This document shows, one piece after another, positions 1-64,000 of a stretch of 64,000 nucleotides of DNA (its first letter is position 1; each line of letters begins with the position of its first letter). The notes beneath the pieces are model-generated. The model made no database searches, was not told the DNA's origin, and was given only the letters and a program-made list of their open reading frames with translations. Source of the DNA: an uncultured delta proteobacterium (GTDB lineage: Bacteria; Myxococcota; UBA727; VGSZ01); the NCBI GenBank assembly GCA_963775425.1, contig CAVZJB010000010.1:1-64000 (forward strand), written 5' to 3'. The translations under genes were made by a program, and so were the position numbers.

Positions 1-595
1 CAGCATCGAGAAAGGCGTTCTCATGCGCTTGGCGACGTGCGCCTTCGTCGACGAACACCTGAACGTGATCATCACCGGCCCCACCGGAACGGGGAAGACG
101 TACCTGGGCTGTGCGCTCGCTCAGGCCGCCATCCGGAAGAACCGGAGCGCGGTTTACCGGCGCGCATCGAGGCTCTACGAGGAGCTGGCGCTCTCCCGCG
201 TCGACGGAACGTACGCGAAGCTGCTCACGCGGCTTGCGCGCGTCGACGTGCTCATCATCGACGACTTCGGCCTTGCTGCGATGAAAGACCAAGACCGCCA
301 GGGCCTCCTCGACGTACTCGAGGACCGCTACGGCAACCGATCGACGATCATCACGACCCAGCTTCCCACCAAGGCCTGGCACGACTACATCAACGACCCG
401 ACCGTCGCGGATTCGATCTGCGACCGGGTTGTGCACAACGCCCACCGCATCGAGCTCAAAGGCCCGTCGCGGCGGAAGGAGAAGGCCACCAAGGACTGAA
501 CACCGTCGGAAAGCGTCGCTTCGCTCCGATCACGATCGCCGATCCGAGCGTTCACGCCGTCCCGATTTCGGCGTTCACGATGGCCGTGACGCGCA
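1..595 (+). mobile_element. Right end of an IS21-family insertion sequence
   Basis: istB followed by subterminal repeats CCGATCACG (526), GCGTTCACG (548) and GCGTTCACG (571) at 22-23 bp spacing, ending ...GCGCA at 595 (IS21 ends in CA). Confidence 0.75.
2..499 (+). CDS. istB: IS21-family transposition helper ATPase IstB (5' truncated by window edge)
   Basis: Walker A GPTGTGKT, Walker B LIIDDFG, and IITTQLP...ADSICDRVVHNAHRIELKGPSRR C-terminus typical of IstB; the frame is open from the window start. Confidence 0.93.
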   Translation, partial: SIEKGVLMRLATCAFVDEHLNVIITGPTGTGKTYLGCALAQAAIRKNRSAVYRRASRLYEELALSRVDGTYAKLLTRLARVDVLIIDDFGLAAMKDQDRQGLLDVLEDRYGNRSTIITTQLPTKAWHDYINDPTVADSICDRVVHNAHRIELKGPSRRKEKATKD

Positions 596-800
596 GGGAA
601 CCGCCCTCGTAGTTCCAATTTTCTCCCCCCCGCCGCTGAGCCGCCGACTGCTGCGCGTGCGCTCGGCTGACCGCTTTCTCCTTCAACACCTAACGCCACC
701 ACGGTTCGGTTCACGGGTTACGAACGGTGTCGCCATTGCCCACGACACACCACCGCTCAAGACTTGTGCGGTGGGGCTCTATCGCTCCATCCTCGCAAAG

Positions 801-1415
801 ATGAGCTGCCAGCGCTGCGGCGCGGCGTTTGAGGCCGACGTCCAGTTCAAGACCGGCAACGATTACCTCGAGGTCTACAACGAGGGCGACGCTGTTTCTG
901 ACCTCGAGCCGGAGACGTTCCAGGGCATCACGGCCGCGTACTGCAAGTACTGTTACGCGAGATGGGCGAGCGACCACTTCGAAGCCGAGCGCGAGTTCCT
1001 GGTCTTCGCCGTGGGAAGCGGAGCCGTCGAGGCGCGACAAGCGACTGTGGTGCGCGAGAAAACGGCGCGCGGTGCGGTGGAGCTCCACGTCACGCCGAAC
1101 GGCCCCCCGTTCACGACGGAGGAGATCCGACGCGTCGTCGTGCCCCCACCTCCGGGTGTGTTTCCAGCCCTTCAATCCTCGCTCGATGTCGCGAGCATCG
1201 CCCTCTTTCACGCCGGCGAACGCGTGCACCCGCGCCTCCCCCTCAGCCAAGGAAGGTCCTTCTTCTGGGACGACATGCGCGATGACGTCAGGCGCGCCCT
1301 CTCGCGCCGCGGCTGGCCGCTGTCCAACAACCACTTCATCGAGGTCCCTGTCGTCGTCGACGAGGGGCACCGCCTGCGCGTCGATCGCGCGAGAATCGAG
1401 CTCAACGACTGGTAG
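801..1415 (+). CDS. Hypothetical protein with two CxxC motifs (putative Zn-binding)
   Basis: ATG 801; MSCQRCG...YCKYC; plausible amino-acid composition compared with the shadow ORFs. Confidence 0.7.
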   Translation: MSCQRCGAAFEADVQFKTGNDYLEVYNEGDAVSDLEPETFQGITAAYCKYCYARWASDHFEAEREFLVFAVGSGAVEARQATVVREKTARGAVELHVTPNGPPFTTEEIRRVVVPPPPGVFPALQSSLDVASIALFHAGERVHPRLPLSQGRSFFWDDMRDDVRRALSRRGWPLSNNHFIEVPVVVDEGHRLRVDRARIELNDW

Positions 1416-1442
1416 GCGTCGACGACGTTGACGATGCGCAGC

Positions 1443-1784
1443 TCACCGGCCACAGCGGTAGACTTGCCCCATCGATTCCGAAAGGGGCACCGGCTCCACG
1501 TAGAGGACGAGCTCCTGCGCCGGCGTCCACGGGTCCACACGGAAGCCGGTGTAACGCATGCGCCCGCCGTCGAGGGACAGCGGATCGTACACGGCGTACG
1601 GCCCGAGGCGACGCAGGCGCTTCGTGATCGCCACGTCGCGGAGAATGACACGATTCGGAGCCACGCTCGTCGCCACTCCAAGGACCAATAGTCTTCGACC
1701 ATGGCCCAGAGGCCGTCGCGCCGATCCTCCGCTGGCGCTGTCCGCCGACCACCTGGGGAGCAACGCAGCGTAGCTGCGCGCCAT
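1443..1784 (-). CDS. Possible small hypothetical protein
   Basis: C-terminal part (LGPYAVYDPLSLDGGRMRYTGFRVDPW...) looks protein-like; start uncertain. Confidence 0.3.
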   Translation of the reverse strand: MARSYAALLPRWSADSASGGSARRPLGHGRRLLVLGVATSVAPNRVILRDVAITKRLRRLGPYAVYDPLSLDGGRMRYTGFRVDPWTPAQELVLYVEPVPLSESMGQVYRCGR

Positions 1785-1949
1785 CCCGGGTGCGGGAAGG
1801 CGAGGCTCCGCCGATGCCCTCCGCGCGCTGGGTCCGCCGACCGCGGGAACCGATTTTCCGCAAACGATCGCCGCCGACCGGGGCACTCGTCGGGCGAAGT
1901 CCGATCTCTTCTCGCGCTTCGATCTCTCGTTCCTCATCCTTTCCGCCCC

Positions 1950-1987
1950 TCTCCCATCGATCCATCTCCCATCCCCCATCTCCCCTC
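1950..1987 (+). repeat. Degenerate heptamer-like CCATC tandem repeat
   Basis: TCCCATC GATCCATC TCCCATC CCCCATC TCCCCTC within a pyrimidine-rich intergenic stretch. Confidence 0.55.
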
Positions 1988-2260
1988 TGGCATTGATGCT
2001 CGGCTGCCTGCTCGACGCCCACACCTCGAGCCTTTCCACCTGGGTGCCGCCCGCCGCTGAGCGCCCGGCTCGTTCTCCCGTCGCCGAGCCGCGCTCCCCA
2101 GCGGCTGGCGCAAGGAGGAACCGAGCACATGATCAGCACTCGGGGCCATCCGCAAGAGCCGTCGTGATCAACGCGCAGTGGTCACGACACGAGCTCTCTC
2201 CTTCTTGCTCTTCTTCCTGCACGATTCTCCGTCTCGGGCGACGCGTGTTAGATTCGCGCC

Positions 2261-3295
2261 GTGGGGATTTCGCGCTGCAGTCGACGGACGCACTCGTGCG
2301 CCATCGTGGCTCTCGCACTGGGCCTCGCTGCTCCTGCGCTCGCCGACGGCTTCGACTTCGAGCGTGGGACGCTCGACGATGCGCTCGCAGTCGCGCGCAG
2401 CCACGGCTCCATGGTGCTCGCCGAGGTCGATGGTGCTTGGTGCAAGCCGTGCGCGGCGCGCCGAACAGAGATCGACGACACCGGGGACGGCGCGCAGAGC
2501 ACGCCCGCCTTGGTCGCCTGGCGGATCGATATCGACGCGCCGGACGAGCCCGGCGAGATGGCGCGCCTCGCGAAGCGCCTGAACATCCTCGTCACGCCGA
2601 CCACCCTGCTCCTTCGGCCGGACGGAAGCGAGCTCGGCCGCATCGAGGGCTACCACGACAAGGCCGCGTTCCTCGCGGAGCTGTCGGCCATCCGGTCCGG
2701 CGAGGATTCGCTCGCGTGGCTGAGCGAGCGCCTCGCCGCGTCGCGTGAGCACACGGAGCGCACGCGCCTGAACCTCGAGCTGTCCCACTTGCGCCTGGCC
2801 CGCGGCGACCCCGGCGCGCTCTCGGTCATCGAGCGCACGATCACCGAAGACCCCGGTCCCAAGGGCAGCGCCGCGCAGGAGGCGCTCTACTTCCTCGCCT
2901 CGTACCTCTCGCGCCAAAGACACGACGACGGCGCGGCGATGCACGTCTGGCGCGAGCTCGCGATGCGCTTCCCCGCGGGCGAGTACGCGACGACGGCTGC
3001 GTGGTGGTACGCGGGATCGCTCCACCGAAAGCACAAGGACGCTCTCGCCGTCACCTTCCTCGAGGGGCGCGCTCGCCGCGCGCGCAGCGCGCAGGCGCTC
3101 GACGTCCTCGTCTCCTTCGCCGAGAAATCCGGCGCCGGGCGACAGGCCGGCGTAAGGCTCCTCCACGAGATCGAGAATCGGCCGCACCCGGATCTCGAAG
3201 ACACGCTCCTGGCGTCGCTCGGCGCGCGGCTCGACAAGGTCGGGGCTCGCACCCCTTCGCCCGCCAGGGACGTGGAGGAGGGAGCGGCGAGGTGA
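2261..3295 (+). CDS. Secreted thioredoxin-family protein with C-terminal TPR-like helices
   Basis: Signal-like ALALGLAAPALA, WCKPC motif, cis-Pro TPT, helical C-terminus; start uncertain (alternative GTG at 2306). Confidence 0.8.
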   Translation: MGISRCSRRTHSCAIVALALGLAAPALADGFDFERGTLDDALAVARSHGSMVLAEVDGAWCKPCAARRTEIDDTGDGAQSTPALVAWRIDIDAPDEPGEMARLAKRLNILVTPTTLLLRPDGSELGRIEGYHDKAAFLAELSAIRSGEDSLAWLSERLAASREHTERTRLNLELSHLRLARGDPGALSVIERTITEDPGPKGSAAQEALYFLASYLSRQRHDDGAAMHVWRELAMRFPAGEYATTAAWWYAGSLHRKHKDALAVTFLEGRARRARSAQALDVLVSFAEKSGAGRQAGVRLLHEIENRPHPDLEDTLLASLGARLDKVGARTPSPARDVEEGAAR

Positions 3296-4224
3296 TGTTC
3301 GCGCTCACTCTTCTCGTCGCCGTCGGCGTGCCGTTCGAGCACGGGTCCGTCAACGACGCGCTCGCCAAGGCCCACACCGACGGGCGCCGCGTGCTCGTCT
3401 ATGCCCACGCGTCCTGGTGCGGCCCCTGCAGGCGCTTGAAGGCCGAGGTCTTCGACACCGCCGAAGGTGAGAGCGCCTTGAAGGACGTTCACGTCGTGAG
3501 CCTCGACAGCGACACCGCCGCAGACCGCCCCTATCTGCGCGCCCTCCATGTGATGGGCTACCCGACGCTCATCGTCCTTCGACCGGACGCAAGCGAGGTG
3601 GACCGCATCGTCGGCTACGGCGACCGCCGGCGCTTCATCCTTCGACTCGCGCCGCTCCTCAAGGTCGAGCTCACCCTCGACCAGCTCCAAAGAAAGCGCC
3701 GGGAAACGGAAGGCGATGAGGCGCGCGCCTTGATCGACGTCGACATCGCGCGCGCGATGCTGAGGACGGGCCGGCGCGAGGAGGCGGAGACACTTCTCGA
3801 GGACGTCGCGGCCGAGCCGCTTCCGGCCGCCGCCGAGGCGCTCTTTCGCCTCGGTGTCCTCCTTGACAAGAAGGACGGCCCTTCCGTCTCCTACAACGTC
3901 TGGCGCGAGCTCGCGACGCGCTTCCCGTCGTCACGCAGGGCTCCGTTCGCCGAGAGCGCCTACGCCGACGCCCTTCACGCGCTCCACGATCGCTTCCCGA
4001 ACGGCGACCAGCTCGCCTACGTGTTCTTGCGCAGCCGTTACACCGCGAGCCGCGGCGGCTCCATCGCTGCGGCGCGCCGCCTCGAGAACCTCGTCGAGCT
4101 CTCCATCGCGCGAAACATCCAACGCGAGCTCTCACGCGCGGAGGTCCAGGACGCGCTCGCGAGGCACACCATCGACGCCCAGGAAGCCGGCGAGCTGATG
4201 CGACGCCTGAAGAAGTCGCGGTAG
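3295..4224 (+). CDS. Thioredoxin-family protein with TPR-like helices (paralog of the upstream gene)
   Basis: TGATG overlap with the upstream gene; HASWCGPC, GYPT, shared VWRELAxRFP motif. Confidence 0.85.
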   Translation: MFALTLLVAVGVPFEHGSVNDALAKAHTDGRRVLVYAHASWCGPCRRLKAEVFDTAEGESALKDVHVVSLDSDTAADRPYLRALHVMGYPTLIVLRPDASEVDRIVGYGDRRRFILRLAPLLKVELTLDQLQRKRRETEGDEARALIDVDIARAMLRTGRREEAETLLEDVAAEPLPAAAEALFRLGVLLDKKDGPSVSYNVWRELATRFPSSRRAPFAESAYADALHALHDRFPNGDQLAYVFLRSRYTASRGGSIAAARRLENLVELSIARNIQRELSRAEVQDALARHTIDAQEAGELMRRLKKSR

Positions 4225-4410
4225 CCGCAGCCGGCTCGACCAGGGCGCTCTCCTTCCGGGGCCGACGGCCGCCGTCGACGGGTCGCGCGGCACCCTGCGC
4301 CTTCACACGTGCATCGCCGGTGGCGCGCGTGTGGACGAGCGCCGGCGCTCCACGCAGCCGCGTCCTGACGGCAGGCTCCGACAGGCACGGTCCTCGCTTC
4401 ATCCGCCGCG

Positions 4411-5409
4411 ATGCCCATGCCGAGCCCTCCGCCCCTCCTGGTCCTCTGCGCGCTCGCCCTCCCCCTCGCCGCGTGCGGCGCGCCCGACCCCGCCGTCCTC
4501 GTGCTCGACACGGACCTGCACCGGACAAGCAGCGTCGCATTTCACGATCCCGGCGGTCACCGGGTTGACGTCGACGGCGCGGCCGGCGTCGACGACGACA
4601 TCCTCGTCACGCTCAGACGCGAGACCGGCGAGAGCCGCACGGCCACGAGCCCGATCCTCGGGGTGCCGACGTCGGTCGCCATCGTGCACGGCGTCGTCGC
4701 GCGCGTCACGCGCGCGGGAGACGTCGTCTGGACGCTACAGGCCAAGGCCGACGCCGGCGTCGACTGCAACGCGTCCGCGTTCGTGACGGCCGACGGCGTG
4801 CTCCTCAACGTCGACTGCCCGAGCGGGAGCTTCGCCGGGGCGTCCGGCGGCAACGTCGTCGTCGACGCCGCGACCGGCGACGTGCTCGGCGAGGCTCCCC
4901 CGGATGATCCGGGCTTCTCGTGCTTCGTGCTCCCGCCCGTCGACGTCGGCGACGGCACCGTCGTCGGAGCGCTCATCGACAGCGTCGCGCGGGGCGCGCT
5001 CGTGGACGGGTGCGTGCAAGACGCCGTGTGGACGAGCGCGTCGACCGTGAGGCCGACGAGCAACGCGTCGCTGCACATCGTCGGCGACCGTGTCCTCGTC
5101 GCATCCGAGGCCACGTCCATCGGCACGATGAGCTACCTCGCGCTCGATCTCGCGTCCGGCGAGCAGCTCGACAGCGTCACCGACGCCGGCGTCATCTCGC
5201 TCCCCGCGATCGACGGCTGGTTCGGGCAGGACACGCTCGACGTCGATCAGGGAATGCATATCCAGCACCGCGACGTACACGGCCTGCCGACGGCCGAGCT
5301 CGACGCCGACGGCCTGACCATGCTCGACACCTCCACCACGCGCGACGCTCTCTTCGTCGGCGGCGACGCGGGCGACGGCGCGCCCACCGTGGACTTGCCG
5401 CACGAGTAG
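4411..5409 (+). CDS. Lipoprotein, possible PQQ-like beta-propeller
   Basis: Lipobox PLAAC; beta-rich repeats VVDAATG and LALDLASG. Confidence 0.7.
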   Translation: MPMPSPPPLLVLCALALPLAACGAPDPAVLVLDTDLHRTSSVAFHDPGGHRVDVDGAAGVDDDILVTLRRETGESRTATSPILGVPTSVAIVHGVVARVTRAGDVVWTLQAKADAGVDCNASAFVTADGVLLNVDCPSGSFAGASGGNVVVDAATGDVLGEAPPDDPGFSCFVLPPVDVGDGTVVGALIDSVARGALVDGCVQDAVWTSASTVRPTSNASLHIVGDRVLVASEATSIGTMSYLALDLASGEQLDSVTDAGVISLPAIDGWFGQDTLDVDQGMHIQHRDVHGLPTAELDADGLTMLDTSTTRDALFVGGDAGDGAPTVDLPHE

Positions 5410-5600
5410 ACGGCGGAGCTGAGCGTCGGCCCCGCGCGCGGAGCTCCGTGGCCACGAGCGACGCGTACGTCAGCCCGCTGCTCGCCGTCGGCGGCGGCGC
5501 CGCGCTCGGCGACGAGCCCGTCACGGGGCGCTTGCTCGTCGCCTCCTTGCTCCGTCGTCGCGTCACCCGCCCTGGTGCTGCGGCGCAGCCGCGGGCCGGC

Positions 5601-6873
5601 TCAGGGGTGCACGTGGAAGTCGGGCGTGAACGTGGAGCTGAGGGTCCAATCCGAGAGCGCCATCGTCGTGCTCGGGGTCGTGACCTCCACGTTGCGCTCG
5701 GCGGACTGACCCGAGAGCTGCCACGGCGCGCCGCTTCCGTCGACGCCGATGACGCCGTAGACGTCGATGAGCTCGTCTCCGAAGAAGAGCGCGATGACGT
5801 CCGTGCCGTCGAACTGAAGGCTCGGCACCTCGGCGTCGAAGGTACTCCCGGGAAACGCGTCCTCGAACGCCGCGGCGTCCGAGACGATCGTGAACTGGCA
5901 TGTGCCAACAGTCCCAGGTGTTGCGGCGGGAATGACCAGGCCGTCGGGGATGGCGGCGAGCCGCGGGGTCGTGCTGCCGCCGCTGAAGACCTCGACGCTC
6001 ATGTCCACGAGCGTCATGGGGTGCAGCGTCGTGTTGTAGAGCTCGACGTACTCCGCGTTTGGCGCCGCCGGCACCGCCACCTCGCTGATGAACACGCGCG
6101 CTCGAGCGGGTGTCGCGACGAGGGTGATGTCATCGATGGCGCTGCCGTCCTTGGAGTTGAAACACGCGACGTAGGTCCCGCAATCGTTCGTCACATCGAG
6201 CCGGGCGCACGGAGGGGTGAGGCCCCCGTCGTCGTCGGTGCCCAGCAGCGTGCCCGCGGCGTTGTAGAAGCGACCGAAGGTGTCACCGGGACAGCCGGTC
6301 CCGCCGTCGGTGGTCCCGAGGCTGACCGTCGCCGCAATCCCGATGGTGTAGCGGAAGCACTTCTCCCCTTGCTCGGGAAGACTGAAGGTCGCGACGAACG
6401 GGAGCGTGACGTCCTCGACGTCGCCCTCGCCTTCACCTTCGCCTTCGCCTTCTCCTTCGCCCTCTCCTTCGCCCTCTCCTTCGCCCTCTCCTTCACCCTC
6501 TCCTTCACCCTCTCCTTCACCTTCTCCTTCGCCCTCTCCTTCTCCTTCTCCTTCGCCTTCTCCTTCGCCCTCTCCTTCGCCTTCGCCTTCGCCCTCTCCT
6601 TCGCCCTCTCCTTCGCCTTCGCCTTCGCCCTCGCCCTCGCCCTCGCCTTCGCCCTCACCTTCGCCCTCGCCCTCGCCCTCACCTTCGCCCTCACCTTCGC
6701 CCTCGCCTTCCCCTTCGCCGCCACCGGCGTGGCGCTCGACGCCAGGCGCAGCGGCCGGGCCGTTGTCCGCGCCGCAGCTCGTGAGCGTGCCGAAGAGGAG
6801 CGGCGCAACGATGGCCGTGGCGACCTCGCGGGGCCCCCAGAATCCGAAGGGGGTTCAGGAGGCGGAGAGCCAT
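5601..6873 (-). CDS. Lipoprotein with (GE)n linker, DDDGG/PPC-like module and lamin-tail domain; apparent 1-nt frameshift near the 5' end
   Basis: Frame open 6854-5601: lipobox-like GTLTSC, GE repeat, [12 protein letters not shown] motif VFISEV...AEYVELYN...FTP. The ATG at 6873 with SD GGAAAGGTG lies in another frame. Confidence 0.75.
6421..6719 (-). repeat. Hexanucleotide GGN-GAR tandem repeat encoding about 50 Gly-Glu units
   Basis: Visible (TCGCCC/TCTCCT/TCACCT)n on the + strand. Confidence 0.95.
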
Positions 6874-7004
6874 GGCGCGTCACCTTTCCGTCGAGCTCGA
6901 CGACCAAACGTGTCTTTGCGCGGCGTCCGCCGCGCGCACCGTGACCATCAAGAAGCGAGCCGAACGCGAAAAGAGCTGGCGCCGCAGCTCTCCGGGCCGA
7001 CCGC

Positions 7005-8072
7005 TCATCCCCGCCGGCGACGCCGCGCAGGGCCGACGGCGAGCACCAGCAACGCGACGAACAGCGCGCTCGGCGGACCCGCGGCGCCGCAGCCGGGAGC
7101 GGCGTCGGGGCCGTCGGCGGGTGGGTCATAGAACGCGGCCGGGACCACACCCGGGGCATCGCACCAGACGCGGCTGCCGTCGTCGCAGCGCGCGCGCATG
7201 TGTTGATCCATCCAGTCGAAGTACGCGTCCACGCGCGTGTCGATGCCGCCTTTGCTGCAGCCGGTCGCGTCGTACTGATGCGAGGTCACGCCGATGACGC
7301 GGCTCGCGACTGCGTGGGGAGTGACGACGTCGGCGTACGTCGGCCCGCCGGAGTCTCCCTGGCACTTGCGCGTGCTCGCGACGTCGCTGCCGATCTGCAT
7401 CTCGGCGTCACCGAGCTCGTTGACGGTGGTGTCGCCGCACAGCTCGACGCCCACCGTGTCCGCGGGCGCGTTCGCATCGGGCGTTTGCTTGCCCCAACCG
7501 GCGACGCCGACGGCCGTGCCGGCGGCGAGCTGCGCCGCCTCGTCCTTTTGAATCACCACCGCGGGTGTCACGCTCGTGATGGGCGCGTCGAGGAAGAGGA
7601 GCGCGATGTCTTTCACGGCGCCGAGCCCGGGCGCACAGCAACCCTGGATGTTGAAGTCCTCATGCGGCACGAGCTCGCGGACGGCGACGGCGTCCGCAGG
7701 GAGCTGCGTCGCTGGCGCGTCGGGTCCCGCGAGCGCGCTCAAGTCGCTCTCGAACGTGACCCAGTAATCCGCGCGGGAGACGGTGTCGCGGCCGCCCGTG
7801 AGCAGCTTCGGATCCGTGCAGTGCGCGGCGGTGAGGACGACGTCGGGCGCGATGAGCGTGCCTGTGCACATCAAGCGCGTGACGTCCTCGACCCCCGTGC
7901 CGGGGTCGAGGGTGGCGTCGAGGATGATGGCGACCGCGCTGGGGAACCGGCCGTCGCAGGAGGAACCGTTGATGATCGCTTCCTGCCGCGCCGGCGGCGC
8001 CTCACCCTCGAGGGACGCGGGCCCGCACGCGGCGGCGAAGACAAGCAGGACGACAGGGGGAAGGGTCCGCAT
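7005..8072 (-). CDS. Trypsin-like (S1) serine protease lipoprotein with MYXO-CTERM-like tail
   Basis: IING, LTAAHC, KDIAL and CQGDSGGP motifs; lipobox AAAC; C-terminus GC...hydrophobic...RRRRG. Confidence 0.92.
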
Positions 8073-8273
8073 GGCGCCGGATGCTAAGGGCCCGTTCGCC
8101 CGCGTCGACCCTCGACAACATCGGTCGATTGTCGAGGTGCATTCACCGTCGAGCGTGACTGCAACCAGCTCACCTGCGCGGCCGCGGCGTCGACGTGCGG
8201 AACCCGGAGCGTTCCAAACGGCGCGGCGCTTTCCACGACGCCGCCCGATAGCATCGACGCTCGGAGGTGGACC

Positions 8274-8702
8274 GTGCACGACGTCATCGGCGTGTTCCCG
8301 ACCAAGGTCGATACGTGGTTTCTAGCGCTCTTCTGGGGCATCGCTGTCGCCTGCTTCGCGGGCGCGCCGCTCATTCGCAGACGGAGCACGGGCGCCGCCG
8401 TGCTGCTCGGTGCCATCGGCGTCCTCTTTGTCGGGGTCGGCTTCAACGCCCGTTCCCTTCGATACGAGGTGCGAGCCGACGGCGCCGTCGTCACGGCGGG
8501 CACCGTCGTTCCCGAAAGCGGCGTCCTCTTCCATGCCGGCGACGTCGTCGACGTCAGGCCGACCCACGAAAGCAGCTCCGCCCCGGCGTCGTCGCTCGAT
8601 CGACTGCGCGTGGACCTCAAGGGTGGCCGCAGGGTGCTCGTCTCGCCGGCGGACAAGGAGGGGTTCAAGCGGGCACTCGTCCAGGCGGGCGCTTCGCTCT
8701 GA
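8274..8702 (+). CDS. Membrane protein with bacterial PH domain
   Basis: FPTKVDTW, two TM helices, SAPASSLDRLRV...VLVSPADKEGF pattern of bPH family proteins. Confidence 0.75.
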   Translation: MHDVIGVFPTKVDTWFLALFWGIAVACFAGAPLIRRRSTGAAVLLGAIGVLFVGVGFNARSLRYEVRADGAVVTAGTVVPESGVLFHAGDVVDVRPTHESSSAPASSLDRLRVDLKGGRRVLVSPADKEGFKRALVQAGASL

Positions 8703-8709
8703 TCGCCCG

Positions 8710-9555
8710 CTACCTCCGGGTGAGCGTGTAGCCGTCCTTCTCGAGCAGCGCGGGCAGCCCTCGGTCAGTCAGCATGTGCATGAAGCCGGTGGCGATGAAC
8801 GCGTCTCCCGTGTCGATCTCGTCTTCCACTTGCGACAGCCACGCGTCGTGGCGAAAGACGACGTCGTCGTAGTACGCGGGACGGCTCGTCATCTCGCCCT
8901 CGTCGAAGGCGAGGGCGGTCATCTGGTCCACGTCGCCGGCGCCGTAGGCGTCGGCCCAGGTGAGGTGCTCGGCCACGGCCGCATCGGGGTCACGGGCAGT
9001 GCGGAGCAGGACCTCGAGGCCGTCGTCGAAGCCGACGCCGTTGAGCGTTGCGACCTGGTCCTGCCAGGTCTCGAAGAAGGCGAGGTGCACGCCGTCGTCG
9101 GACGCGCGCTCCACGAGGGTGGCGTCGATGGGCGAAACGGGCGGGAGGCGGCGGACGATCGCTTGCGACTCGAGGAACCACGGCTGCAGGTGCGGCGCCT
9201 CGCCGAGGCCAACGATGCCGACGAGCGCGGCGGAGACGAGGGTCCACTCGTCGTCCGTGACGGAGTCGCGGACGGATTCGCCCGCGGGCAACGTGACGAG
9301 CCCGTTGAATTCCCCCGGGTCGACGCTGCGCACGTCGGCCTCGGTGACGAGCACACGCGACTTCCCGAGCATGTCCCACAGCTCCGGCGCGAGCACGCTC
9401 GCGTCGGCCTCCGCGTGCATGGTGCCGAGGAGGACGCTGGTCTTGCCGTCACGCTCCACCGTCCAATAGGGCGGGTGCGGCGCGCCTTCGCACCCGAGAA
9501 GCGCCGCGCACGCGAACGCGGCGATTGGGACGAAGGACCCTGCGGAGAGACGCAT
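8710..9555 (-). CDS. TraB/GumN family lipoprotein
   Basis: WTVERDGKTSVLLGTMH, LQPW, FETWQDQ, FIATGFMH...GLPALLEKDGY. Confidence 0.85.
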   Translation of the reverse strand: MRLSAGSFVPIAAFACAALLGCEGAPHPPYWTVERDGKTSVLLGTMHAEADASVLAPELWDMLGKSRVLVTEADVRSVDPGEFNGLVTLPAGESVRDSVTDDEWTLVSAALVGIVGLGEAPHLQPWFLESQAIVRRLPPVSPIDATLVERASDDGVHLAFFETWQDQVATLNGVGFDDGLEVLLRTARDPDAAVAEHLTWADAYGAGDVDQMTALAFDEGEMTSRPAYYDDVVFRHDAWLSQVEDEIDTGDAFIATGFMHMLTDRGLPALLEKDGYTLTRR

Positions 9556-9698
9556 CGCTCCTCGAGGATAGCGCGCCGAGGGAGCGGAGGCCTCGCGGGC
9601 TCGTCGCGTCGCGACGGCACCGACTCTCGATCGCCGCGTGACGACGGGCACCATTTCACCCGCGCCGGCCCCGTCGGACGCGCGGCCGTCGTGGTAAC

Positions 9699-10475
9699 GT
9701 GCGCGCCGTGCTCGCACTCGTTCTTGCCGCAGCGGTCGCCACGGCCGCACCTCCCCCACCCCAGGAGGTCCGCGTTCTCGTCCTCGACTTCAAGCCGTCG
9801 GGCGGCGTCGCGGCCGACGTGGTCGAAAACATCACCGGCTTGTCCGCAGCAATTCTGTCGGAAGATCCCCGCCTCGAGGTGCTCGCGGGCCCCGACCTCC
9901 GGCAGCTCATCGACCTCCAGAGCCAGAAAGACGTCGTCGGCTGCGCCGGCGACAACGCTTCGTGCATCGCCGAGCTGGCGGGCGCGCTCGACGCCAAGCT
10001 CGTCGTCATCGGCAACGTCGGCTACCTCGGCAGCACGCTGAACTTGAACATCGTCCTTTTCAACCAGGCCACGGGCCAGAACGCCGGCCGCCGTGCCGTG
10101 CAGGCCAGGGACCTCTCCGAGCTGTCGACGTCGCTGCGCGCACCGCTGCGCGAGCTCATCGCCGGCGTCCTCGGCGAAACGCCCGAGGTGGAGAGCGCCG
10201 GACCGTCGGCGGGGCTCATCACGCTCGTCGCCGGCGGCGCAGCGATCGCCCTCGGCGGAGTCGCCCTCGCCGTGAGCGCGTACCCCGCCGTCGCCATCGC
10301 CGGGGAGGAGGGCAATTTCACGGCTGGTGAGACCGCCGCCCTTGGCCGCGCCTCCGACCTGCAGACCTCCTGGTATGACAGCGGCCTCGATACCGGGCTC
10401 GTCGCTGCCGGCTCCGTCCTGCTCGTCGCCGGGGGCGCCGCCGTCGCCGGCGGCCTCGCCATGGGGATCGAATGA
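9699..10475 (+). CDS. Secreted TolB-N/CsgG-like fold protein with C-terminal hydrophobic helices
   Basis: Signal peptide; VLVLDF...GC..D.SCIAELAGALDAKLVVIGNVG; overlaps the next start (ATGA). Confidence 0.75.
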   Translation: MRAVLALVLAAAVATAAPPPPQEVRVLVLDFKPSGGVAADVVENITGLSAAILSEDPRLEVLAGPDLRQLIDLQSQKDVVGCAGDNASCIAELAGALDAKLVVIGNVGYLGSTLNLNIVLFNQATGQNAGRRAVQARDLSELSTSLRAPLRELIAGVLGETPEVESAGPSAGLITLVAGGAAIALGGVALAVSAYPAVAIAGEEGNFTAGETAALGRASDLQTSWYDSGLDTGLVAAGSVLLVAGGAAVAGGLAMGIE

Positions 10476-12364
10476 TCGGCTCCAACCGCCTTCAAGCCAT
10501 CGCGCTGGCCGTCGTCGCCGCCGGCGCGACGATCGTCGTCATCAACGCTTGCCGCCCCGCGTTCGGCGAGCCCTGCAGCACCGACGCCGACTGCGGCGCC
10601 GGCTACGTTTGCCCCAACGCTCTGTGCGTTCCCGACGGCGTCGCCGCCGAAGGCGAGGGAGAAGGTGACGAAGGCGAAGGCGAAGGAGAAGGTGAAGGCG
10701 AAGGAGAGGGTGAAGGCGAAGGTGAAGGTGAAGGTGAAGGCGAAGGAGAAGGCGAAGGAGAAGGCGAAGGTGAAGGCGAAGGCGAAGGCGAAGGCGAAGG
10801 TGAAGGTGAAGGAGAAGGAGAAGGTGAAGGTGAAGGTGAAGGTGAAGGTGAAGGAGAAGGAGAAGGAGAAGGTGAAGGTGAAGGCGAGGGCGAAGGCGAA
10901 GGAGAAGGCGAAGGTGACCTCGTCGGCGTTGGCACCGGCGTCGACGGCACGCTCGACGTCACCGGCACCACGTTCACCGACAACGTCCGCGCGGGGCTGA
11001 CCTCTTCGGTGGCGGGCGGCGCGGTCACGCTGGCGGTGTCGACCGCGGGCGGCTTCGCCGTCGGCGACGAGATCGTGATCATCCAGATGACCGGCGGCGG
11101 CGCGGGCACGCATGAGACCCACGTGCTGAGCGCCGTCGACAGCGTGGCGAGGGTGCTGACGCTCGACGCCCCGCTCGCCAATCCCTACGCCGCCAACGCG
11201 ACGAACACCGCGCAGGTGCTGCGCATCCCGCAATACACGGCGCTTACCGTCGAGAGCGGCGGCGTCCTCACCGTCCACCCCTTCGACGGCAACACCGGCG
11301 GCGTGATGTTCGTGCGCGCGAGCGGCACGCTCCGCGTGCTCGCCGGCGGCCGCGTCGACGTCTCGGGCACGGGCTTCACCGCCGGCGGCGGCGGGCCGGC
11401 GCGCGCCGGCGGCCCCGGCGGCAGCGGCGGCGCCGCCGGCGGCGACGACCCGGGCAGTTGCGTGGTCGAGCCGCACATCGGCTTCCCCGGCGGCGCCGGC
11501 AATGTCGTCGACGCGAGCGGCGCGGCCGGCGCCGGCGGCGGCTCGGTGAACATGTGCCGCGGCGGCACCGGCGGCCGCGGCGGGATCCGTCCGAACAACG
11601 GCGCCGCGGGCGCGCCCGGCCAGCCCGGCACCGGCACCGGCAGCAGCGCGGGCGCGGCGGGCGGCGGAGGCGGCGGCCTCGCCGGCGCCACCGCCCTGCT
11701 ACCGCGGCTCGGCGGCGGCGGCGGCGGCGGCAACGGCGGCAGCGGCGGCGCGGGCGCGGGCGGCGGCGGAGGCGGAGGGGGCTCCGCGGGGCCGAGCACG
11801 AGCTCCGTCAGCGCCGCCTTGAAGGGCGGCAACGGCGGCAACGGCGGCACCGGCGGCGCTGGCGGAGGCGGCGGCAACGGCGGCGGCATCGCCATCATTC
11901 GTGCGCAGACGCTTTCCATCGCAGGAACCGTCTCGGCGGCCGGGAGGGCCGGCACCACCGGCACCACCGGCTCCACCGGCGGCACCGGCGGCGCCGGCGG
12001 CGCGGGCTCCAACGGCGGCAGCGGCTCCGCCGACGGTGGCAAGGGCGGCGGCGGCGCCGGCGGCGTCGGCGGCGGCGGCGGCGGCGGAGGCGGCGGCGGA
12101 GGCGCGGGGACCATCTTGCTCGCCGGCGTCGATGTCGACGTCGGCACGGGCCTCGTGGTCGCCCCGGTGAGCAGCGGAGGCAACCGCGGCACCGGCGGCA
12201 GCGCGGGCAACGGGGGCAGCGGCGGCAACACGGGAGCGCCGGGAGCGCCGGGCACCGCGGGCGCGGTCGGGAGCACGGGCGGCAGCGGCTTCATCCACAT
12301 CGACTTCGTCAACACCATCACCGGCACGACGTCACCGACCGCAGAGGTCAAGCAGCTTCAGTAG
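10472..12364 (+). CDS. Surface lipoprotein: Cys-rich module, (GE)n linker, AgmC/hemagglutinin-like domain and Gly-rich region
   Basis: VINAC lipobox-like, [15 protein letters not shown] repeat, GDEIVIIQM...AQVLRIPQY...FDGNTGGV, long Gly-rich tract. Confidence 0.85.
10649..10917 (+). repeat. Hexanucleotide GAR-GGN tandem repeat encoding about 44 Glu-Gly units
   Basis: Visible (GAAGGC/GAAGGT/GAAGGA)n. Confidence 0.95.
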
Positions 12365-12391
12365 GCTGCGCGAGCGACTCGCAGCGGCGCT

Positions 12392-12761
12392 CCCATCGGC
12401 GTCGCGCTGTGCGTCGGGCTCATCGTCGTGCACGAGCTCGGGCACGCGGCGCTCGTGCGGCGCTCCGGCGGACGCGTCAAATCCGTCGGGCCACCCGATG
12501 AGCTGGGAGCAGCGGCAGGTGTTCGGCGTGCTCGTCGGCATCAACCTCGGCGCCATCGCTTTGAACGCGCTCCCCCTCGCGCCGCTCGACGGCGCCACAG
12601 CGTGGCAGCTCGCGGGGTACGGCTTGCGCCGCCTCCGCGCGCGCGCGGATCGAGCCTGGGACCGCCGGCGGGCGCGCCGTGAAGAGAAGAAGCGCGCGAA
12701 CGCGGCGATGGCGGAGATCCGGCGGCTCCGCGCAGGGCGCGACGACGTCGACGTGAGCTGA
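12392..12761 (+). pseudogene. Internally deleted, frameshifted M50 (site-2 protease) remnant
   Basis: GLIVVHELGH in one frame; NALPLAPLDG in a different frame only about 130 nt later; no proper 5' part. Confidence 0.7.
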
Positions 12762-12767
12762 CGAGCT

Positions 12768-12837
12768 TCTGTGAATACGCCCGACGAGCCCGTCGTCCAT
12801 GGGCGTTCGCAGATCCGCGAGGGAGCGCGCCGCTCCC
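12768..12837 (+). promoter_or_regulatory. Structured leader: nested stem-loop plus a second hairpin upstream of the uORF
   Basis: TCTGTGAATACGCCC/GGGCGTTCGCAGA outer stem enclosing GACGA/TCGTC; GGGAGCG/CGCTCCC hairpin at 12821-12837. Confidence 0.5.
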
Positions 12838-12863
12838 CCGGTCGGCCCGGCGGCGGAGGTCCC

Positions 12864-12962
12864 ATGCGTACGTCTCTGCAACCGTTCGCAGTCGAAGCGC
12901 GGCCGCTGCCTGCGGTCGCCGCACCCGCGCGACCGCGCCCCGCGCTCCGGGTCCGCCGCTAG
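12864..12962 (+). CDS. Putative 32-aa leader peptide (uORF) of the rbfA-like/rtcB operon
   Basis: GGAGGT SD just before the ATG; MRTSLQPFAVEARPLPAVAAPARPRPALRVRR*. Confidence 0.45.
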   Translation: MRTSLQPFAVEARPLPAVAAPARPRPALRVRR

Positions 12963-13053
12963 GCTTCCTCGCCTCGTCGTCCCGAAGGCTCGCGCTTCAT
13001 CGCCTCTCATCTTTCGACGGCGGCGCACGACGCGTCCGCCGAGGACGACCATC

Positions 13054-13449
13054 ATGAGCCACAACCGCCCCCGACGCGGAGCGTTCGCTCCGCCGGTGCA
13101 CGCCGACGCGTGCGTCGACCCCGACCAACACGCTCCTCATGCGAGGAAGACCGAGCAGCTCCGCGTCGCCGTTCGCCGCGTGCTCTCGGCCGCGCTCGAC
13201 TGCGACGTACGCGACCCGCTCGTCGCAAAGCTGCGGGTCCACGACGTCGTCGTCACCCCGGGAGGAGCCCTCGTCGCGCTCTTCGCCACCGAAGACGCCG
13301 CGTCCATCGACGCGGCGCAGGCGCGGCTGCGCGAGGCCGCCCCCGTGTTCCGCGCGGCGCTCGCGCGCGGGCTCACGCGCAAGAAGATCCCGCAGGTCGC
13401 GCTGTACGTCGTGCCGCAACCGCGCATGGAGGAGGTGGACGATGCGTGA
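13054..13449 (+). CDS. Ribosome-binding factor A (RbfA)-like paralog
   Basis: KTEQL..AVRRVLS, VRDPLV..LRVHDV and AAPVFRAALARGLTRKKIPQV match the RbfA fold pattern; overlaps the rtcB start. Confidence 0.75.
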   Translation: MSHNRPRRGAFAPPVHADACVDPDQHAPHARKTEQLRVAVRRVLSAALDCDVRDPLVAKLRVHDVVVTPGGALVALFATEDAASIDAAQARLREAAPVFRAALARGLTRKKIPQVALYVVPQPRMEEVDDA

Positions 13450-14554
13450 AGCGGCCCCCGTCGCCGTCTGGTCGGCGGAGCCGCTGCCGGCCGACGTGCG
13501 GATGGCCCTCGCGCACGTCGCCGCCAGCGACGACGTCGTTCGCGTCGCCGTCATGCCCGACGTCCACCTCGCCGCCGACGTCTGCGTCGGCGCCGTCGTC
13601 GCCACGACGCACCTGCTGTACCCGAGCGCCGTGGGCGGCGACATCGGCTGCGGGATGGCCGCGGTGAGGCTCGACGTCGCGCGCGCCAGCGTCGACCGCG
13701 CCGGCGTCGCCGGAAGGATCCTCGCCGGCCTCGCGCGCGCGGTGCCGATCATGGCGCACAAGGCCCCGCGGCCGTTGCCGGAGGCGCTGCTCGCGCGTCT
13801 GTCGGCCACGTCGCTCGAGTCGCTCGCGCGGCGGCAGGCGGGTCGCCAGCTCGGGACGCTCGGACGCGGGAACCACTTCCTCGAGATCCAGGTCGACGAC
13901 GACGACGGGCTCTGGCTCACGGTGCACAGCGGATCGCGCGCCATGGGCCAGGCCGTTCGCGATCATCATGTCGCGCGCGGCGAGCGCAGCCGCTCCGGCC
14001 TCCGCTTCATCGACGCCGAGACGGACGCGGGCCGCGCCTATCTCGCGGACCTGGCGTGGGCGCTCTCGTTCGCCGCCGCCAACCGCCGCGCCATCCTGGA
14101 CGCGGCTGCGTCCGTGCTCGCCGACGTCGCGGGCGCGGCGCGCGTCGACGAGTCCTTGTTGTCGTGCGCGCACAACCACGTCGAGCGCGTCGCCGGCCTG
14201 TGGGTGCACCGCAAGGGCGCCATCGCGGCCAACGAGGGGCAGCGTGGGATCATCCCGGGCTCCATGGGCGGCGCGACCTTCCACGTCGCGGGGCGCGGCA
14301 ACGCCGGCGCGCTGTGGTCGTCGTCGCACGGCGCCGGACGAGCCATGTCGCGGAGCGAAGCGCGACGGCGCATTCGTCCCGCTGCGCTCGAGCGCGACCT
14401 GCGCGGCGTGTGGATCGACCGCAGGAAGCTCGATCGGCTCGTCGACGAGGCGCCCGCCGCGTACAAGGACATCGGCAAAGTGATGCGCGCGCAGCGCGAG
14501 CTCACGCGCATCGTGCGCCGCTTGCGCCCGCTCGTATCGCTCAAGGGGGTGTGA
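13442..14554 (+). CDS. rtcB: RtcB-family RNA ligase
   Basis: MPDVH, GGDIGCG, GTLGRGNHFLE, HSGSR, HNH, HRKGA, IPGSMG, SHGAGR, DEAPAAYK. Confidence 0.95.
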   Translation: MREAAPVAVWSAEPLPADVRMALAHVAASDDVVRVAVMPDVHLAADVCVGAVVATTHLLYPSAVGGDIGCGMAAVRLDVARASVDRAGVAGRILAGLARAVPIMAHKAPRPLPEALLARLSATSLESLARRQAGRQLGTLGRGNHFLEIQVDDDDGLWLTVHSGSRAMGQAVRDHHVARGERSRSGLRFIDAETDAGRAYLADLAWALSFAAANRRAILDAAASVLADVAGAARVDESLLSCAHNHVERVAGLWVHRKGAIAANEGQRGIIPGSMGGATFHVAGRGNAGALWSSSHGAGRAMSRSEARRRIRPAALERDLRGVWIDRRKLDRLVDEAPAAYKDIGKVMRAQRELTRIVRRLRPLVSLKGV

Positions 14555-14645
14555 CCTCGTGCGCGCGGCCGCGCTGTCGTGGAGATCGCGCTGAGCCTCC
14601 CGCAACGGGCCCGTCGATCGGCGACGGCGTGCTAGATTGCCGGCG

Positions 14646-16493
14646 ATGGCGCACCCGCCGGATCTCGCGGAGTTTCGCGACCTGCTCGCCCGCGCAGGCT
14701 TCGACGAGAAGAACCTCGTCGTAGAGCCCAACGGCACCGTGTTCGCCGCCGTCCCCGAGCCCTCGGATCCCGCGCTCGACGAGCTGCGCATCTTCGTCGG
14801 CGATCAGGTGCCCGAGCTCAAGCTGCACCACTCCATCGGCCGCGGCGGCATGGGGCAGATCCGCCTGGCGCAGCAGTTGGCGTTGCAGCGCGAGGTCGCC
14901 GTGAAGTGTGCGGTGCCCGGCAGCACCGACCGGCACGTGGCCGCGGCGTCGCTCTTGCGCGAGGCGCGCATCACCGGCGCGCTCGAGCACCCGAACATCG
15001 TGCCCGTTCACGCCCTCGGCAAGACCGCCGACGGCAGCGTGCTGATGGTGATGAAGCGCATCGAGGGCACGTCGTGGGCCAGGCTCCTCCAGGGGCGCGC
15101 CTCGCCCGCCGACGAGCTCGAGCGGCACATCGAGATCTTGATGGACGTGTGCCGCGCCGTTCACTTCGCCCATACGCGCGGCGTGCTCCATCGCGACCTC
15201 AAGCCGATGAACGTGATGGTCGGGCCGTTCGGCGAGGTCTACGCCCTCGATTGGGGCCTCGCCGTTCCGCTCGGCGAGCCCAACACCGGCGACCGCCCGT
15301 CGGCCGTCGACACCAGCGGCGTCGTCGGCACGCCCGCGTACATGGCGCCCGAGATGACGGTGCCCGGCAGCACCCTCGACGCGCGCACGGACACCTACCT
15401 GCTCGGCGGCGCACTCTACGAGGTCGTCACCGGGACGCCGCCGCACCAGGCGCAGACGATGTCCGAGCGGATGCACCAGGCGTACCTCTCCGCGCCCAAG
15501 TCGTTCGCCGACGACGTGCCCGAGGAGCTCGCCGCCATCTGCAACAAGGCGCTCGCCCACGATCCCGTCGATCGCTACGCGTCGGCGGACGAGCTGCGCC
15601 TCGCCCTCGCCGCGTTCCTCAGCCACGCCAGCGCGCGCGCCCTCTGTGCCGAAGCCGGCGAACAGCTCGCCGAGCTCGAGAAGCTCGTCGACGATAAGCG
15701 CTACGACGACGTCGTCGCCGCGCGCGCGTTCAGCGCCGGACGCTTCGGCTTTCTGCACGCGCTGCGCACCTGGACCGAGTCACGCGAGGCGCGTGACGGG
15801 CTGCGCGCCCTTCACGTCGCCATGGCCAGGCACGAGGTGGCCCGCGGCCACGCCGACGCCGCCGCGGTGCTCCTCGAGGAGATCGACGCACCGCCGGCCG
15901 ACCTCGCGGAGGGCGTCGCCGCGTTGCGCGCAGCCGTGGCGCGCGACGCCGACGAGAAGCAGCAGCTCCGGCGCATCGTCGACGAGCTCGATCCCCAGCG
16001 CGGCCAACGACGACGCGGCGTGCTGCTCGGCGCGCTGGCACTCGGGTGGGCCCTCTCCGCCGTCGGGCTCGGCATGGCGCGGCGCGCGGGCATCATCGCC
16101 ATCAGCTACCTCGACATCATCCTCGCCCACCTCGCCCTCGTCGCTGCCTTCAGCGTCGCGTTCGCGGCCCTGCGCAAGCGCGTCGAGCTCACCAAGGTCG
16201 GCCGTCACCTCGTCGTCACCGCCGTCACCATCCCCGTCATCACCGTCTTCATGTGGATCGGCATGTGGGTCACCCATAGCCCCATCGCCCTCGGGCTCGC
16301 GTACGCGCACCTCATCATCGGTTGGGGCACGCTGCTCGCCGCCACCTACATCGACAAGCGCGCCATCCCCACGGCGCTCATCGCGTTTTCGGGGTTCCCG
16401 CTGATCCTCGTGTTCCGCGAGTACGCCTTCGAGATAAACGGCGTCGTCGTCGCCGCCACCGGCGCGCACCTCGCCTGGATCTGGCGACGCTGA
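14646..16493 (+). CDS. Ser/Thr protein kinase with multi-TM C-terminus
   Basis: IGRGGMG, VAVK, HRDLKPMN, DWG, GTPAYMAPE; about 5 hydrophobic helices at the C-terminus. Confidence 0.92.
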   Translation: MAHPPDLAEFRDLLARAGFDEKNLVVEPNGTVFAAVPEPSDPALDELRIFVGDQVPELKLHHSIGRGGMGQIRLAQQLALQREVAVKCAVPGSTDRHVAAASLLREARITGALEHPNIVPVHALGKTADGSVLMVMKRIEGTSWARLLQGRASPADELERHIEILMDVCRAVHFAHTRGVLHRDLKPMNVMVGPFGEVYALDWGLAVPLGEPNTGDRPSAVDTSGVVGTPAYMAPEMTVPGSTLDARTDTYLLGGALYEVVTGTPPHQAQTMSERMHQAYLSAPKSFADDVPEELAAICNKALAHDPVDRYASADELRLALAAFLSHASARALCAEAGEQLAELEKLVDDKRYDDVVAARAFSAGRFGFLHALRTWTESREARDGLRALHVAMARHEVARGHADAAAVLLEEIDAPPADLAEGVAALRAAVARDADEKQQLRRIVDELDPQRGQRRRGVLLGALALGWALSAVGLGMARRAGIIAISYLDIILAHLALVAAFSVAFAALRKRVELTKVGRHLVVTAVTIPVITVFMWIGMWVTHSPIALGLAYAHLIIGWGTLLAATYIDKRAIPTALIAFSGFPLILVFREYAFEINGVVVAATGAHLAWIWRR

Positions 16494-16514
16494 GCACGCG
16501 CCACAGGGACGACG

Positions 16515-17636
16515 TCACAGGCCGGGCGAGCTCACGCGATCGGCGAGCTCGCGGCGCTTGCGGTCGATGGCAGCGAGGAGGTCGCGGTACGACCTGGTGA
16601 ACGAGGCTACGCCCTCGTCGCGCAGCTCGCCGGTGGCGCGGTCGAGGTCGATGCCATCGGCGGCGAGGGCGTCGAGGGCGACGGCGGCGCCCTCGGGGTC
16701 GCGCTCGAGCGTCGGCTCCACCCGACCGTGGTCGAGGAAGGCGTCGATGGTCGCGGGCGGCATGGTGTCCACGGTCTCCGGGCCGATGAGCTCCTCGACG
16801 TACTTCACGTCCCGATACGTGGGGTCCTTCGTCGACGTCGACGCCCACAGGCAACGCTGCGGCCGCGCCCCCGCGCTCCGCAGGTCCTCGAACTCGGGTC
16901 CATGGAAGATCTCGCGAAACGAGTGGTACGCCACCTTGGCGTTGGCCACGGCGATGCGCCCCCGCAGCGCGGTCGCGGCAGCGCTGCGCCTCTCGTCGAG
17001 CAGCGGGTCCACCTTGGTGTCCACGCGGCTCACGAAGAAGCTCGCCACCGACGCCACCCGGCTCACGTCGAGCCCGCGCGCCACCCGGCTCTTGAGCGCG
17101 GCGACGTACGCGGCGGCGACGTCGCGATAGACGTCCACGCTGAACAGCAGCGTGACGTTGACGTTGATGCCGTCGGCGAGCGCGGTCTCGATGGCGGGCA
17201 GCCCCGCCGGCGTCGCCGGGATCTTCACCAAGACGTTCGGCCGCGCGAGCCGGTGAAAGAGGTAGCGCACGCGCGCGAGCGTGGCCGCGGTGTGGCCGGC
17301 GAGGTCGGGCTCCACCTCGATGGAGACGAAGCCGTCGGCGCCGTCGGAGCTGTCGTAGACCGGACGCAGGATGTCGGCGGCGGCGCCGATGTCGCGAAGC
17401 ACGAAGCTCTCGTAGACGGCCTCGTTGCGCTCACCGCGGTCAACCGCGGCGAGGATGACGTCGTCGTAGTGCCCGGCGGCGACGGCCTTCTCGAAGATCG
17501 TCGGGTTGCTCGTGAGCCCACGGACACCGGCGCTGACCAGGGAGCCGAGGCGACCGGACTCGATCAGCGGGCGATCGATGAAGTCGATCCAGGGGCTCTG
17601 GTCGTGGTCGGCGTGAAGGCGCGAGAGGTTGTTCAT
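16515..17636 (-). CDS. tal: Transaldolase
   Basis: QSPWID, GLTSNPTIF, VSIEV, VKIPAT, NVTLLFS, SFFVSRVD, LWASTSTKDP. Confidence 0.95.
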   Translation of the reverse strand: MNNLSRLHADHDQSPWIDFIDRPLIESGRLGSLVSAGVRGLTSNPTIFEKAVAAGHYDDVILAAVDRGERNEAVYESFVLRDIGAAADILRPVYDSSDGADGFVSIEVEPDLAGHTAATLARVRYLFHRLARPNVLVKIPATPAGLPAIETALADGINVNVTLLFSVDVYRDVAAAYVAALKSRVARGLDVSRVASVASFFVSRVDTKVDPLLDERRSAAATALRGRIAVANAKVAYHSFREIFHGPEFEDLRSAGARPQRCLWASTSTKDPTYRDVKYVEELIGPETVDTMPPATIDAFLDHGRVEPTLERDPEGAAVALDALAADGIDLDRATGELRDEGVASFTRSYRDLLAAIDRKRRELADRVSSPGL

Positions 17637-19525
17637 GACGCGAGCTCCCCGCGCACCAGCGCGCGCGCGGCGTCGGCGATGGCCGCGGCGTCGATGCCCG
17701 CGAGCTTCAGTTGTTCCTCGGGCGTCGCCGAGCCGGGCATGCGGCGCACCGCCAGCTTCTTCACCCGCGGCGGCTCGCTCATCGACGCCACCGCCTCGAG
17801 GACGGCGTCCCCGAGGCCGCCTTCGGGGTAGTGATCCTCGACGGTGATGATGCGACCGGTGTCGAGCGCCGCCTCGCGCAGCCCTGCCTCGTCGACGGGC
17901 TTGATGGAATACAGATCGATGACGCGCGCCGAGATGCCGTCGGCGGCGAGCGCGTCCGCGGCGGCCAAGGCCTCGTGCACGGTGACGCCGGCGCCCACCA
18001 GCGTCACCACGTCGTCGACGGAGCGTCGCAACACGCGGAGCTTGCCCACCGCGAACGCTTCGGTGGGCTCGTAGATCACCGGCGTCTTCCCACGCGTGGT
18101 GCGCAGGTAGATGACGCCGGCACGATCGGCGACCTCGGCGAGCAGCGCCGCCGTCTGGTTCGCGTCGCACGGGTACAGCACCGTGCTCCCGAACGTGGCG
18201 CGCATCATGGCGATGTCCTCGAGCCCCATCTGCGACGGCCCGTCGGCGCCGATGCTCACGCCCACGTGCGAGCCGCACAGAATGATGTCGGCGTCGCTGA
18301 CGGCGGCCATGCGGATGAAGTCGTGCGCGCGAGACATGAAGGCCGCAAACGTCGACGCCACGGGACGCCAGCCGAGCACCTGGATGCCCACCGCAGCCGC
18401 GACGAGCTGCTGTTCGGCGATGTACATCTCCAGGAAGCGCTCGGGGAAGTCGCGGGCGAAGCGGTCGACGCAGGTGGAGTTGCCGACCTCACCGTCGAGG
18501 ACGACGATGTCGGCGCGCGCGTGACCGAGCGCCACCACCGTCTCGCCGAACGCCACGCGCGTAGCCTCGGACTCCCCCGGCTCCCACGCCGGGAGCATGA
18601 CGGTGTGCGGCGGACGCCGCGGCGTGATGCGCGCGGACTCCGGCTTGTGCACGTGCACGTGGAGGTGGCGCTCGCCGCCGAGCTCGGCGATGGCGGCTTC
18701 GGGGTTCGGCAGCGGCTTTCCGTGAAAGCCGTTCTTGTCGGCGACGGCGCGCACGCCGTGGCCCTTCTCCGTCCGCGCGAAGATCGCGGTGGGGCGCCCG
18801 CCGATGTCGCGCGCTTCGGCATAGGCGCGGTCGACGGCGTCGACGTCGTGCCCGTCGACGGCGACGGCGTGCCAGCCGAAGGCGAGCGCGCGGTCGACGT
18901 AGTTGTCGAGGTCCCAGCCGTGCATGGTCGGCCCGGTCTGGCCGAGGCGGTTCACGTCGACGATGGCGGTGAGGTTGTCGAGGTGCTCGTACGCCGCGTG
19001 CTCGAACGCCTCCCACACCGAGCCCTCGGTCATCTCGGAGTCGCCGCACAACACCCAGACGTGAAACGGGATGTCGTCGAGCCGCGCGCCCGCCAGGGCC
19101 ATGCCCACGCCGAGCGGCAGTCCCTGTCCGAGCGAGCCGGTGGCGACGTCGACGTAGGGCACGACGGGGGTCGGGTGCCCTTCGAGGCGGCTGCCGAGCT
19201 TCCTGTGCTTCAAGAGCTCGGCGTCGGTGACCGCGCCGGCGGCCTTGTACATCGCGTACAGGAGCGCGGACGCGTGGCCCTTGCTGAACACGAGGCGATC
19301 GTTTCGGCGGTCGTGTGGGTTTTCGAAGTCGTAGTGCAGGTATTTCTCGAGGAGCACCGCCATGAGCTCGGCCGGCGACATCGCCGACGTCGGGTGACCG
19401 GATCCCGCGGCGGCGGTCTCGCGGATGGCGTCGACGCGGAGCTGCTGAGCCAGCTCCCGCCACAACGCCCGCTGTTCGTCTTGTGCGGAGGGCGCCTTCG
19501 CGGCACCGGTGGTCTCGACGGTCAC
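17633..19525 (-). CDS. tkt: Transketolase
   Basis: SGHPTS, SKGHAS, ATGSLGQG, ThDP motif GDSEMTEG...N, IAEQ, GADGPSQM. Confidence 0.95.
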   Translation of the reverse strand: MTVETTGAAKAPSAQDEQRALWRELAQQLRVDAIRETAAAGSGHPTSAMSPAELMAVLLEKYLHYDFENPHDRRNDRLVFSKGHASALLYAMYKAAGAVTDAELLKHRKLGSRLEGHPTPVVPYVDVATGSLGQGLPLGVGMALAGARLDDIPFHVWVLCGDSEMTEGSVWEAFEHAAYEHLDNLTAIVDVNRLGQTGPTMHGWDLDNYVDRALAFGWHAVAVDGHDVDAVDRAYAEARDIGGRPTAIFARTEKGHGVRAVADKNGFHGKPLPNPEAAIAELGGERHLHVHVHKPESARITPRRPPHTVMLPAWEPGESEATRVAFGETVVALGHARADIVVLDGEVGNSTCVDRFARDFPERFLEMYIAEQQLVAAAVGIQVLGWRPVASTFAAFMSRAHDFIRMAAVSDADIILCGSHVGVSIGADGPSQMGLEDIAMMRATFGSTVLYPCDANQTAALLAEVADRAGVIYLRTTRGKTPVIYEPTEAFAVGKLRVLRRSVDDVVTLVGAGVTVHEALAAADALAADGISARVIDLYSIKPVDEAGLREAALDTGRIITVEDHYPEGGLGDAVLEAVASMSEPPRVKKLAVRRMPGSATPEEQLKLAGIDAAAIADAARALVRGELAS

Positions 19526-19840
19526 AACGCTTCCTCCTCGGGCTCCGCGGCGCGGTCGCGCAAAGGCGGCCCGTCGCGCAAAAAGAAGAGGCAGCGCTTC
19601 GGCTTTCGTCGACGCCGTTTTGTTCGCGGCATCTCCTGCCTGATCGCTGCCTGTCGCGGGGGCTGCATTCCAGGTGCCACGGCGGCGCAGCGCGACCGAA
19701 CGCCGCGCGGCCGCCCGCCCCGACGCCGGCGCCGGGCGAACAGGCGCCCCCGTGGTGGGCCAACGGTCCCGGCCCCGTGCGCGGCGTCACGCCCCGGCGG
19801 CGGTTCCGTTCACCGGTCGTCCTCTTTGCTAGCTTGCCGC

Positions 19841-21007
19841 ATGGCGCGCTCTCCCCCGCGGCGCCGGCGAGGCTCGCGATTCCTCGCCGTCGTCGTCACG
19901 CTGCTCTCGCTGTTGATCTTCTACGCGGGCTCGCGCCTGATCCCGGGCGGCTGGCCGCTCGGGGCGCAGGCCGGCGCGTGGGGGCTGCTGGCGGCGGTGC
20001 TCTTCGTCCCCCTCGCCGTGCTCGCCGCCGGCGACGGCGAGCACTTCAGCATCGCGCTCGCGCCCGTGGGTCTGTTCGTCCTCGTGCTGAGCTTCACGGT
20101 CCTGCGCGATCTCGGCTGGCTGGTCGCGTGGCTCGCGCACCTGTTGCCCGCCGACGAGGTCGCGCGGCGCTCCGCGTTCGATCTCTCGAGCGGCGCCGCC
20201 GTCGCGCTCGGCGCGCTCACGTTCACCTGGGGCACGCTGCGCGCGCGCGGCGGCCCCACCGTCGTCGACGTGAGCGTGCCCATCTCCGCCGAGCACGCGG
20301 AGCTGCACGGCTTCACCATCGCGCAGATCTCCGACGTGCACATCGGCCGCACCCTGCGACGCCCCTTCCTCGAGAGCGTGGTGGCCGCCGTCAACGGCAT
20401 CGGCGCCGACATCGTCGCCATCACCGGCGACCTCGTGGACGGCGGCGTCGAGGAGCTGCGTGAGCACACGGAGCCCCTGGGAGACCTGCGCGCGAAGCAC
20501 GGCGTGTGGTTCGTCACCGGAAACCACGACTACTACTCGGGCGCCCTGCCCTGGATCGACGAGCTGCGCCGCCTCGGCCTGCGCGTGCTCATCAACGCCC
20601 ACGACGTCATCGAGCACGAGGGCATGAAGGTCGTCGTCGGCGGCGTCACCGATCACTCCGCGGGGCGCATGGTGCACGGCCACGAGAGCGATCCGCACAA
20701 GGCCGCCGCCGGCGCCCCCGACGCCTTCAAGCTCCTGCTCGCGCACCAGCCCGCGTCGGCGGTGGAGGCGGAGAAGGCCGGCTTCCACCTGCAGCTCTCC
20801 GGGCACACGCACGGTGGGCAGTTCTTCCCGGGCACGCTGCTCGCGCACCTGATCTTTCCGTTCGTCGACGGGCTGCACCGCCTCGGCGCGATGTGGATCT
20901 ACACGAGCCGCGGCACCGGCTGGGTGGGACCGCCGCTGCGCACCACGCGCGTGGCCGGCGAGGTCACGCGCATCACGCTGGTGGCCGAGGCCGTCACTCG
21001 ACGCTGA
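19841..21007 (+). CDS. Membrane-bound metallophosphoesterase (YkuE-like)
   Basis: N-terminal TMs; SDVH, GDLVD, GNHD, LAHQP, SGHTHGGQ. Confidence 0.92.
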   Translation: MARSPPRRRRGSRFLAVVVTLLSLLIFYAGSRLIPGGWPLGAQAGAWGLLAAVLFVPLAVLAAGDGEHFSIALAPVGLFVLVLSFTVLRDLGWLVAWLAHLLPADEVARRSAFDLSSGAAVALGALTFTWGTLRARGGPTVVDVSVPISAEHAELHGFTIAQISDVHIGRTLRRPFLESVVAAVNGIGADIVAITGDLVDGGVEELREHTEPLGDLRAKHGVWFVTGNHDYYSGALPWIDELRRLGLRVLINAHDVIEHEGMKVVVGGVTDHSAGRMVHGHESDPHKAAAGAPDAFKLLLAHQPASAVEAEKAGFHLQLSGHTHGGQFFPGTLLAHLIFPFVDGLHRLGAMWIYTSRGTGWVGPPLRTTRVAGEVTRITLVAEAVTRR

Positions 21008-21620
21008 TGTCCAGGCCGCGCGCAGCGAGCGCGGCTTGCACCTTCTCGCGGTGACGCTTCTCCCAGTCGTCGAGGCTGAGCGCGGCGCCGGCGGCCTTTT
21101 TGTCGGTGGCCTTGGCGAGCACGTCGTCGGCGCGCGCGCGGGGGACGACCACGACGCCCTCTTCGTCGGCGACGACGACGTCGCCCGCGTCGACGATCAC
21201 CCCGCCGACGCGCACCTGCCCCGCCAGCGAGCCGGCGCCGACCTTCTTGCCCGGCATCGGGGAGACGCCGCGCGCGAACACGGGGAAGCCGTTCGCGCGC
21301 GACTCGGCGACGTCGCGGATGACGCCGTCGACCACGAGCCCTGCCACGCCACGCCGCTTGGCGATGGCGCAGACGTTGCCGCCGGCGACGGCGGTGTCGT
21401 CGTCGCCGGCCTCGACGACGAGGACGTCGCCGGGCTTGGCCAGGTAGATGGCCGCGTGGAGCATGAGGTTGTCGTTCTTGGCGGTGCGCACGGTGTACGC
21501 GGGGCCCGCGATGCGCGGCATGTCCTGCCACAAGGGCCGGATCTCGCGTCGCATCACGCAGGTGACGTCGAGGACGTCGGCGAGGTCACACGGCGAGAGC
21601 GCGGCGAACGGGCTCGCCAT
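20994..21620 (-). CDS. RraA/HMG-aldolase family protein
   Basis: IAGPAYTV, DNLMLH, PGDVLVV, VVDGVIRD, GDVVVADEEGVVVVP. Confidence 0.9.
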   Translation of the reverse strand: MASPFAALSPCDLADVLDVTCVMRREIRPLWQDMPRIAGPAYTVRTAKNDNLMLHAAIYLAKPGDVLVVEAGDDDTAVAGGNVCAIAKRRGVAGLVVDGVIRDVAESRANGFPVFARGVSPMPGKKVGAGSLAGQVRVGGVIVDAGDVVVADEEGVVVVPRARADDVLAKATDKKAAGAALSLDDWEKRHREKVQAALAARGLDISVE

Positions 21621-22390
21621 CAATCATCCAGCGCGCGCGCGCGCCCCTTCGCCACGGGCTTTCGCCCCCCGGCGATCTCGTCGATGACCGCGGCGATGTC
21701 GTCGGCGTTGTGCTGCATCGTGGCGTCCGGGTCGACGCCCGTGACGGGGTGATCCGGCTGGGTCGGCGCGTCGTGCGCGGCGACGGCCGGCAGCGCCCCC
21801 GGCGGCGGGGGCGGCGGCGGCGGCGCGACGGCCGCGGGCGGCGGCGCGACCGCGCCGGGCGGCGGCGGCGGCGCTGCAGCCGGGGCCGCGCGCGCAGGCG
21901 CGGGCGGCGATGCGCTGGCGCCAAGCGGCCCGTCGTCGGCGAGCGCGGCCGCGCTCCCCGGCACGTTCACCCGCACGCGCGGGATGGGCGCGTGCGGCGC
22001 GGCCGCGCCCATGAGGACGGCCGGCTCGTCGACGAGGGCGGCGTCGGCGTACACGATGAGCGCCGCAGACAGCGCCACGCCGAGGGCGACGGGCTTGCCG
22101 TCGGCGACGTCGGCGGCGCCGGCGACGGAGAGGGGGAAGCCGCGGTGCAGCGGGCCGCGCTCGAGGTCGTCGATCTCCTCGGCCGTGAGCGGCCGCGCCG
22201 GCCCGGCGGCGGCGGGCCCGGGCGCGGCCTTGCGCGCGCCCCCGATGAGCGCGGCGTGCTCCTCGGTGAACTGCACCTTGCACACGCCGCACGCCTTCAC
22301 GCCGCCACTGAGGGCGGCGCCGCACTCGGGGCACATGCCGGCCTGAAGCATCTTGAGGTCGGCGGGCGCGTGGGGCTTGAAGATCGCCAT
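21620..22390 (-). CDS. Hypothetical zinc-ribbon, Pro/Ala-rich protein
   Basis: MAIFKP...CPECG...CGVC; tightly coupled to the downstream rraA-like gene. Confidence 0.7.
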   Translation of the reverse strand: MAIFKPHAPADLKMLQAGMCPECGAALSGGVKACGVCKVQFTEEHAALIGGARKAAPGPAAAGPARPLTAEEIDDLERGPLHRGFPLSVAGAADVADGKPVALGVALSAALIVYADAALVDEPAVLMGAAAPHAPIPRVRVNVPGSAAALADDGPLGASASPPAPARAAPAAAPPPPPGAVAPPPAAVAPPPPPPPPGALPAVAAHDAPTQPDHPVTGVDPDATMQHNADDIAAVIDEIAGGRKPVAKGRARALDD

Positions 22391-22500
22391 GGCCGACCAT
22401 TGTACGTCGAGAGCGGCCCCGACAACCCGGCCGCCCGCACGGAGTGTCTCCCATCGGCACTCGCGTGACGGCGCGGCGCGCAAACATGCCCGCCGACGGG

Positions 22501-23340
22501 CTACGGGAAGGAGAGGCCTTCGCGGGCGACGAGCGTGCGCAACCCGGTGGCCTTCTGCGCGGCCCACAGCGCGGCGTCTTTGGCGATGCGGTCGAGCGCC
22601 TCGTCGTCGCGCTCGGGCTCGTGGTGGTGAAGCGCGACGGTGGACACGCCTGCGTCGCGGGCGAGCTCGAGCACCTCGCCGACGAGCGAGTGCCCCCACC
22701 CGCGTTTCTGCGGCATGTCCGACGGCAGGTACTGCGCGTCGTGGATCATGAGGCCGCTCCCTTCGGCGAAGCGCGCGAGCTCCGCGGGCGTGGTGGTGAC
22801 CGGCCCGGGCGGGTTCAGCTCGTTGTCGGTGAGGTAGCAAACGGACGTCCCGTCGTCGTCGTCGATGCGGAAGCCGTTGGCGCCGCCGGGGTGGTTGAGC
22901 GCGATGTGCGTGATGCGCGCGGAGCCCACGCGCAGCACGCCCTGCGGCACCTCGGCGACCTCGAGCTTCGACGGGAGGTCCTGGAAGCGCACGGGGAAGT
23001 GCACGCCGTCGAAGAGCACCGGGTGGCTCGCGGCCATCTGGCCGTCGAGGGTGTAGGGGTGCAAGAGGATCTTCGCGTCCTTGCGATACGCAGGCGCGAA
23101 GAACGGCATGCCGTGCACGTGGTCCCAGTGACGATGGGTGATGAGCAGGTGGATGGTGTTGGTGAAGCCCTCCGCCTCGAGCTTCTTGCCGAGCTCGCGG
23201 ATGCCTGTGCCGGCGTCGAGGACGATGAGCTCCCCGTCGGCCGTGCGCACCTCGACGCAGACGGTGTTGCCGCCGTAGCGCGCCGTGGACGGCCCCGGCG
23301 TCGGGATGGAGCCGCGCACCCCGTGGAACGTGATCCGCAT
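22501..23340 (-). CDS. MBL-fold metallo-hydrolase
   Basis: GVRGSIP, YGGNTVC, DAGTG, THRHWDH, HDAQY, WGHS, HHEP. Confidence 0.93.
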   Translation of the reverse strand: MRITFHGVRGSIPTPGPSTARYGGNTVCVEVRTADGELIVLDAGTGIRELGKKLEAEGFTNTIHLLITHRHWDHVHGMPFFAPAYRKDAKILLHPYTLDGQMAASHPVLFDGVHFPVRFQDLPSKLEVAEVPQGVLRVGSARITHIALNHPGGANGFRIDDDDGTSVCYLTDNELNPPGPVTTTPAELARFAEGSGLMIHDAQYLPSDMPQKRGWGHSLVGEVLELARDAGVSTVALHHHEPERDDEALDRIAKDAALWAAQKATGLRTLVAREGLSFP

Positions 23341-23378
23341 CGGGTGGAGATACCACGGCCGGGCGCTGCCTCGCGTCG

Positions 23379-24554
23379 TCAAGCGGAGGATGTCACCTGC
23401 TCAAGCGTCACTTGACCTGCGTTGCCCGTCGCCTTTTTGTTCTCGAACAGCGACTTGAGACGCAGCAGATCGTCGTCGAGAAAGCGCTTGGGGCGCCGGT
23501 TGAGCAAGCCGCCGAGGGCGAGCCCCATCACGCCGAGCCGCGGGTGCTGCAGCAGCTCCACGTCCACGCGCGTCCCGTCTCGCTCGGCCGCGAAGTGCAC
23601 GCTGCCCGCGCTGTTCAAGAGGCCCTCTCCCACCGAGCGCCACGCGATGGCCGCGGACGGCGAAAAGCGCGTGATCTCGAGCGTCGACGTCACCGGGCCC
23701 GCGGGCCCGTCGACCTTCCAACGGTAGTGATCGTCGTCGATCTTCTCGACCTCCAGCACGTGCTTCATGAACAGCGGGAAGCGCTCCGGCTTCCTGAACA
23801 AAGCGAACACGTCGTCGAGGCCGGCGTGGATGAAGATGCTCTTGTGGACCACGAACGGCCCCTGCCACGTCGACAGCGGTCGGTTGGTGACGGCGCGAGC
23901 GAGCAGGAGGCCCCCGGCGCCGCCCGCGACGACGCCGGCCGGCCGGCGCGCCGAGAGCGCTCTCGCGAGGAGACCGCCGCCGACGGCCCCCGCGAGCACG
24001 CGAGACGCGGGGGACCACCTCTCCTGCAGGAGCTCCGGCGTGCGCATGCGCGGGGCGCCGCCCTGAAGCGCGGAGACCCCGTCGGGGCCGTTGTGCTCGG
24101 TGAGCTCATCGACGACGTCCTCGGCGTCGCGCACCCGGCGCATCTCCTTGACGACGCGCGCGTGCTCGACGGCGAGGATGTCGCCGCGCAGCGTGAGTAC
24201 GCCGTGGTGCGCTTCGATGTGCACTGCGTGCGGGTGCGAGCAGACGTGGCCGAGCCCGGCGCGCGCACGTTCCACCAGCAGATCGTCGCCCGCCGGCGAC
24301 GGACGGTGGGGCCGCGTGCGTGCGACCACGCCTTGCGCGCGTTGCCGCAGGTCGCGCTCGGCCTTGTCGAGCTCGTGCGCCGCGGTGTGCGTCAGGTGCC
24401 GCACCTTGTCGGCGGCGAGGGCGCGGCGCCGGCGCGCGCCCGGGCCCTTCAAGAAGAGGGCGGCGGCGATGACGGCCCCGGCGGTGGCCGCCGCGCTGCC
24501 GAGCGTCGACGACGTGCGCGCCCGCCGCCTGCGAAGAAGGATGCGTGATGCCAT
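23379..24554 (-). CDS. BON domain + SRPBCC (START-like) protein
   Basis: LVERARAGLGHVCSHPH...LTLRG (BON); KSIFIHA...FPLFMKHVLEV...YRW...DDLLRLK (SRPBCC). Confidence 0.85.
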   Translation of the reverse strand: MASRILLRRRRARTSSTLGSAAATAGAVIAAALFLKGPGARRRRALAADKVRHLTHTAAHELDKAERDLRQRAQGVVARTRPHRPSPAGDDLLVERARAGLGHVCSHPHAVHIEAHHGVLTLRGDILAVEHARVVKEMRRVRDAEDVVDELTEHNGPDGVSALQGGAPRMRTPELLQERWSPASRVLAGAVGGGLLARALSARRPAGVVAGGAGGLLLARAVTNRPLSTWQGPFVVHKSIFIHAGLDDVFALFRKPERFPLFMKHVLEVEKIDDDHYRWKVDGPAGPVTSTLEITRFSPSAAIAWRSVGEGLLNSAGSVHFAAERDGTRVDVELLQHPRLGVMGLALGGLLNRRPKRFLDDDLLRLKSLFENKKATGNAGQVTLEQVTSSA

Positions 24555-24598
24555 GGGAGCCTCCAGGCTCCACGGCGTGCACCTCGCGTGCCTCGCGC

Positions 24599-24997
24599 TC
24601 AGCGCGCGAGCGGCGGCACCGCCACGGGGCTCTCGTCGGCCGCGGCGGCGGCGAGCTGCGCGTGGGTCTCGTCGTACAGGCGTTGCTTGAGGTCCCAACG
24701 GCGGGCCTGGCCGATGCGATTCATTCCGCGCGCGACGACGCCGCCGGCCGCGGGCAGCGCGACGAACAAGGAGACCACGCGCGTGATGATGCTCGGCAGC
24801 GCGAGCAGCAGGAGCGCGCCGAGCACCGCCGGGATCCCCACGGCGACGAGCACGATGCCTTGTTTGCGCGCGGCCGCGGCGGCGCCGGCCTCCGGAGGCT
24901 CGATGGCGCCACGCTTGCCGGTGCGAAAGTCGTAGCCGCAGAACGTGCAGCGATCCGCGGAGACCGGCAGGCTGTCATTGCAGATCGGACACTGCAC
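24599..24997 (-). CDS. Small zinc-ribbon membrane protein
   Basis: CPIC...CTFCGYDF followed by two TM helices. Confidence 0.7.
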   Translation of the reverse strand: MQCPICNDSLPVSADRCTFCGYDFRTGKRGAIEPPEAGAAAAARKQGIVLVAVGIPAVLGALLLLALPSIITRVVSLFVALPAAGGVVARGMNRIGQARRWDLKQRLYDETHAQLAAAAADESPVAVPPLAR

Positions 24998-25069
24998 GGC
25001 GGCATCTTACGTCGGCTCCCAGGCGGCGACGAATCAGATGCACGTCGGGAGCGCGCGCTTGGATGCACA

Positions 25070-25759
25070 TCAGATGCACTGCGGCGGCGGCTGCAGGACC
25101 GCCGCGGCGCGGGCCCACACGCGCACCTGACCGAAGCCCGCCTCGTGCACCACCGGACCGGCGAGCGCGGCGGCGCTCCTGCCGTCGCAACCGGTCCTCG
25201 ACGACGGCTCCGTCGACGACGCGCTCGTGCAGCAGCGCGACGCGCGCGGGGTGCCGGCGCAAAATGAAAACAAGCTCGCGCCGTCGGCGTCGACGCTGAT
25301 CTCGGTGTCGCTCACCGTCGCCGCGTTCACCACCGGCGCGGCGGGCGCCCGCAGGTCGACGCGCGCGACGCTGCCACGCGCGTCGACGATCAACGTCGAG
25401 CCCCCGGCGGCGAGCGGGAGGCTGCCGCCGGCGAATTCCCGGAACTGCGCCATGTCCATGGTCGCGAACTCCGTCGTCGCACAGTCGACGGGAGCGCCGT
25501 CCGCCAAAGCGCGCGCGACGGAGACGGAGGCGATGTCGGCGAGCGCCGCCACGTCGCTGCAGTCGGCGGGGGCGTCGCCGGCGACGACGCAAACGCCGTC
25601 GCCGAGGGGCTCGCGCGCGCACCGGGCCGGCGAGCGCAGGAGCGGCGTCACGGAGACGGTGTCGGGGTCGACGACGACGTCGAAGGACAAGGGCGCCGGC
25701 CCCGCACAGCCGACCGTGAGGACGGCGAGCACGGCGGGAGAGGCGACGAGCGCACGCAC
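25070..25759 (-). CDS. Cys-rich hypothetical lipoprotein
   Basis: GTG start next to AGGGAG; lipobox LTVGC; multiple Cys. Confidence 0.6.
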   Translation of the reverse strand: MRALVASPAVLAVLTVGCAGPAPLSFDVVVDPDTVSVTPLLRSPARCAREPLGDGVCVVAGDAPADCSDVAALADIASVSVARALADGAPVDCATTEFATMDMAQFREFAGGSLPLAAGGSTLIVDARGSVARVDLRAPAAPVVNAATVSDTEISVDADGASLFSFCAGTPRASRCCTSASSTEPSSRTGCDGRSAAALAGPVVHEAGFGQVRVWARAAAVLQPPPQCI

Positions 25760-25811
25760 CTCCCTTCGTGCGCGAGCGGGCGCGATTCGTTCGCTGCGAT
25801 ATGCTCGAAGC

Positions 25812-26924
25812 ATGCTCCGCCTCCCCTCGGTTCTGCTGGCGCTCGCCGCCGCCTGCGCGCCGCCGGCCGGCCCCGCCGAGCCCGTCGGCGCCACGGCTTC
25901 GACCGGCGGCGACGACGACGCACGAGCGGCACGTGAGCCGGTCTTCAGCGCGTGCCGGCCGCCACCGCCCGCGCCCATCGACGATCTCGTCGAGCTCGCG
26001 GACGTCTGCGACGGCCCCGTCTGCGAAGGCGATCTCACCCGCGTGCGCGATTGCCGGATCATTCGTGGCGACATCATCCTCTCGAGCCCGCGGTTGGCGC
26101 ACGCGTCCTTCCCGAACCTCCGCGAGCTCCACGGCAAGCTCATCGTCCACGCGCCGCGCCTCACGTCCCTCGACCTCCCGCGCCTCACCCTCGTCACCGA
26201 GAGCGTCGGCCTGGCGTCCGCGGAGCTGTCGGATCTGGACGGCCTGTCCGCGCTCGAGGAGGTCTACGGCGACGTCGGCATCTCCGACACGCGGCACATC
26301 GCGAGCCTCGCCGGCCTCGCGTCGCTGCGACGCGCCGGCGGGATCGAGCTGTTCGGCAACCGGGCGCTCGAGGACCTCCGTGGCCTCGAGCGCATCACGG
26401 AGCTGCGCGGCTCCCGGAGCCCCGGGCTCCACGTCGAAGACAACCCCGCGCTCGTGAGCCTCCACGGCATCGAGCGCCTCGTGCGCACGCAGGCCATCGT
26501 GCTCGCCGACGACCCCGCGCTCGCAGACATCAGCGCGCTGTCGTCGGTGGTGGACACCGGGGACGTCCTCTCCGTCACCGGCTGCCCCAAGCTCACGAGC
26601 CTCGCGCCGCTCGCGTCGATCCGGTCCGAGGCGGAAGCGCCGGCGGGCCTCCTGGAGATCCGCGACGACGACGGCCTCGTCACCCTCGACGGGCTCAACG
26701 GCTTCGTCGGGCTGTCTTCCGGCCTCGACATCTCCGGCAACGACGGGCTCACCAGCATCGCGGCGCTGTCGTCGCTGCGAGTCGTCGGGGGCATCGTCGG
26801 GCTGCGCGACAACCCCGCGTTGAGCGGGTGCCAGGTGCAGGAGCTCGTCGCCCGGCTGCGCGCAAGCGGCTTCGACGGCGTCCTCGAGGAGGGCGGCAAC
26901 CTCGACGGCGGCCCGTGCCCGTGA
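25812..26924 (+). CDS. Receptor L-domain/leucine-rich-repeat lipoprotein
   Basis: Lipobox LAAAC; repeats such as NPALVSLHGIERL and NDGLTSIAALSSLRVVGG. Confidence 0.85.
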   Translation: MLRLPSVLLALAAACAPPAGPAEPVGATASTGGDDDARAAREPVFSACRPPPPAPIDDLVELADVCDGPVCEGDLTRVRDCRIIRGDIILSSPRLAHASFPNLRELHGKLIVHAPRLTSLDLPRLTLVTESVGLASAELSDLDGLSALEEVYGDVGISDTRHIASLAGLASLRRAGGIELFGNRALEDLRGLERITELRGSRSPGLHVEDNPALVSLHGIERLVRTQAIVLADDPALADISALSSVVDTGDVLSVTGCPKLTSLAPLASIRSEAEAPAGLLEIRDDDGLVTLDGLNGFVGLSSGLDISGNDGLTSIAALSSLRVVGGIVGLRDNPALSGCQVQELVARLRASGFDGVLEEGGNLDGGPCP

Positions 26925-26927
26925 GGC

Positions 26928-27521
26928 TCAGGTCCACGCGCGCTTGGCCACCCGCTGGACAATCGCCCGCGGGACCCCCACGAGCCGCGCGGCGCGCGAC
27001 TTGTTGTCCCCCGCGCGCTTGAGCGCGTGAGCGATGACGGCGCTGCGAATGCCCCGCTCGAGCTCGAGGAGCGGCACCTTGCCGACGAAGGGCGCCACCG
27101 CCGCGGAGATCGGCGGCGGCTGTTCGTCGAGCCCTGCGGCGACGGCGTGCAGCAAGCACGCGGCGGTGCAGGGCAATGGCACGAGCTGCCGCGCCCCCGC
27201 GCGGCCGAACGCGAACGCCTCCGCGGCGTGCACGGCGCGGCGATGCACGGCGATGACGGCGGGCGCCGGGACGGCGAGCTGGGCGGCGCGCGCGACGTCG
27301 AGCGCGTGCTCGCAGGCGTCGATGGCGACGACCATGAGCATGCACGGCGCCTTGTCGACCAGGACGTCGATGACCTCCCGCAGCGTGGCCGCCGCGAGGG
27401 TGGAGAAGCGCATGCCGAGCGTGGACAGGAGGAAGCCGCGGACCTCCTCGTCCGCGGAGACCACGAGCGCCGCCCCCCACGGCGAGCGCTCTGCCAACCG
27501 TGAAGGCGGAGAGCCGTCCAT
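26928..27521 (-). CDS. Atypical (pseudo-receiver) response regulator with Fis-type HTH
   Basis: Receiver-like fold lacking DD, the phospho-Asp and KP; C-terminal ALKRAGDNKSRAARLVGV. Confidence 0.8.
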   Translation of the reverse strand: MDGSPPSRLAERSPWGAALVVSADEEVRGFLLSTLGMRFSTLAAATLREVIDVLVDKAPCMLMVVAIDACEHALDVARAAQLAVPAPAVIAVHRRAVHAAEAFAFGRAGARQLVPLPCTAACLLHAVAAGLDEQPPPISAAVAPFVGKVPLLELERGIRSAVIAHALKRAGDNKSRAARLVGVPRAIVQRVAKRAWT

Positions 27522-27557
27522 GTGAGGACATCATCGAAGGCGGCCGGCCGGGGGGAA

Positions 27558-27575
27558 ACGCAAGTTTTCTTGCAC
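27558..27575. promoter_or_regulatory. Palindromic operator candidate ACGCAAG-TTTT-CTTGCAC
   Basis: Sits between the kinase and pseudo-RR genes; same GCAAG-N4-CTTGC core as 29268-29285. Confidence 0.55.
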
Positions 27576-27580
27576 GCGGC

Positions 27581-28879
27581 TCACGCCGCGCCGAGATCGA
27601 TGGTGACGCACGCGCCGCCGCCGTCGACGTTGCCGCGGGTGAGCGTGCCGCCGCACGCGTGGACCAGGCGGTCCGCGGTGAACAGCCCGAGCCCGGTCCC
27701 CGTCTTCTTCGTCGTGCGGAAGCTCTCCAACGCCGACGCCAACAGCTCCTCGGAGAAGCCCGGCCCGTCGTCGCGCACGGCCACCTGCACGGCGCCGCCG
27801 GCCGACAGCGCCGCGCTCACGAAGACGCGGGTCGCGGCGCGGCGGCCGTCGCCCTCGCACGCGTTCACGAGGAGGTTTTCGAAGATGCGCAGGAGGGTCG
27901 TGCGGCCGCCGACCACGCGCACGCACAGCAGATCGTCGACGGCGTCGAGCTCGATCGCGACCCGGGCGTGCGCGCGGGACACCGACGCCACCGCCTCCGC
28001 GAGAGCAGCGCGCACGCGTACGCTCTCGGAGCGAAGCTGTCTCTCCGACGCACGGGCGCGCGCCTGGAGGAACAGGTCATTGAGCTTGGCGATGCTCGCG
28101 CGCAGCACGGAGAGGCGCTCCACCGTGAGCGCGTCGGCGTCGCGCGCGAGCGAGCGCTCGAGCGCCGCCAGCTCGAGGCTCGCGGCCGTGAGCGGGCTCT
28201 TGATGTCGTGCGCGATTCCGAGCAGGTCGCGAATCATTTCCTCGAGCTCCTGCCCGCGCTTGGCTTCCACGTCGAGGAGCTGCGCCGCCAGCGCCCTTTG
28301 CGTGCGAAACAACTCGGAGCGCCGCTGGTCCGCCTTCACCGCCGACGTCCCCGCGACGAGCCCGGCCGCCACCGACGCCGGCAGCGACAGCACCCACAAG
28401 GCGACGTGACCGGGGTCGTGGTTGACGACGAGGGAGACGGCGGCGGTGGCCGCGAACGAGAGCAGGAAGAACGGCCAGCGGAGGCTGATGCGCATGAGCT
28501 GGGCGTGAAAGAGCGTGGTCAGCAGATAGAAAGCGGCGAAGACGGCGGCGCCGGGCATGCGCGACAGCGCCACGAGGAGCGCCGGGAAGAGCTCGACGAG
28601 GACGTTGCCGGCGAGGGACAGCGCCACGTGGAGCTTCACGGCGCGGGCGCGGACGAGCGCGGCGTCGACGGCGGCGAACGCGGGCAGGGGGAGAAACGAG
28701 GCCAGCGCCCAGGGAAACGACACGCCGGTGGCGCGCGCGACGGGGGGAACGTAGGCGCACACCGCGAGCACGACGCCGACGAACGCGGACAGCACGATCC
28801 ACGTGAACGGGCCCCGCGCGGACGTCTCGAAGGCGCCCTCGACGGAGAGGTGCCGTACCCAGGAGGCGGGCGTTTCCAT
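27581..28879 (-). CDS. Polytopic membrane sensor histidine kinase
   Basis: About 6 TM helices with short loops; H-box IAHDIKSPL, N-box FENLLVNA, G1 DDGPG, G2 GTGLGL. Confidence 0.93.
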   Translation of the reverse strand: METPASWVRHLSVEGAFETSARGPFTWIVLSAFVGVVLAVCAYVPPVARATGVSFPWALASFLPLPAFAAVDAALVRARAVKLHVALSLAGNVLVELFPALLVALSRMPGAAVFAAFYLLTTLFHAQLMRISLRWPFFLLSFAATAAVSLVVNHDPGHVALWVLSLPASVAAGLVAGTSAVKADQRRSELFRTQRALAAQLLDVEAKRGQELEEMIRDLLGIAHDIKSPLTAASLELAALERSLARDADALTVERLSVLRASIAKLNDLFLQARARASERQLRSESVRVRAALAEAVASVSRAHARVAIELDAVDDLLCVRVVGGRTTLLRIFENLLVNACEGDGRRAATRVFVSAALSAGGAVQVAVRDDGPGFSEELLASALESFRTTKKTGTGLGLFTADRLVHACGGTLTRGNVDGGGACVTIDLGAA

Positions 28880-28902
28880 CGTCGCCGGATTGTACGTGCG
28901 AA

Positions 28903-29211
28903 TCAGCCGTCGATGGTGACGTAGTAGCCGGACAACTTGTTGATGGCGTTGGCGTCGGCCTGACCGCGCTCGAGCATCTCGTCGAGCTCGTTGATGAGCT
29001 CGGGGTTCCCGCGCTGGACCTCCGTGAATTCCACCTGCCCGCCCGCGAGCACGATGTGCATCGCCTTCACCACCGGCAGCAGGTGTTTGTTGAAGGCCAT
29101 CTCGCCGAGCGGGCCCTCGAACGCGCCCAGCTCTCGTGCCTTCAACATGTATTGAAGCATCGAATAGGCGAGTGGGTAGGAAACGAGCTGCGGATCGTCT
29201 GCGTAGCCCAC
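28903..29211 (-). CDS. Small hypothetical protein (about 102 aa) co-oriented with the kinase
   Basis: GTG start with AGGAG SD; strongly coding-like codons; ends SGYYVTIDG. Confidence 0.75.
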   Translation of the reverse strand: MGYADDPQLVSYPLAYSMLQYMLKARELGAFEGPLGEMAFNKHLLPVVKAMHIVLAGGQVEFTEVQRGNPELINELDEMLERGQADANAINKLSGYYVTIDG

Positions 29212-29267
29212 GAGATCTCCTGCTCGAACGGATGTGCCATTTGTCCGCCGGAGAGCCGGTCCGGTCA

Positions 29268-29285
29268 ACGCAAGCGCGCTTGCGT
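29268..29285. promoter_or_regulatory. Perfect 18-bp palindrome ACGCAAGCGCGCTTGCGT in the divergent promoter
   Basis: Self-complementary; lies between the divergent starts at 29211 and 29356. Confidence 0.6.
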
Positions 29286-29355
29286 GTCTGCCGGCGAAGC
29301 ACGGTGGGGCGCGGCTGCGGACGCTCGTGCGCGCCCGCTACGATCGTTCGACGAC

Positions 29356-30930
29356 ATGAGCGCCGGCGCCGTCTACCGACACGTCCTCTCACGCGTGATG
29401 CGCCTCGGGCTCGGCGACAACGCCCGCCGCGACGTCACCGCCGCGCTCGAGGCGGCGCGCAAGGACTCGCTGCTCACGCTCCTGTACGAGGCGGCGCACG
29501 AGGCCGGCGTGCGCGACGACCTTCTTTTGTGCCGCGCCGGCGGCGCCTTCTGCGCGTTCGCCGCCGGCAACCTCGCCGACGACCTCGTCGACGGCGACTG
29601 CAGCTACCTCGACCCGGCGGTGCGGCTCGCGCCCACCGTGCAGTGGCTCCTGCAGAACCTCGCGTACGCGCTCCTCCTCGAGGGCGGCGTCGACGGCGAG
29701 CCCCTGCGGCGCACGGCGGAGCTGATGGCGCAGGCGGCCGGGCCGCAACAGGACGAGGTGCGGGAGACGCGCTGGACCGCGAGGCGCTACGTCGACGTCG
29801 GCGAGGGCATCCTCGGGCGCCAGTGGCAGGCGTACCTCGTGGCGCTGTGGGCGGGGACGCCGCTCGCCGGCGAGGCGGAGGCGTTCGGCATGGCGCTCGG
29901 CTTCGCCGGCCACGTCGCCCTCGACGTCCGCAGCCGCGACGCGCGCTTCTCCTCCATGGGGCCCGCCGAGCAGGAGCGGGTGCTCGAGCGCGCGCGGGCG
30001 AGCCTGTCCGTGCTCGAGCGCTCGGAGCGCCGCATCGCCGCGCTCACCGCGCAGGGCGTGCGGCCGGCGCTGCGGCGCGCGGCGGTGGCCGCGTATTACG
30101 ACGACAAGACCACGCGCATCCTCGATCGCTACGGCCCGGGGCCGCGCGTCCACTACCACACTGGTGTTTTCGATTCGCCCGGCCTCGAGGCATTGCGGTT
30201 GCTCTCCCGCGACGCGCTGCGCGCACGCATGAAGGCGGCGCAGGAGGCGCTCCTGCACGACGCCCTCGAGGCGTGGGGTCTCACCGGGGAGCTTGTGGGC
30301 AAGCGCGTGCTCGACGCCGGCTGCGGCCTCGGCGGGACGTCGCTGCTGCTCGCCGCCGCCGGCGCGCGCGTCACGGCGCTCACCATCTGCGCGCCGCACG
30401 TCGCCGTGGTGAGCGACCTCGCCCTGCAGGCCGGCGTGTCGGAGCGCGTGGAGGCGCGCTGCGGCGCCGCGGAGGAGCTCGCCGACCGGCGCGCCTGGGA
30501 CGCCGTATTCGCCGTGGAATCATCGTGTTATTTCGATCGCGAGAGGTTCTTCCACGCCATGCGGCGCGCGCTGAAGCCCGGGGGCAACATTCACATCGTC
30601 GACCTGTTCGCCGGACGTCCCGAGGTGAAGGCGGGCTTCGATCGCGTCTGGAAGACGGACGTCGGGACGCTCGCGGGCTACGACGCTGCCGCGCGCAAGG
30701 CGGGCTTCGCGCGCACGGCGACGACGGACGTGAGCGCGCGTTGCGCGGGCTTCTGGGACCTCACGCGCGCGGACAGCCTGCGGCAGCTCGCCGGCGCGCC
30801 GACGGCCGCGGAGCGTGAGCGCCTCGAAGCCTCGCTGCGCGCGCACGGCGACTTGCAGGCGCGCGCGCGCGACGGCGGCTTGCTTCACCTGCGTGTGTCC
30901 TACGAGCGCCTCGCCCGGGGACGGGCATGA
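29356..30930 (+). CDS. Fusion of a class I isoprenoid-synthase-like (DDxxD) domain and a SAM-dependent methyltransferase (GPP/sterol MT-like)
   Basis: N-terminal helical domain with NLADDLVDGD; C-terminal YYD...VHYHTG, VLDAGCGLGG, AVESSCY, LKPGG. Confidence 0.8.
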   Translation: MSAGAVYRHVLSRVMRLGLGDNARRDVTAALEAARKDSLLTLLYEAAHEAGVRDDLLLCRAGGAFCAFAAGNLADDLVDGDCSYLDPAVRLAPTVQWLLQNLAYALLLEGGVDGEPLRRTAELMAQAAGPQQDEVRETRWTARRYVDVGEGILGRQWQAYLVALWAGTPLAGEAEAFGMALGFAGHVALDVRSRDARFSSMGPAEQERVLERARASLSVLERSERRIAALTAQGVRPALRRAAVAAYYDDKTTRILDRYGPGPRVHYHTGVFDSPGLEALRLLSRDALRARMKAAQEALLHDALEAWGLTGELVGKRVLDAGCGLGGTSLLLAAAGARVTALTICAPHVAVVSDLALQAGVSERVEARCGAAEELADRRAWDAVFAVESSCYFDRERFFHAMRRALKPGGNIHIVDLFAGRPEVKAGFDRVWKTDVGTLAGYDAAARKAGFARTATTDVSARCAGFWDLTRADSLRQLAGAPTAAERERLEASLRAHGDLQARARDGGLLHLRVSYERLARGRA

Positions 30931-31487
30931 GGATCGCCCGCGACCTGAAGACCGCGCTGATCGTCGAGGACGACGACGCCCTCGCGAGGGCCCTCGTCCA
31001 CGCCGTCGCCGCGCGCGGCATCGCCGGTCACGTGGTGTCCACGCTCAAGGACGCCGAGCTGGTGCAGGGCGAAGGCTGGGACCTGGCGCTCGTCGACGTG
31101 AACCTCCCCGACGGCTCGGGGGTGACGCTGTGCCGTTCGTTGGCCGCGCAGCGCCCCTGCCCGGTGATCGTCGCCATCTCCGGCGCCGCCACGGGGCGCG
31201 ACGGCTTCGCCCTCGCCCGCGCCGGCGTCGGCGAATTCGTCGAGAAGCCGTTCGACGACGACGACCTGTGGCGCGCCATCGAGAAGAACTCCGGCGTCCC
31301 GCTCGAGGTGACCGTGCCGAGCCTCGTCGGCGCCGTCCCCATGCGCGACGCCCACCGCGCGGTCCGGCGCCGCATGCTCGAGGAGGCCCTCGCGCGCAGC
31401 AACACCATCACCGACGCCGCCAAGCTCCTCGGCGTCACCCGCCAGGCCATCCAGCAGGCGATCGACGATCTCGAGGAAGCGGAGTGA
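30927..31487 (+). CDS. Response regulator (receiver + Fis-type HTH, RegA/PrrA-like size)
   Basis: LIVEDD, LVDVNLPDGSG, ISG, EKPF; AAKLLGVTRQ; ATGA overlap with the upstream fusion gene. Confidence 0.92.
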   Translation: MRIARDLKTALIVEDDDALARALVHAVAARGIAGHVVSTLKDAELVQGEGWDLALVDVNLPDGSGVTLCRSLAAQRPCPVIVAISGAATGRDGFALARAGVGEFVEKPFDDDDLWRAIEKNSGVPLEVTVPSLVGAVPMRDAHRAVRRRMLEEALARSNTITDAAKLLGVTRQAIQQAIDDLEEAE

Positions 31488-31515
31488 GCGGGCGGCGCCG
31501 AGGCGGGCCCCCAGC

Positions 31516-31917
31516 GCGAAACGACGACGGCATCGTCGCCGCCGGCGCGTAGGGCGCCCCCTCGTGGGGCGCGTCGGGCGCCTCGACGGCGCCGGGTCAC
31601 TCCGATGCGGGGGGCAAGCCCCCGCCCTACGGGTCGTCGACGTAGCCGAGGACGCGAACGGGTTCGAGACGCGCGCCGGGTGTGACGGTTTCCGTGTGGC
31701 ACCGCAGCGGCGGGTTCGAAACGCGCGCCCGGTGTGACGATTTCCCAAACGCGCTGCGAAACGACGACGGCATTGCGGCCGGCGCGTAGGGCGCCCCCTC
31801 GTGGGGCGCGTCGGGCGCCTCGATGGCGCCGGGTCACTCCGATGCGGGGGCAAGCCCCCGCCCTGCGGGTCGTCGACGTAGCCGAGGACGCGAACGAAAC
31901 GCGCGCCCGGTGTGACG
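31516..31917 (+). repeat. Tandem near-identical repeat units (31516-31688 and 31756-31917), each containing a GTAG-type REP doublet
   Basis: GCGAAACGACGACGGCAT...GTAGGGCGCCCCCTCGTGGGGCGC...GCAAGCCCCCGCCCT(A/G)C...GCGCGCC(C/G)GGTGTGACG in both units. Confidence 0.9.
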
Positions 31918-31956
31918 ACTTTCAAACGGCCCCGCGGAGGATCGGCGACGGGTGAT

Positions 31957-32078
31957 GGGCGACGCGAGAGAGATTGAGGAGACGAGGAGCAAGGAACGAA
32001 GAACACGAGGTGCGCGGAAGCGACATCGACTCGGACGCTCGGCCGGCGGCCAGCGGATCGCGGCCGGCGGAGATCGGA
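31957..32078 (+). repeat. Direct repeat copy 1 with CGGNNNN heptamer array
   Basis: GGGCGACGCGAGAGA...CGGCCGG CGGCCAG CGGATCG CGGCCGG CGGAGAT CGGA; second copy at 33108-33238. Confidence 0.85.
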
Positions 32079-32122
32079 CCTCGACGCGCGGCGAGGCCGA
32101 GCCCCGCCGCGCGCGCCGAGCC

Positions 32123-32455
32123 TCAGCGAAACTTGTAGAGCATGGCGCAGAAGTGGTCGCAGCGATCCTGGCCGACGTCGCGCTCGGCGGCGGTGACGGC
32201 CTCGCTCAGGAACGCGATGTCGAGGATGGCGCTCACCTCGCGCGCGCTCCCGGCGGCGATGTCGAAGTACCGCGCGCGCTCCTTCGCCGACTGCTTGCGA
32301 CAGCCCTCGGAGAAATTGAGCGTGATGGATGACGACGCGCGGCGCAGTTGGTCCTTGAGGTCCGCGAAGCCCGGCGGAAACTGCTTCGCGAGCTGGAAGC
32401 ACTGGCCGTAGATCTCCAGCGACTTCCCGTAGAGGCGAGTGTCTCGGTAGTCCAT
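32123..32455 (-). CDS. Four-helix-bundle protein (23S rRNA IVS-protein/TIGR02436-like)
   Basis: LKDQLRRASSSITLNFSEG...ERARYFDIAAGSAREV; [10 protein letters not shown]. Confidence 0.92.
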   Translation of the reverse strand: MDYRDTRLYGKSLEIYGQCFQLAKQFPPGFADLKDQLRRASSSITLNFSEGCRKQSAKERARYFDIAAGSAREVSAILDIAFLSEAVTAAERDVGQDRCDHFCAMLYKFR

Positions 32456-32542
32456 GTTCGATCCTCCTTCGAAGGCCGAGCACGGCGGCCTTCAAAGCCT
32501 GCGTGGCCGCCGCGCGCAGGCCGAGAAGGAGGACGAACATGG
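32452..32542. promoter_or_regulatory. Inverted repeat / three-way junction sequestering the SD and ATG of the minus-strand four-helix gene
   Basis: CCATGTTCG(A)TCCTCCTTC (32452-32470) pairs with GAAGGAGGACGAACATGG (32525-32542), enclosing two hairpins. Confidence 0.7.
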
Positions 32543-32645
32543 CCTCGGGGTCACTCGCCGTTTCAGGAAGTGCTGTCGGTCGTAGGCCGGTTCTCGACGA
32601 GAGAGTGCTCGCGCTTCATGGCCTGGCCCGTGTGGTCTTCGCGAA

Positions 32646-32701
32646 CCCCGACGTGGGGCCCTCAAGCGCTTCGCGCTTTTGACGAGGGCCCCACGTCGGG
32701 G
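32646..32701. promoter_or_regulatory. 18-bp perfect stem with inner hairpin just upstream of the plus-strand four-helix gene
   Basis: CCCCGACGTGGGGCCCTC/GAGGGCCCCACGTCGGGG enclosing AAGCGC-TTC-GCGCTT. Confidence 0.7.
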
Positions 32702-32721
32702 ATCCGCAAGGAGAGCAGGCC

Positions 32722-33054
32722 ATGAAGCACGAGCACTCCCGCATCTACCTCACCTCGCGCGCGCTCAACCGCGAGGCCGCCGCGCTCGCCAACCGGCTGC
32801 CGCGCGGCTTCAGCAACCTGAAGGACCAGCTGCGCCGCGCGTCGGCCTCGGTGACGTTGAACTTCTGCGAGGGGAGCCGGCACGAGTCGCTCGCGGAGCG
32901 TGGGCGCTACTTCCGGATCGCGTCCGGGAGCGCCGCCGAGGTGAGCGCCATCGCGGATGTCGCGGAGGACTTCGGCGTCATCGCGCCCGAGCAGCACGCG
33001 GCCATCAAGGACCACTGCAATCACCTGTGCGCGATGCTGCGGCTCTACCGGTGA
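32722..33054 (+). CDS. Four-helix-bundle protein (paralog, 110 aa)
   Basis: LKDQLRRASASVTLNFCEG...ERGRYFRIASGSAAEV; SD AAGGAG. Confidence 0.92.
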   Translation: MKHEHSRIYLTSRALNREAAALANRLPRGFSNLKDQLRRASASVTLNFCEGSRHESLAERGRYFRIASGSAAEVSAIADVAEDFGVIAPEQHAAIKDHCNHLCAMLRLYR

Positions 33055-33107
33055 TGGCCGCTCGGCGGCGGAGCTCTGCGGAGCTTCGCCGCTCTCTCGA
33101 TCGGGAA

Positions 33108-33238
33108 GGGCGACGCGAGAGATGCGGGAGAGGTCGAGGGCCCGCCAGAACGAGCACACGAGGACACGAGGGACACGAGGGCGGCCCGGATCGGATCCGC
33201 GGCCGGCGGCAAGCGGCTCGCGGCCGGCGGAGATCGGA
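33108..33238 (+). repeat. Direct repeat copy 2 with CGGNNNN heptamer array
   Basis: 33200-33238 matches 32040-32078 at 37 of 39 positions; GGGCGACGCGAGAGA is shared. Confidence 0.85.
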
Positions 33239-33307
33239 GCGAGACCGCCCCCAGGCTCAACGGGTTCGAGACGCGCGCCCGGTGTGACGATTTGCGAACC
33301 GCGGTGC

Positions 33308-33383
33308 GTAGGGCGGGGGCTCGTCCCCCGCATCCTCACGCGCGCCCGCCGACGGAAAAGCGGGGGACGAGCCCCCGCCCTAC
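33308..33383. repeat. GTAG-family REP doublet (REPIN-like) with perfect 24-bp inverted arms
   Basis: GTAGGGCGGGGGCTCGTCCCCCGC / GCGGGGGACGAGCCCCCGCCCTAC. Confidence 0.85.
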
Positions 33384-33423
33384 GGGTCGTCGACGTAGCC
33401 GACGTCGCGAACGGTTGGAAACG

Positions 33424-33497
33424 CGCGCCCAGGAGGACTCGAACCTCCGACCCTCAGCTTAGAAGGCTGATGCTCTGTCCAACTGAGCTATGGGCGC
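33424..33497 (-). tRNA. tRNA-Arg(UCU), CCA not encoded
   Basis: GCGCCCATAGCTCAGTTGGACAGAGCA-TCAGC-CTTCTAA-GCTGA-GGGTCGGAGGTTCGAGTCCTCCTGGGCGCG forms a complete cloverleaf. Confidence 0.96.
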
Positions 33498-33525
33498 ACG
33501 GCGCGCATGGTAGCGTCTTTGCCCG

Positions 33526-35364
33526 ATGGCGTCGCCGTTCCCGATGGACTTCGGACCCTACGTGCTCGACCGCTTCATCGCGGCGGGTGGCATGGCAGAG
33601 GTGTTCCTCGGCCGCAGCAAGGACGGGAGCATCTCCGGGCCCCTCTGCGTGAAGCGGATGCTCCCCGAGATGATGAGCTCCGCCGAGTACATCACGATGT
33701 TCAAGGACGAGGCGCGGCTCAGCCAGCGCCTCCAACACCCGAACGTCGTGCGCGTCTTCGACTTCGGCGAGGCCGACGGACGGATGTACATGGCCATGGA
33801 GTACGTCGACGGCATGGACGTCGGCTCGCTCCAGCGTCGCCTGCGCCAGCGCGGCGAGATGCTCGGCGTCGGCCACGCGCTGCAGATCGGCATCGAGCTG
33901 TGCGCCGGGCTCCACTACGCGCACGCCCTCGGCGTCGACCTCGTCCATCGCGACGTCAGCCCGCAGAACATCCTCATTTCGTCTGCGGGCGCGGTGAAGG
34001 TCACCGACTTCGGCATCGCCAAGGCCGTCGGCCGCGAGACGCACACGGCCACCGGGCTCGTCAAGGGCAAGGTCAGCTACATGGCGCCCGAGCAGGCGCT
34101 CGGGCAGGACATCGATCAGCGCGTCGATCAGTTCGCCGCCGGCATCGTCGTCTGGGAGCTCGTCACCGGCCAGCGCCTCTACGCCGAAAAGACCGACAAC
34201 CTGAACTTCGAAAAGATCATCCGGCAGCCGCCGCCCCGGCCGTCGCAGACGCGCAAAGGCGTGCCCCCCGTCGTCGACGGCGCCATCCTCCGCGCGCTCG
34301 CCAAGCGCCCGGCCGACCGCTACCCCGACTGCGCCGCCTTCGGCGCCGCGCTCAAGCAGGCGCTCGCCGTCATCGGCCCCGCCGCCAAGACCGACATCGG
34401 CGCCGTCATGGCCCACGTGCTCGGCATCCCGCCCAAGGAGCTGCGCGAGGCCGCCAAGCCGCGCGCCATCGCCGCGCCGGCGCCGCAGGTGACGCGCCCC
34501 GGAGCGCCGGCGCCGCGGGCCCGCGCGCTCCAGGTGACGCCCCTCGAGGACGCGCCCACCGTCGCCACCCCGCAGTCCAAGGTGCGCCACGACCTGGGCG
34601 CGCGCCTGCCCACCAACGCCATGATGCCGCTGCCGGAGCCCGAGCCCACCGCGCCCGGCACCCCCGCCACCCCCTCCGTGGCGGCCCAGCCCCGCGTCGT
34701 CGACGACGGCGACACCATCTACGACCCGCCGAGCACCCTCGAGGTCCCTCCCGACGACGTGCCCTCGGTCCCCACCGTGCACGTGCCGCCGCCCGCGCCC
34801 GCGCGGACACCCCAGGGCCCCGTCGCGGCTCCCGCGCAGGCGCCGCCCCCGGCGGCGCAGATCGTCGCCGTCACGCCGCCACGGGCGCCCGTGGCCGCCC
34901 GTCCCGCGCCGATGTCGGCGGCCGCGCTGCCGGTGCCGTCGACCGCGGCGCCCGCGCCTGCGCCCGCGGAGAGCGGGCGCGGTGTCTCCTTCGTCGCCGT
35001 CGCCGGCGCGCTCGTGGTCGGGCTCGCCGCCGGCTTCGGCGTCGCGCACCTCACCGGGCGCGCGCCCGCAGGCGCGACCGGCTGTCCGCTGTCGTCCCCG
35101 CAGGAGGAGGCCCGCACGAAGGCCGCCTCGCTCGTGGAGCAGGCGCGCGACGCCTTCCAAAACGGCGACGCCGCCGGCGCCGACAGGCTCGCCGAGGAGT
35201 CCGAGCGCGCCTCGGGCAGCGCCGCCGCCGAGATGCTGCGCGGCGACGTCGCGCTCGCCCACGGGGAGCGGCTGTCCGCCCTCACCCACTACCGCTGCGT
35301 CGCGCAGCTCGACCCGGGCGGCGTCGACGCCGCCGCGCTCGTCAAGCGCCTGTCGGGGCCGTGA
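33526..35364 (+). CDS. Ser/Thr protein kinase with Pro/Ala linker, TM helix and TPR-like C-terminus
   Basis: [33 protein letters not shown] (myxobacterial Pkn style). Confidence 0.93.
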
Positions 35365-35395
35365 CAGCGCGCGCTCCGGTCGCTATGCCCAACGG

Positions 35396-35611
35396 GTGGC
35401 GTGGGTGTTCGCGCTCCTGATCCGCGTGTACCAGAGGGTCCTTCGGCCCTTTATGCCGCCGCTGTGCCGCTTCTACCCCTCGTGCTCCGACTACGCCCTC
35501 GAGGCGCTGCGCGTGCACGGGGCCGGCAAGGGCTCGCTCCTCGCGGTCAAGCGCGTCTGCAAATGTCATCCGTTCCACCCCGGCGGCGTCGACCTGGTCC
35601 CGCCCCGATGA
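35396..35611 (+). CDS. yidD: Membrane protein insertion efficiency factor YidD
   Basis: LIRVYQ...[11 protein letters not shown]...HG..KG...[10 protein letters not shown]. Confidence 0.9.
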
Positions 35612-35618
35612 GGGCGCC

Positions 35619-35951
35619 GTGACCCACTACTACGACGACAAGCACCTCCCGATGTTCGGCGACGTCGCCAAGAACGCGCCGGAGCTCGGGAAGAAGTTCT
35701 TCGACTGGTACCACGCCGTCTTCGCCGAGGGCGCGCTCAGCGAGCGCGAAAAGGCACTCATCGCGCTCGCCGTCGCGCACGCGGTGCAGTGCCCGTACTG
35801 CATCGACGCCTACTCCACCGCGTGCCTCGACAAGGGCTCCACGCTCGATCAGATGACCGAGGCCGTGCACGTCGCCGCCGCCATCCGCGGCGGCGCCTCG
35901 CTCGTTCACGGCGTGCAGATGCGCGAGCACGTCAAGAAGCAGTCGATGTGA
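35619..35951 (+). CDS. AhpD/CMD-family peroxidase-like protein associated with ArsS
   Basis: FFDWYHAVFAEGALSEREKALIALAVAHAVQCPYCIDAY; coupled to arsS. Confidence 0.9.
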   Translation: MTHYYDDKHLPMFGDVAKNAPELGKKFFDWYHAVFAEGALSEREKALIALAVAHAVQCPYCIDAYSTACLDKGSTLDQMTEAVHVAAAIRGGASLVHGVQMREHVKKQSM

Positions 35952-36919
35952 GCGCCCGGCTCTCGCTCGTCGCGGAAGGGCACCCGCTGGCGTCGCCGGC
36001 GGCGCAGCGCGCCCGCTTGCGCGCGCTGCCGGTGCTGCCCTTCCCGGCCGCGCTCACCGCGGGCGACGTCGAGATCCTGCAGATGAACCTCGGCAAGCGC
36101 TGCAACCAGGCCTGCGCCCACTGCCACGTCGACGCCGGCCCCGACCGCGAGGAGGTGATGCCCGACGACGTCGTCGACGCGTGCCTCGACGTCCTCGCCC
36201 GCGAGCGCATCCCCACCCTCGACGTCACCGGCGGCGCCCCCGAGCTGCACCCGCGCTTTCGCGACATCGTCGGCCGCGCCGCCGAGACCGCGCGGGTCAT
36301 CGATCGCTGCAACCTCACCGTCCTCGGCGACGACCTCGCCGCCTTCCTCGCCGCGCACCGCGTGCACATCGTGGCGTCGCTGCCCTCGTGGCAGGAGGAG
36401 CGCACCGACGCACAGCGCGGCGCCGGCGTGTTCGCCCGCAGCGTTCAGGCCCTCAGGCGCTTGAACGCCCTCGGCTACGGCGACGACCTCGAGCTGACGC
36501 TGATGTCGAACCCCACGGGCGCGTTCCTGCCGCCGCCGCAGCGCGTGCTCGAGGAAGACTTCCGGCGCCACCTGCCCGGTGTCCGCTTCACCCGCTTGCT
36601 CGCGCTCACCAACATGCCCATCGCGCGCTTCCTCGTGTGGCTCGAGCGCACCGGCAACACCGAGCGCTACGTGCACAAGCTCGCGGGCGCGTTCAACGAA
36701 GCCGCGCTGCCCGGCCTCATGTGCAGGAACACCTTGAGCGTCGCGTGGGACGGGCGCCTGTACGACTGCGATTTCAACCAGATGCTCGACCTCGGTGACG
36801 CCGGCAGCATCCTGTCGTTTTCGCGCGAGCGGATGCGCGGCCGGCGCATCGCCACCGACGTCCACTGCTACGGCTGCACGGCGGGCCAGGGCTCCTCCTG
36901 CGGCGGCGCCCTGGCCTGA
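35948..36919 (+). CDS. arsS: Arsenosugar-biosynthesis radical SAM protein ArsS (Cys form)
   Basis: LQMNLGKRCNQACAHCHV, TGGAPE, YDCDFNQML, HCYGCTAGQGSSCGG. Confidence 0.88.
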   Translation: MSARLSLVAEGHPLASPAAQRARLRALPVLPFPAALTAGDVEILQMNLGKRCNQACAHCHVDAGPDREEVMPDDVVDACLDVLARERIPTLDVTGGAPELHPRFRDIVGRAAETARVIDRCNLTVLGDDLAAFLAAHRVHIVASLPSWQEERTDAQRGAGVFARSVQALRRLNALGYGDDLELTLMSNPTGAFLPPPQRVLEEDFRRHLPGVRFTRLLALTNMPIARFLVWLERTGNTERYVHKLAGAFNEAALPGLMCRNTLSVAWDGRLYDCDFNQMLDLGDAGSILSFSRERMRGRRIATDVHCYGCTAGQGSSCGGALA

Positions 36920-37022
36920 GCAAGGCCGCTCAGGGAGACCCGCCGGGCGCGCGCGATCCCGGCGTGACGCAATCTCGCCGGTCGGCGCGCACCGCGAACG
37001 GTCCCTTGGTAGTTTGTGGCCG

Positions 37023-39125
37023 ATGGTCGCTGCCCAGGCCGGATCACCGGTGCTGCTCGTCGGGGATGTCTCAGCGAGGCTCGAGCTGGAGCTCGCCTCG
37101 TGCGGACTCGAGTGCGCCGTCGCCCAAAACGCCAACGACGCCGTCGCGCGCATGAAGACCACGCGCTTCCCCTACGTGGTGGTCCCGCCGACGCTCGCGG
37201 ACATGGGCGGCGTCGACTTCATCCATGGCGTGCTCCGGCACTTCGACGCGAGCGTGGTGTTGTACGGAAACGGCGTCGAGCCGGGCGAGGTCAACGCGCT
37301 GTTGCGCACGGGCCGCGTGGCGCACTTTCCCGCGCACGCCGAGGGCCACGTCGTCGCCGACTTCCTCGCGCGGCGCGCGGGCACGCCGCAGCCCTCCGTT
37401 CCGCAGCAGACGCAGCAACAGCCGACGCCCACGCCGCGGCCGACGGCGCCGCCGCCGCTTTCGGGGCCCATCCCCGGGGCCGCGCCCGCCTTCAACCTCA
37501 CGCCCGGCGCCGCCACCCTCTTCGGCGGCGCCGGCGGCTCCTTGTCGAACGTGGCGACGTCGTTTCCGCCTGCCGCGGCGCCCACGCCGGCGGCGTCGGC
37601 GGGCTTTGTCACCACGCCGTCGGGCGGCTTCGCCGCGTTCAACCCCCAAGGCGGCTTCCCGAACGTCACGCCCTCGGGCGGCGTACCGCGTCCGCCCACC
37701 CTCGGGGCCACGCCGGGCGTGGCGCAGCAGGGGCAGGGCCCGCAGTTCGAGCAGGTGGTCGACGAGCTCGCGCGCACCAACTCCGAAGTGGTGATGTTGC
37801 GCGGCAAGCTCGCCGCGGCGGAGCAGGAGAAGGCGACGCTGTCGGTGGAGGTGGAGGCCGCGCGGCGCAGCGCCATCGCCGACGTCGCGCAGGTGATGGC
37901 GCTGTCCGATGAAGGCGACCCCATCGCCGAGGAGATCGAGGAGCTCAAGAACAAGGTCTCCACCGCCGAAAACGATCGGGAGCTCGCGCGCGCCGAGGTC
38001 GACGCGCTGCGCGCCGAGCGCGATCGGCTCGTCGCCGAAGCGGCCCAGAAGGCGGGCGTGCTCGCGGAGCTCCAGGCGCAGGCGGGCGGCGCGGACGTGG
38101 CCCTCAACGAGGCCAAGGCGGAGGCGGCGCGGCTCGCACAGGAGCTCGCGCAAAAGACCGCCGAGGCCGACGCCGCCAAGAAGGAGCTCGAGGACGAGGG
38201 CAAGGCGCTCGAGGAGATGGAGGCCGCGCTGCTCGCAGCGCAGAAGGCGAGGGCCGACGCCGAGGCGCAGGCGCTCGCGCAGGCCGGCGACGCCGTCAGC
38301 GCCGTCGAGAAGGAGAAGGCCGAAGCCGTCGACGCCGCCGAGAAGCTGAAGGCCGAAGCCGTCGACGCCGTCGAGAAGCGCAGCGCCGAGGCGCTCGAGG
38401 CCGCGAACAAGGAGAAGGCCGAGGCCGTCGCGGCGATCGAGCAGCAGCGAGCGGCGCTCGAGGAGCGCGTCAACCTGCTCGAGGCGCAGCGCGTAGAGCT
38501 CGTCTCGGCCGTCGAGAAGGGCGCGCAGGACGCGAGCGCCCACTCCGACGTCGAAGCCGCGCTGCGCATCGAGGCGGAGAAGCTCAAGACGGACGTGGCG
38601 TCGGCGCGCACCGACGCCACCACCGTGCGCCTCGATCTGCAGGAGGCGCTGATGCGCCTCGACGAGGCCACCACATCCTTGGCGGCCGCCACGCAGGAGC
38701 GCGACGCGCTGCGCGCGGAGGCGGGCCCGTTGCGCGAGTGGGCCAACAAGGTCGTGGCCGAGCACGCGCGCACCGTCGAGGAGACGGAGAAGCTGCGCTC
38801 GCAGGCGGAGGCGGCGGACGCGCGGCAGAACACCATCCACGAGCTGCAGACGCGCATCGAGCAGCTCCAGGTGGAGCGCGACAAGGCGGCCGCGTCGGGC
38901 GGCGCGCGCGCCGACGGTGACGTCGAGGTGTTGCTCGCCCGGTCGCGCCAGCTCGCGGACCTCGTGCGCGCGCTCGAGCCCTTCATGTGGGGGCTCACCC
39001 AGGCCACGGGCTTCTACACCAAGGCCGCCGTCGAGGGCGGCGACGCGCACCTCAAGCTCCTCCAGCAGTTGCAGGGCGTGCTGTTGCGGTTGCGCGACGA
39101 GATCGCGATGCTCGACCTGTCATGA
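37023..39125 (+). CDS. Pseudo-receiver + Pro-rich linker + long coiled-coil protein (FrzS/AglZ-like architecture)
   Basis: Receiver-like N-terminus without the phospho-Asp; E/A/K heptad-rich C-terminal two thirds. Confidence 0.8.
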   Translation: MVAAQAGSPVLLVGDVSARLELELASCGLECAVAQNANDAVARMKTTRFPYVVVPPTLADMGGVDFIHGVLRHFDASVVLYGNGVEPGEVNALLRTGRVAHFPAHAEGHVVADFLARRAGTPQPSVPQQTQQQPTPTPRPTAPPPLSGPIPGAAPAFNLTPGAATLFGGAGGSLSNVATSFPPAAAPTPAASAGFVTTPSGGFAAFNPQGGFPNVTPSGGVPRPPTLGATPGVAQQGQGPQFEQVVDELARTNSEVVMLRGKLAAAEQEKATLSVEVEAARRSAIADVAQVMALSDEGDPIAEEIEELKNKVSTAENDRELARAEVDALRAERDRLVAEAAQKAGVLAELQAQAGGADVALNEAKAEAARLAQELAQKTAEADAAKKELEDEGKALEEMEAALLAAQKARADAEAQALAQAGDAVSAVEKEKAEAVDAAEKLKAEAVDAVEKRSAEALEAANKEKAEAVAAIEQQRAALEERVNLLEAQRVELVSAVEKGAQDASAHSDVEAALRIEAEKLKTDVASARTDATTVRLDLQEALMRLDEATTSLAAATQERDALRAEAGPLREWANKVVAEHARTVEETEKLRSQAEAADARQNTIHELQTRIEQLQVERDKAAASGGARADGDVEVLLARSRQLADLVRALEPFMWGLTQATGFYTKAAVEGGDAHLKLLQQLQGVLLRLRDEIAMLDLS

Positions 39126-40246
39126 GCTCCGCCCCCTTCGCGCCCACCACTCCGTCGCTCGGCCAAGCGGCCCGCGGGCGAGGCGAGGGGCAAAAACGGA
39201 AGAACGTCGTCCGCGTCCTCGACGCCTGGTACGCCGCCTGTCAGTCCGACGACCTCGACGGCAAGCACCCGCTGCCGCGCATGGTGCTCGGTCTGCCGCT
39301 GGTGCTCTTCCGCGACGAAGACGGCCGGGCCGCGGCGCTCCTCGATCGCTGCCCGCACAGGAACGTCCCGTTGTCGCTCGGCAGCGTCGACGGCGGCGAG
39401 CTCAAGTGCCGCTACCACGGCTGGCGCTTCGACTGCGACGGCCGCTTGAAGGCGATCCCGGGTCTCCCCATCGTCAACGCCGCTGCCGAGCTCGACATGC
39501 CCGGGCGGCGCTGCCTGTCGTTCCCCGTGATCGAGCGCGACGGCTACGTGTGGGTTTGGGCGCAGCCGGCGCGGCCGCCGTCGACGGAGCCGTTCGCCCT
39601 GGCCCAGTGCCGGTGGCCCGGGTACCTGACGCTGCGCTGGGTGGGCGACGTCGAGGGCACGCTGCACAGCACCCTCGAGAACATCCTCGACGTGCCGCAC
39701 ACCTCGTTCCTGCACGGCGGCCTCTTTCGCAAAGAGGAGAAGAAGAACGAGGTCACCGCGGTGGTGCGCCGCCGCGCCGACGGCGTCGAGGCCGAGTTCA
39801 TCGGGGAGCCGCGGCCCGAGGGTCTGGCCGGGCGTGTGCTTTCGCCCTCCGGCGGCGTCGTCGTGCACTTCGACCGCTTCTTTTTGCCGTCGGTGGCGCA
39901 GGTGGAGTACCGGCTCGGCGAGGAAAACCACCTGGTGACGACGTCGATCTGTACGCCGGTCACCGAGACGCGCACCCGGATGTTCACGTGCTTGAGCGTG
40001 CGCACCCGCCTGCCCATCCGGCTGCTCGCCCCGTTCGTCATCCCGGTGGCATGGAAGATCCTGGCCCAGGATCGCTTCATCCTGGGCGCGCAGACCGAGC
40101 TGGTGGACCGCTTCCGGACCGAGACCTTCTCGTCGACGCCCATCGATCTGCTCGGTCCCCACATCCTCCACCTCTTGAAGAAGGCCGAGGCCGGCGCCCT
40201 GCACGAGGCCATCGTGCGCGAGGAGACCCTCCAGCTCCTCACCTAG
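39122..40246 (+). CDS. Rieske non-heme iron oxygenase, alpha subunit (VanA-like)
   Basis: CPHR...CRYHGW Rieske ligands; ENILDVPHTSFLH mononuclear Fe motif. Confidence 0.92.
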   Translation: MSSAPFAPTTPSLGQAARGRGEGQKRKNVVRVLDAWYAACQSDDLDGKHPLPRMVLGLPLVLFRDEDGRAAALLDRCPHRNVPLSLGSVDGGELKCRYHGWRFDCDGRLKAIPGLPIVNAAAELDMPGRRCLSFPVIERDGYVWVWAQPARPPSTEPFALAQCRWPGYLTLRWVGDVEGTLHSTLENILDVPHTSFLHGGLFRKEEKKNEVTAVVRRRADGVEAEFIGEPRPEGLAGRVLSPSGGVVVHFDRFFLPSVAQVEYRLGEENHLVTTSICTPVTETRTRMFTCLSVRTRLPIRLLAPFVIPVAWKILAQDRFILGAQTELVDRFRTETFSSTPIDLLGPHILHLLKKAEAGALHEAIVREETLQLLT

Positions 40247-40291
40247 GCGCAAAGCCGTGAGCGCTGGGCGGTGGGATCGTAGATTCCCGAG

Positions 40292-40966
40292 GTGGACGTG
40301 CACGCCCTCGCCATCCAGGCGCTCGATTGGCTCGGAGCGCTTCCGCCGTGGGCGGCGCTCGCGTTCTGCGGCTTCATCGCGTTCATCGAGTATCCGGTGC
40401 CGCCGCTGCCCCACGACATCGTCGTCGTCGCCGGCGGCATCCTCGCCGCGCGCGGGCTCATCGATCCCTACCTGCTCATCGGCGTCGTGACCGTGGGCTC
40501 CATGCTCGGCGCCCTCGCCGCCTGGTACCTCGGCCGCCTCGCGGGCGATCACCCGCGGGTGCGCAAGTTCGTCTTGCGCTTCGTCAGCCAAGCGAGCTTC
40601 GATCGCATCGGCCGCCGCTACCAGAAGTGGGGTCGCATGCTCATCGCCGCCAACCGCTTCCTCCCCGGTGTCCGCACCACGCTGATGTTCGGCGCCGGGA
40701 TGTTCCGCGTGCCCGCCAAGGACGTCGCCATCTTCGGCGCGCTGTCGGCGTTCCTCTGGAACGGCCTGCTCATCGGCGCCGGCGTGCTCCTCGGCGAGAA
40801 CCTCGACGAGGTGCTCGGCTGGGTGGAGCGGTACAGCCTGGTCGCGTGGATCGTCGTCGGCGTCGCCGTGGCCGTGTTCGTGGGCCGGCTGTGGTGGCTG
40901 GCCCGACGACGACGCGCCGCGCGTCCCCCGCCGGCGGGCACGCCGGCGCCGGGATCATCCGGATGA
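40292..40966 (+). CDS. DedA family membrane protein
   Basis: FIEYPVPPLP, GSMLG...YLGR, RFLPGVRT. Confidence 0.9.
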   Translation: MDVHALAIQALDWLGALPPWAALAFCGFIAFIEYPVPPLPHDIVVVAGGILAARGLIDPYLLIGVVTVGSMLGALAAWYLGRLAGDHPRVRKFVLRFVSQASFDRIGRRYQKWGRMLIAANRFLPGVRTTLMFGAGMFRVPAKDVAIFGALSAFLWNGLLIGAGVLLGENLDEVLGWVERYSLVAWIVVGVAVAVFVGRLWWLARRRRAARPPPAGTPAPGSSG

Positions 40967-43866
40967 AGCTCTGCGAGACGTGCGGCGGCTGCTTCGACGA
41001 CGACTACGACGCCTGCGGCTACGACGGCGGCGCCCTCGTGACCTTCTTTCCCGGCCCGCGGGTCATCGGCGCGCGCTACCTCCTCGAGCAGCGCGTGGCC
41101 GCCGGCGCCATGGGCGTGGTGGTGCGCGCCACGCACCTTCAAGTGGGCTCCACCGTGGCCGTGAAGCTCATGCGCCCCGAGAACGAGGACACGCACGTGG
41201 CGCTCGCGCGCTTCCAGCGCGAGGCGCAGATCCTCGGGCAGATCAAGCACCCGAACGCCGTGCTCGTCATCGACTTCGGCGTCGAGCAGCGCGGCCACGA
41301 CAGCGCGCCCTATCTCGTCATGGAGTTCTTGCGCGGCGAGAGCCTCTCGAGCGTCCTCGAGCGCCGCGGGCCGCTGTCGCTCGACGAGCTCGAGCGCATC
41401 CTCGGCCCGCTGTGCGACGCCGTGGAGGAGGCGCACGCCGTCGGCGTCATCCACCGCGACATCAAGCCGGGCAACGTGGTGCTCGAGCGGCTGCGCGACG
41501 GCAGCGAGATCGTGAAGGTGCTCGACTTCGGCATCGCGCGCTACCTGTCGTCGTCGCGCGGCGCCGACGGCCCACGACGCGCCGACGTCGAGCCCGTCGC
41601 TGCCGGGGCGACGGCGCCGGAGCCGGTGACGCTCGAGGGCTTCGCGCTCTCCGGCGACGGTGACGAGATCGACGAGCTCGCGGAGCTCCTCGCCGACGAC
41701 GACGACGAAGACGAGGCGTGGCTCGCGGAGGTGGTCTCCACGCGGCAGGAGGTGGCGCGCCCCACCGTGTCCGAGCGCGTCCCCGGGACGCCGCGCCCCG
41801 CCGTCGTCGACGGCGGCGCCGTGGGCGGCGGCGGCGCGGCGCGCGATCCCACCACCGAGGCGGGCATCATGATCGGCACGGTGCCGTACATGGCGCCGGA
41901 GCAGATGACGGGGGAGCGCATCTCCGTCCGCACCGACGTGCACGCGGTGGCGGTGCTCGCGTTTCAATGCCTGGCGGGGCGCCTGCCCTACGAGGGCGAG
42001 GACGACGAGATCATCGCCGCCAAGCTCGCCGACGAGCGACCGTCGCTCTTCGACGTCGGTGTCGACGCGCCCGCGGAGGTCGAAGACGTCCTGCGGCGCT
42101 CCTTCGCGCTCGACCCCGCCGAGCGGCCGGCCACGGTGCGCGAGATCGGCGAGGTGCTCAAACACGCGGTCCACGCCGCGCGCGCGCCCTCCGGCGCTCC
42201 GCTCGTGGGCGCGCGGGCCGGCGCGGACGGCGGCTTCGACGCCGTCGCCGAGATCGAGGCCATCACGCGATCCCTGGCGGGGGCGGAGGCGGCGGCCCAC
42301 GGCTGGGTCGAGAGCGCCGCCGGCGAGGAGCACTACAAGAAGGCGCGCGACGCGCTGCTCGCGGTGGACGCGCCGCTCAAGCGGGTGCGCGCGGTGGTGG
42401 AGGCCGCGGAGCCGCTCGACGACGACGACGACCGCGCCGCGCTCGTCGACGCGCGGCGCGCGCTCGAGGCGCAGGTGAGCGCCGTGCGCCGGAGCCTCGC
42501 GCGCATCGAGCCGGCGCCGGGGCCGGTGGCGGGCGGCGTGGCCACCGAATACGGCGACTACCTCGCGGCGCTGTGGACGCGGCTCGACGCCACCGCGCAG
42601 GAGATCGTCGCGGCGCTGAAGGCCGTGACCGGCGAGGACAAGGCGGCGGACACCGGCCCGTACGTCGCCGTGCAGCTCTTCGCAGAGGCGGACTCGCCGC
42701 GCGACCTCACGCTCGCGGACATCACCGATCGACTCCTCGCGCGCGATCCGCTCGACGCCGTCGACGCCGTCGAGGAGCTCCTGCAAAGCGGCGTGGAGCT
42801 GGTGGTGCACGCGCTCGGCCCCGGCGGCGACGACGCGACGGCGGTGCGCCTCGCCCGCGGCCTCTGGCGCCACGCGGACACCATCCTGTTGCACGAGCTG
42901 TCGCCGGCGCGGCGCGCGTTTCGATTGCTGCCGTTCCTCGCGGGGCTCCGCGGCCCTACCGCGGCGCCGTTCGCGCTGTTGGCGCGGATGTTCGGCGCCG
43001 CCGCCCTCGACGACGACGGCGTCAGCCTGGGCCTCGCCGCGCTCGAGCGCGCCGACGATCGCGCCGTGCTCGCGCGCTGCCTGCTCGTGCACCCGAGCGA
43101 GGTCGCGCGCCGACGCGCGGCGGCGTCGCTCGAGCTGTCGGACCTGTGGAACGTCATCGCGCATCCGTCGACGCCGGTGGCGGTGTGCAGCTTCCTCTTT
43201 CAGCACGTGTCCGAGCGCGCGCCCAACGAGTACCTCAAGATCTTCTTCTTCTGCGTGCGCGAGAGCCTGCGCGCGGCGGCCTCGGGCAAGGACGTGCTCG
43301 ACGCGCTGGCGCTCGTGTCGAGGTTCTTCCAGATCCCGTGCTTCCACGAGGACATCGTGTTCGAGCCGCTGCTCGACCTCGACCGCACGCTGCGCGCCCG
43401 CTCCGCCGGCTTCGAGGACGCCGCGTACGCCGAGGCCCTCGCCGCGTTCACGGCCGGCGGCGCGCACGAGAGCAAGCCGCTCGAGCACATGCGCGACATC
43501 CCGCTGGCCATCCAGCGAAAGCTCGCGCGCGAGGGGCGCTTCCTCACCTACTTCGTCAGCCACAGCAACGATCGCGTCGCGCGCGAGACGCTGCCGCACT
43601 TGTTTCGTCTCGACGACATCACGCCGTTTTTGCGCATCGCCACCATCCACCGCGTGGTGCTCACCGAGCTCGCCAAGCGCAAGCGCTTCTTCCGCAAAGA
43701 GCCGCCCAAGCTCGCGCTGCTGCAAAACCCCAAGACGCCGGCGATCATCGCGCGCGTGTTTCTTCCCCTGGTCGCGAGCGAGCAGTTGCGCTTGCTCGCG
43801 GGCAACAAGCACATCAACCCCGACGTCCGCCGCCTCATCACCGCCACGCTCGCGCGCGGGCACTGA
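40963..43866 (+). CDS. Large Ser/Thr kinase with N-terminal Cys knuckle, giant activation-loop insert and helical C-terminal domain
   Basis: MKLCETC; GAMGVV, VAVK, HRDIKPGN, DFG...GTVPYMAPE; C-terminal LQNPKTP. Confidence 0.9.
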   Translation: MKLCETCGGCFDDDYDACGYDGGALVTFFPGPRVIGARYLLEQRVAAGAMGVVVRATHLQVGSTVAVKLMRPENEDTHVALARFQREAQILGQIKHPNAVLVIDFGVEQRGHDSAPYLVMEFLRGESLSSVLERRGPLSLDELERILGPLCDAVEEAHAVGVIHRDIKPGNVVLERLRDGSEIVKVLDFGIARYLSSSRGADGPRRADVEPVAAGATAPEPVTLEGFALSGDGDEIDELAELLADDDDEDEAWLAEVVSTRQEVARPTVSERVPGTPRPAVVDGGAVGGGGAARDPTTEAGIMIGTVPYMAPEQMTGERISVRTDVHAVAVLAFQCLAGRLPYEGEDDEIIAAKLADERPSLFDVGVDAPAEVEDVLRRSFALDPAERPATVREIGEVLKHAVHAARAPSGAPLVGARAGADGGFDAVAEIEAITRSLAGAEAAAHGWVESAAGEEHYKKARDALLAVDAPLKRVRAVVEAAEPLDDDDDRAALVDARRALEAQVSAVRRSLARIEPAPGPVAGGVATEYGDYLAALWTRLDATAQEIVAALKAVTGEDKAADTGPYVAVQLFAEADSPRDLTLADITDRLLARDPLDAVDAVEELLQSGVELVVHALGPGGDDATAVRLARGLWRHADTILLHELSPARRAFRLLPFLAGLRGPTAAPFALLARMFGAAALDDDGVSLGLAALERADDRAVLARCLLVHPSEVARRRAAASLELSDLWNVIAHPSTPVAVCSFLFQHVSERAPNEYLKIFFFCVRESLRAAASGKDVLDALALVSRFFQIPCFHEDIVFEPLLDLDRTLRARSAGFEDAAYAEALAAFTAGGAHESKPLEHMRDIPLAIQRKLAREGRFLTYFVSHSNDRVARETLPHLFRLDDITPFLRIATIHRVVLTELAKRKRFFRKEPPKLALLQNPKTPAIIARVFLPLVASEQLRLLAGNKHINPDVRRLITATLARGH

Positions 43867-43938
43867 GCGGCGTCGCCGGCGCCGCCTGCGTGCGCGGAGA
43901 CGCTTGCGCGGGCGCCGGAACCTGCTCAAAATGAGCGC

Positions 43939-45360
43939 GTGCGCGCACAGAACGACACCGTCGCCCGCCCTCGCGCCCGGCCCGCCGCCGCCGCTCCCGT
44001 CAAGAGCGCGCTCGAGCGCACCCTGGGGGAGGCGGTGCGGGCGGTGCGCATCCTGCGCGGCGAGGGCGCGCGCACCCTCCGGCTCGACGAGAGCGCGCGC
44101 TACGTCCTCGGCAGGCACGACGCGGCCGACATCGTCTTCGACGCGCCCGAGGTCTCGCGGCTGCACGGCGTCCTGCGCTTCGTCGGCGGCGCCTGGCGCT
44201 ACGAGGACTACGGCAGCCAGAACGGGTCCACGCTCGTGCGGCTCGACGACATCCGCGCGGTCCCCGCGCACGCTCCCGTGGAGCTGCGCGCGCTGGACGT
44301 CCTGGAGCTCGGCGGCGAGGGCGCGCGCATCGAGCTGCTCCCGGCGAGCGAGGCCGACGACGATGACGACGACGGCGCCCGCAGCCTCGACGTCGTCGTG
44401 TCCAAGGCCGCGCGCGCCTTCGCCGAGCGCGTGCGGCTGGCGGCGCGCACGCGCGTCCCCGTGTTCCTCCTCGGACCCTCGGGCGTGGGCAAGACGTTCA
44501 CCGCGCGGGAGATCCACGACGCGTCGGCGCTGCCGGGCCCGTTCGTCCCCGTGAACTGCGCAAGGCTGCCGCAGGAGCCCACGGCGCTTCACAGCGAGCT
44601 GCTTGGACACGTGAAGGGCGCGTACACCGGGGCCGACGGCGCGCGCACCGGCAAGCTCGTGTTCGCCGACGGCGGCACGCTGTTCCTCGACGAGGTGGAG
44701 AGCCTGCCGGCGCTGGCGCAGGGCTTCCTCCTCGACGTGCTCGAGGGCTCCGGTGACCTGGCGCCGCTCGGCGCGCAGGCGCCGCGCCTGAAGCCCATCA
44801 CCTTTCGTCTGGTGGCGGCGTCCAAGCTGCCGCTCGGCAAGAGCGGCTTGCGCGACGACCTGTGCGAGCGCCTCGCCGAGGGGCACCTGTGGCGCGTGCC
44901 CGGGCTCGAGGAGCGGCGAGAGGACATCCCCGGGCTCTTGCGCCGGTTCGCGGCGGAGCAGGAGAAGATGCTGGGGGCGCGCGTGAGCATCCCGCCCGCG
45001 GCCGTGCGCTTCTGTGTCGACGCGCCGTGGCCCGGTCAGATCCGGCAGTTGCGCGCCTCGGTGGTGGCGCTGTCGCAGCTCGGGCTCGCGCGGTTGTCCG
45101 AGCGCGCCGAGCGCACGGGGGGCAAGCGCCCGGAGATCGTGCTGCGCGACGGCGACTTCGCGGCGCACCTCGCCGAGCGCGAGCTGGTCTTCGGCGACGA
45201 CGACGCCGTGCGCACCAAGGCCGACCCCCGCGCGCTCACGGCGGCGCAGCTCCGCCGCGCGCTGGCGAACGCGAGCGGCTCGCGCACGGCCGCCGCCAAG
45301 GCCCTCGGCATCTCGCGCAACACGCTCGCGAAGAAGGCGCGCGAGCTCGGCGTGGACTGA
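43939..45360 (+). CDS. FHA-domain sigma54-dependent enhancer-binding protein
   Basis: FHA motifs LGR...VSRLH...SQNGS; GPSGVGKT, GAYTGA, LFLDEV; Fis HTH. Confidence 0.92.
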   Translation: MRAQNDTVARPRARPAAAAPVKSALERTLGEAVRAVRILRGEGARTLRLDESARYVLGRHDAADIVFDAPEVSRLHGVLRFVGGAWRYEDYGSQNGSTLVRLDDIRAVPAHAPVELRALDVLELGGEGARIELLPASEADDDDDDGARSLDVVVSKAARAFAERVRLAARTRVPVFLLGPSGVGKTFTAREIHDASALPGPFVPVNCARLPQEPTALHSELLGHVKGAYTGADGARTGKLVFADGGTLFLDEVESLPALAQGFLLDVLEGSGDLAPLGAQAPRLKPITFRLVAASKLPLGKSGLRDDLCERLAEGHLWRVPGLEERREDIPGLLRRFAAEQEKMLGARVSIPPAAVRFCVDAPWPGQIRQLRASVVALSQLGLARLSERAERTGGKRPEIVLRDGDFAAHLAERELVFGDDDAVRTKADPRALTAAQLRRALANASGSRTAAAKALGISRNTLAKKARELGVD

Positions 45361-45447
45361 TGCGCGGAGCGGCGCTCCGCCCGGCGCGCCTCGTGCCATC
45401 GGTCGGGGCACCGATTCCGCCGGCGCGGCGGCGGTCGAGCATGCTGG

Positions 45448-46458
45448 ATGCTCTTCGTCGCAGCCTGCGCCGCGCTCGCGGTCGCTCTTCCTCCGGGCAG
45501 CGTCGTGGTCGGGACGTCGAGCATCGACGGCACCGCCACCGACGTCGTCCTCCTCGCGCCGAGCGGCGAGCGCGAGGTGCTCGGCAGCTTCGCGCATTCG
45601 CGCGGTCGCCTCCCGAAGGGAACGCTCGCCGGCGACACGCTGGTGACGACGTCCCAGGTCCCGGACGGCACGCGCTCCGTCGTCGAGATCACCAGCGCCG
45701 ACGGCGCGCGCAAGATCGCGGGGACGGGCGCGATCGCCACCCAGGCGCCGCGGCTCGTCGACGGCGCCCCGCTCTACGTCGCCGACGTCTCTCCCGGCGC
45801 GCCGGCCGCGCGCTTCGAGCTGCGCCGCGGCGACCGCGTGCTCGCGCGCTTCTCCGGCACCTGGCTCACGCCCGCGTCGACGCGGGCGCCGCTCTTCCTC
45901 GCCGGCGACGCCGGCGGCGTCTGGGGCGCGCTCGCCCTGTCCTGCCCGCCGTCCGGGGCGGCGTGCTCGCTCGTGGAGCGCGCGCGCTTCGGCAAGGGGC
46001 GCTTCCGCGCGCTCGCCGCCGCGGGCGACCTCCTCGTCGTCGAGCGCGACGTCGACGCAGGCCACGCCGAGGTCATCGGCGTTCGCGCCGGCCAAGGGTC
46101 GAACGCGGAGCGCACCGTGCTGTGGCGCGGCCTCCCCGGCATGGACCCGCGCGCCTGCGGCGACGGCCTCGCGCTCGGCAACGGGAAGAAGCGCGCCGGC
46201 GTCGTCGTCGCCCGCGTGGAGCGCGGCAAGCTCGTCGACGTGCGCGAGCTCGACGGCGGGGTCGCCGGCGTGACCACACCGCTGTCGTGCGGCGTCGTCG
46301 ACGGCGCCACGCTCGTGGCCGCGTGGCTCGACAAGGGCGCGTCGCTGCCGGGAGAGCTGTGGCTGTTTTCGACCAACGCCCCGGCCCGGCGGCTGCTCGC
46401 GCCTCACGCCGGTGACGCCGTCGAGGTGTACGGCGTCGTCGAGCGAGGTGCGCCGTGA
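45448..46458 (+). CDS. Secreted hypothetical beta-rich protein
   Basis: Hydrophobic N-terminus; overlaps the next start (GTGA). Confidence 0.65.
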   Translation: MLFVAACAALAVALPPGSVVVGTSSIDGTATDVVLLAPSGEREVLGSFAHSRGRLPKGTLAGDTLVTTSQVPDGTRSVVEITSADGARKIAGTGAIATQAPRLVDGAPLYVADVSPGAPAARFELRRGDRVLARFSGTWLTPASTRAPLFLAGDAGGVWGALALSCPPSGAACSLVERARFGKGRFRALAAAGDLLVVERDVDAGHAEVIGVRAGQGSNAERTVLWRGLPGMDPRACGDGLALGNGKKRAGVVVARVERGKLVDVRELDGGVAGVTTPLSCGVVDGATLVAAWLDKGASLPGELWLFSTNAPARRLLAPHAGDAVEVYGVVERGAP

Positions 46459-48068
46459 TCGCCGCCGTGCTCACGTCGCTGCTCGCGGCGCAGTGCTCGG
46501 GCGCCGCCTGCCCGAACCCGTGCACCGCGTGCGCGTTTCAACCGGTGCAGGGCACCGACCCCGACGCCGCCGGCTACCAGGACCTGTTCCGCGCCGTCGC
46601 CCAACGACAGGGCGCCGCGGACCTCCCGAGCGTCGCCACCATCGAGACCGGCCCGGACCGCGCGCGCGCAGCGTCGGAGTTTCCCTGCCGCCTGCTGCCG
46701 GCCATCGGCGCCGTGGAGTCGTCGATCACCGAGTTCTGCTCGGGCAACGGCCGCACCGTCATCTCGTTCGACTGCGGCTTCGGCGTCATGCAGGTGACGA
46801 GCGGGGCCTCGAGGTATCCAGGCATCCAATCGCGCGCCGACGTCAACATCGCCGCCGGCGCCGACATCCTCGCGCAGAAGTGGAACGGCGATCAGAGCTT
46901 CGGCGGTCACTTCGGCGACAGCGACCCGAGCGTCCTCGAGAGTTGGTACTTCGCCGTGTGGGCGTACAACGGCTTCGTCTACGGCAACAACCCGAACAAC
47001 CCCGACCTCCCCGCCAACCGGCCGCCCTTCCGCAGCCCGGGCTCACTGTCGCGCGGCAGCTATCCGTACCAGGAGCTCGTGTGGGGCTTCCTGCAGTTCC
47101 CGCTCGACAAGGGTGGCGTCGCCATGTGGGATCCGGTCGCCGTCAGCTACCCCGACGACGTCCCCAACCAGCCCGGGCTCTTCAACGTCTCGCTGCCGCT
47201 GCCGGCGCCGTCGCACGTCGACAGTTGCGTCGAGCAATGCCCGCCCGCGGGCTGCCCGCCGGCCGACGAGCGCGAGCTCATCCTCGACGACGCCGACGCC
47301 TCCTTCACCGTCGACGGCGACGTCTCCCACGACGACAGCGGCGGCTTCCGCGACGGCTTCCTCGACGCCGCCGTCGCGCCCGCCGGCGCGCCCACCGTCC
47401 ACGCGCGCTTCGAGGGCACGGCGCCGTCGTCGGGGACCTTCGAGCTGGGCGGCTTCGTTCCCCTGGATCCGGCCACGTGCAGCGACGTCCACGTCGTCGT
47501 CCACGCGCGCGGCGCCGCGAGGGTCTTCTCTCTCGACGAGGGCGTGAACGGCGGGGTGTTCCAGACGCTCGGCGACGTCGTGCTCGAGCAGGGACAGCCC
47601 GTGGTCGTCGAGGTCGAAAACGACACCACGGATCCCGACGCCACGCACCGCGTGGGCATCGACGCGTTCCGTTTGTCGTGGAAGGGCGACGGCGACGTCG
47701 CCGCCGGCGCCGGCTGCGCCGACGACGTCGACTGCGCGGGCGACGCCCTCTGCCTCGCCGGCGCATGCGCCGCCGGGTGCAACGACGACGGCGCGGCCGC
47801 GTGCGACCCGGGCGCCGCCTGCGACGCCCCGAGCGGCCTGTGCGGCGACGGCGCGGGCGAAGGCGAAGGCGAAGGCGAGGGCGAGGGCGAGGGCGAGGGC
47901 GAGGGCGACATCGTCGTGCAGGTGCCGCCGCCCCGGGGCTGCACGTGCGACACCGGCGGCGGCGCTCCCTCCGGGGGCCCCTTCGCGCTCGGCGCGGCGC
48001 TCGCGCTCCTGTGCGCGACCCGGTTCATGCGCGGCCGCCGGCTCCCCCCGCTCGATCCCCGCGCGTGA
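46455..48068 (+). CDS. Lytic transglycosylase/lysozyme-like protein with carbohydrate-binding-like domain, Cys-rich module, GE linker and MYXO-CTERM-like tail
   Basis: SLT-like motifs AVESS, GFGVMQV, AYNG; IDAFRL end of a golvesin-like domain; GCTC...hydrophobic...RR tail. Confidence 0.78.
   Translation: MIAAVLTSLLAAQCSGAACPNPCTACAFQPVQGTDPDAAGYQDLFRAVAQRQGAADLPSVATIETGPDRARAASEFPCRLLPAIGAVESSITEFCSGNGRTVISFDCGFGVMQVTSGASRYPGIQSRADVNIAAGADILAQKWNGDQSFGGHFGDSDPSVLESWYFAVWAYNGFVYGNNPNNPDLPANRPPFRSPGSLSRGSYPYQELVWGFLQFPLDKGGVAMWDPVAVSYPDDVPNQPGLFNVSLPLPAPSHVDSCVEQCPPAGCPPADERELILDDADASFTVDGDVSHDDSGGFRDGFLDAAVAPAGAPTVHARFEGTAPSSGTFELGGFVPLDPATCSDVHVVVHARGAARVFSLDEGVNGGVFQTLGDVVLEQGQPVVVEVENDTTDPDATHRVGIDAFRLSWKGDGDVAAGAGCADDVDCAGDALCLAGACAAGCNDDGAAACDPGAACDAPSGLCGDGAGEGEGEGEGEGEGEGEGDIVVQVPPPRGCTCDTGGGAPSGGPFALGAALALLCATRFMRGRRLPPLDPRA
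47856..47906 (+). repeat. Short (Gly-Glu)n hexamer repeat
   Basis: GGCGAA/GGCGAG, about 8 copies. Confidence 0.9.
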
Positions 48069-48640
48069 CGTCGTCCCGGGCGAAGAAGCGCGCGCTGACC
48101 GCGCTCGGCGCCGGCGCCGCCTGCGTCGCCGCGGCCTGCCTCCTCGTCGTCGCCGCGCGCGCCGGCGTGCTCCTGCCCGCCGTCGCCGCCGTCGCCTTCG
48201 CCGGCGTCGCCGCGTGGGTGGCCGGCGGGCGCGCGCGGCGACGGCACCTGCCCGGGGAGCGCGCCCGCCTGTTGCCGCCGCGCCCGAGCGGCCGCTGCCC
48301 CACCTGCGGCGCGCCGCTCGCCGCCGCCGCGGGCGCCCACGCGGCGCGCGCGTGCCCGCGCGGTCACGGCGCGCTCGTCCCCGCCCCCGCCAGCGAGCGG
48401 CTCCTCGAGCGCGCCGGGGGCAGCGCCGACGTCGTGCGCGCCGGAGGGTCGCGCGAGACACCCGGTCCGGTGTGGCGCAAGCGCGTCCCCTGCCCCGCGT
48501 GCGCCGCCGAGATGCGCGTGGCGCTCGCCGACCGCGTCGGCCTCGGCCTCGACATGTGCCCCGGCTGCGGCGCGCTCTGGCTCGACGCGCCGGTGTGGCG
48601 CGAGCTCAGCGTCGACGGCGCGCTCCTGCCCGGACCGTGA
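48065..48640 (+). CDS. Membrane protein with two zf-TFIIB-like zinc ribbons
   Basis: Two TMs; CPTC..CPRGHG; CPAC..DMCPGCGALWLD. Confidence 0.75.
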   Translation: MTSSRAKKRALTALGAGAACVAAACLLVVAARAGVLLPAVAAVAFAGVAAWVAGGRARRRHLPGERARLLPPRPSGRCPTCGAPLAAAAGAHAARACPRGHGALVPAPASERLLERAGGSADVVRAGGSRETPGPVWRKRVPCPACAAEMRVALADRVGLGLDMCPGCGALWLDAPVWRELSVDGALLPGP

Positions 48641-48725
48641 CGACGACGGCCGCGGCGACGGTGAGGGCGCTGCGCGCGCCGGCGGCTTCGACGACAACGC
48701 AGGCCCACCGTCGTACGCTCGGCTC

Positions 48726-51194
48726 ATGCACCACGTCGCGTTCGTGCCCCGCCGGGTATGCGGGTCGCTCGCCGCCTGCGTCGTCGCGCTCGTCGCCGGC
48801 GGGTGCGTGTTCGAGGACGGCGCGCCCGACGGCGCCGTCATCCTGTGCGCCGGCGACGCGGACTGCCCGAGCGGCTCGCGCTGCGCCGTGGCGTCGCACG
48901 TGTGCGCGCAGCCCGGCGAGGTCGTCGACGTCGTCGCGCCGGCGCTCGTCGAGGCGCGCTTCGACCGCCGCTTCGTCTCCGAGGGCGCCGTCACGCTCAC
49001 CGTGAGCGCGGACGAGGCGCTTGGCGCTCCGCCCGTCTTGTCGTGGCACGGCGACGATCCGGGATTCGCGCTCGTCGACTTCGCCGGCACCGACGCCCAC
49101 TTCACCCTCGCCGACGCCGCCGCGCTCCCCGACGGCGTTTCGTTCACGCTCGCGTCCGTCACCCTCGAAGACGCCGTCCACAACAGCGCGGAACGGGCGG
49201 CGCCCGTCGACGCCGTCCTGCTCGTCGACCGCACGCCGCCCGTCATCGCCGACCTGCGCGCCGAGCACGACGACCCCGCCGCGGCCGCGCTCCCGTTCTC
49301 GGCGCAACCGGGCACCGACGTCGTGGAGATCTCGTTCCTCGTCGGCGAGGACGTCGAGCCCGCGGACGCCACGGTGGCCCTCGGCACATGCGCGGTCTCG
49401 TCCGTGCCGCCGAGCGGAGGGCGCTTCGCCTTCACCGCCGCCATCACCGGCGGCTGCACCACCAACGGCCAAGCCGACGTCATCGTCACCGTCCACGACC
49501 GCGCCGGGAACGTCGCCAGCGACGCAGCCCGCATCGACGTCGACCTCGCCGCCCCCGCGGCCAGCGCGGTGATCACGGTGCGGCGCCCGGGCTCGAGCGA
49601 GCCCGTGGCCGGCGCGCTCGCGGGCACCGACGTCGTCATCGACATCGCCTCCGACGAGGCCCTCGCCGCGGCCCCCGACGTCGCCTTCGACGGCGCCGCC
49701 CTCGCGCTCGACCCTGCGACGGTCCGGATCGACGAGGTCACCGCCGCCCGCTGGACGTTCCACGCGCGCGTGGCCGCCGTCGGCGACGGCGACAGCGCCG
49801 CCGTGCACGCCGGCCTCGTCGACCTGGTCGGAAACGCGAGCACCGTCGAGCTCGGCGCCGTCCCCCTCGCCACGGCAGTGGAGTCACCGTGCGTCGACGG
49901 CGGCGCGGGCTGCGTCGACTTCGACGGCGACAGCGATCCCGCGCTGTCCGCTTCCTGCATCGGCGGCCGCGACGTCGACGACACCGATCCGCTCGTGCAC
50001 TTCGGGGCCGAGGAGCTCCCCGGCGACGGCCTCGCCAACGACGGCGGCGACGGCGGCGACCTGCCCATCGACGAGACCACCGGTGTCTTCGTCGACTTCG
50101 CGGCGCCCGCCGGCGGCGACGGCAGCCGCGCGGCGCCGCTCAACGACCTCGCGGCCGCGCAGCAGGCGCTCGGCACGCGCCGCTGGCTGTTCTTGCGTGT
50201 CGGCGGACCGTATCCGCTCGACGAGGAATTGGCCGCGAGCCTCCTCGGCGGCCTCGACGCCGACTGGCAGCGATCGGCGCTCACGAACACGCCCACGGCA
50301 GGCTCGCCGGCGGACCCGAGCCTCTCCCACGTTGCCTACCAGGCCGGGAGCATCTCGATGGGCGCCCGCGGCGGCGCCCAGGTCCTCGACGGCGTCGACT
50401 TCGACATGGTCTTCGACGTGTTCGCCGACTCACCGTTGGTAGTGCACCGCAGCAACGTTCACTCGGGCGGCACCATCGATGCGCAGGCCTCCGTCCTCGC
50501 GTCCGCCGCCGTCTTCGAGAAGCTGGGCTTGAGCGGCAACTCCGGGCCTTCGCTGCTGTCGGGCTGCGACCTCGGAAACACCGTCACCGTCACGTCGGGT
50601 CAGCTCCTCGTCGTCGGCGCCCGACCCAACGACTTCGAGACCAGCGGCGACTTCAGCGTTCGCGCCGCCGCAGGGTCGCGCGTCGCCGTGGTCAACAGCG
50701 TGCTCGGCAGCGTGATCTGCGACGGCTGCGCCGCGCTCACGGTGGTCCACTCCACGCTGTTCGGTCAGACGAACACCTCGTCGGTGCTCTCCATCTCCGC
50801 GCCCGCGTCGACGGCGCTCATCGTCGACGACATCTTCACGTTCGTCGACGCCCCCGCGGTGACGTCGTTCATCGAGCTGAGCGGCGTCCCGGACGGCGGC
50901 GTCTCCATCAACAACAACCTGTTCGACGACGTCAATGTCCCGCTCCTCGCCGGAGACAGCTTCAGCGCCGCTGACGCAGCAGCGCTCAACGCCTGCGGGC
51001 CGCAGTGCGCGAACGCCGGCGGCAACTTCGTCGCCGGCCCCGCGCTCGCCGCGGACAAGACCCACCTCACCGGCGTGAGCCCCGCCGCCGGCGCGGGCAC
51101 CGCGGTCCCGGGCGCGCCCGCCGCGGCCGCCGCCGACGTCGACGGAGACTGTCGCCACGGCGACGCCGTCGCCGTCGGGCCCGACGAGCCCTGA
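48726..51194 (+). CDS. Large surface lipoprotein: Ig-like repeats, MopE-like metal-binding motif, beta-helix
   Basis: Lipobox AGGC; VDRTPP, DRAGN, DLVGN Ig ends; DFDGD...DDTDP.VH.GAEE..GDG..ND; GDGSRAAP. Confidence 0.8.
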   Translation: MHHVAFVPRRVCGSLAACVVALVAGGCVFEDGAPDGAVILCAGDADCPSGSRCAVASHVCAQPGEVVDVVAPALVEARFDRRFVSEGAVTLTVSADEALGAPPVLSWHGDDPGFALVDFAGTDAHFTLADAAALPDGVSFTLASVTLEDAVHNSAERAAPVDAVLLVDRTPPVIADLRAEHDDPAAAALPFSAQPGTDVVEISFLVGEDVEPADATVALGTCAVSSVPPSGGRFAFTAAITGGCTTNGQADVIVTVHDRAGNVASDAARIDVDLAAPAASAVITVRRPGSSEPVAGALAGTDVVIDIASDEALAAAPDVAFDGAALALDPATVRIDEVTAARWTFHARVAAVGDGDSAAVHAGLVDLVGNASTVELGAVPLATAVESPCVDGGAGCVDFDGDSDPALSASCIGGRDVDDTDPLVHFGAEELPGDGLANDGGDGGDLPIDETTGVFVDFAAPAGGDGSRAAPLNDLAAAQQALGTRRWLFLRVGGPYPLDEELAASLLGGLDADWQRSALTNTPTAGSPADPSLSHVAYQAGSISMGARGGAQVLDGVDFDMVFDVFADSPLVVHRSNVHSGGTIDAQASVLASAAVFEKLGLSGNSGPSLLSGCDLGNTVTVTSGQLLVVGARPNDFETSGDFSVRAAAGSRVAVVNSVLGSVICDGCAALTVVHSTLFGQTNTSSVLSISAPASTALIVDDIFTFVDAPAVTSFIELSGVPDGGVSINNNLFDDVNVPLLAGDSFSAADAAALNACGPQCANAGGNFVAGPALAADKTHLTGVSPAAGAGTAVPGAPAAAAADVDGDCRHGDAVAVGPDEP

Positions 51195-51234
51195 CCCGGC
51201 GGGCGACGACGAGCGCCGCGCCGCCGCGCCGTCG

Positions 51235-51898
51235 TCACGCCGCGGGGCCGCGCACGATCTTGACGTTGAAGTCCGGCGTCTTCAGCGCGCCGAACATGCG
51301 CAGCCACAGCGGGAGGTACATCTCCAGGCCGCGGGACTGGCCGACGTCACCGAGATCGATGACGTCCTTCCAGCCGAACCACTGCGTGAGGAATCTCGCG
51401 CACCTTGCTCTTGGCGCCGGCGTCGTTGCCGCACATGAACATGGTGTGGTCGCCACCGGCGAGCTTGCCCGGCTCGATCATCAACCCACAGTTCACGGTA
51501 TTCAGCGTCTTGACGACGTGGGCGTCGGGGAACGCCTTCTGGATGCGCTCGCCGACGGAGTCGTCGTTGCACACCGAGAGGGTGGGCGGCATGCCCTTGG
51601 AGAAGTCGAGCGAATTCGAGATGTCGACGATGGTCTTGCCCTTGAGGTTGCCCTCGCCCGCCGCCTTGAGCGCGTCAAGCGACGCGCCGCCGGCGGTGCA
51701 GTTGAAGACCACCTCGCCGAACGCGGCGGCGTCGGCGAAGGTACCGGTGGAGGCCTTTGCCCCCGCCTCCTTCACCCACGCGACGGCCTTCTCGTTCGTG
51801 GCCGTGCGCGAGCCCATCTTCACCTCGTGACCGAGCGCGACGAGCTTGTTGCCGATGGCCTGCCCGACCATTCCCGTTCCCAATACAGCGATCTTCAT
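51235..51898 (-). pseudogene. NADPH-dependent F420 reductase-family oxidoreductase with a single frameshift near 51390
   Basis: MKIAVLGTGMVG...VVKTLNT...KVREI continues in another frame as [15 protein letters not shown]...GLEMYLPLW. Confidence 0.85.
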
Positions 51899-51979
51899 AT
51901 CCGCCTCCTTGCCCTTCGTGGGACGGCTCGACTGTCGCCACCCTCCGGCGCGTTGACAAGGGCGCCGGACGCACCGTAG

Positions 51980-51998
51980 CGTCAACCTGAGGTTGACG
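51980..51998. promoter_or_regulatory. Inverted repeat CGTCAACCT-G-AGGTTGACG, probable LysR operator
   Basis: Perfect 9-bp arms in the divergent region, directly before the lysR ATG. Confidence 0.7.
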
Positions 51999-52892
51999 AT
52001 GCGCGCCGCCGCCGAGCTCGACGTGTTCCGCGGCGTGGTGCCGTTCGTCGCCGTCGTCGAGGAGCTGAGCTTCCGCAGAGCGGCCGTGCGCCTCGGCGTC
52101 ACCTCCGCCGCCGTCAGCAAGGCCGTGCAGACGCTCGAGGGCGAGCTCGGCGTGAAGCTGCTCGAGCGCACCTCGCGCGCGGTGTCCGTCACGCGCGAGG
52201 GCGTGCTGTTCTATGAGCGCTGCCGCGGCGCCGTCGCCGCCGTCGCCGGCGCGCGCGAGGAGACGGTGGCCTCGCGGCGCGCGCCGCAGGGCGAGGCCAC
52301 CGTCTCGTCGCCGTTCATCGTCGCGCCGACGGTGGTCGCCGCGATGGCGCGGCTGCGCGAGCGCCACCCGCGGCTCACGGTGCGCCTCCAGGTCAGCGAT
52401 CAGCTCGCCAAGCTCGCCTTCGCCCGCGTCGACGTCGCCGTGCGCATCGGAGCCGCCGACGAGAGCCTGGTGGCGCACCCGTTGCGCGGCACGCGCTGGG
52501 TGACGGTGGCGTCGCCTGCGTACCTCGCGCGCCGCGGAGTCCCCGCGCGCGCCGCGGACCTCGCCGCCCACGACTGCCTTGTCTTCCTCGCGCCCAACGG
52601 TCGCCCGCGCGCCTGGTCCTTCGCCACCGACGCGCGCGCGGCGGCGCGTCCGCAAGCGGCGCTGCTCGTCGACCACGGCCCCTCCCTCCTCGACGCCGCG
52701 CGCGCGGGGATGGGCGTCGCGCAGGTGCTCGACTTCATGGTCGAGGAAGACCTGCGCGCCGGGCGCCTCCTCGAAGTGCTCGCCGACGACGCCGTCGCCG
52801 GCCCGCCGCTGCGCGCCCTCTCGCTGCCGGGCCGCCGATCGCCGAACGTCCGCGCCATCGTCGCCGCGCTCGGGGAAGCGTTCACGCGCTGA
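51999..52892 (+). CDS. LysR-family transcriptional regulator (CrgA-like)
   Basis: SFRRAAVRLGVTSAAVSKAV..LE..LGVKLLERTSR; VDVAVRIG; ASPAYL. Confidence 0.93.
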   Translation: MRAAAELDVFRGVVPFVAVVEELSFRRAAVRLGVTSAAVSKAVQTLEGELGVKLLERTSRAVSVTREGVLFYERCRGAVAAVAGAREETVASRRAPQGEATVSSPFIVAPTVVAAMARLRERHPRLTVRLQVSDQLAKLAFARVDVAVRIGAADESLVAHPLRGTRWVTVASPAYLARRGVPARAADLAAHDCLVFLAPNGRPRAWSFATDARAAARPQAALLVDHGPSLLDAARAGMGVAQVLDFMVEEDLRAGRLLEVLADDAVAGPPLRALSLPGRRSPNVRAIVAALGEAFTR

Positions 52893-52930
52893 GCTCCGTT
52901 CCCACCGCCGCGGCGGCGGTGACGCCGCGC

Positions 52931-54121
52931 TCAGCCGTCGACCTGGTCGGTGGCGAGCTTCAGCGCGCCGCTCGCGGTGCGGTCGAAGTAAAGGACGTGG
53001 CTGTTGTCGTCGACGTCGCGCCAGGCGGCGACCTCGTAGCTCTTGCCGTCCGTGGAGCGCGTGAAGTTGCCGACGGCGAGCGTGCCCTGCGCGCGCGGGC
53101 CGATGCCGACCGCGCCGCGCGCGTCGGCCTGGAATTGGAAGCCGGTGGGCCAGAGCACCTCGAGCGCCGCGGTGGCCACCTCGCGCTGGGCCGGGGTCAG
53201 GGCCGTGCTGCCGAAGTCAATCTCGCGGAGGTCACCGCCGCTCGAGCGCATCTCGCCCTGGTTGATGACGACGTCGCCGGGCCACCCTTGCGGCGGCTGC
53301 CCCGCGGCCGCGCGCTCGACGGCCTCGCTCATGCCGTCCTCGACCGTGGGCGCATCGAGGGCGAAGAACCGCGCGTGGAGCCGGTCGCGACCGAAGAACG
53401 GATCAAAGCGGAGATCGGCGCCGTCCCACAGCCGCGCCGACGCCAGGCCGTTGCCGCTCGCGTCGAAGACCTCGAGGTGCTCGTCGTGCCCGTCCGTCGT
53501 CGTGTAGAGCACGAACGCGTCCACGCCGCCGACCTTGCCTTGGTGCAGCGACGTCGTGCAGCCCGCCGAAGCGCCGCGCGCGAAGGAGTCCCAGGCCGCG
53601 ACCACCGCCGCCGGCACGCGGCTGCGATCCGCGTGGCCGGGCCGCACGTCGAGGACCGTGCCGCCCGGGATGCCGGCGTTGTGAAAACCGCCGGCGCGGA
53701 AGTCGAACGTCGCCACGCCGGCCTTCACCGCGGCGACGGGGTCGACCGGCGTCCCGCGCCCGCGCACGCGGAGCATGGCGAGCTCGGTGAGCGCCCCGAG
53801 CGCGGGGTCGGCCTGCTTGATGGCGGCCACCTCCGCGTTGGACAACCAGACGCCGTCGCGGCCCTCGTTGTTGGCGTTGAAGGCGCCCCAGGTGCGTTCG
53901 CTGTCGCTGGTGGCGCGCTCGACGAGCGCGTCCACATGGACGCGGGTGCCCTTGCCGCCGTCTCGCCGGATCTCCTGGTCGGCCCGCTGCAGGACGGGGT
54001 CGAGCTTCTTGGCCTCGACCCTGGACACGAGCGTGTTGCCGCCTGCGCCGGCCTCCGCTCTCTCGCGGAGGATGTCTCGCAGGGCAAGCTTGGCGTCTTT
54101 GGTGTGCACGCGGTTCGGCAT
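52931..54121 (-). CDS. Hypothetical protein
   Basis: Long ORF with coding-like composition; ATG at 54121. Confidence 0.75.
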   Translation of the reverse strand: MPNRVHTKDAKLALRDILRERAEAGAGGNTLVSRVEAKKLDPVLQRADQEIRRDGGKGTRVHVDALVERATSDSERTWGAFNANNEGRDGVWLSNAEVAAIKQADPALGALTELAMLRVRGRGTPVDPVAAVKAGVATFDFRAGGFHNAGIPGGTVLDVRPGHADRSRVPAAVVAAWDSFARGASAGCTTSLHQGKVGGVDAFVLYTTTDGHDEHLEVFDASGNGLASARLWDGADLRFDPFFGRDRLHARFFALDAPTVEDGMSEAVERAAAGQPPQGWPGDVVINQGEMRSSGGDLREIDFGSTALTPAQREVATAALEVLWPTGFQFQADARGAVGIGPRAQGTLAVGNFTRSTDGKSYEVAAWRDVDDNSHVLYFDRTASGALKLATDQVDG

Positions 54122-54219
54122 GGGTGTCTCCGCCTCGAGCCTACCGCACCGTGGCGAGCGCGTGCCGCCGCGCATCGTTGGCAGCTCCCGTGCGGCGACG
54201 TACAGAGCGGGGAGCCGAG

Positions 54220-55482
54220 ATGAAGATCCTGCTCGTCGCCAGCACGTTCCCCGCGTCTGAAGGAGACGCCGCGCCGGCGTTCGTGAAGGACCTCGTCATC
54301 GCGCTCAAGCGCGCGCACCCGGAGCTCGAGATCGACGTGCTCGCGCCGCAGGTCCTCGATCGCACGGCGACGTTCACGAGGCGCGGGCAGTACGACGAGT
54401 ACCGCTTCCCCTACTTCCTGCCGCGCTCCGGGCAGAAGCTCGCCGGCCGCGGCATCGTGCCCGCGCTCGAGCAGAACCGCGCGCTGCTCCTTCAGGTGCC
54501 GTTCCTGTTCGCGGGCGAAGGCCTCGCCCTGTGGCGGCACGTCAAGCGCCACAAGCCCGACGTCATCTACGCGCATTGGTTCACGCCGCAGGGCGTGATG
54601 GCCGCGCTCGTCTCGAGCGTCACCGGCGTGCCGTGGGTGCTCACGAGCCACGCCAACGACGTGCGCGTCTGGAGCAAGCTCCCCGTCGTTGGGCGCGGCA
54701 TCGTGCGCCGGCTGCTGCCGCGCGCGCGCCGGCTGACCGCGGTGAGCGCCGCCACGCGCGACAAGATGCGCGCGTTCTTCTCCGACGCCGAGTGGGCGGC
54801 GCTGGCGGCGCGGGTCGAGATCCTGCCCATGGGCGTCGACGTCGCGTCGCTGGGCCGGGCGCGGACGGAGACGCCTGCGGCGTTGAAGGCACGCCACGAG
54901 CTCGCCGGCCGCTGGGTCATCACCTTCGTGGGACGCCTCGCGGAGAAGAAGGGCGTCTCGTTCCTGCTCGAGGCCGTGGCGCGGCTCCCGCACAAGGAGC
55001 GGGTGGCGCTCGTGGTCGCCGGCGACGGCCCCCTGCGCGCGACGCTGGAGGCGCAGGCGAAGGCGCTCGGCCTCGCCGGGATCGTCCGATTCGTCGGTTT
55101 TGTAACCGGCGAAACGAAGCTAGACCTGCTCCACCTCGCCGACGTCGTCGTGGTGCCGTCCATCGAGACCGCCTCCGGCGACAGCGAGGGCTTCCCCGTC
55201 GTCATCATGGAGGCGCTCGCGGCCGGAAAGCTCTGTATCGCGTCCGACGCCACCGGCGCCGAGGGCGTGCTCGTCGACGGCGAGACGGGCTTCGTGGTGC
55301 CGCAGAAGGACGCGGCGGCGCTGGCGGCCAAGCTCGAGCACGCGCTCGCCCTCGACGAGGCCACGCGGGAGGCCATCGCCGCCCGCGGCCGCGCCGCGGT
55401 GCAAGCGCTCGACTGGGCGGAGATCGCGCGCCGCACGTACGACTTCCTGCTCGCGCCGCTCGGTCGAGCTACGGGCGGGTGA
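54220..55482 (+). CDS. Glycosyltransferase family 4
   Basis: AHWFTPQG, FVGRLAEKKG, SEGFPVVIMEALAAG. Confidence 0.93.
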   Translation: MKILLVASTFPASEGDAAPAFVKDLVIALKRAHPELEIDVLAPQVLDRTATFTRRGQYDEYRFPYFLPRSGQKLAGRGIVPALEQNRALLLQVPFLFAGEGLALWRHVKRHKPDVIYAHWFTPQGVMAALVSSVTGVPWVLTSHANDVRVWSKLPVVGRGIVRRLLPRARRLTAVSAATRDKMRAFFSDAEWAALAARVEILPMGVDVASLGRARTETPAALKARHELAGRWVITFVGRLAEKKGVSFLLEAVARLPHKERVALVVAGDGPLRATLEAQAKALGLAGIVRFVGFVTGETKLDLLHLADVVVVPSIETASGDSEGFPVVIMEALAAGKLCIASDATGAEGVLVDGETGFVVPQKDAAALAAKLEHALALDEATREAIAARGRAAVQALDWAEIARRTYDFLLAPLGRATGG

Positions 55483-56635
55483 AGCGGGTGGCGAGCTCGG
55501 CGACGAGGGCGTCGTGGGCGCGCGCCAGCGCCGGCAGCCGGGCCTCGATCCGCGAAAACAGCCGGCGCGGATCTTCGTGGAGCTCGAGCACCTGCGCGCG
55601 CACCTTGCCGACGTCGAAGCGCCGCGCGTCGTGGACCCACTCGGAGATGCCGAGGTCCTCGTACGCGCCGTAGCCCTTGCGCTCGTACGACAGGTGGATC
55701 GCCGGCCACCCGGCCAGGAGAGACGCGATGGCGCCGTGCAGCCGGACCGACACCACCACGCCCGGCGTGTGTCGCGGCAGGAGCGCGCCGAGGTCGCCGG
55801 CGTCGGGGAGGCGGAGCGCGCGCAGGAACTGGCGATCGCTGCGCGGGCCGTCGACGTCCGCCTGCACCGCCCACAGGGGCGAAGGCACGGTGGACCCGAG
55901 CTCGCGCAGGCGATCGTGGTAGCCGGGCGCCCTTGGCAGCTCGCGACCGACGACGACGGTGGGCCCGCCCGCGCCGCCGCTCGGCATCGGGATGCCCGCG
56001 AGGGACTCGGCGAGCCGCAGCACGGCGAGGTCGGGACAGCGACGCACGTCGGTGACGCCGGCGAGCTCGGCGAGGGTCTCGTCGTCGCGGGCGTACACGA
56101 CGTCGATGCGGGACAGCGCGCGACGCGCCAGCTCCCCCACCGGGCCGCGCAGCGGACCGATGCTCTGCGGCAGGTAGATCGACGGCACGCGCGCGCGGCC
56201 GGCGGCGAGGAGCTGCGGCATGTGGTTGAGGAGCACGCCGCCCTGTCGCACCACCGAGTCCGCGACGAGGTAGCCGCCGCCCACGGCGACGACGCCGTCG
56301 ACGCCCTCGAGCATCGCGCCGACCTCGCCGGCGAGCCTCGCCGTGATGGACGGGACGGCGGCCTTGAGCGGCGCGCGGTCGACGAGCTCCGCGGCGCCGG
56401 CGCGCAGCGCTTCGAGCGCGGCGCCCGCCAGGCGGCGCGAGGGGCGCGCCCCACGCGGCTCGCCGGGGACGGCGCGCACGTCTGCGAGGTCGGCGAAGGA
56501 GGCCGCGTCGAGGGCCAGGATCCGACAGGCGCGCGCATCGAGCCCCGCCTGCTCGAGGACGCGGAGCGTGAGGTCGACGAGCAGGCCGTCGCCCGCGTTC
56601 TTCCGGCTGAAGGCGTGCAGGACGGCCAGCGTCAT
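55469..56635 (-). CDS. Polysaccharide pyruvyl transferase family protein
   Basis: NAGD, VGGG, PQSIGP, ARD, PDLA, SVRLHGAI, SYERK. Confidence 0.9.
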   Translation of the reverse strand: MTLAVLHAFSRKNAGDGLLVDLTLRVLEQAGLDARACRILALDAASFADLADVRAVPGEPRGARPSRRLAGAALEALRAGAAELVDRAPLKAAVPSITARLAGEVGAMLEGVDGVVAVGGGYLVADSVVRQGGVLLNHMPQLLAAGRARVPSIYLPQSIGPLRGPVGELARRALSRIDVVYARDDETLAELAGVTDVRRCPDLAVLRLAESLAGIPMPSGGAGGPTVVVGRELPRAPGYHDRLRELGSTVPSPLWAVQADVDGPRSDRQFLRALRLPDAGDLGALLPRHTPGVVVSVRLHGAIASLLAGWPAIHLSYERKGYGAYEDLGISEWVHDARRFDVGKVRAQVLELHEDPRRLFSRIEARLPALARAHDALVAELATRFTRP

Positions 56636-58218
56636 CGCGGCGGGGTCCAGGTCGGCGTGTGGCGCGGGAGGACGGGCACGGCGTCGTCGCCGCGGCCGCA
56701 CCAGTAGATCCACGTGCCGGGCAGCGCGCGCTTGATGTGGCGCGCACAGCCCTCTGTCATCCGTGCCTCCGTGAAGCGCGCCGTGCTCCACTTGCCGTCG
56801 ACGACCCAGAAGCTGTCGGGTCCGGCCATGATGTCGGTCAGGAGCTTCTGCCACCCGGGGTCGCGCCCGACGCTGCAGCGCAGCTCGACCGGCGGCTGCA
56901 GGATCGCCTGCAGCTCCTCCTTGGCCGTCGCGTGGTACTTCCTGTAGTAGCTGAGCACGCTGCACGCCTGACCGTCGAGCGCGATGGTGACGTCGTGATC
57001 GGGCGTCCCGACGGCGCCATGGACCAAGCGCATCGCGCGGAGCACCGAAGCCCTGCGCGAGAGGGTGCCGGGGCCTTTGCAGCGGAATTCCTCGAGCTGG
57101 ACGGGCGCCGCCTGCGCCAGGACCAGCGCCGTGACGACGACGACGGCGCCCGCGCTGCCACGGCGCCGGCGCACGAGGGCGTCGACGGCGTTCAGCCCGA
57201 AGGCGGCGAGCGCCAACGCGTAGACCAGCATGAACAGGTTGGTGCGGAACACGCCGTACGGCCACTGCCCCGCCATGTTGAAGACGAGGAAGACGCCCCA
57301 CGGCAGCGCGAACAACAGGGGCCACAGCGACGCCGGGCGCCCACGGCGCACGCCTGCCAGCAAGGCGCCGAGGCCGACGAGGCCGAGCACGATCGAAAAC
57401 GGCTCGACCCGCGGCTGCATCCCCCACCACAGGCGCAGCCCGCCCGGGAACGAGAGCAGGTGCGCGGTCTTTCGCACGGTCCACCAGACGTGACCGAGGA
57501 AGCTCTTACCGACGTAGAACACGCCATAGGCGTGGCCCCAGTACGCGGGGTGCGGGTCCGCATCGCGCAGCCGGAGCGCGAAGACCACGGCGAGCGCGGC
57601 GAGCGTGGCGACGACGCCGGCCACGGCCACGCCGACGTCGACGCGCCGCTTCTCCTTGAGCGCGTGCCAGCCCACCGCGAGGAACAACCCCGGATAGAGG
57701 AACACCGTGCTCCACGAAAACGGCGGCGACATCGCCGCCAGCAGCGCGAGGCCGACGAGCGTGATCGTGCGCGGGCGCAGGAGGTAGCTCACCGCCAGGA
57801 GCAACAGCGCCGTGTGCAGGCAGGACTCGAGCGCGTAGGGCTTGAACTCCTTCGCGAAGGCGACCGCCGCCGGGTGAACGGCGAGCGCGAACGTCGCCGC
57901 GACGGCGATCCACGGCTGCACCACGCGCCGCAGCAACAGGAAGAACAGCGGCAACTGCAAGAGCGCCGCCGCCATCGAGAGAGCGCGCAGCGTGACCTCG
58001 GTGTTGTGCACCGAGATGATGACGCGGGTGAGCCACATGTAGCCCGGCGGGCGGATCCACCCGACCTGGCCCTCGACGAGCTTGTTGGCCCACCACGCCT
58101 CGTCGGCCCACAGCTCGCAGCTCGACATGCCGCGCAGCCGCAGGAACGCGCCCAGCGCGATGACGACGAGCGCGGCCGCGGCGACGGGAGACAGGGGCCA
58201 GCGCGCGCGCGCGGACAT
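56632..58218 (-). CDS. GT-C fold membrane glycosyltransferase (PMT/ArnT-like)
   Basis: FLRL...LWADE, PPGY, multiple TMs, KEFKPY. Confidence 0.85.
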   Translation of the reverse strand: MSARARWPLSPVAAAALVVIALGAFLRLRGMSSCELWADEAWWANKLVEGQVGWIRPPGYMWLTRVIISVHNTEVTLRALSMAAALLQLPLFFLLLRRVVQPWIAVAATFALAVHPAAVAFAKEFKPYALESCLHTALLLLAVSYLLRPRTITLVGLALLAAMSPPFSWSTVFLYPGLFLAVGWHALKEKRRVDVGVAVAGVVATLAALAVVFALRLRDADPHPAYWGHAYGVFYVGKSFLGHVWWTVRKTAHLLSFPGGLRLWWGMQPRVEPFSIVLGLVGLGALLAGVRRGRPASLWPLLFALPWGVFLVFNMAGQWPYGVFRTNLFMLVYALALAAFGLNAVDALVRRRRGSAGAVVVVTALVLAQAAPVQLEEFRCKGPGTLSRRASVLRAMRLVHGAVGTPDHDVTIALDGQACSVLSYYRKYHATAKEELQAILQPPVELRCSVGRDPGWQKLLTDIMAGPDSFWVVDGKWSTARFTEARMTEGCARHIKRALPGTWIYWCGRGDDAVPVLPRHTPTWTPPR

Positions 58219-58224
58219 GGCCGC

Positions 58225-58959
58225 TCACTCCCCGTTCGCGGGCTTTTGGGCGACGGCGACGACGCCGAGCGGCAGCAGATGCCCCCGATCGACGCTGCCG
58301 TCGATGCGCGGCAACAGCATGGCCCACGGCGCGTTGGCGGCCAGGGCCACGGCGCCGACCCCGGGCAGCCCGATGGTGGCGCCGAGCGCCAGGACGCTCA
58401 CCTGGTGATGCAGGAGCGACAAGATGCCGCCGTACGTCGACAGCGCGAGCACGTCGAAGCCGGCGCGCTCGAGCAGCGCGCGCACGCCCTCCTGGGTGTA
58501 GCGGAAGTAGTCGTGCGGCAGCTCGTGGCGGCGCGCGAGGTGCGGGACGGACAACAACAGCTTTCCGCCGGGGCGGAGCTTGCGTTTCATCTGCGCGAGC
58601 GCGCGCTCTGGCTCGGGGACGTGCTCGAGCACCTGGCTGCAGTAGAGCGTGTCGTAGGCGTCGTCCTCGACGGCGCTCATGTCGAGCACGTCGCCTTCGT
58701 GGGTGGGCCGAAACGTGCCGCGCGGCGCGCGCTCGAGGGACTCGTAGCGGACGCCGGCGGCCTCGAGCACCTTCTGCCAGCCGCCGCGGCCGGCGCCGAC
58801 GTCGAGGGTGCGGCCCGCGGCGTGCGCGCGGATCATCTCGACGCAGCACCGGTAGTGGCTGTACGTGCCGGCGGAGAACCAGCGGTTCCAGCGGTCGTCC
58901 ACATGGGGGTGCCGATCCAGGAAGCGTTCGCGTGCGTTCTTCAGCGCCTGCACATGCAC
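58225..58959 (-). CDS. Class I SAM-dependent methyltransferase
   Basis: LDVGAG, SQVLEHVPEP, LRPGG, HELPHDYFRYT. Confidence 0.9.
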   Translation of the reverse strand: MHVQALKNARERFLDRHPHVDDRWNRWFSAGTYSHYRCCVEMIRAHAAGRTLDVGAGRGGWQKVLEAAGVRYESLERAPRGTFRPTHEGDVLDMSAVEDDAYDTLYCSQVLEHVPEPERALAQMKRKLRPGGKLLLSVPHLARRHELPHDYFRYTQEGVRALLERAGFDVLALSTYGGILSLLHHQVSVLALGATIGLPGVGAVALAANAPWAMLLPRIDGSVDRGHLLPLGVVAVAQKPANGE

Positions 58960-58966
58960 CTCCCGC

Positions 58967-59734
58967 TCACAGCCGGACGAGCGCCAGCGAGCCCGCCGAC
59001 GGATCTCGGCGGAGGGGGATCTCCGCCTTCTTGAGGAAGTCGTCGGTGGCCTTTCGGCAACCGGACCAGTCGAAGTAGTCGTCGAGGACGATGGCGCCGC
59101 CCGGCGACAGGCGCGGGGCGATGCGCTCGAGGCAGGTCATCACGGGGTCGTACCAGTCGACGTCGATGTGGGCGAGGCTGACGGGCTCGTCGACGACGAG
59201 CGTGTCCTGCACGAGGCCCGCGTGCATCTCGATGCCGTGGGCCTCCGGCGGCGCGAAGCCGTAGCGCTCGAAGCTCCTGCGCACGCGCTGGAAGAGGTCC
59301 GTCTCGTAGCCGTAGTAGCGCTGGCCCTTGAGGCCGCGCGACTTGCCCGACGCGATGACCTGGTACCGGTCATGGACGTCTTGATCGTCCTTGGCGCCGG
59401 GCGGCGGGATCATGCCGAACACGTCGTAGACGCGCAGCGGGCGGCTCCGCGCCTTGGCGGACGCGAGCAGGATGGCGGAGCCGCCGAGGGCGCACCCCGC
59501 TTCGATGACGACGCCCGGTATGGACTCTTCCTCGACGCGGCGCAGCGCGTGGCCGAGCTTGTCGAGCTTGGCGGACGACAGGTACGTGAGGCCGTCGGCG
59601 CGAACGCGGCGGGCGACGCCGGCGAGATCGGGAGGGAGCGTGCTCTTGTAGAACAGCTCGTTGATGCGGCCGACGATGCGCCTCGCGCGGATGACGCGAC
59701 GTCGGACGCGGGCGCGCACGCCGAAGGACAGCAT
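58967..59734 (-). CDS. TylF/MycF/NovP-family O-methyltransferase
   Basis: GVVIEAGCALGGS, YDVFGM, HIDVDWY, LDDYFDWSGC. Confidence 0.9.
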   Translation of the reverse strand: MLSFGVRARVRRRVIRARRIVGRINELFYKSTLPPDLAGVARRVRADGLTYLSSAKLDKLGHALRRVEEESIPGVVIEAGCALGGSAILLASAKARSRPLRVYDVFGMIPPPGAKDDQDVHDRYQVIASGKSRGLKGQRYYGYETDLFQRVRRSFERYGFAPPEAHGIEMHAGLVQDTLVVDEPVSLAHIDVDWYDPVMTCLERIAPRLSPGGAIVLDDYFDWSGCRKATDDFLKKAEIPLRRDPSAGSLALVRL

Positions 59735-59738
59735 GGCG

Positions 59739-60752
59739 TCAGACGAGCCCGCGGCGCTTGAGCCAGGCCCAGGAGCCGCCGCCGCCGAGGAAGGAGAAGG
59801 ACAGGCTGACGACGCGGTCGATGGTGACCGCCGCGAGGACCTGGGCGTAGTTGAGCCCGGCGGCGACGCCGATGGCGGTGCCGACGAGCTCGCGGACGCC
59901 GAGGCCGCCGGGCGTGAGGTTGACGGGCGCCGTGACGAGGATGGCCGCCGCGAGCAACAGGGCCTCGAGGAGGTGCACGGGCATGGACAGCGCGTGGAAG
60001 CACACGGTGAAGCGCAGCCCGAGGAGGATGGGCGTGGACATCGACGTGGCCACGAGCACGAGCAGGGCCCGCTTGTTCGCCTTGATGTCGTTCCAGCCGC
60101 TGACGAGGTCGTGGACGCGCCGCGCGAAGAAGCTCTGACCGAGGGGCACGCGCTGCAGCGGGAGCACCATGAAGACGACGGCGGCGGCGACGACGACGGC
60201 GAACGCGACGACCGCGGTGGTGCGCACCTGTCCGGCCACCGCCGGGACGAGCGGCAACAGCAGCAGGCCGAGCACGCCGCCGGTGCCCACGGCGAGCACC
60301 ACCAAGGAGGTCATGACGGCGACGTAGCGCGTGTACGAGAGCGCGCGGTGCCTCTTGAGCACGCGCGCGCGGAGCAGCGTGCCGGCCTGCATCGGCAGGT
60401 AGTTGAGCAGCGTGGCCGCCTGCGTCAGCGCCATGGACTCGGTGAAGCCGACGCGCACCCCGAGGCTCCTCGTCACGGTGCTCAGCTCGATGCCACGGAT
60501 GGGCGCAGCCGCCGCGCACAACGCCAACATCAGGCTCACGTCGAGCAGGTCGAGGTCGATGACCTGCGCGAGCTCGCCGCGGCGCCGATAGAGCGCCCAG
60601 CCGATGCCGACCACGAGCAGGAGCTCCACCAGGACCGTGAGCGCGCGCTTCCACGCGGCACGCGGGCGCGCGTTGCTCCCCGAGGGCGCGGCAGCGCTGC
60701 CGGGGTTCGCGCCCGCGCTCTCCGCCTCCGACGGTGCCTCCGGCCCGCTCAT
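59739..60752 (-). CDS. Flippase-like (LPG-synthase TM / YbhN-like) membrane protein
   Basis: LNYLP..AG..R, TPGGLGVRE, IDR; polytopic. Confidence 0.88.
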   Translation of the reverse strand: MSGPEAPSEAESAGANPGSAAAPSGSNARPRAAWKRALTVLVELLLVVGIGWALYRRRGELAQVIDLDLLDVSLMLALCAAAAPIRGIELSTVTRSLGVRVGFTESMALTQAATLLNYLPMQAGTLLRARVLKRHRALSYTRYVAVMTSLVVLAVGTGGVLGLLLLPLVPAVAGQVRTTAVVAFAVVVAAAVVFMVLPLQRVPLGQSFFARRVHDLVSGWNDIKANKRALLVLVATSMSTPILLGLRFTVCFHALSMPVHLLEALLLAAAILVTAPVNLTPGGLGVRELVGTAIGVAAGLNYAQVLAAVTIDRVVSLSFSFLGGGGSWAWLKRRGLV

Positions 60753-60850
60753 GGACCGTCGATGGCAGAGCGTGGCGAGGAGGACAACTGCGGGCCGCCG
60801 GCGGCGCCGTTGTCGTTGACGGCCCAGCAGGCCGCTGGGAGGCTGGGCGC

Positions 60851-62593
60851 GTGACGGCGCGCGCCAACGCCCCCGTTCCTGTCATCGTCCCCGCGACGGT
60901 GGGCCTCGCGGCCGTCGTGGCCCTGGTCGCCCGCGCCCGGCTCGCCGCCACGCTCAACGGGCACTGGGACGAATACAACTTCCTGCGCTTCGTCTACGAG
61001 GCCGCGCGTGGCGAGCTGAGCACGCGGCTGCAGACGTTCCACGTGCACCTCTTCGGGTGGCTCACCCACGTGCGCGGCACCGAGCTCGATCGAATCCTGG
61101 CCGCGCGCCACGCCGTCTTCGCCCTGCAGCTCGCCGGCGCGGCGGCGCTCGTGTGGCTCGGCCGCCGCCTGTTGTCGACGACGGCGGGCCTGTATGCGGT
61201 GCTCCTCACGTCGAGCTTCTCGTTCGTCCTGCGGCACGGGACCGAGTTTCGCTACGACGGCATCCTCTCGCCCCTCTTTCTCGTCGCGAGCGCGCTGATC
61301 ATCGAAGCGGCGACCGGAGCGAGCGGCCGCGCGGGATCTCGCGTGCGCTTGCTTCTGGCCGGCGCGCTCACGGGCCTCTCGCTGCTCGTCTCCGTCAAGG
61401 CGGCGTTCTTCCTTCCGACGCTTGGGCTGCTCGCCGTCCTCCACCCGGCGGCGGACGAGCCGCCTCGCCTCGACCTCGCGCGCCAAAGCCCGTTGCGCTC
61501 GCTGCTCGTGTTCGCGGCCGGCCTCGTCGTCGTCGCGGGCGCCCTGTATGCGTTCCACGCCGCGTCGCTGGCGCCAGCGCCGGTGGACCGCGAGGCGTGG
61601 GTGGACCGCATGGCGACGACGATGATCGTCCCGCGCGGTCACTTCTTCCCACGCTGGAGGGCCACCATCCCGTCCTTCCGCTTCGACGTCGCGGCGTGGT
61701 CGTTGTTGGCCATCGGCTTCGTCGTCGTCGTCGCGCGCGCCGTGATGGAGCGCGGCGTCGAACGAAGGCGCGCCCTCAGCGTGCTGGCGCTCGCGCTGCC
61801 CATCTTCACCGTGCTCGTGTACCGAAACGCGTGGCCCTACTTCTGGGTCACCATCCTGCCCGGCGCCTCGCTCCTCGCCGGGGCCGTCGTGGACGTCGTC
61901 ACCCGGCGGCTCGAGGGACGGCGCGTCGCGCTCGCCCTCGCCGTCGCCGCGCTGGTGGCGCCGCTTCTGTGGAACCTCGAGCGCTTCGTGGCGAGCAACG
62001 GCGACGACGAAAACGAGGCCCAGCGCTCCGTGCTCGCCGCCGTCCACGAGGTGTTCCCCACGCCTGTGCGCTACGTGGATCGCTGCGGCATGGTCTCGTC
62101 GTTCCCGAAGGTGGGCCCGTTCATGAGCACGCTGTCGGTGGCGCGGTACCGCAAGGCGAAGGTGTTCCAGGAGCTGCTCGACGAGACGCCGCCGGTGTTC
62201 GTCCTCGCCAACATCCGCGCGCTGGACCTGTCGCGCTCGGCGCACATGAAGAACCGCTATCACCTCGACCCCGACGACTTCCTGGCGCTGCGGGCGCGCT
62301 ACGTCCATCACTGGGGGCCTCTGTGGGTCGCCGGCGCCCACGTCGACGCCGGCGCCGTCGGCCCCGTCGAGATCGCGCTGCCGATCACGGGCGCGTACAC
62401 CGTGGAGGCCCAGGCGCCCGTCACCGTCGACGGCGCCCCTCACACCCCCGGCGACGTCGTCACCCTGGCGGCGGGGGCGCACACGCTCGAGGCCACCGGC
62501 GGCGCCGTCACGCTGCGCTTCGGCGATCACCTGCGCGTCCCGGCCGCCGCGCCCAGCAGGGCGCCGCTGTTTCGCAGCGGCTTCTCGCGCTGA
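60851..62593 (+). CDS. Polytopic GT-C-like membrane protein
   Basis: HWDE after TM1, EFRYD, NAWPYF; many TMs plus a soluble C-terminus. Confidence 0.8.
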   Translation: MTARANAPVPVIVPATVGLAAVVALVARARLAATLNGHWDEYNFLRFVYEAARGELSTRLQTFHVHLFGWLTHVRGTELDRILAARHAVFALQLAGAAALVWLGRRLLSTTAGLYAVLLTSSFSFVLRHGTEFRYDGILSPLFLVASALIIEAATGASGRAGSRVRLLLAGALTGLSLLVSVKAAFFLPTLGLLAVLHPAADEPPRLDLARQSPLRSLLVFAAGLVVVAGALYAFHAASLAPAPVDREAWVDRMATTMIVPRGHFFPRWRATIPSFRFDVAAWSLLAIGFVVVVARAVMERGVERRRALSVLALALPIFTVLVYRNAWPYFWVTILPGASLLAGAVVDVVTRRLEGRRVALALAVAALVAPLLWNLERFVASNGDDENEAQRSVLAAVHEVFPTPVRYVDRCGMVSSFPKVGPFMSTLSVARYRKAKVFQELLDETPPVFVLANIRALDLSRSAHMKNRYHLDPDDFLALRARYVHHWGPLWVAGAHVDAGAVGPVEIALPITGAYTVEAQAPVTVDGAPHTPGDVVTLAAGAHTLEATGGAVTLRFGDHLRVPAAAPSRAPLFRSGFSR

Positions 62594-62656
62594 TGCATTC
62601 GCGCGTTGACCTCTACGCCGGTTGATTGTTTGATCGCGGCGATTGCGGGGGACTCC

Positions 62657-63643
62657 ATGAGGATCGCAATGTCGTGCGCGCTCGCCTGCACCGTCATCGC
62701 GTCGGCGTGCATTCAATCGTCCGGGTTCGAGCCGCCGCCGCCGGCGGAGAACGTCATTGCCGTGGACGGCGGCGGGCCCCAGGACTTCGACTTCACGTCG
62801 GCGACCGTCAAGCCCGACGGCAGCGAGTACGTCGACGGCCGGCGGGTGCTCCTGCAGGCGGGCCTCGGGCAGCTCGTCATCGTCATTCAGGTGGGCTCGC
62901 TCGACGCCGCGGCCCAGGCCGTCGAGCCCTTCGGCGCCGCCAGCGTGCTCGCCACCGACGGCCCGGACGCGGCCACGTCGTACGTCGGCGTCAGCGGCAC
63001 GCTCACGGTGCACGCCGATGACGCGGCCCCCGGCTCGCGCATCTCGGTGGATCTGACCGACGTCACGCTGCAGCAGGCCTGCGACGGCAGCACCCGGGTG
63101 ATCGCGCACGCCAACATCACCGCCAAGGCCGTCGTGGAGACCCTGCCCGACGGCCTGGTCGGCGTCGGCGGCTTCTTCCGCGCCGACGAGGTCGCCGGCG
63201 GTTTCTACGATCCGTTCCCCTACATCGGCCTCGCCCACACCACCGTCGTCAACAACGCGCAGGGCGTCCCGCTGTACGACGCGGGGACCGACGAGGCGTG
63301 CATCGCGTTGAACCCGCGGCCGAGCTTCCACGACTTCGCGATCGCCGTGGACCCCGGCGAGGTGCCCGCGGGCGGCGGCGACATCAACCTCGCGAACGCG
63401 CCGCACACCCGCGTGCTCGTGAGCGAGGTCTCGCCCACCGGCGCCACCGTCCACTTCGCCCGCGCCGTGCAGGGCACCCTCCACGTCGACGGCGACGTCA
63501 CGCTCGACGACGGCGCCGTCATGACCGCCACGCTTAGCGACCTGAGCTTCCGCTACGAGGCCGGCAACACCTTCACGAACGACCCGCCGCTCACCGTCGC
63601 CGCCGCGACCCTCAAGGCCATCCTCGGCAAGCCCGCCCCATGA
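62657..63643 (+). CDS. Lipoprotein with two internally repeated beta domains
   Basis: Lipobox IASAC; VSGTLTVH...ISVDLTDVTL vs VQGTLHV...MTATLSDLSF. Confidence 0.75.
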   Translation: MRIAMSCALACTVIASACIQSSGFEPPPPAENVIAVDGGGPQDFDFTSATVKPDGSEYVDGRRVLLQAGLGQLVIVIQVGSLDAAAQAVEPFGAASVLATDGPDAATSYVGVSGTLTVHADDAAPGSRISVDLTDVTLQQACDGSTRVIAHANITAKAVVETLPDGLVGVGGFFRADEVAGGFYDPFPYIGLAHTTVVNNAQGVPLYDAGTDEACIALNPRPSFHDFAIAVDPGEVPAGGGDINLANAPHTRVLVSEVSPTGATVHFARAVQGTLHVDGDVTLDDGAVMTATLSDLSFRYEAGNTFTNDPPLTVAAATLKAILGKPAP

Positions 63644-64000
63644 GCGCGCTGGTCCCGCTCCTGCTCGCCCTGGCCGTCGCCGCCCCCGCCCCCGCGCCGC
63701 CCGCCGGCGACGCCGGCAACGCCAAGCGCATCGCCGTCGCCGCCTTTCGCGCCGAGGGAGGCGCGTCCCAGGAGCTCGCGGGCAGCGTCGCCGACGTGCT
63801 CGCCGTGGAGCTCGAGAAGTTCCAGGGCGTCGAGCTGCTCACCCGCAACGACGTGCGCGCGGTGCTCTCGCGCGAAGCGGAGAACCAGCTCCTCGGCTGC
63901 GACGATCCGCGCTGCTACGTCGACGTCACGCGCCTGCTCCCCACGCGCCGCCTGCTCACGGGCACGGTGAACAAGATCGGCAGCGCGCTCGTGGTGGAGG
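63640..64000 (+). CDS. Secreted TolB-N/CsgG-like fold protein (3' truncated), paralog of 9699-10475
   Basis: MSALVPLLLALAVAA...IAVAAF...LLGCDDPRC...LLTGTVNKIGS; ATGA overlap; missing from the ORF track because it runs off the window. Confidence 0.8.
   Translation, partial: MSALVPLLLALAVAAPAPAPPAGDAGNAKRIAVAAFRAEGGASQELAGSVADVLAVELEKFQGVELLTRNDVRAVLSREAENQLLGCDDPRCYVDVTRLLPTRRLLTGTVNKIGSALVVE

Follow-up and report, generated by a model that had tools for sequence, protein, structure and literature searches.

Comparison across Myxococcota has revealed that a small orphan protein, a six-transmembrane (6-TM) histidine kinase (HK) and two enzyme domains, one modelled with the trans-isoprenyl-diphosphate-synthase (IDS) fold and the other a methyltransferase (MT), comprise a conserved unit that has been repeatedly rearranged. 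Within the window, the 64,000-nucleotide stretch of DNA analysed here, this unit is joined by a response regulator (RR) and a pseudo-response regulator in the five-gene, two-arm divergent layout described in an earlier note on this DNA; all five genes proved to be real, backed by in-frame third-position GC of 0.85-1.00 and by domain matches. The arm on the minus strand holds the small protein (28903..29211; 102 aa, with a GTG start preceded by AGGAG), the kinase (27581..28879; 432 aa) and the pseudo-regulator (26928..27521; 197 aa). The arm on the plus strand holds a fusion protein (29356..30930; 524 aa) with an N-terminal domain (N-domain; 29356..30120) and a C-terminal domain (C-domain; 30085..30930), followed by the response regulator (30927..31487; 186 aa), the ATG of which overlaps the stop of the fusion by 4 nt (ATGA, from the coordinates), in agreement with the translational coupling claimed before. 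We speculate, at a little short of an even chance, that the whole constitutes a two-component circuit, self-contained and autoregulated, with a non-canonical isoprenoid pathway at its centre.

The expectation that fusion, kinase and small protein travel together was borne out at the level of loci, gene orders and whole genomes. Small protein and 6-TM kinase occur together in 36 of 48 distinct N-domain loci; a further 5 had the kinase but no small protein (3 of them interrupted by a contig end, 2 decayed), 2 the small protein but no kinase and 5 neither, all five of the latter on truncated contigs, and 41 of the 43 judgeable loci have kept the kinase beside the enzyme genes. The small protein is present in 66 of 401 Myxococcota genomes, all 66 of which also have the N-domain, itself matched in roughly 70 of the 401 by a hand count of listed rows. 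None of 116 methyltransferase-only loci contained the small protein, the kinase or the regulator. At least five gene orders hold the set together, namely divergent (window and locus L166), small-HK-N-MT, fusion-(DyP)-small-HK, HK-small-N-MT and RR-small-HK-fusion; the two domains can be fused either way round (N-MT, or MT-N as in P0110), and in Myxococcus the N-domain and MT are split genes with a stop/start overlap. Such overlaps also join the genes of the small protein, HK and N-domain. Most cassette loci have no regulator, and two (L127 and L063) keep the small protein, N-domain and methyltransferase with the kinase absent, so the enzyme set can work without this sensor. The core set occurs in Myxococcus xanthus, Stigmatella (including Stigmatella aurantiaca), Hyalangium, Pyxidicoccus and relatives. 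A gene for a DyP-type peroxidase is a recurrent accessory in 6 loci, and one cluster (P0147) reads as a HATPase-N-domain fusion, which may be a gene-calling artefact.

A Pfam search with the N-terminal 255 aa of the fusion gave no match. On the basis of its AF2 model (pLDDT 90.6), the N-domain is assigned to the trans-IDS fold: Foldseek ranked FPP synthases at the top (92 matches with E <= 1e-3), and VIA returned 112 chains with Z of at least 8, the best 40 being prenyl synthases or prenyltransferases, with 2ftz at Z 22.6 (rmsd 2.9, 237 residues aligned) and class I terpene synthases/terpene cyclases at Z about 12. All 7 full-length relatives keep the first Asp-rich motif, D75-D76-L-V-D79, unchanged, and the second is degenerate (D190-x4-D195). 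As judged by these motifs, the N-domain has a functional-looking first and a degenerate second Asp-rich motif, as in MoeN5 and ComQ, so that its previous description as a DDxxD prenyl enzyme holds for the fold and the first motif and fails for the second. PF00348, which covers chain-elongating polyprenyl synthases, had no match in the fusion at E <= 0.1, and no GKRxR-type motif, the IPP-binding motif of such synthases, was seen by eye to be conserved in the N-domain alignment about 40 residues ahead of the first DDxxD. We regard the domain as a candidate non-elongating prenyltransferase; its homologues form 192 representative clusters, mainly of stand-alone proteins of ~242 aa. The same compact fold of ~250-260 residues is found in MoeN5 (5B02; 237 residues aligned, Z 20.8), the head-to-middle prenyltransferase of moenomycin, which PMC7839719 presents as an IDS-fold enzyme using a prenyl diphosphate donor and an acceptor other than IPP. 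However, MoeN5 and the N-domain share 16% identity with no sequence-level match, and no glycolipid pathway lies nearby here.

Pfam detected the methyltransferase domain in the fusion, and by sequence the C-domain belongs to the BezA/C6-FPP-MT family of prenyl-diphosphate C6-methyltransferases. Its profile matched BezA (7FBH) at 2.3e-73 and C6-FPP-MT (9TB4) at 6.5e-73 in the PDB, the next match being at 5.6e-18, and as a single sequence it scored 173 and 160 bits to the two over about 267-270 residues. Both LDAGCGLGG (class I SAM-binding) and AVESSCY are present, and the motif GPGPRVHYH and the catalytic Glu are conserved with respect to BezA, the GPP C6-methyltransferase of the benzastatin pathway, and C6-FPP-MT from Streptomyces varsoviensis; the features common to all three, read against PMC12929941, are GPGPRVH(Y/F)H, SAM-binding GCGLGG and the catalytic Glu. 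G322-G327 and E388 of the fusion likewise do not vary among the 7 full-length relatives, and E388 falls in the column of Glu165 of 9TB4, which the same source identifies as the catalytic Glu, hydrogen-bonded by His194 (PMC12929941). The position of His194 is Leu in the C-domain (IVDLF) and Val in BezA; since BezA has Val there, His194 marks the FPP enzyme and not the whole family. W210 of BezA, a gate position for substrate chain length according to PMC10881772, is Phe in the C-domain and Ile in 9TB4. NF041943, the NCBIfam model for geranyl diphosphate 2-C-methyltransferase, scored 41 bits, below its curated cut-off of 400 bits. We infer that the substrate is probably a prenyl diphosphate of the GPP or FPP class.

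BezA and C6-FPP-MT are stand-alone proteins of ~300 aa, whereas the cassette methyltransferase is joined, by fusion or coupling, to an IDS-fold domain and has the small protein and kinase as companions. The neighbour of BezA in the benzastatin cluster is a UbiA-type prenyltransferase. Prenyl-diphosphate C-methyltransferases have hitherto been known to work with terpene cyclases or with aromatic prenyltransferases, and enzymes of the C6-FPP-MT type adjoin class I terpene cyclases according to PMC12929941. The partner in these cassettes, compact, modelled with the IDS fold and bearing a single DDxxD, is translationally coupled to the methyltransferase or fused to it on either side, and it therefore points to a new class of non-canonical isoprenoid product.

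The kinase, comprising 6 TM segments, a DHp and an ATP-binding domain, matches HisKA and HATPase_c in Pfam and has a canonical H-box (AHDIKSPL). Its six hydrophobic segments, in residues 21-182, are joined by short loops only, and it therefore is, as the earlier note had proposed, a ~6-TM kinase without a periplasmic domain. In an alignment of 20 sequences, the N, G1 and G2 boxes (N339, D370-G374 and G396-L399) are invariant, as are R130 and P136 in the TM4-TM5 loop, and the canonical His is absent in 7 of the 20. Mean pairwise identity is 0.49 in the TM domain, 0.47 in the DHp and 0.60 in the CA domain; by this measure the membrane domain is about as conserved as the remainder of the protein. 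Features from the ESM Atlas language model place the first 195 residues nearest to the MASE2 and 6TM_PilS sensor domains (0.95 and 0.94), a lead only, and neither family had a Pfam match at E <= 0.1. PilS senses a membrane-embedded ligand. The kinase and regulator of the window carry the full canonical two-component motif set, from which phosphotransfer is predicted; in cassettes that have no regulator or no kinase His, the kinase-like protein may have a function different from phosphorelay.

The response regulator, REC plus a Fis-type HTH by Pfam, has a complete receiver (EDDD acidic pocket, D in LVDVN, S in ISG and K in EKPF). Its paralogue, the pseudo-regulator (26% identity, E 7e-08 by BLASTP), combines a degenerate receiver with a C-terminal Fis-type HTH: HTH_8 was the sole Pfam match, the receiver was not matched, and an alignment with four orthologous regulators puts Ala, His and Leu where receivers have Asp, Ser/Thr and Lys. 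With Ala in the phospho-acceptor column, the earlier call of a pseudo-regulator is upheld. No counterpart of it was seen in the other cassette loci surveyed. Orthologues of the REC-Fis regulator adjoin the cassette in L092, L151 and L166, and 8 loci in all have a receiver gene directly beside it, of the REC-Fis type in four, reduced to a remnant in one and consisting of REC alone in three (L034, L130 and L153). Both regulators are thus cassette members in the window and lie outside the widespread core, the REC-Fis regulator joining only in the window's subgroup; to this extent their inclusion in the cassette has to be narrowed.

The palindrome GCAAG-N4-CTTGC does occur twice in non-coding DNA, as had been noticed, at 27560-27573 and 29270-29283 (2 vs. 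0.06 expected; 0 of 100 shuffles reached 2), and it is part of a longer, conserved cis-element. Operator-like copy 1, AACGCAAGCGCGCTTGC (29267..29283, plus strand), lies in the divergent promoter region and copy 2, AACGCAAGTTTTCTTGC (27557..27573, plus strand), in the 59 nt that separate the stop of the kinase gene from the start of the pseudo-regulator gene. The longer motif, AACGCAAS-N4-STTGC, has only 2 copies in the 8.26-Mb genome, both at this locus. At the site of copy 1, an 18-nt block, CAACGCAAGCGCGCTTGC, is identical in L166 at the same position within otherwise diverged DNA. The motif with its AAC flank lies beside cassette genes in 5 of 5 loci having the REC-Fis regulator or its remnant (window, L166, L092 twice, L151 and L152), and the 3 background matches in 1.7 Mb of other loci are all without the AAC flank.

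The small protein had no match among Pfam and NCBIfam families, and a fold search with its model gave none either. Its homologues fall into 124 clusters, each annotated 'hypothetical' and none with a Pfam family, and it is single copy in its 8.26-Mb genome. A core of ~80 residues is conserved, including the motif A-[LM]-H-H/I-V-L-A-G-G, and the AF2 model (overall pLDDT 79, locally up to 94 in the core) comprises three helices plus a hairpin.

Having its own DNA-binding regulator and operator beside the enzymes and the kinase, the locus looks like a self-contained make-and-sense circuit. In such a circuit, the N-domain would ionise a methylated prenyl donor at its single DDxxD and transfer it to an acceptor other than IPP or, alternatively, would feed the methyltransferase. 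The lipophilic product or intermediate would stay in, or return to, the inner membrane, where the kinase might detect it by way of the conserved bundle of TM segments and of the TM4-TM5 loop, which is basic and cytoplasmic, and then phosphorylate the regulator. The regulator would bind the two putative operators (AACGCAAG-N4-CTTGC) and control both divergent operons, resulting in feedback or autoinduction, and the pseudo-regulator, having the same HTH and predicted not to be phosphorylatable, may modulate the same sites. For the small protein we surmise an indispensable role alongside the enzyme or the product, i.e. as a subunit, carrier or adaptor. The signal may act within one cell or between cells. 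A sensor beside a biosynthetic operon is also the look of a cue-responsive pathway regulator.

Such a pathway-specific control, by an unrelated membrane or envelope cue (fluidity, redox or stress) and with the methylated terpenoid as output rather than signal, be it a volatile, part of a pigment or a membrane lipid, is an explanation that we lean against but take seriously. Two-component genes are common inside biosynthetic clusters; the kinase-less locus L127 is flanked by SARP-type regulators, suggesting that regulators are interchangeable, and the peroxidase found in 6 loci resembles a tailoring enzyme of a metabolite cluster. The architecture is also that of the redox pair RegB/RegA (PrrB/PrrA, ActS/ActR), likewise a 6-TM kinase without a periplasmic domain plus a ~185-aa REC-Fis regulator, and RegB/RegA architectures were the best or near-best NCBIfam matches, scoring 57.6 vs. 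a cut-off of 350 for NF033792 and 45.1 vs. 250 for NF033791. However, the kinase match is confined to the cytoplasmic part, and GGxxNPF, the motif of RegB-type kinases, is missing from the window kinase. In addition, a kinase retained with the enzyme genes in nearly every judgeable locus, usually through overlapping stop/start and with no regulator, is tighter and odder than a swappable regulator would be, and its TM domain is conserved family-wide with no extracytoplasmic domain. That most cassettes do without a regulator, that the ATP-binding boxes are invariant even though 7 of 20 homologues have no canonical His, and that stop/start overlaps tie the kinase to the small protein and N-domain would also suit a mainly structural or ATP-using membrane part of the biosynthetic machinery (an anchor or a site of product hand-over), as would the possible fusion in P0147, with phosphorelay being secondary in a few lineages including that of the window. 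We consider this very unlikely, in view of the canonical H-box, coupled regulator, pseudo-regulator and private operator in the window, the receiver genes adjoining the cassette in 8 loci and the existence of cassettes without the kinase (L127 and L063).

The parallel with ComQXPA of Bacillus (and with StheQ/StheX) raised the prospect of a lipopeptide pheromone, with the small protein as a precursor, its tail prenylated by the N-domain with a methylated donor from the methyltransferase and the lipopeptide, once processed, sensed by the polytopic kinase. Here, too, a small protein, a polytopic kinase, a regulator and an IDS-fold enzyme with a single functional-looking Asp-rich motif share one cassette, in parallel with comX, comP and comQ, and the small protein ends in 7 variable residues (mean identity 0.23 vs. 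0.48 in the core) that are modelled as disordered. According to bioRxiv 10.64898/2026.08.29.745113, enzymes of the ComQ family share the IDS fold and retain a single working Asp-rich motif beside a pseudo-second motif. Among the structure matches listed for the N-domain, however, there were no ComQ-family chains, and no sequence similarity between the two was found. None of 20 small proteins has a Trp anywhere or a Cys in the last 15 residues, and no residue of the C-terminal tail is conserved in these 20; the core is conserved and confidently folded, unlike a leader peptide. Because the small protein is folded and free of Trp and tail Cys, a ComX-like prenylated peptide is unlikely, and this branch of the make-and-sense reading is not supported, of which the layout, the isoprenoid-fold/methyltransferase enzyme, the co-occurrence and the cis-element stand. 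Pheromone-type receptors are hypervariable in the membrane domain and the HTH of ComA is LuxR-type, whereas the sensor here is not pherotype-variable and the HTH is Fis-type; moreover, a methyltransferase is added, the host is didermic and the cassette flanks show no conserved exporter, peptidase or receptor that would serve an extracellular signal. Taken as a whole, the lipopeptide explanation is most improbable.

A literature search found no published description of the cassette, consistent with the earlier note, which did not recognise it as a described myxobacterial system. We think it unlikely, yet worth stating, that this is the first isoprenoid-based autoinducer circuit in Myxococcota, in which a C-methylated prenyl compound would be released, enter the membranes of neighbours and be read by the intramembrane kinase, with the small protein as obligatory lipid carrier or presenter. 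If true, and given the presence of the core set in M. xanthus, Stigmatella, Hyalangium, Pyxidicoccus and relatives, social bacteria would have a widespread cell-cell signal that has escaped notice. Returning to the self-contained circuit, few candidates for intramembrane sensing of a defined lipid are as clean as a kinase whose membrane bundle is the sole sensor and which has stayed with lipid-making enzymes across many rearrangements, and in the window's subgroup the full loop from kinase to regulator to private operator can be read from the DNA. With the core set in the genetically tractable M. xanthus and S. aurantiaca, the long-standing question of small molecules coordinating myxobacterial behaviour becomes directly testable. 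As a separate observation on a Myxococcus homologue, contigs from RNA libraries of two studies each bridge small-HK-N-MT and end near the operon borders, a weak hint of expression.

The firmest outcome of this analysis is a conserved cassette that combines an orphan small protein, an intramembrane-type histidine kinase, an isoprenyl-diphosphate-synthase (IDS)-fold domain bearing a single Asp-rich motif, and a prenyl-diphosphate methyltransferase of the C6 type; the subgroup to which the window belongs adds a regulator and a private operator, and a pseudo-regulator is found in the window only. We found no paper describing this cassette in the literature outside subscription-only papers and bioRxiv supplements. 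In the window (G+C ~73%), third-position GC delineates five genes within 26928-31487, arranged in two divergent arms as the earlier note had described. The reverse-strand arm begins with the small gene (28903-29211, -), which has a GTG start six bases 3' of AGGAG and an open frame extending upstream to a TTG at 29268, followed after 23 nt by the histidine kinase (27581-28879, -; Pfam HisKA and HATPase_c) and, after a 59-nt gap, by the 197-aa pseudo-regulator (26928-27521, -), in which Pfam recognizes a Fis-type HTH only. The forward arm, lying 144 nt from the small gene start, encodes a 524-aa fusion protein (29356-30930, +), matched by several Pfam class I methyltransferase models at residues ~290-420, and a response regulator (30927-31487, +; Pfam REC and Fis-type HTH) that overlaps the fusion stop by 4 nt. 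Pfam returned no match for the small protein or for fusion residues 1-255. The label "pseudo-RR" in the earlier note is a fair name, since this protein is paralogous to the regulator (E 7e-08) and carries, when aligned with four orthologous regulators, Ala, His and Leu at the phospho-acceptor Asp, Ser/Thr and Lys positions, respectively.

The N-terminal domain of the fusion was modeled over 255 residues with its relatives as alignment (pLDDT 90.6). Foldseek placed bacterial farnesyl-diphosphate synthases at the top and MoeN5 from rank 22 onward, and a Foldseek-independent search gave Z scores of 22.6 for a Thermotoga geranyltranstransferase (237 residues aligned), 20.8 for MoeN5, ~13 for squalene/dehydrosqualene synthases and ~12 for class I terpene cyclases. 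By sequence, the domain did not match PF00348 and had chance-level matches only among PDB chains. Among the full-length fusions, D75-D76-x-x-D79 is invariant, and D190-x4-D195 stands where the second Asp-rich motif would be. MoeN5 is described in a passage of PMC7839719 as having an IDS-type fold with one working Asp-rich motif and prenylating a non-IPP acceptor, and part of bioRxiv 10.64898/2026.08.29.745113 gives the same fold, one working motif and a non-IPP acceptor for the ComQ family. Based on this analogy in fold and single working motif, we infer that the N-terminal domain is probably a non-elongating prenyltransferase-like domain.

For the C-terminal domain, a profile built from an alignment of seven full-length fusion relatives matched 7fbh, the geranyl-diphosphate C6-methyltransferase BezA (2.3e-73), and 9tb4, the C6-FPP methyltransferase of Streptomyces varsoviensis (6.5e-73), with the next match at 5.6e-18 and GPP C2-methyltransferases at ~1e-12; the window fusion alone aligned to these two enzymes over ~267 residues, with 173 and 160 bits. 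All three proteins share a GPGPRVHYH stretch, the SAM-binding GCGLGG and a Glu that, in a passage of PMC12929941, acts as the deprotonating base of the C6-FPP methyltransferase. The His described there as pairing with this catalytic Glu is replaced by Leu in the window protein and by Val in BezA. W210 of BezA is presented as a chain-length gate in part of PMC10881772; the corresponding residue in the window fusion is Phe, which does not point to one substrate length.

The full-length fusion is rare, with only 7 clusters among 5.8 billion proteins, and the N-terminal domain alone is found in 192 representative clusters, mostly as stand-alone proteins of ~242 aa; in a few clusters it is fused to a methyltransferase in reverse order (P0110) or to a DyP-type peroxidase (P0105), or reads on from a HATPase domain (P0147). 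By scanning species genomes and metagenomes and adding four regions from related genomes, we assembled 48 distinct loci carrying the N-terminal domain, window included, removing only L083, the contig of which is identical to that of L004, and keeping other kin; their contents were determined by HMM searches of six-frame translations. Both the small protein and the kinase were present in 36/48 loci. Five loci had the kinase only, with the contig ending within the kinase in three (L094, L109, L119) and the cassette decayed in two (L071, L152); two had the small protein only (L127, where its hhalign probability was 99.2%, and L063); and the five with neither (L039, L084, L091, L095, L105) lie on contigs truncated beside the match. 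By comparison, no homologue of the small protein, kinase or regulator was detected in 116 loci, mostly from Streptomyces, that have a BezA-like methyltransferase only. The link between enzyme and kinase that the earlier note had proposed to examine by co-occurrence is thus favored by the outcome.

Gene order also varied among these loci. Most Myxococcaceae have the order small protein-kinase-N-terminal domain-methyltransferase with ATGA stop/start overlaps; the fusion precedes the small protein and kinase in L005, L006 and L085, the kinase comes first in L167 (kinase-small protein-N-terminal domain-methyltransferase), the methyltransferase is inverted in L153, and L166 has a divergent layout like that of the window. 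Flanking genes vary as well. The window neighbors (transketolase-like, RraA, MBL, SRPBCC, LRR lipoprotein, IVP proteins and a Ser/Thr kinase) have no counterparts adjoining the cassette in the other loci and hence are not considered parts of it. In a sample of 401 Myxococcota genomes, which includes one unpublished genome (G195), the small protein was present in 66, and all 66 fall within the ~70 with an N-terminal domain match, among the matches listed; the N-terminal domain without a small-protein match was restricted, among the same matches, to four genomes (G218, G049, G009 and G272). G195 enters into these tallies alone. The family to which the window belongs is represented by 10 further genomes, and neither the small protein nor the N-terminal domain was found in any of them. 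Although kin are not independent in these counts, chance adjacency of the cassette genes is untenable, given the spread over 14 genera and no fewer than five arrangements.

In the window kinase, residues 21-182 contain six hydrophobic segments with short loops between them, and the H-box (AHDIKSPL) is canonical. An alignment of 20 homologues shows no variation in the ATP-binding N, G1 and G2 boxes, nor at R130 and P136, which lie in a basic TM4-TM5 loop (consensus HGRLHRVTPRxPF) that is predicted by the positive-inside rule to face the cytoplasm. Mean pairwise identity is 0.49 for the transmembrane part, 0.47 for DHp and 0.60 for CA. Such conservation of the sensor suggests that the family has a single conserved ligand. 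Of the 20 homologues, 13 have the canonical His and 7 have E, Q, N or R in its place; loss of the His in some lineages shows that roles other than phosphorelay are possible for this protein. The seven kinases concerned are those of L005, L007, L010, L016, L035, L036 and L076, and in five of them a His lies two positions before the canonical one.

The small protein belongs to a family of 124 clusters, all annotated as hypothetical and none with a Pfam family, and every named source is a myxobacterium, among them Stigmatella aurantiaca, Corallococcus macrosporus, Hyalangium and Pyxidicoccus. In 20 aligned members, Y21, L28, G29, A50, H52, L55, A56, G57, G58, G68 and L76 are invariant and the 7-residue tail is variable. 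Its AF2 model (pLDDT 79, up to 94 in the core) comprises three helices, a hairpin and a disordered tail; Foldseek found no match in the PDB at E <= 0.001, and the best hit of a wide VIA fold search (Z 6.2 over 56 residues) is noise for helical models. The HHVLAGG stretch of this protein is reminiscent of HxxKG, a motif of phosphotransfer domains. We have dropped an Hpt-like function as the main reading, as the protein is retained with the enzymes in the kinase-less L127 and L063 and its predicted model is not a four-helix bundle. Recognizing that it accompanies the enzyme genes in loci without the kinase and adjoins the kinase where the enzyme gene has relocated, we can only call it an obligatory partner. 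A co-fold with the full fusion, run without controls, scored 0.00, which has no bearing either way on whether the two bind.

As for the function of the cassette, we surmise that the fusion would provide a methylated prenyl donor for transfer to an acceptor, that the kinase would sense the resulting methylated lipid, and that feedback would run through the operator. The earlier note had offered a prenylated peptide as one version of this idea; it now appears unlikely, since the small protein has no Trp in any of the 20 aligned members and no Cys in the last 15 residues of any, which argues against a ComX-like prenyl acceptor. The main rival to sensing of the methylated lipid holds that the kinase responds to another membrane cue, its part being simply to turn the pathway on.

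Homologues of the REC-Fis regulator adjoin the cassette in L092 and L151 (regulator-small protein-kinase-fusion) and in L166, from a genome of the window's order, which combines the divergent layout with a DyP-like gene and this regulator; L152 is a decayed version of a regulator-bearing cassette, and REC-only genes lie upstream of the small gene in L034, L130 and L153. The GCAAG-N4-CTTGC palindrome pointed out earlier was confirmed, but it is part of a longer motif, both window copies reading AACGCAAG-N4-CTTGC. An identical 18-mer, CAACGCAAGCGCGCTTGC, occurs in the divergent promoter region of L166, where the surrounding DNA has diverged, and CAACGCAAC-TTTG-GTTGC lies immediately 5' of the regulator gene, or next to it, in L092 (twice), L151 and L152. 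Elsewhere in 1.7 Mb of loci, GCAAS-N4-STTGC has three matches, in methyltransferase-only loci and without the AAC flank. In the 8.26-Mb genome of the window, the 17-mer pattern has exactly 2 matches, both at the cassette, vs. 1 match for a reversed control pattern. Because the exact palindrome and the S-variant are absent from regulator-less Myxococcus/Hyalangium-type loci, the putative operator is limited to the regulator-bearing subgroup. Judged by its sequence, the motif has the look of an operator for a dimeric HTH regulator that controls a private regulon, and the regulator would bind it; one candidate site would serve both divergent operons and the second lies in front of the pseudo-regulator gene. 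Scans of 27480-29400 yielded neither sigma-70 promoters nor intrinsic terminators, and the spacing around the palindrome, by eye, does not match a sigma-54 -24/-12 promoter.

Expression was considered in L008, an M. xanthus-type locus compared with four RNA libraries. In two of these, from different studies, one ~4 kb contig bridges the small protein, kinase, N-terminal domain and methyltransferase genes (4951-8965 in X3; 5189-8929 and onwards in X8), with the gene upstream covered by separate contigs; the ~27 kb contigs of X1 and X10 are uninformative on transcription. Since contigs are no proof of a single transcript, joint expression of the four genes is weakly hinted at, and for the M. xanthus-type locus only.

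Several relatives differ in content. A DyP-type peroxidase-like gene lies inside the cassette in six of them (L006, 4060-4911; L085, 5378-6235; L110, 3210-3974; L153, 2157-3026; L166, 5308-6204, -; L127, 7631-9010), with no such gene in the window by tblastn at 1e-5. The kinase-less cassette of L127 (small protein-N-terminal domain-methyltransferase-DyP, G+C 54%) has SARP-type regulators on either flank (Trans_reg_C, AAA_16 and TPR; 2454-5462 and 9280-9909), resembling actinomycete metabolite clusters. In the decayed L152 (5522-6732), one open frame fuses the beginning of a receiver with the last part of a HATPase domain and is followed by an N-terminal domain gene without the methyltransferase; the operator motif persists upstream. 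The decayed L071 (5383-8096) keeps kinase and methyltransferase, with the N-terminal domain truncated and the small protein reduced to its last 29 residues. Genomes of genus g63 (e.g. G226:C1:9228791-9229624) match the methyltransferase part only (E ~1e-47 to 1e-59), inside open frames of ~800 aa with no N-terminal domain match, and may have a different fusion of the BezA-like domain.

Directly behind the regulator gene of the window, a non-coding unit of ~237 nt is duplicated in tandem (31524-31896; families D1 and D3, copies 89-98% identical), with shorter 42-nt repeats at 31665, 31717 and 31895. Two divergent genes of the 23S rRNA intervening-sequence-protein family (PF05635; 32123-32491, - and 32683-33054, +) follow, and then a tRNA gene (33424-33497, -); besides a tRNA, Rfam at E <= 0.1 gave only sub-threshold chance matches in 26000-33500. 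G+C falls to ~0.66 around 32250-32700. As the cassette was not found in the other family genomes, this region may mark the border of an island. Within the locus, AT content is highest at 28800-29400, a stretch that takes in the small gene together with the divergent promoter region, with G+C of 0.63-0.65 vs. ~0.73-0.78 on either side.
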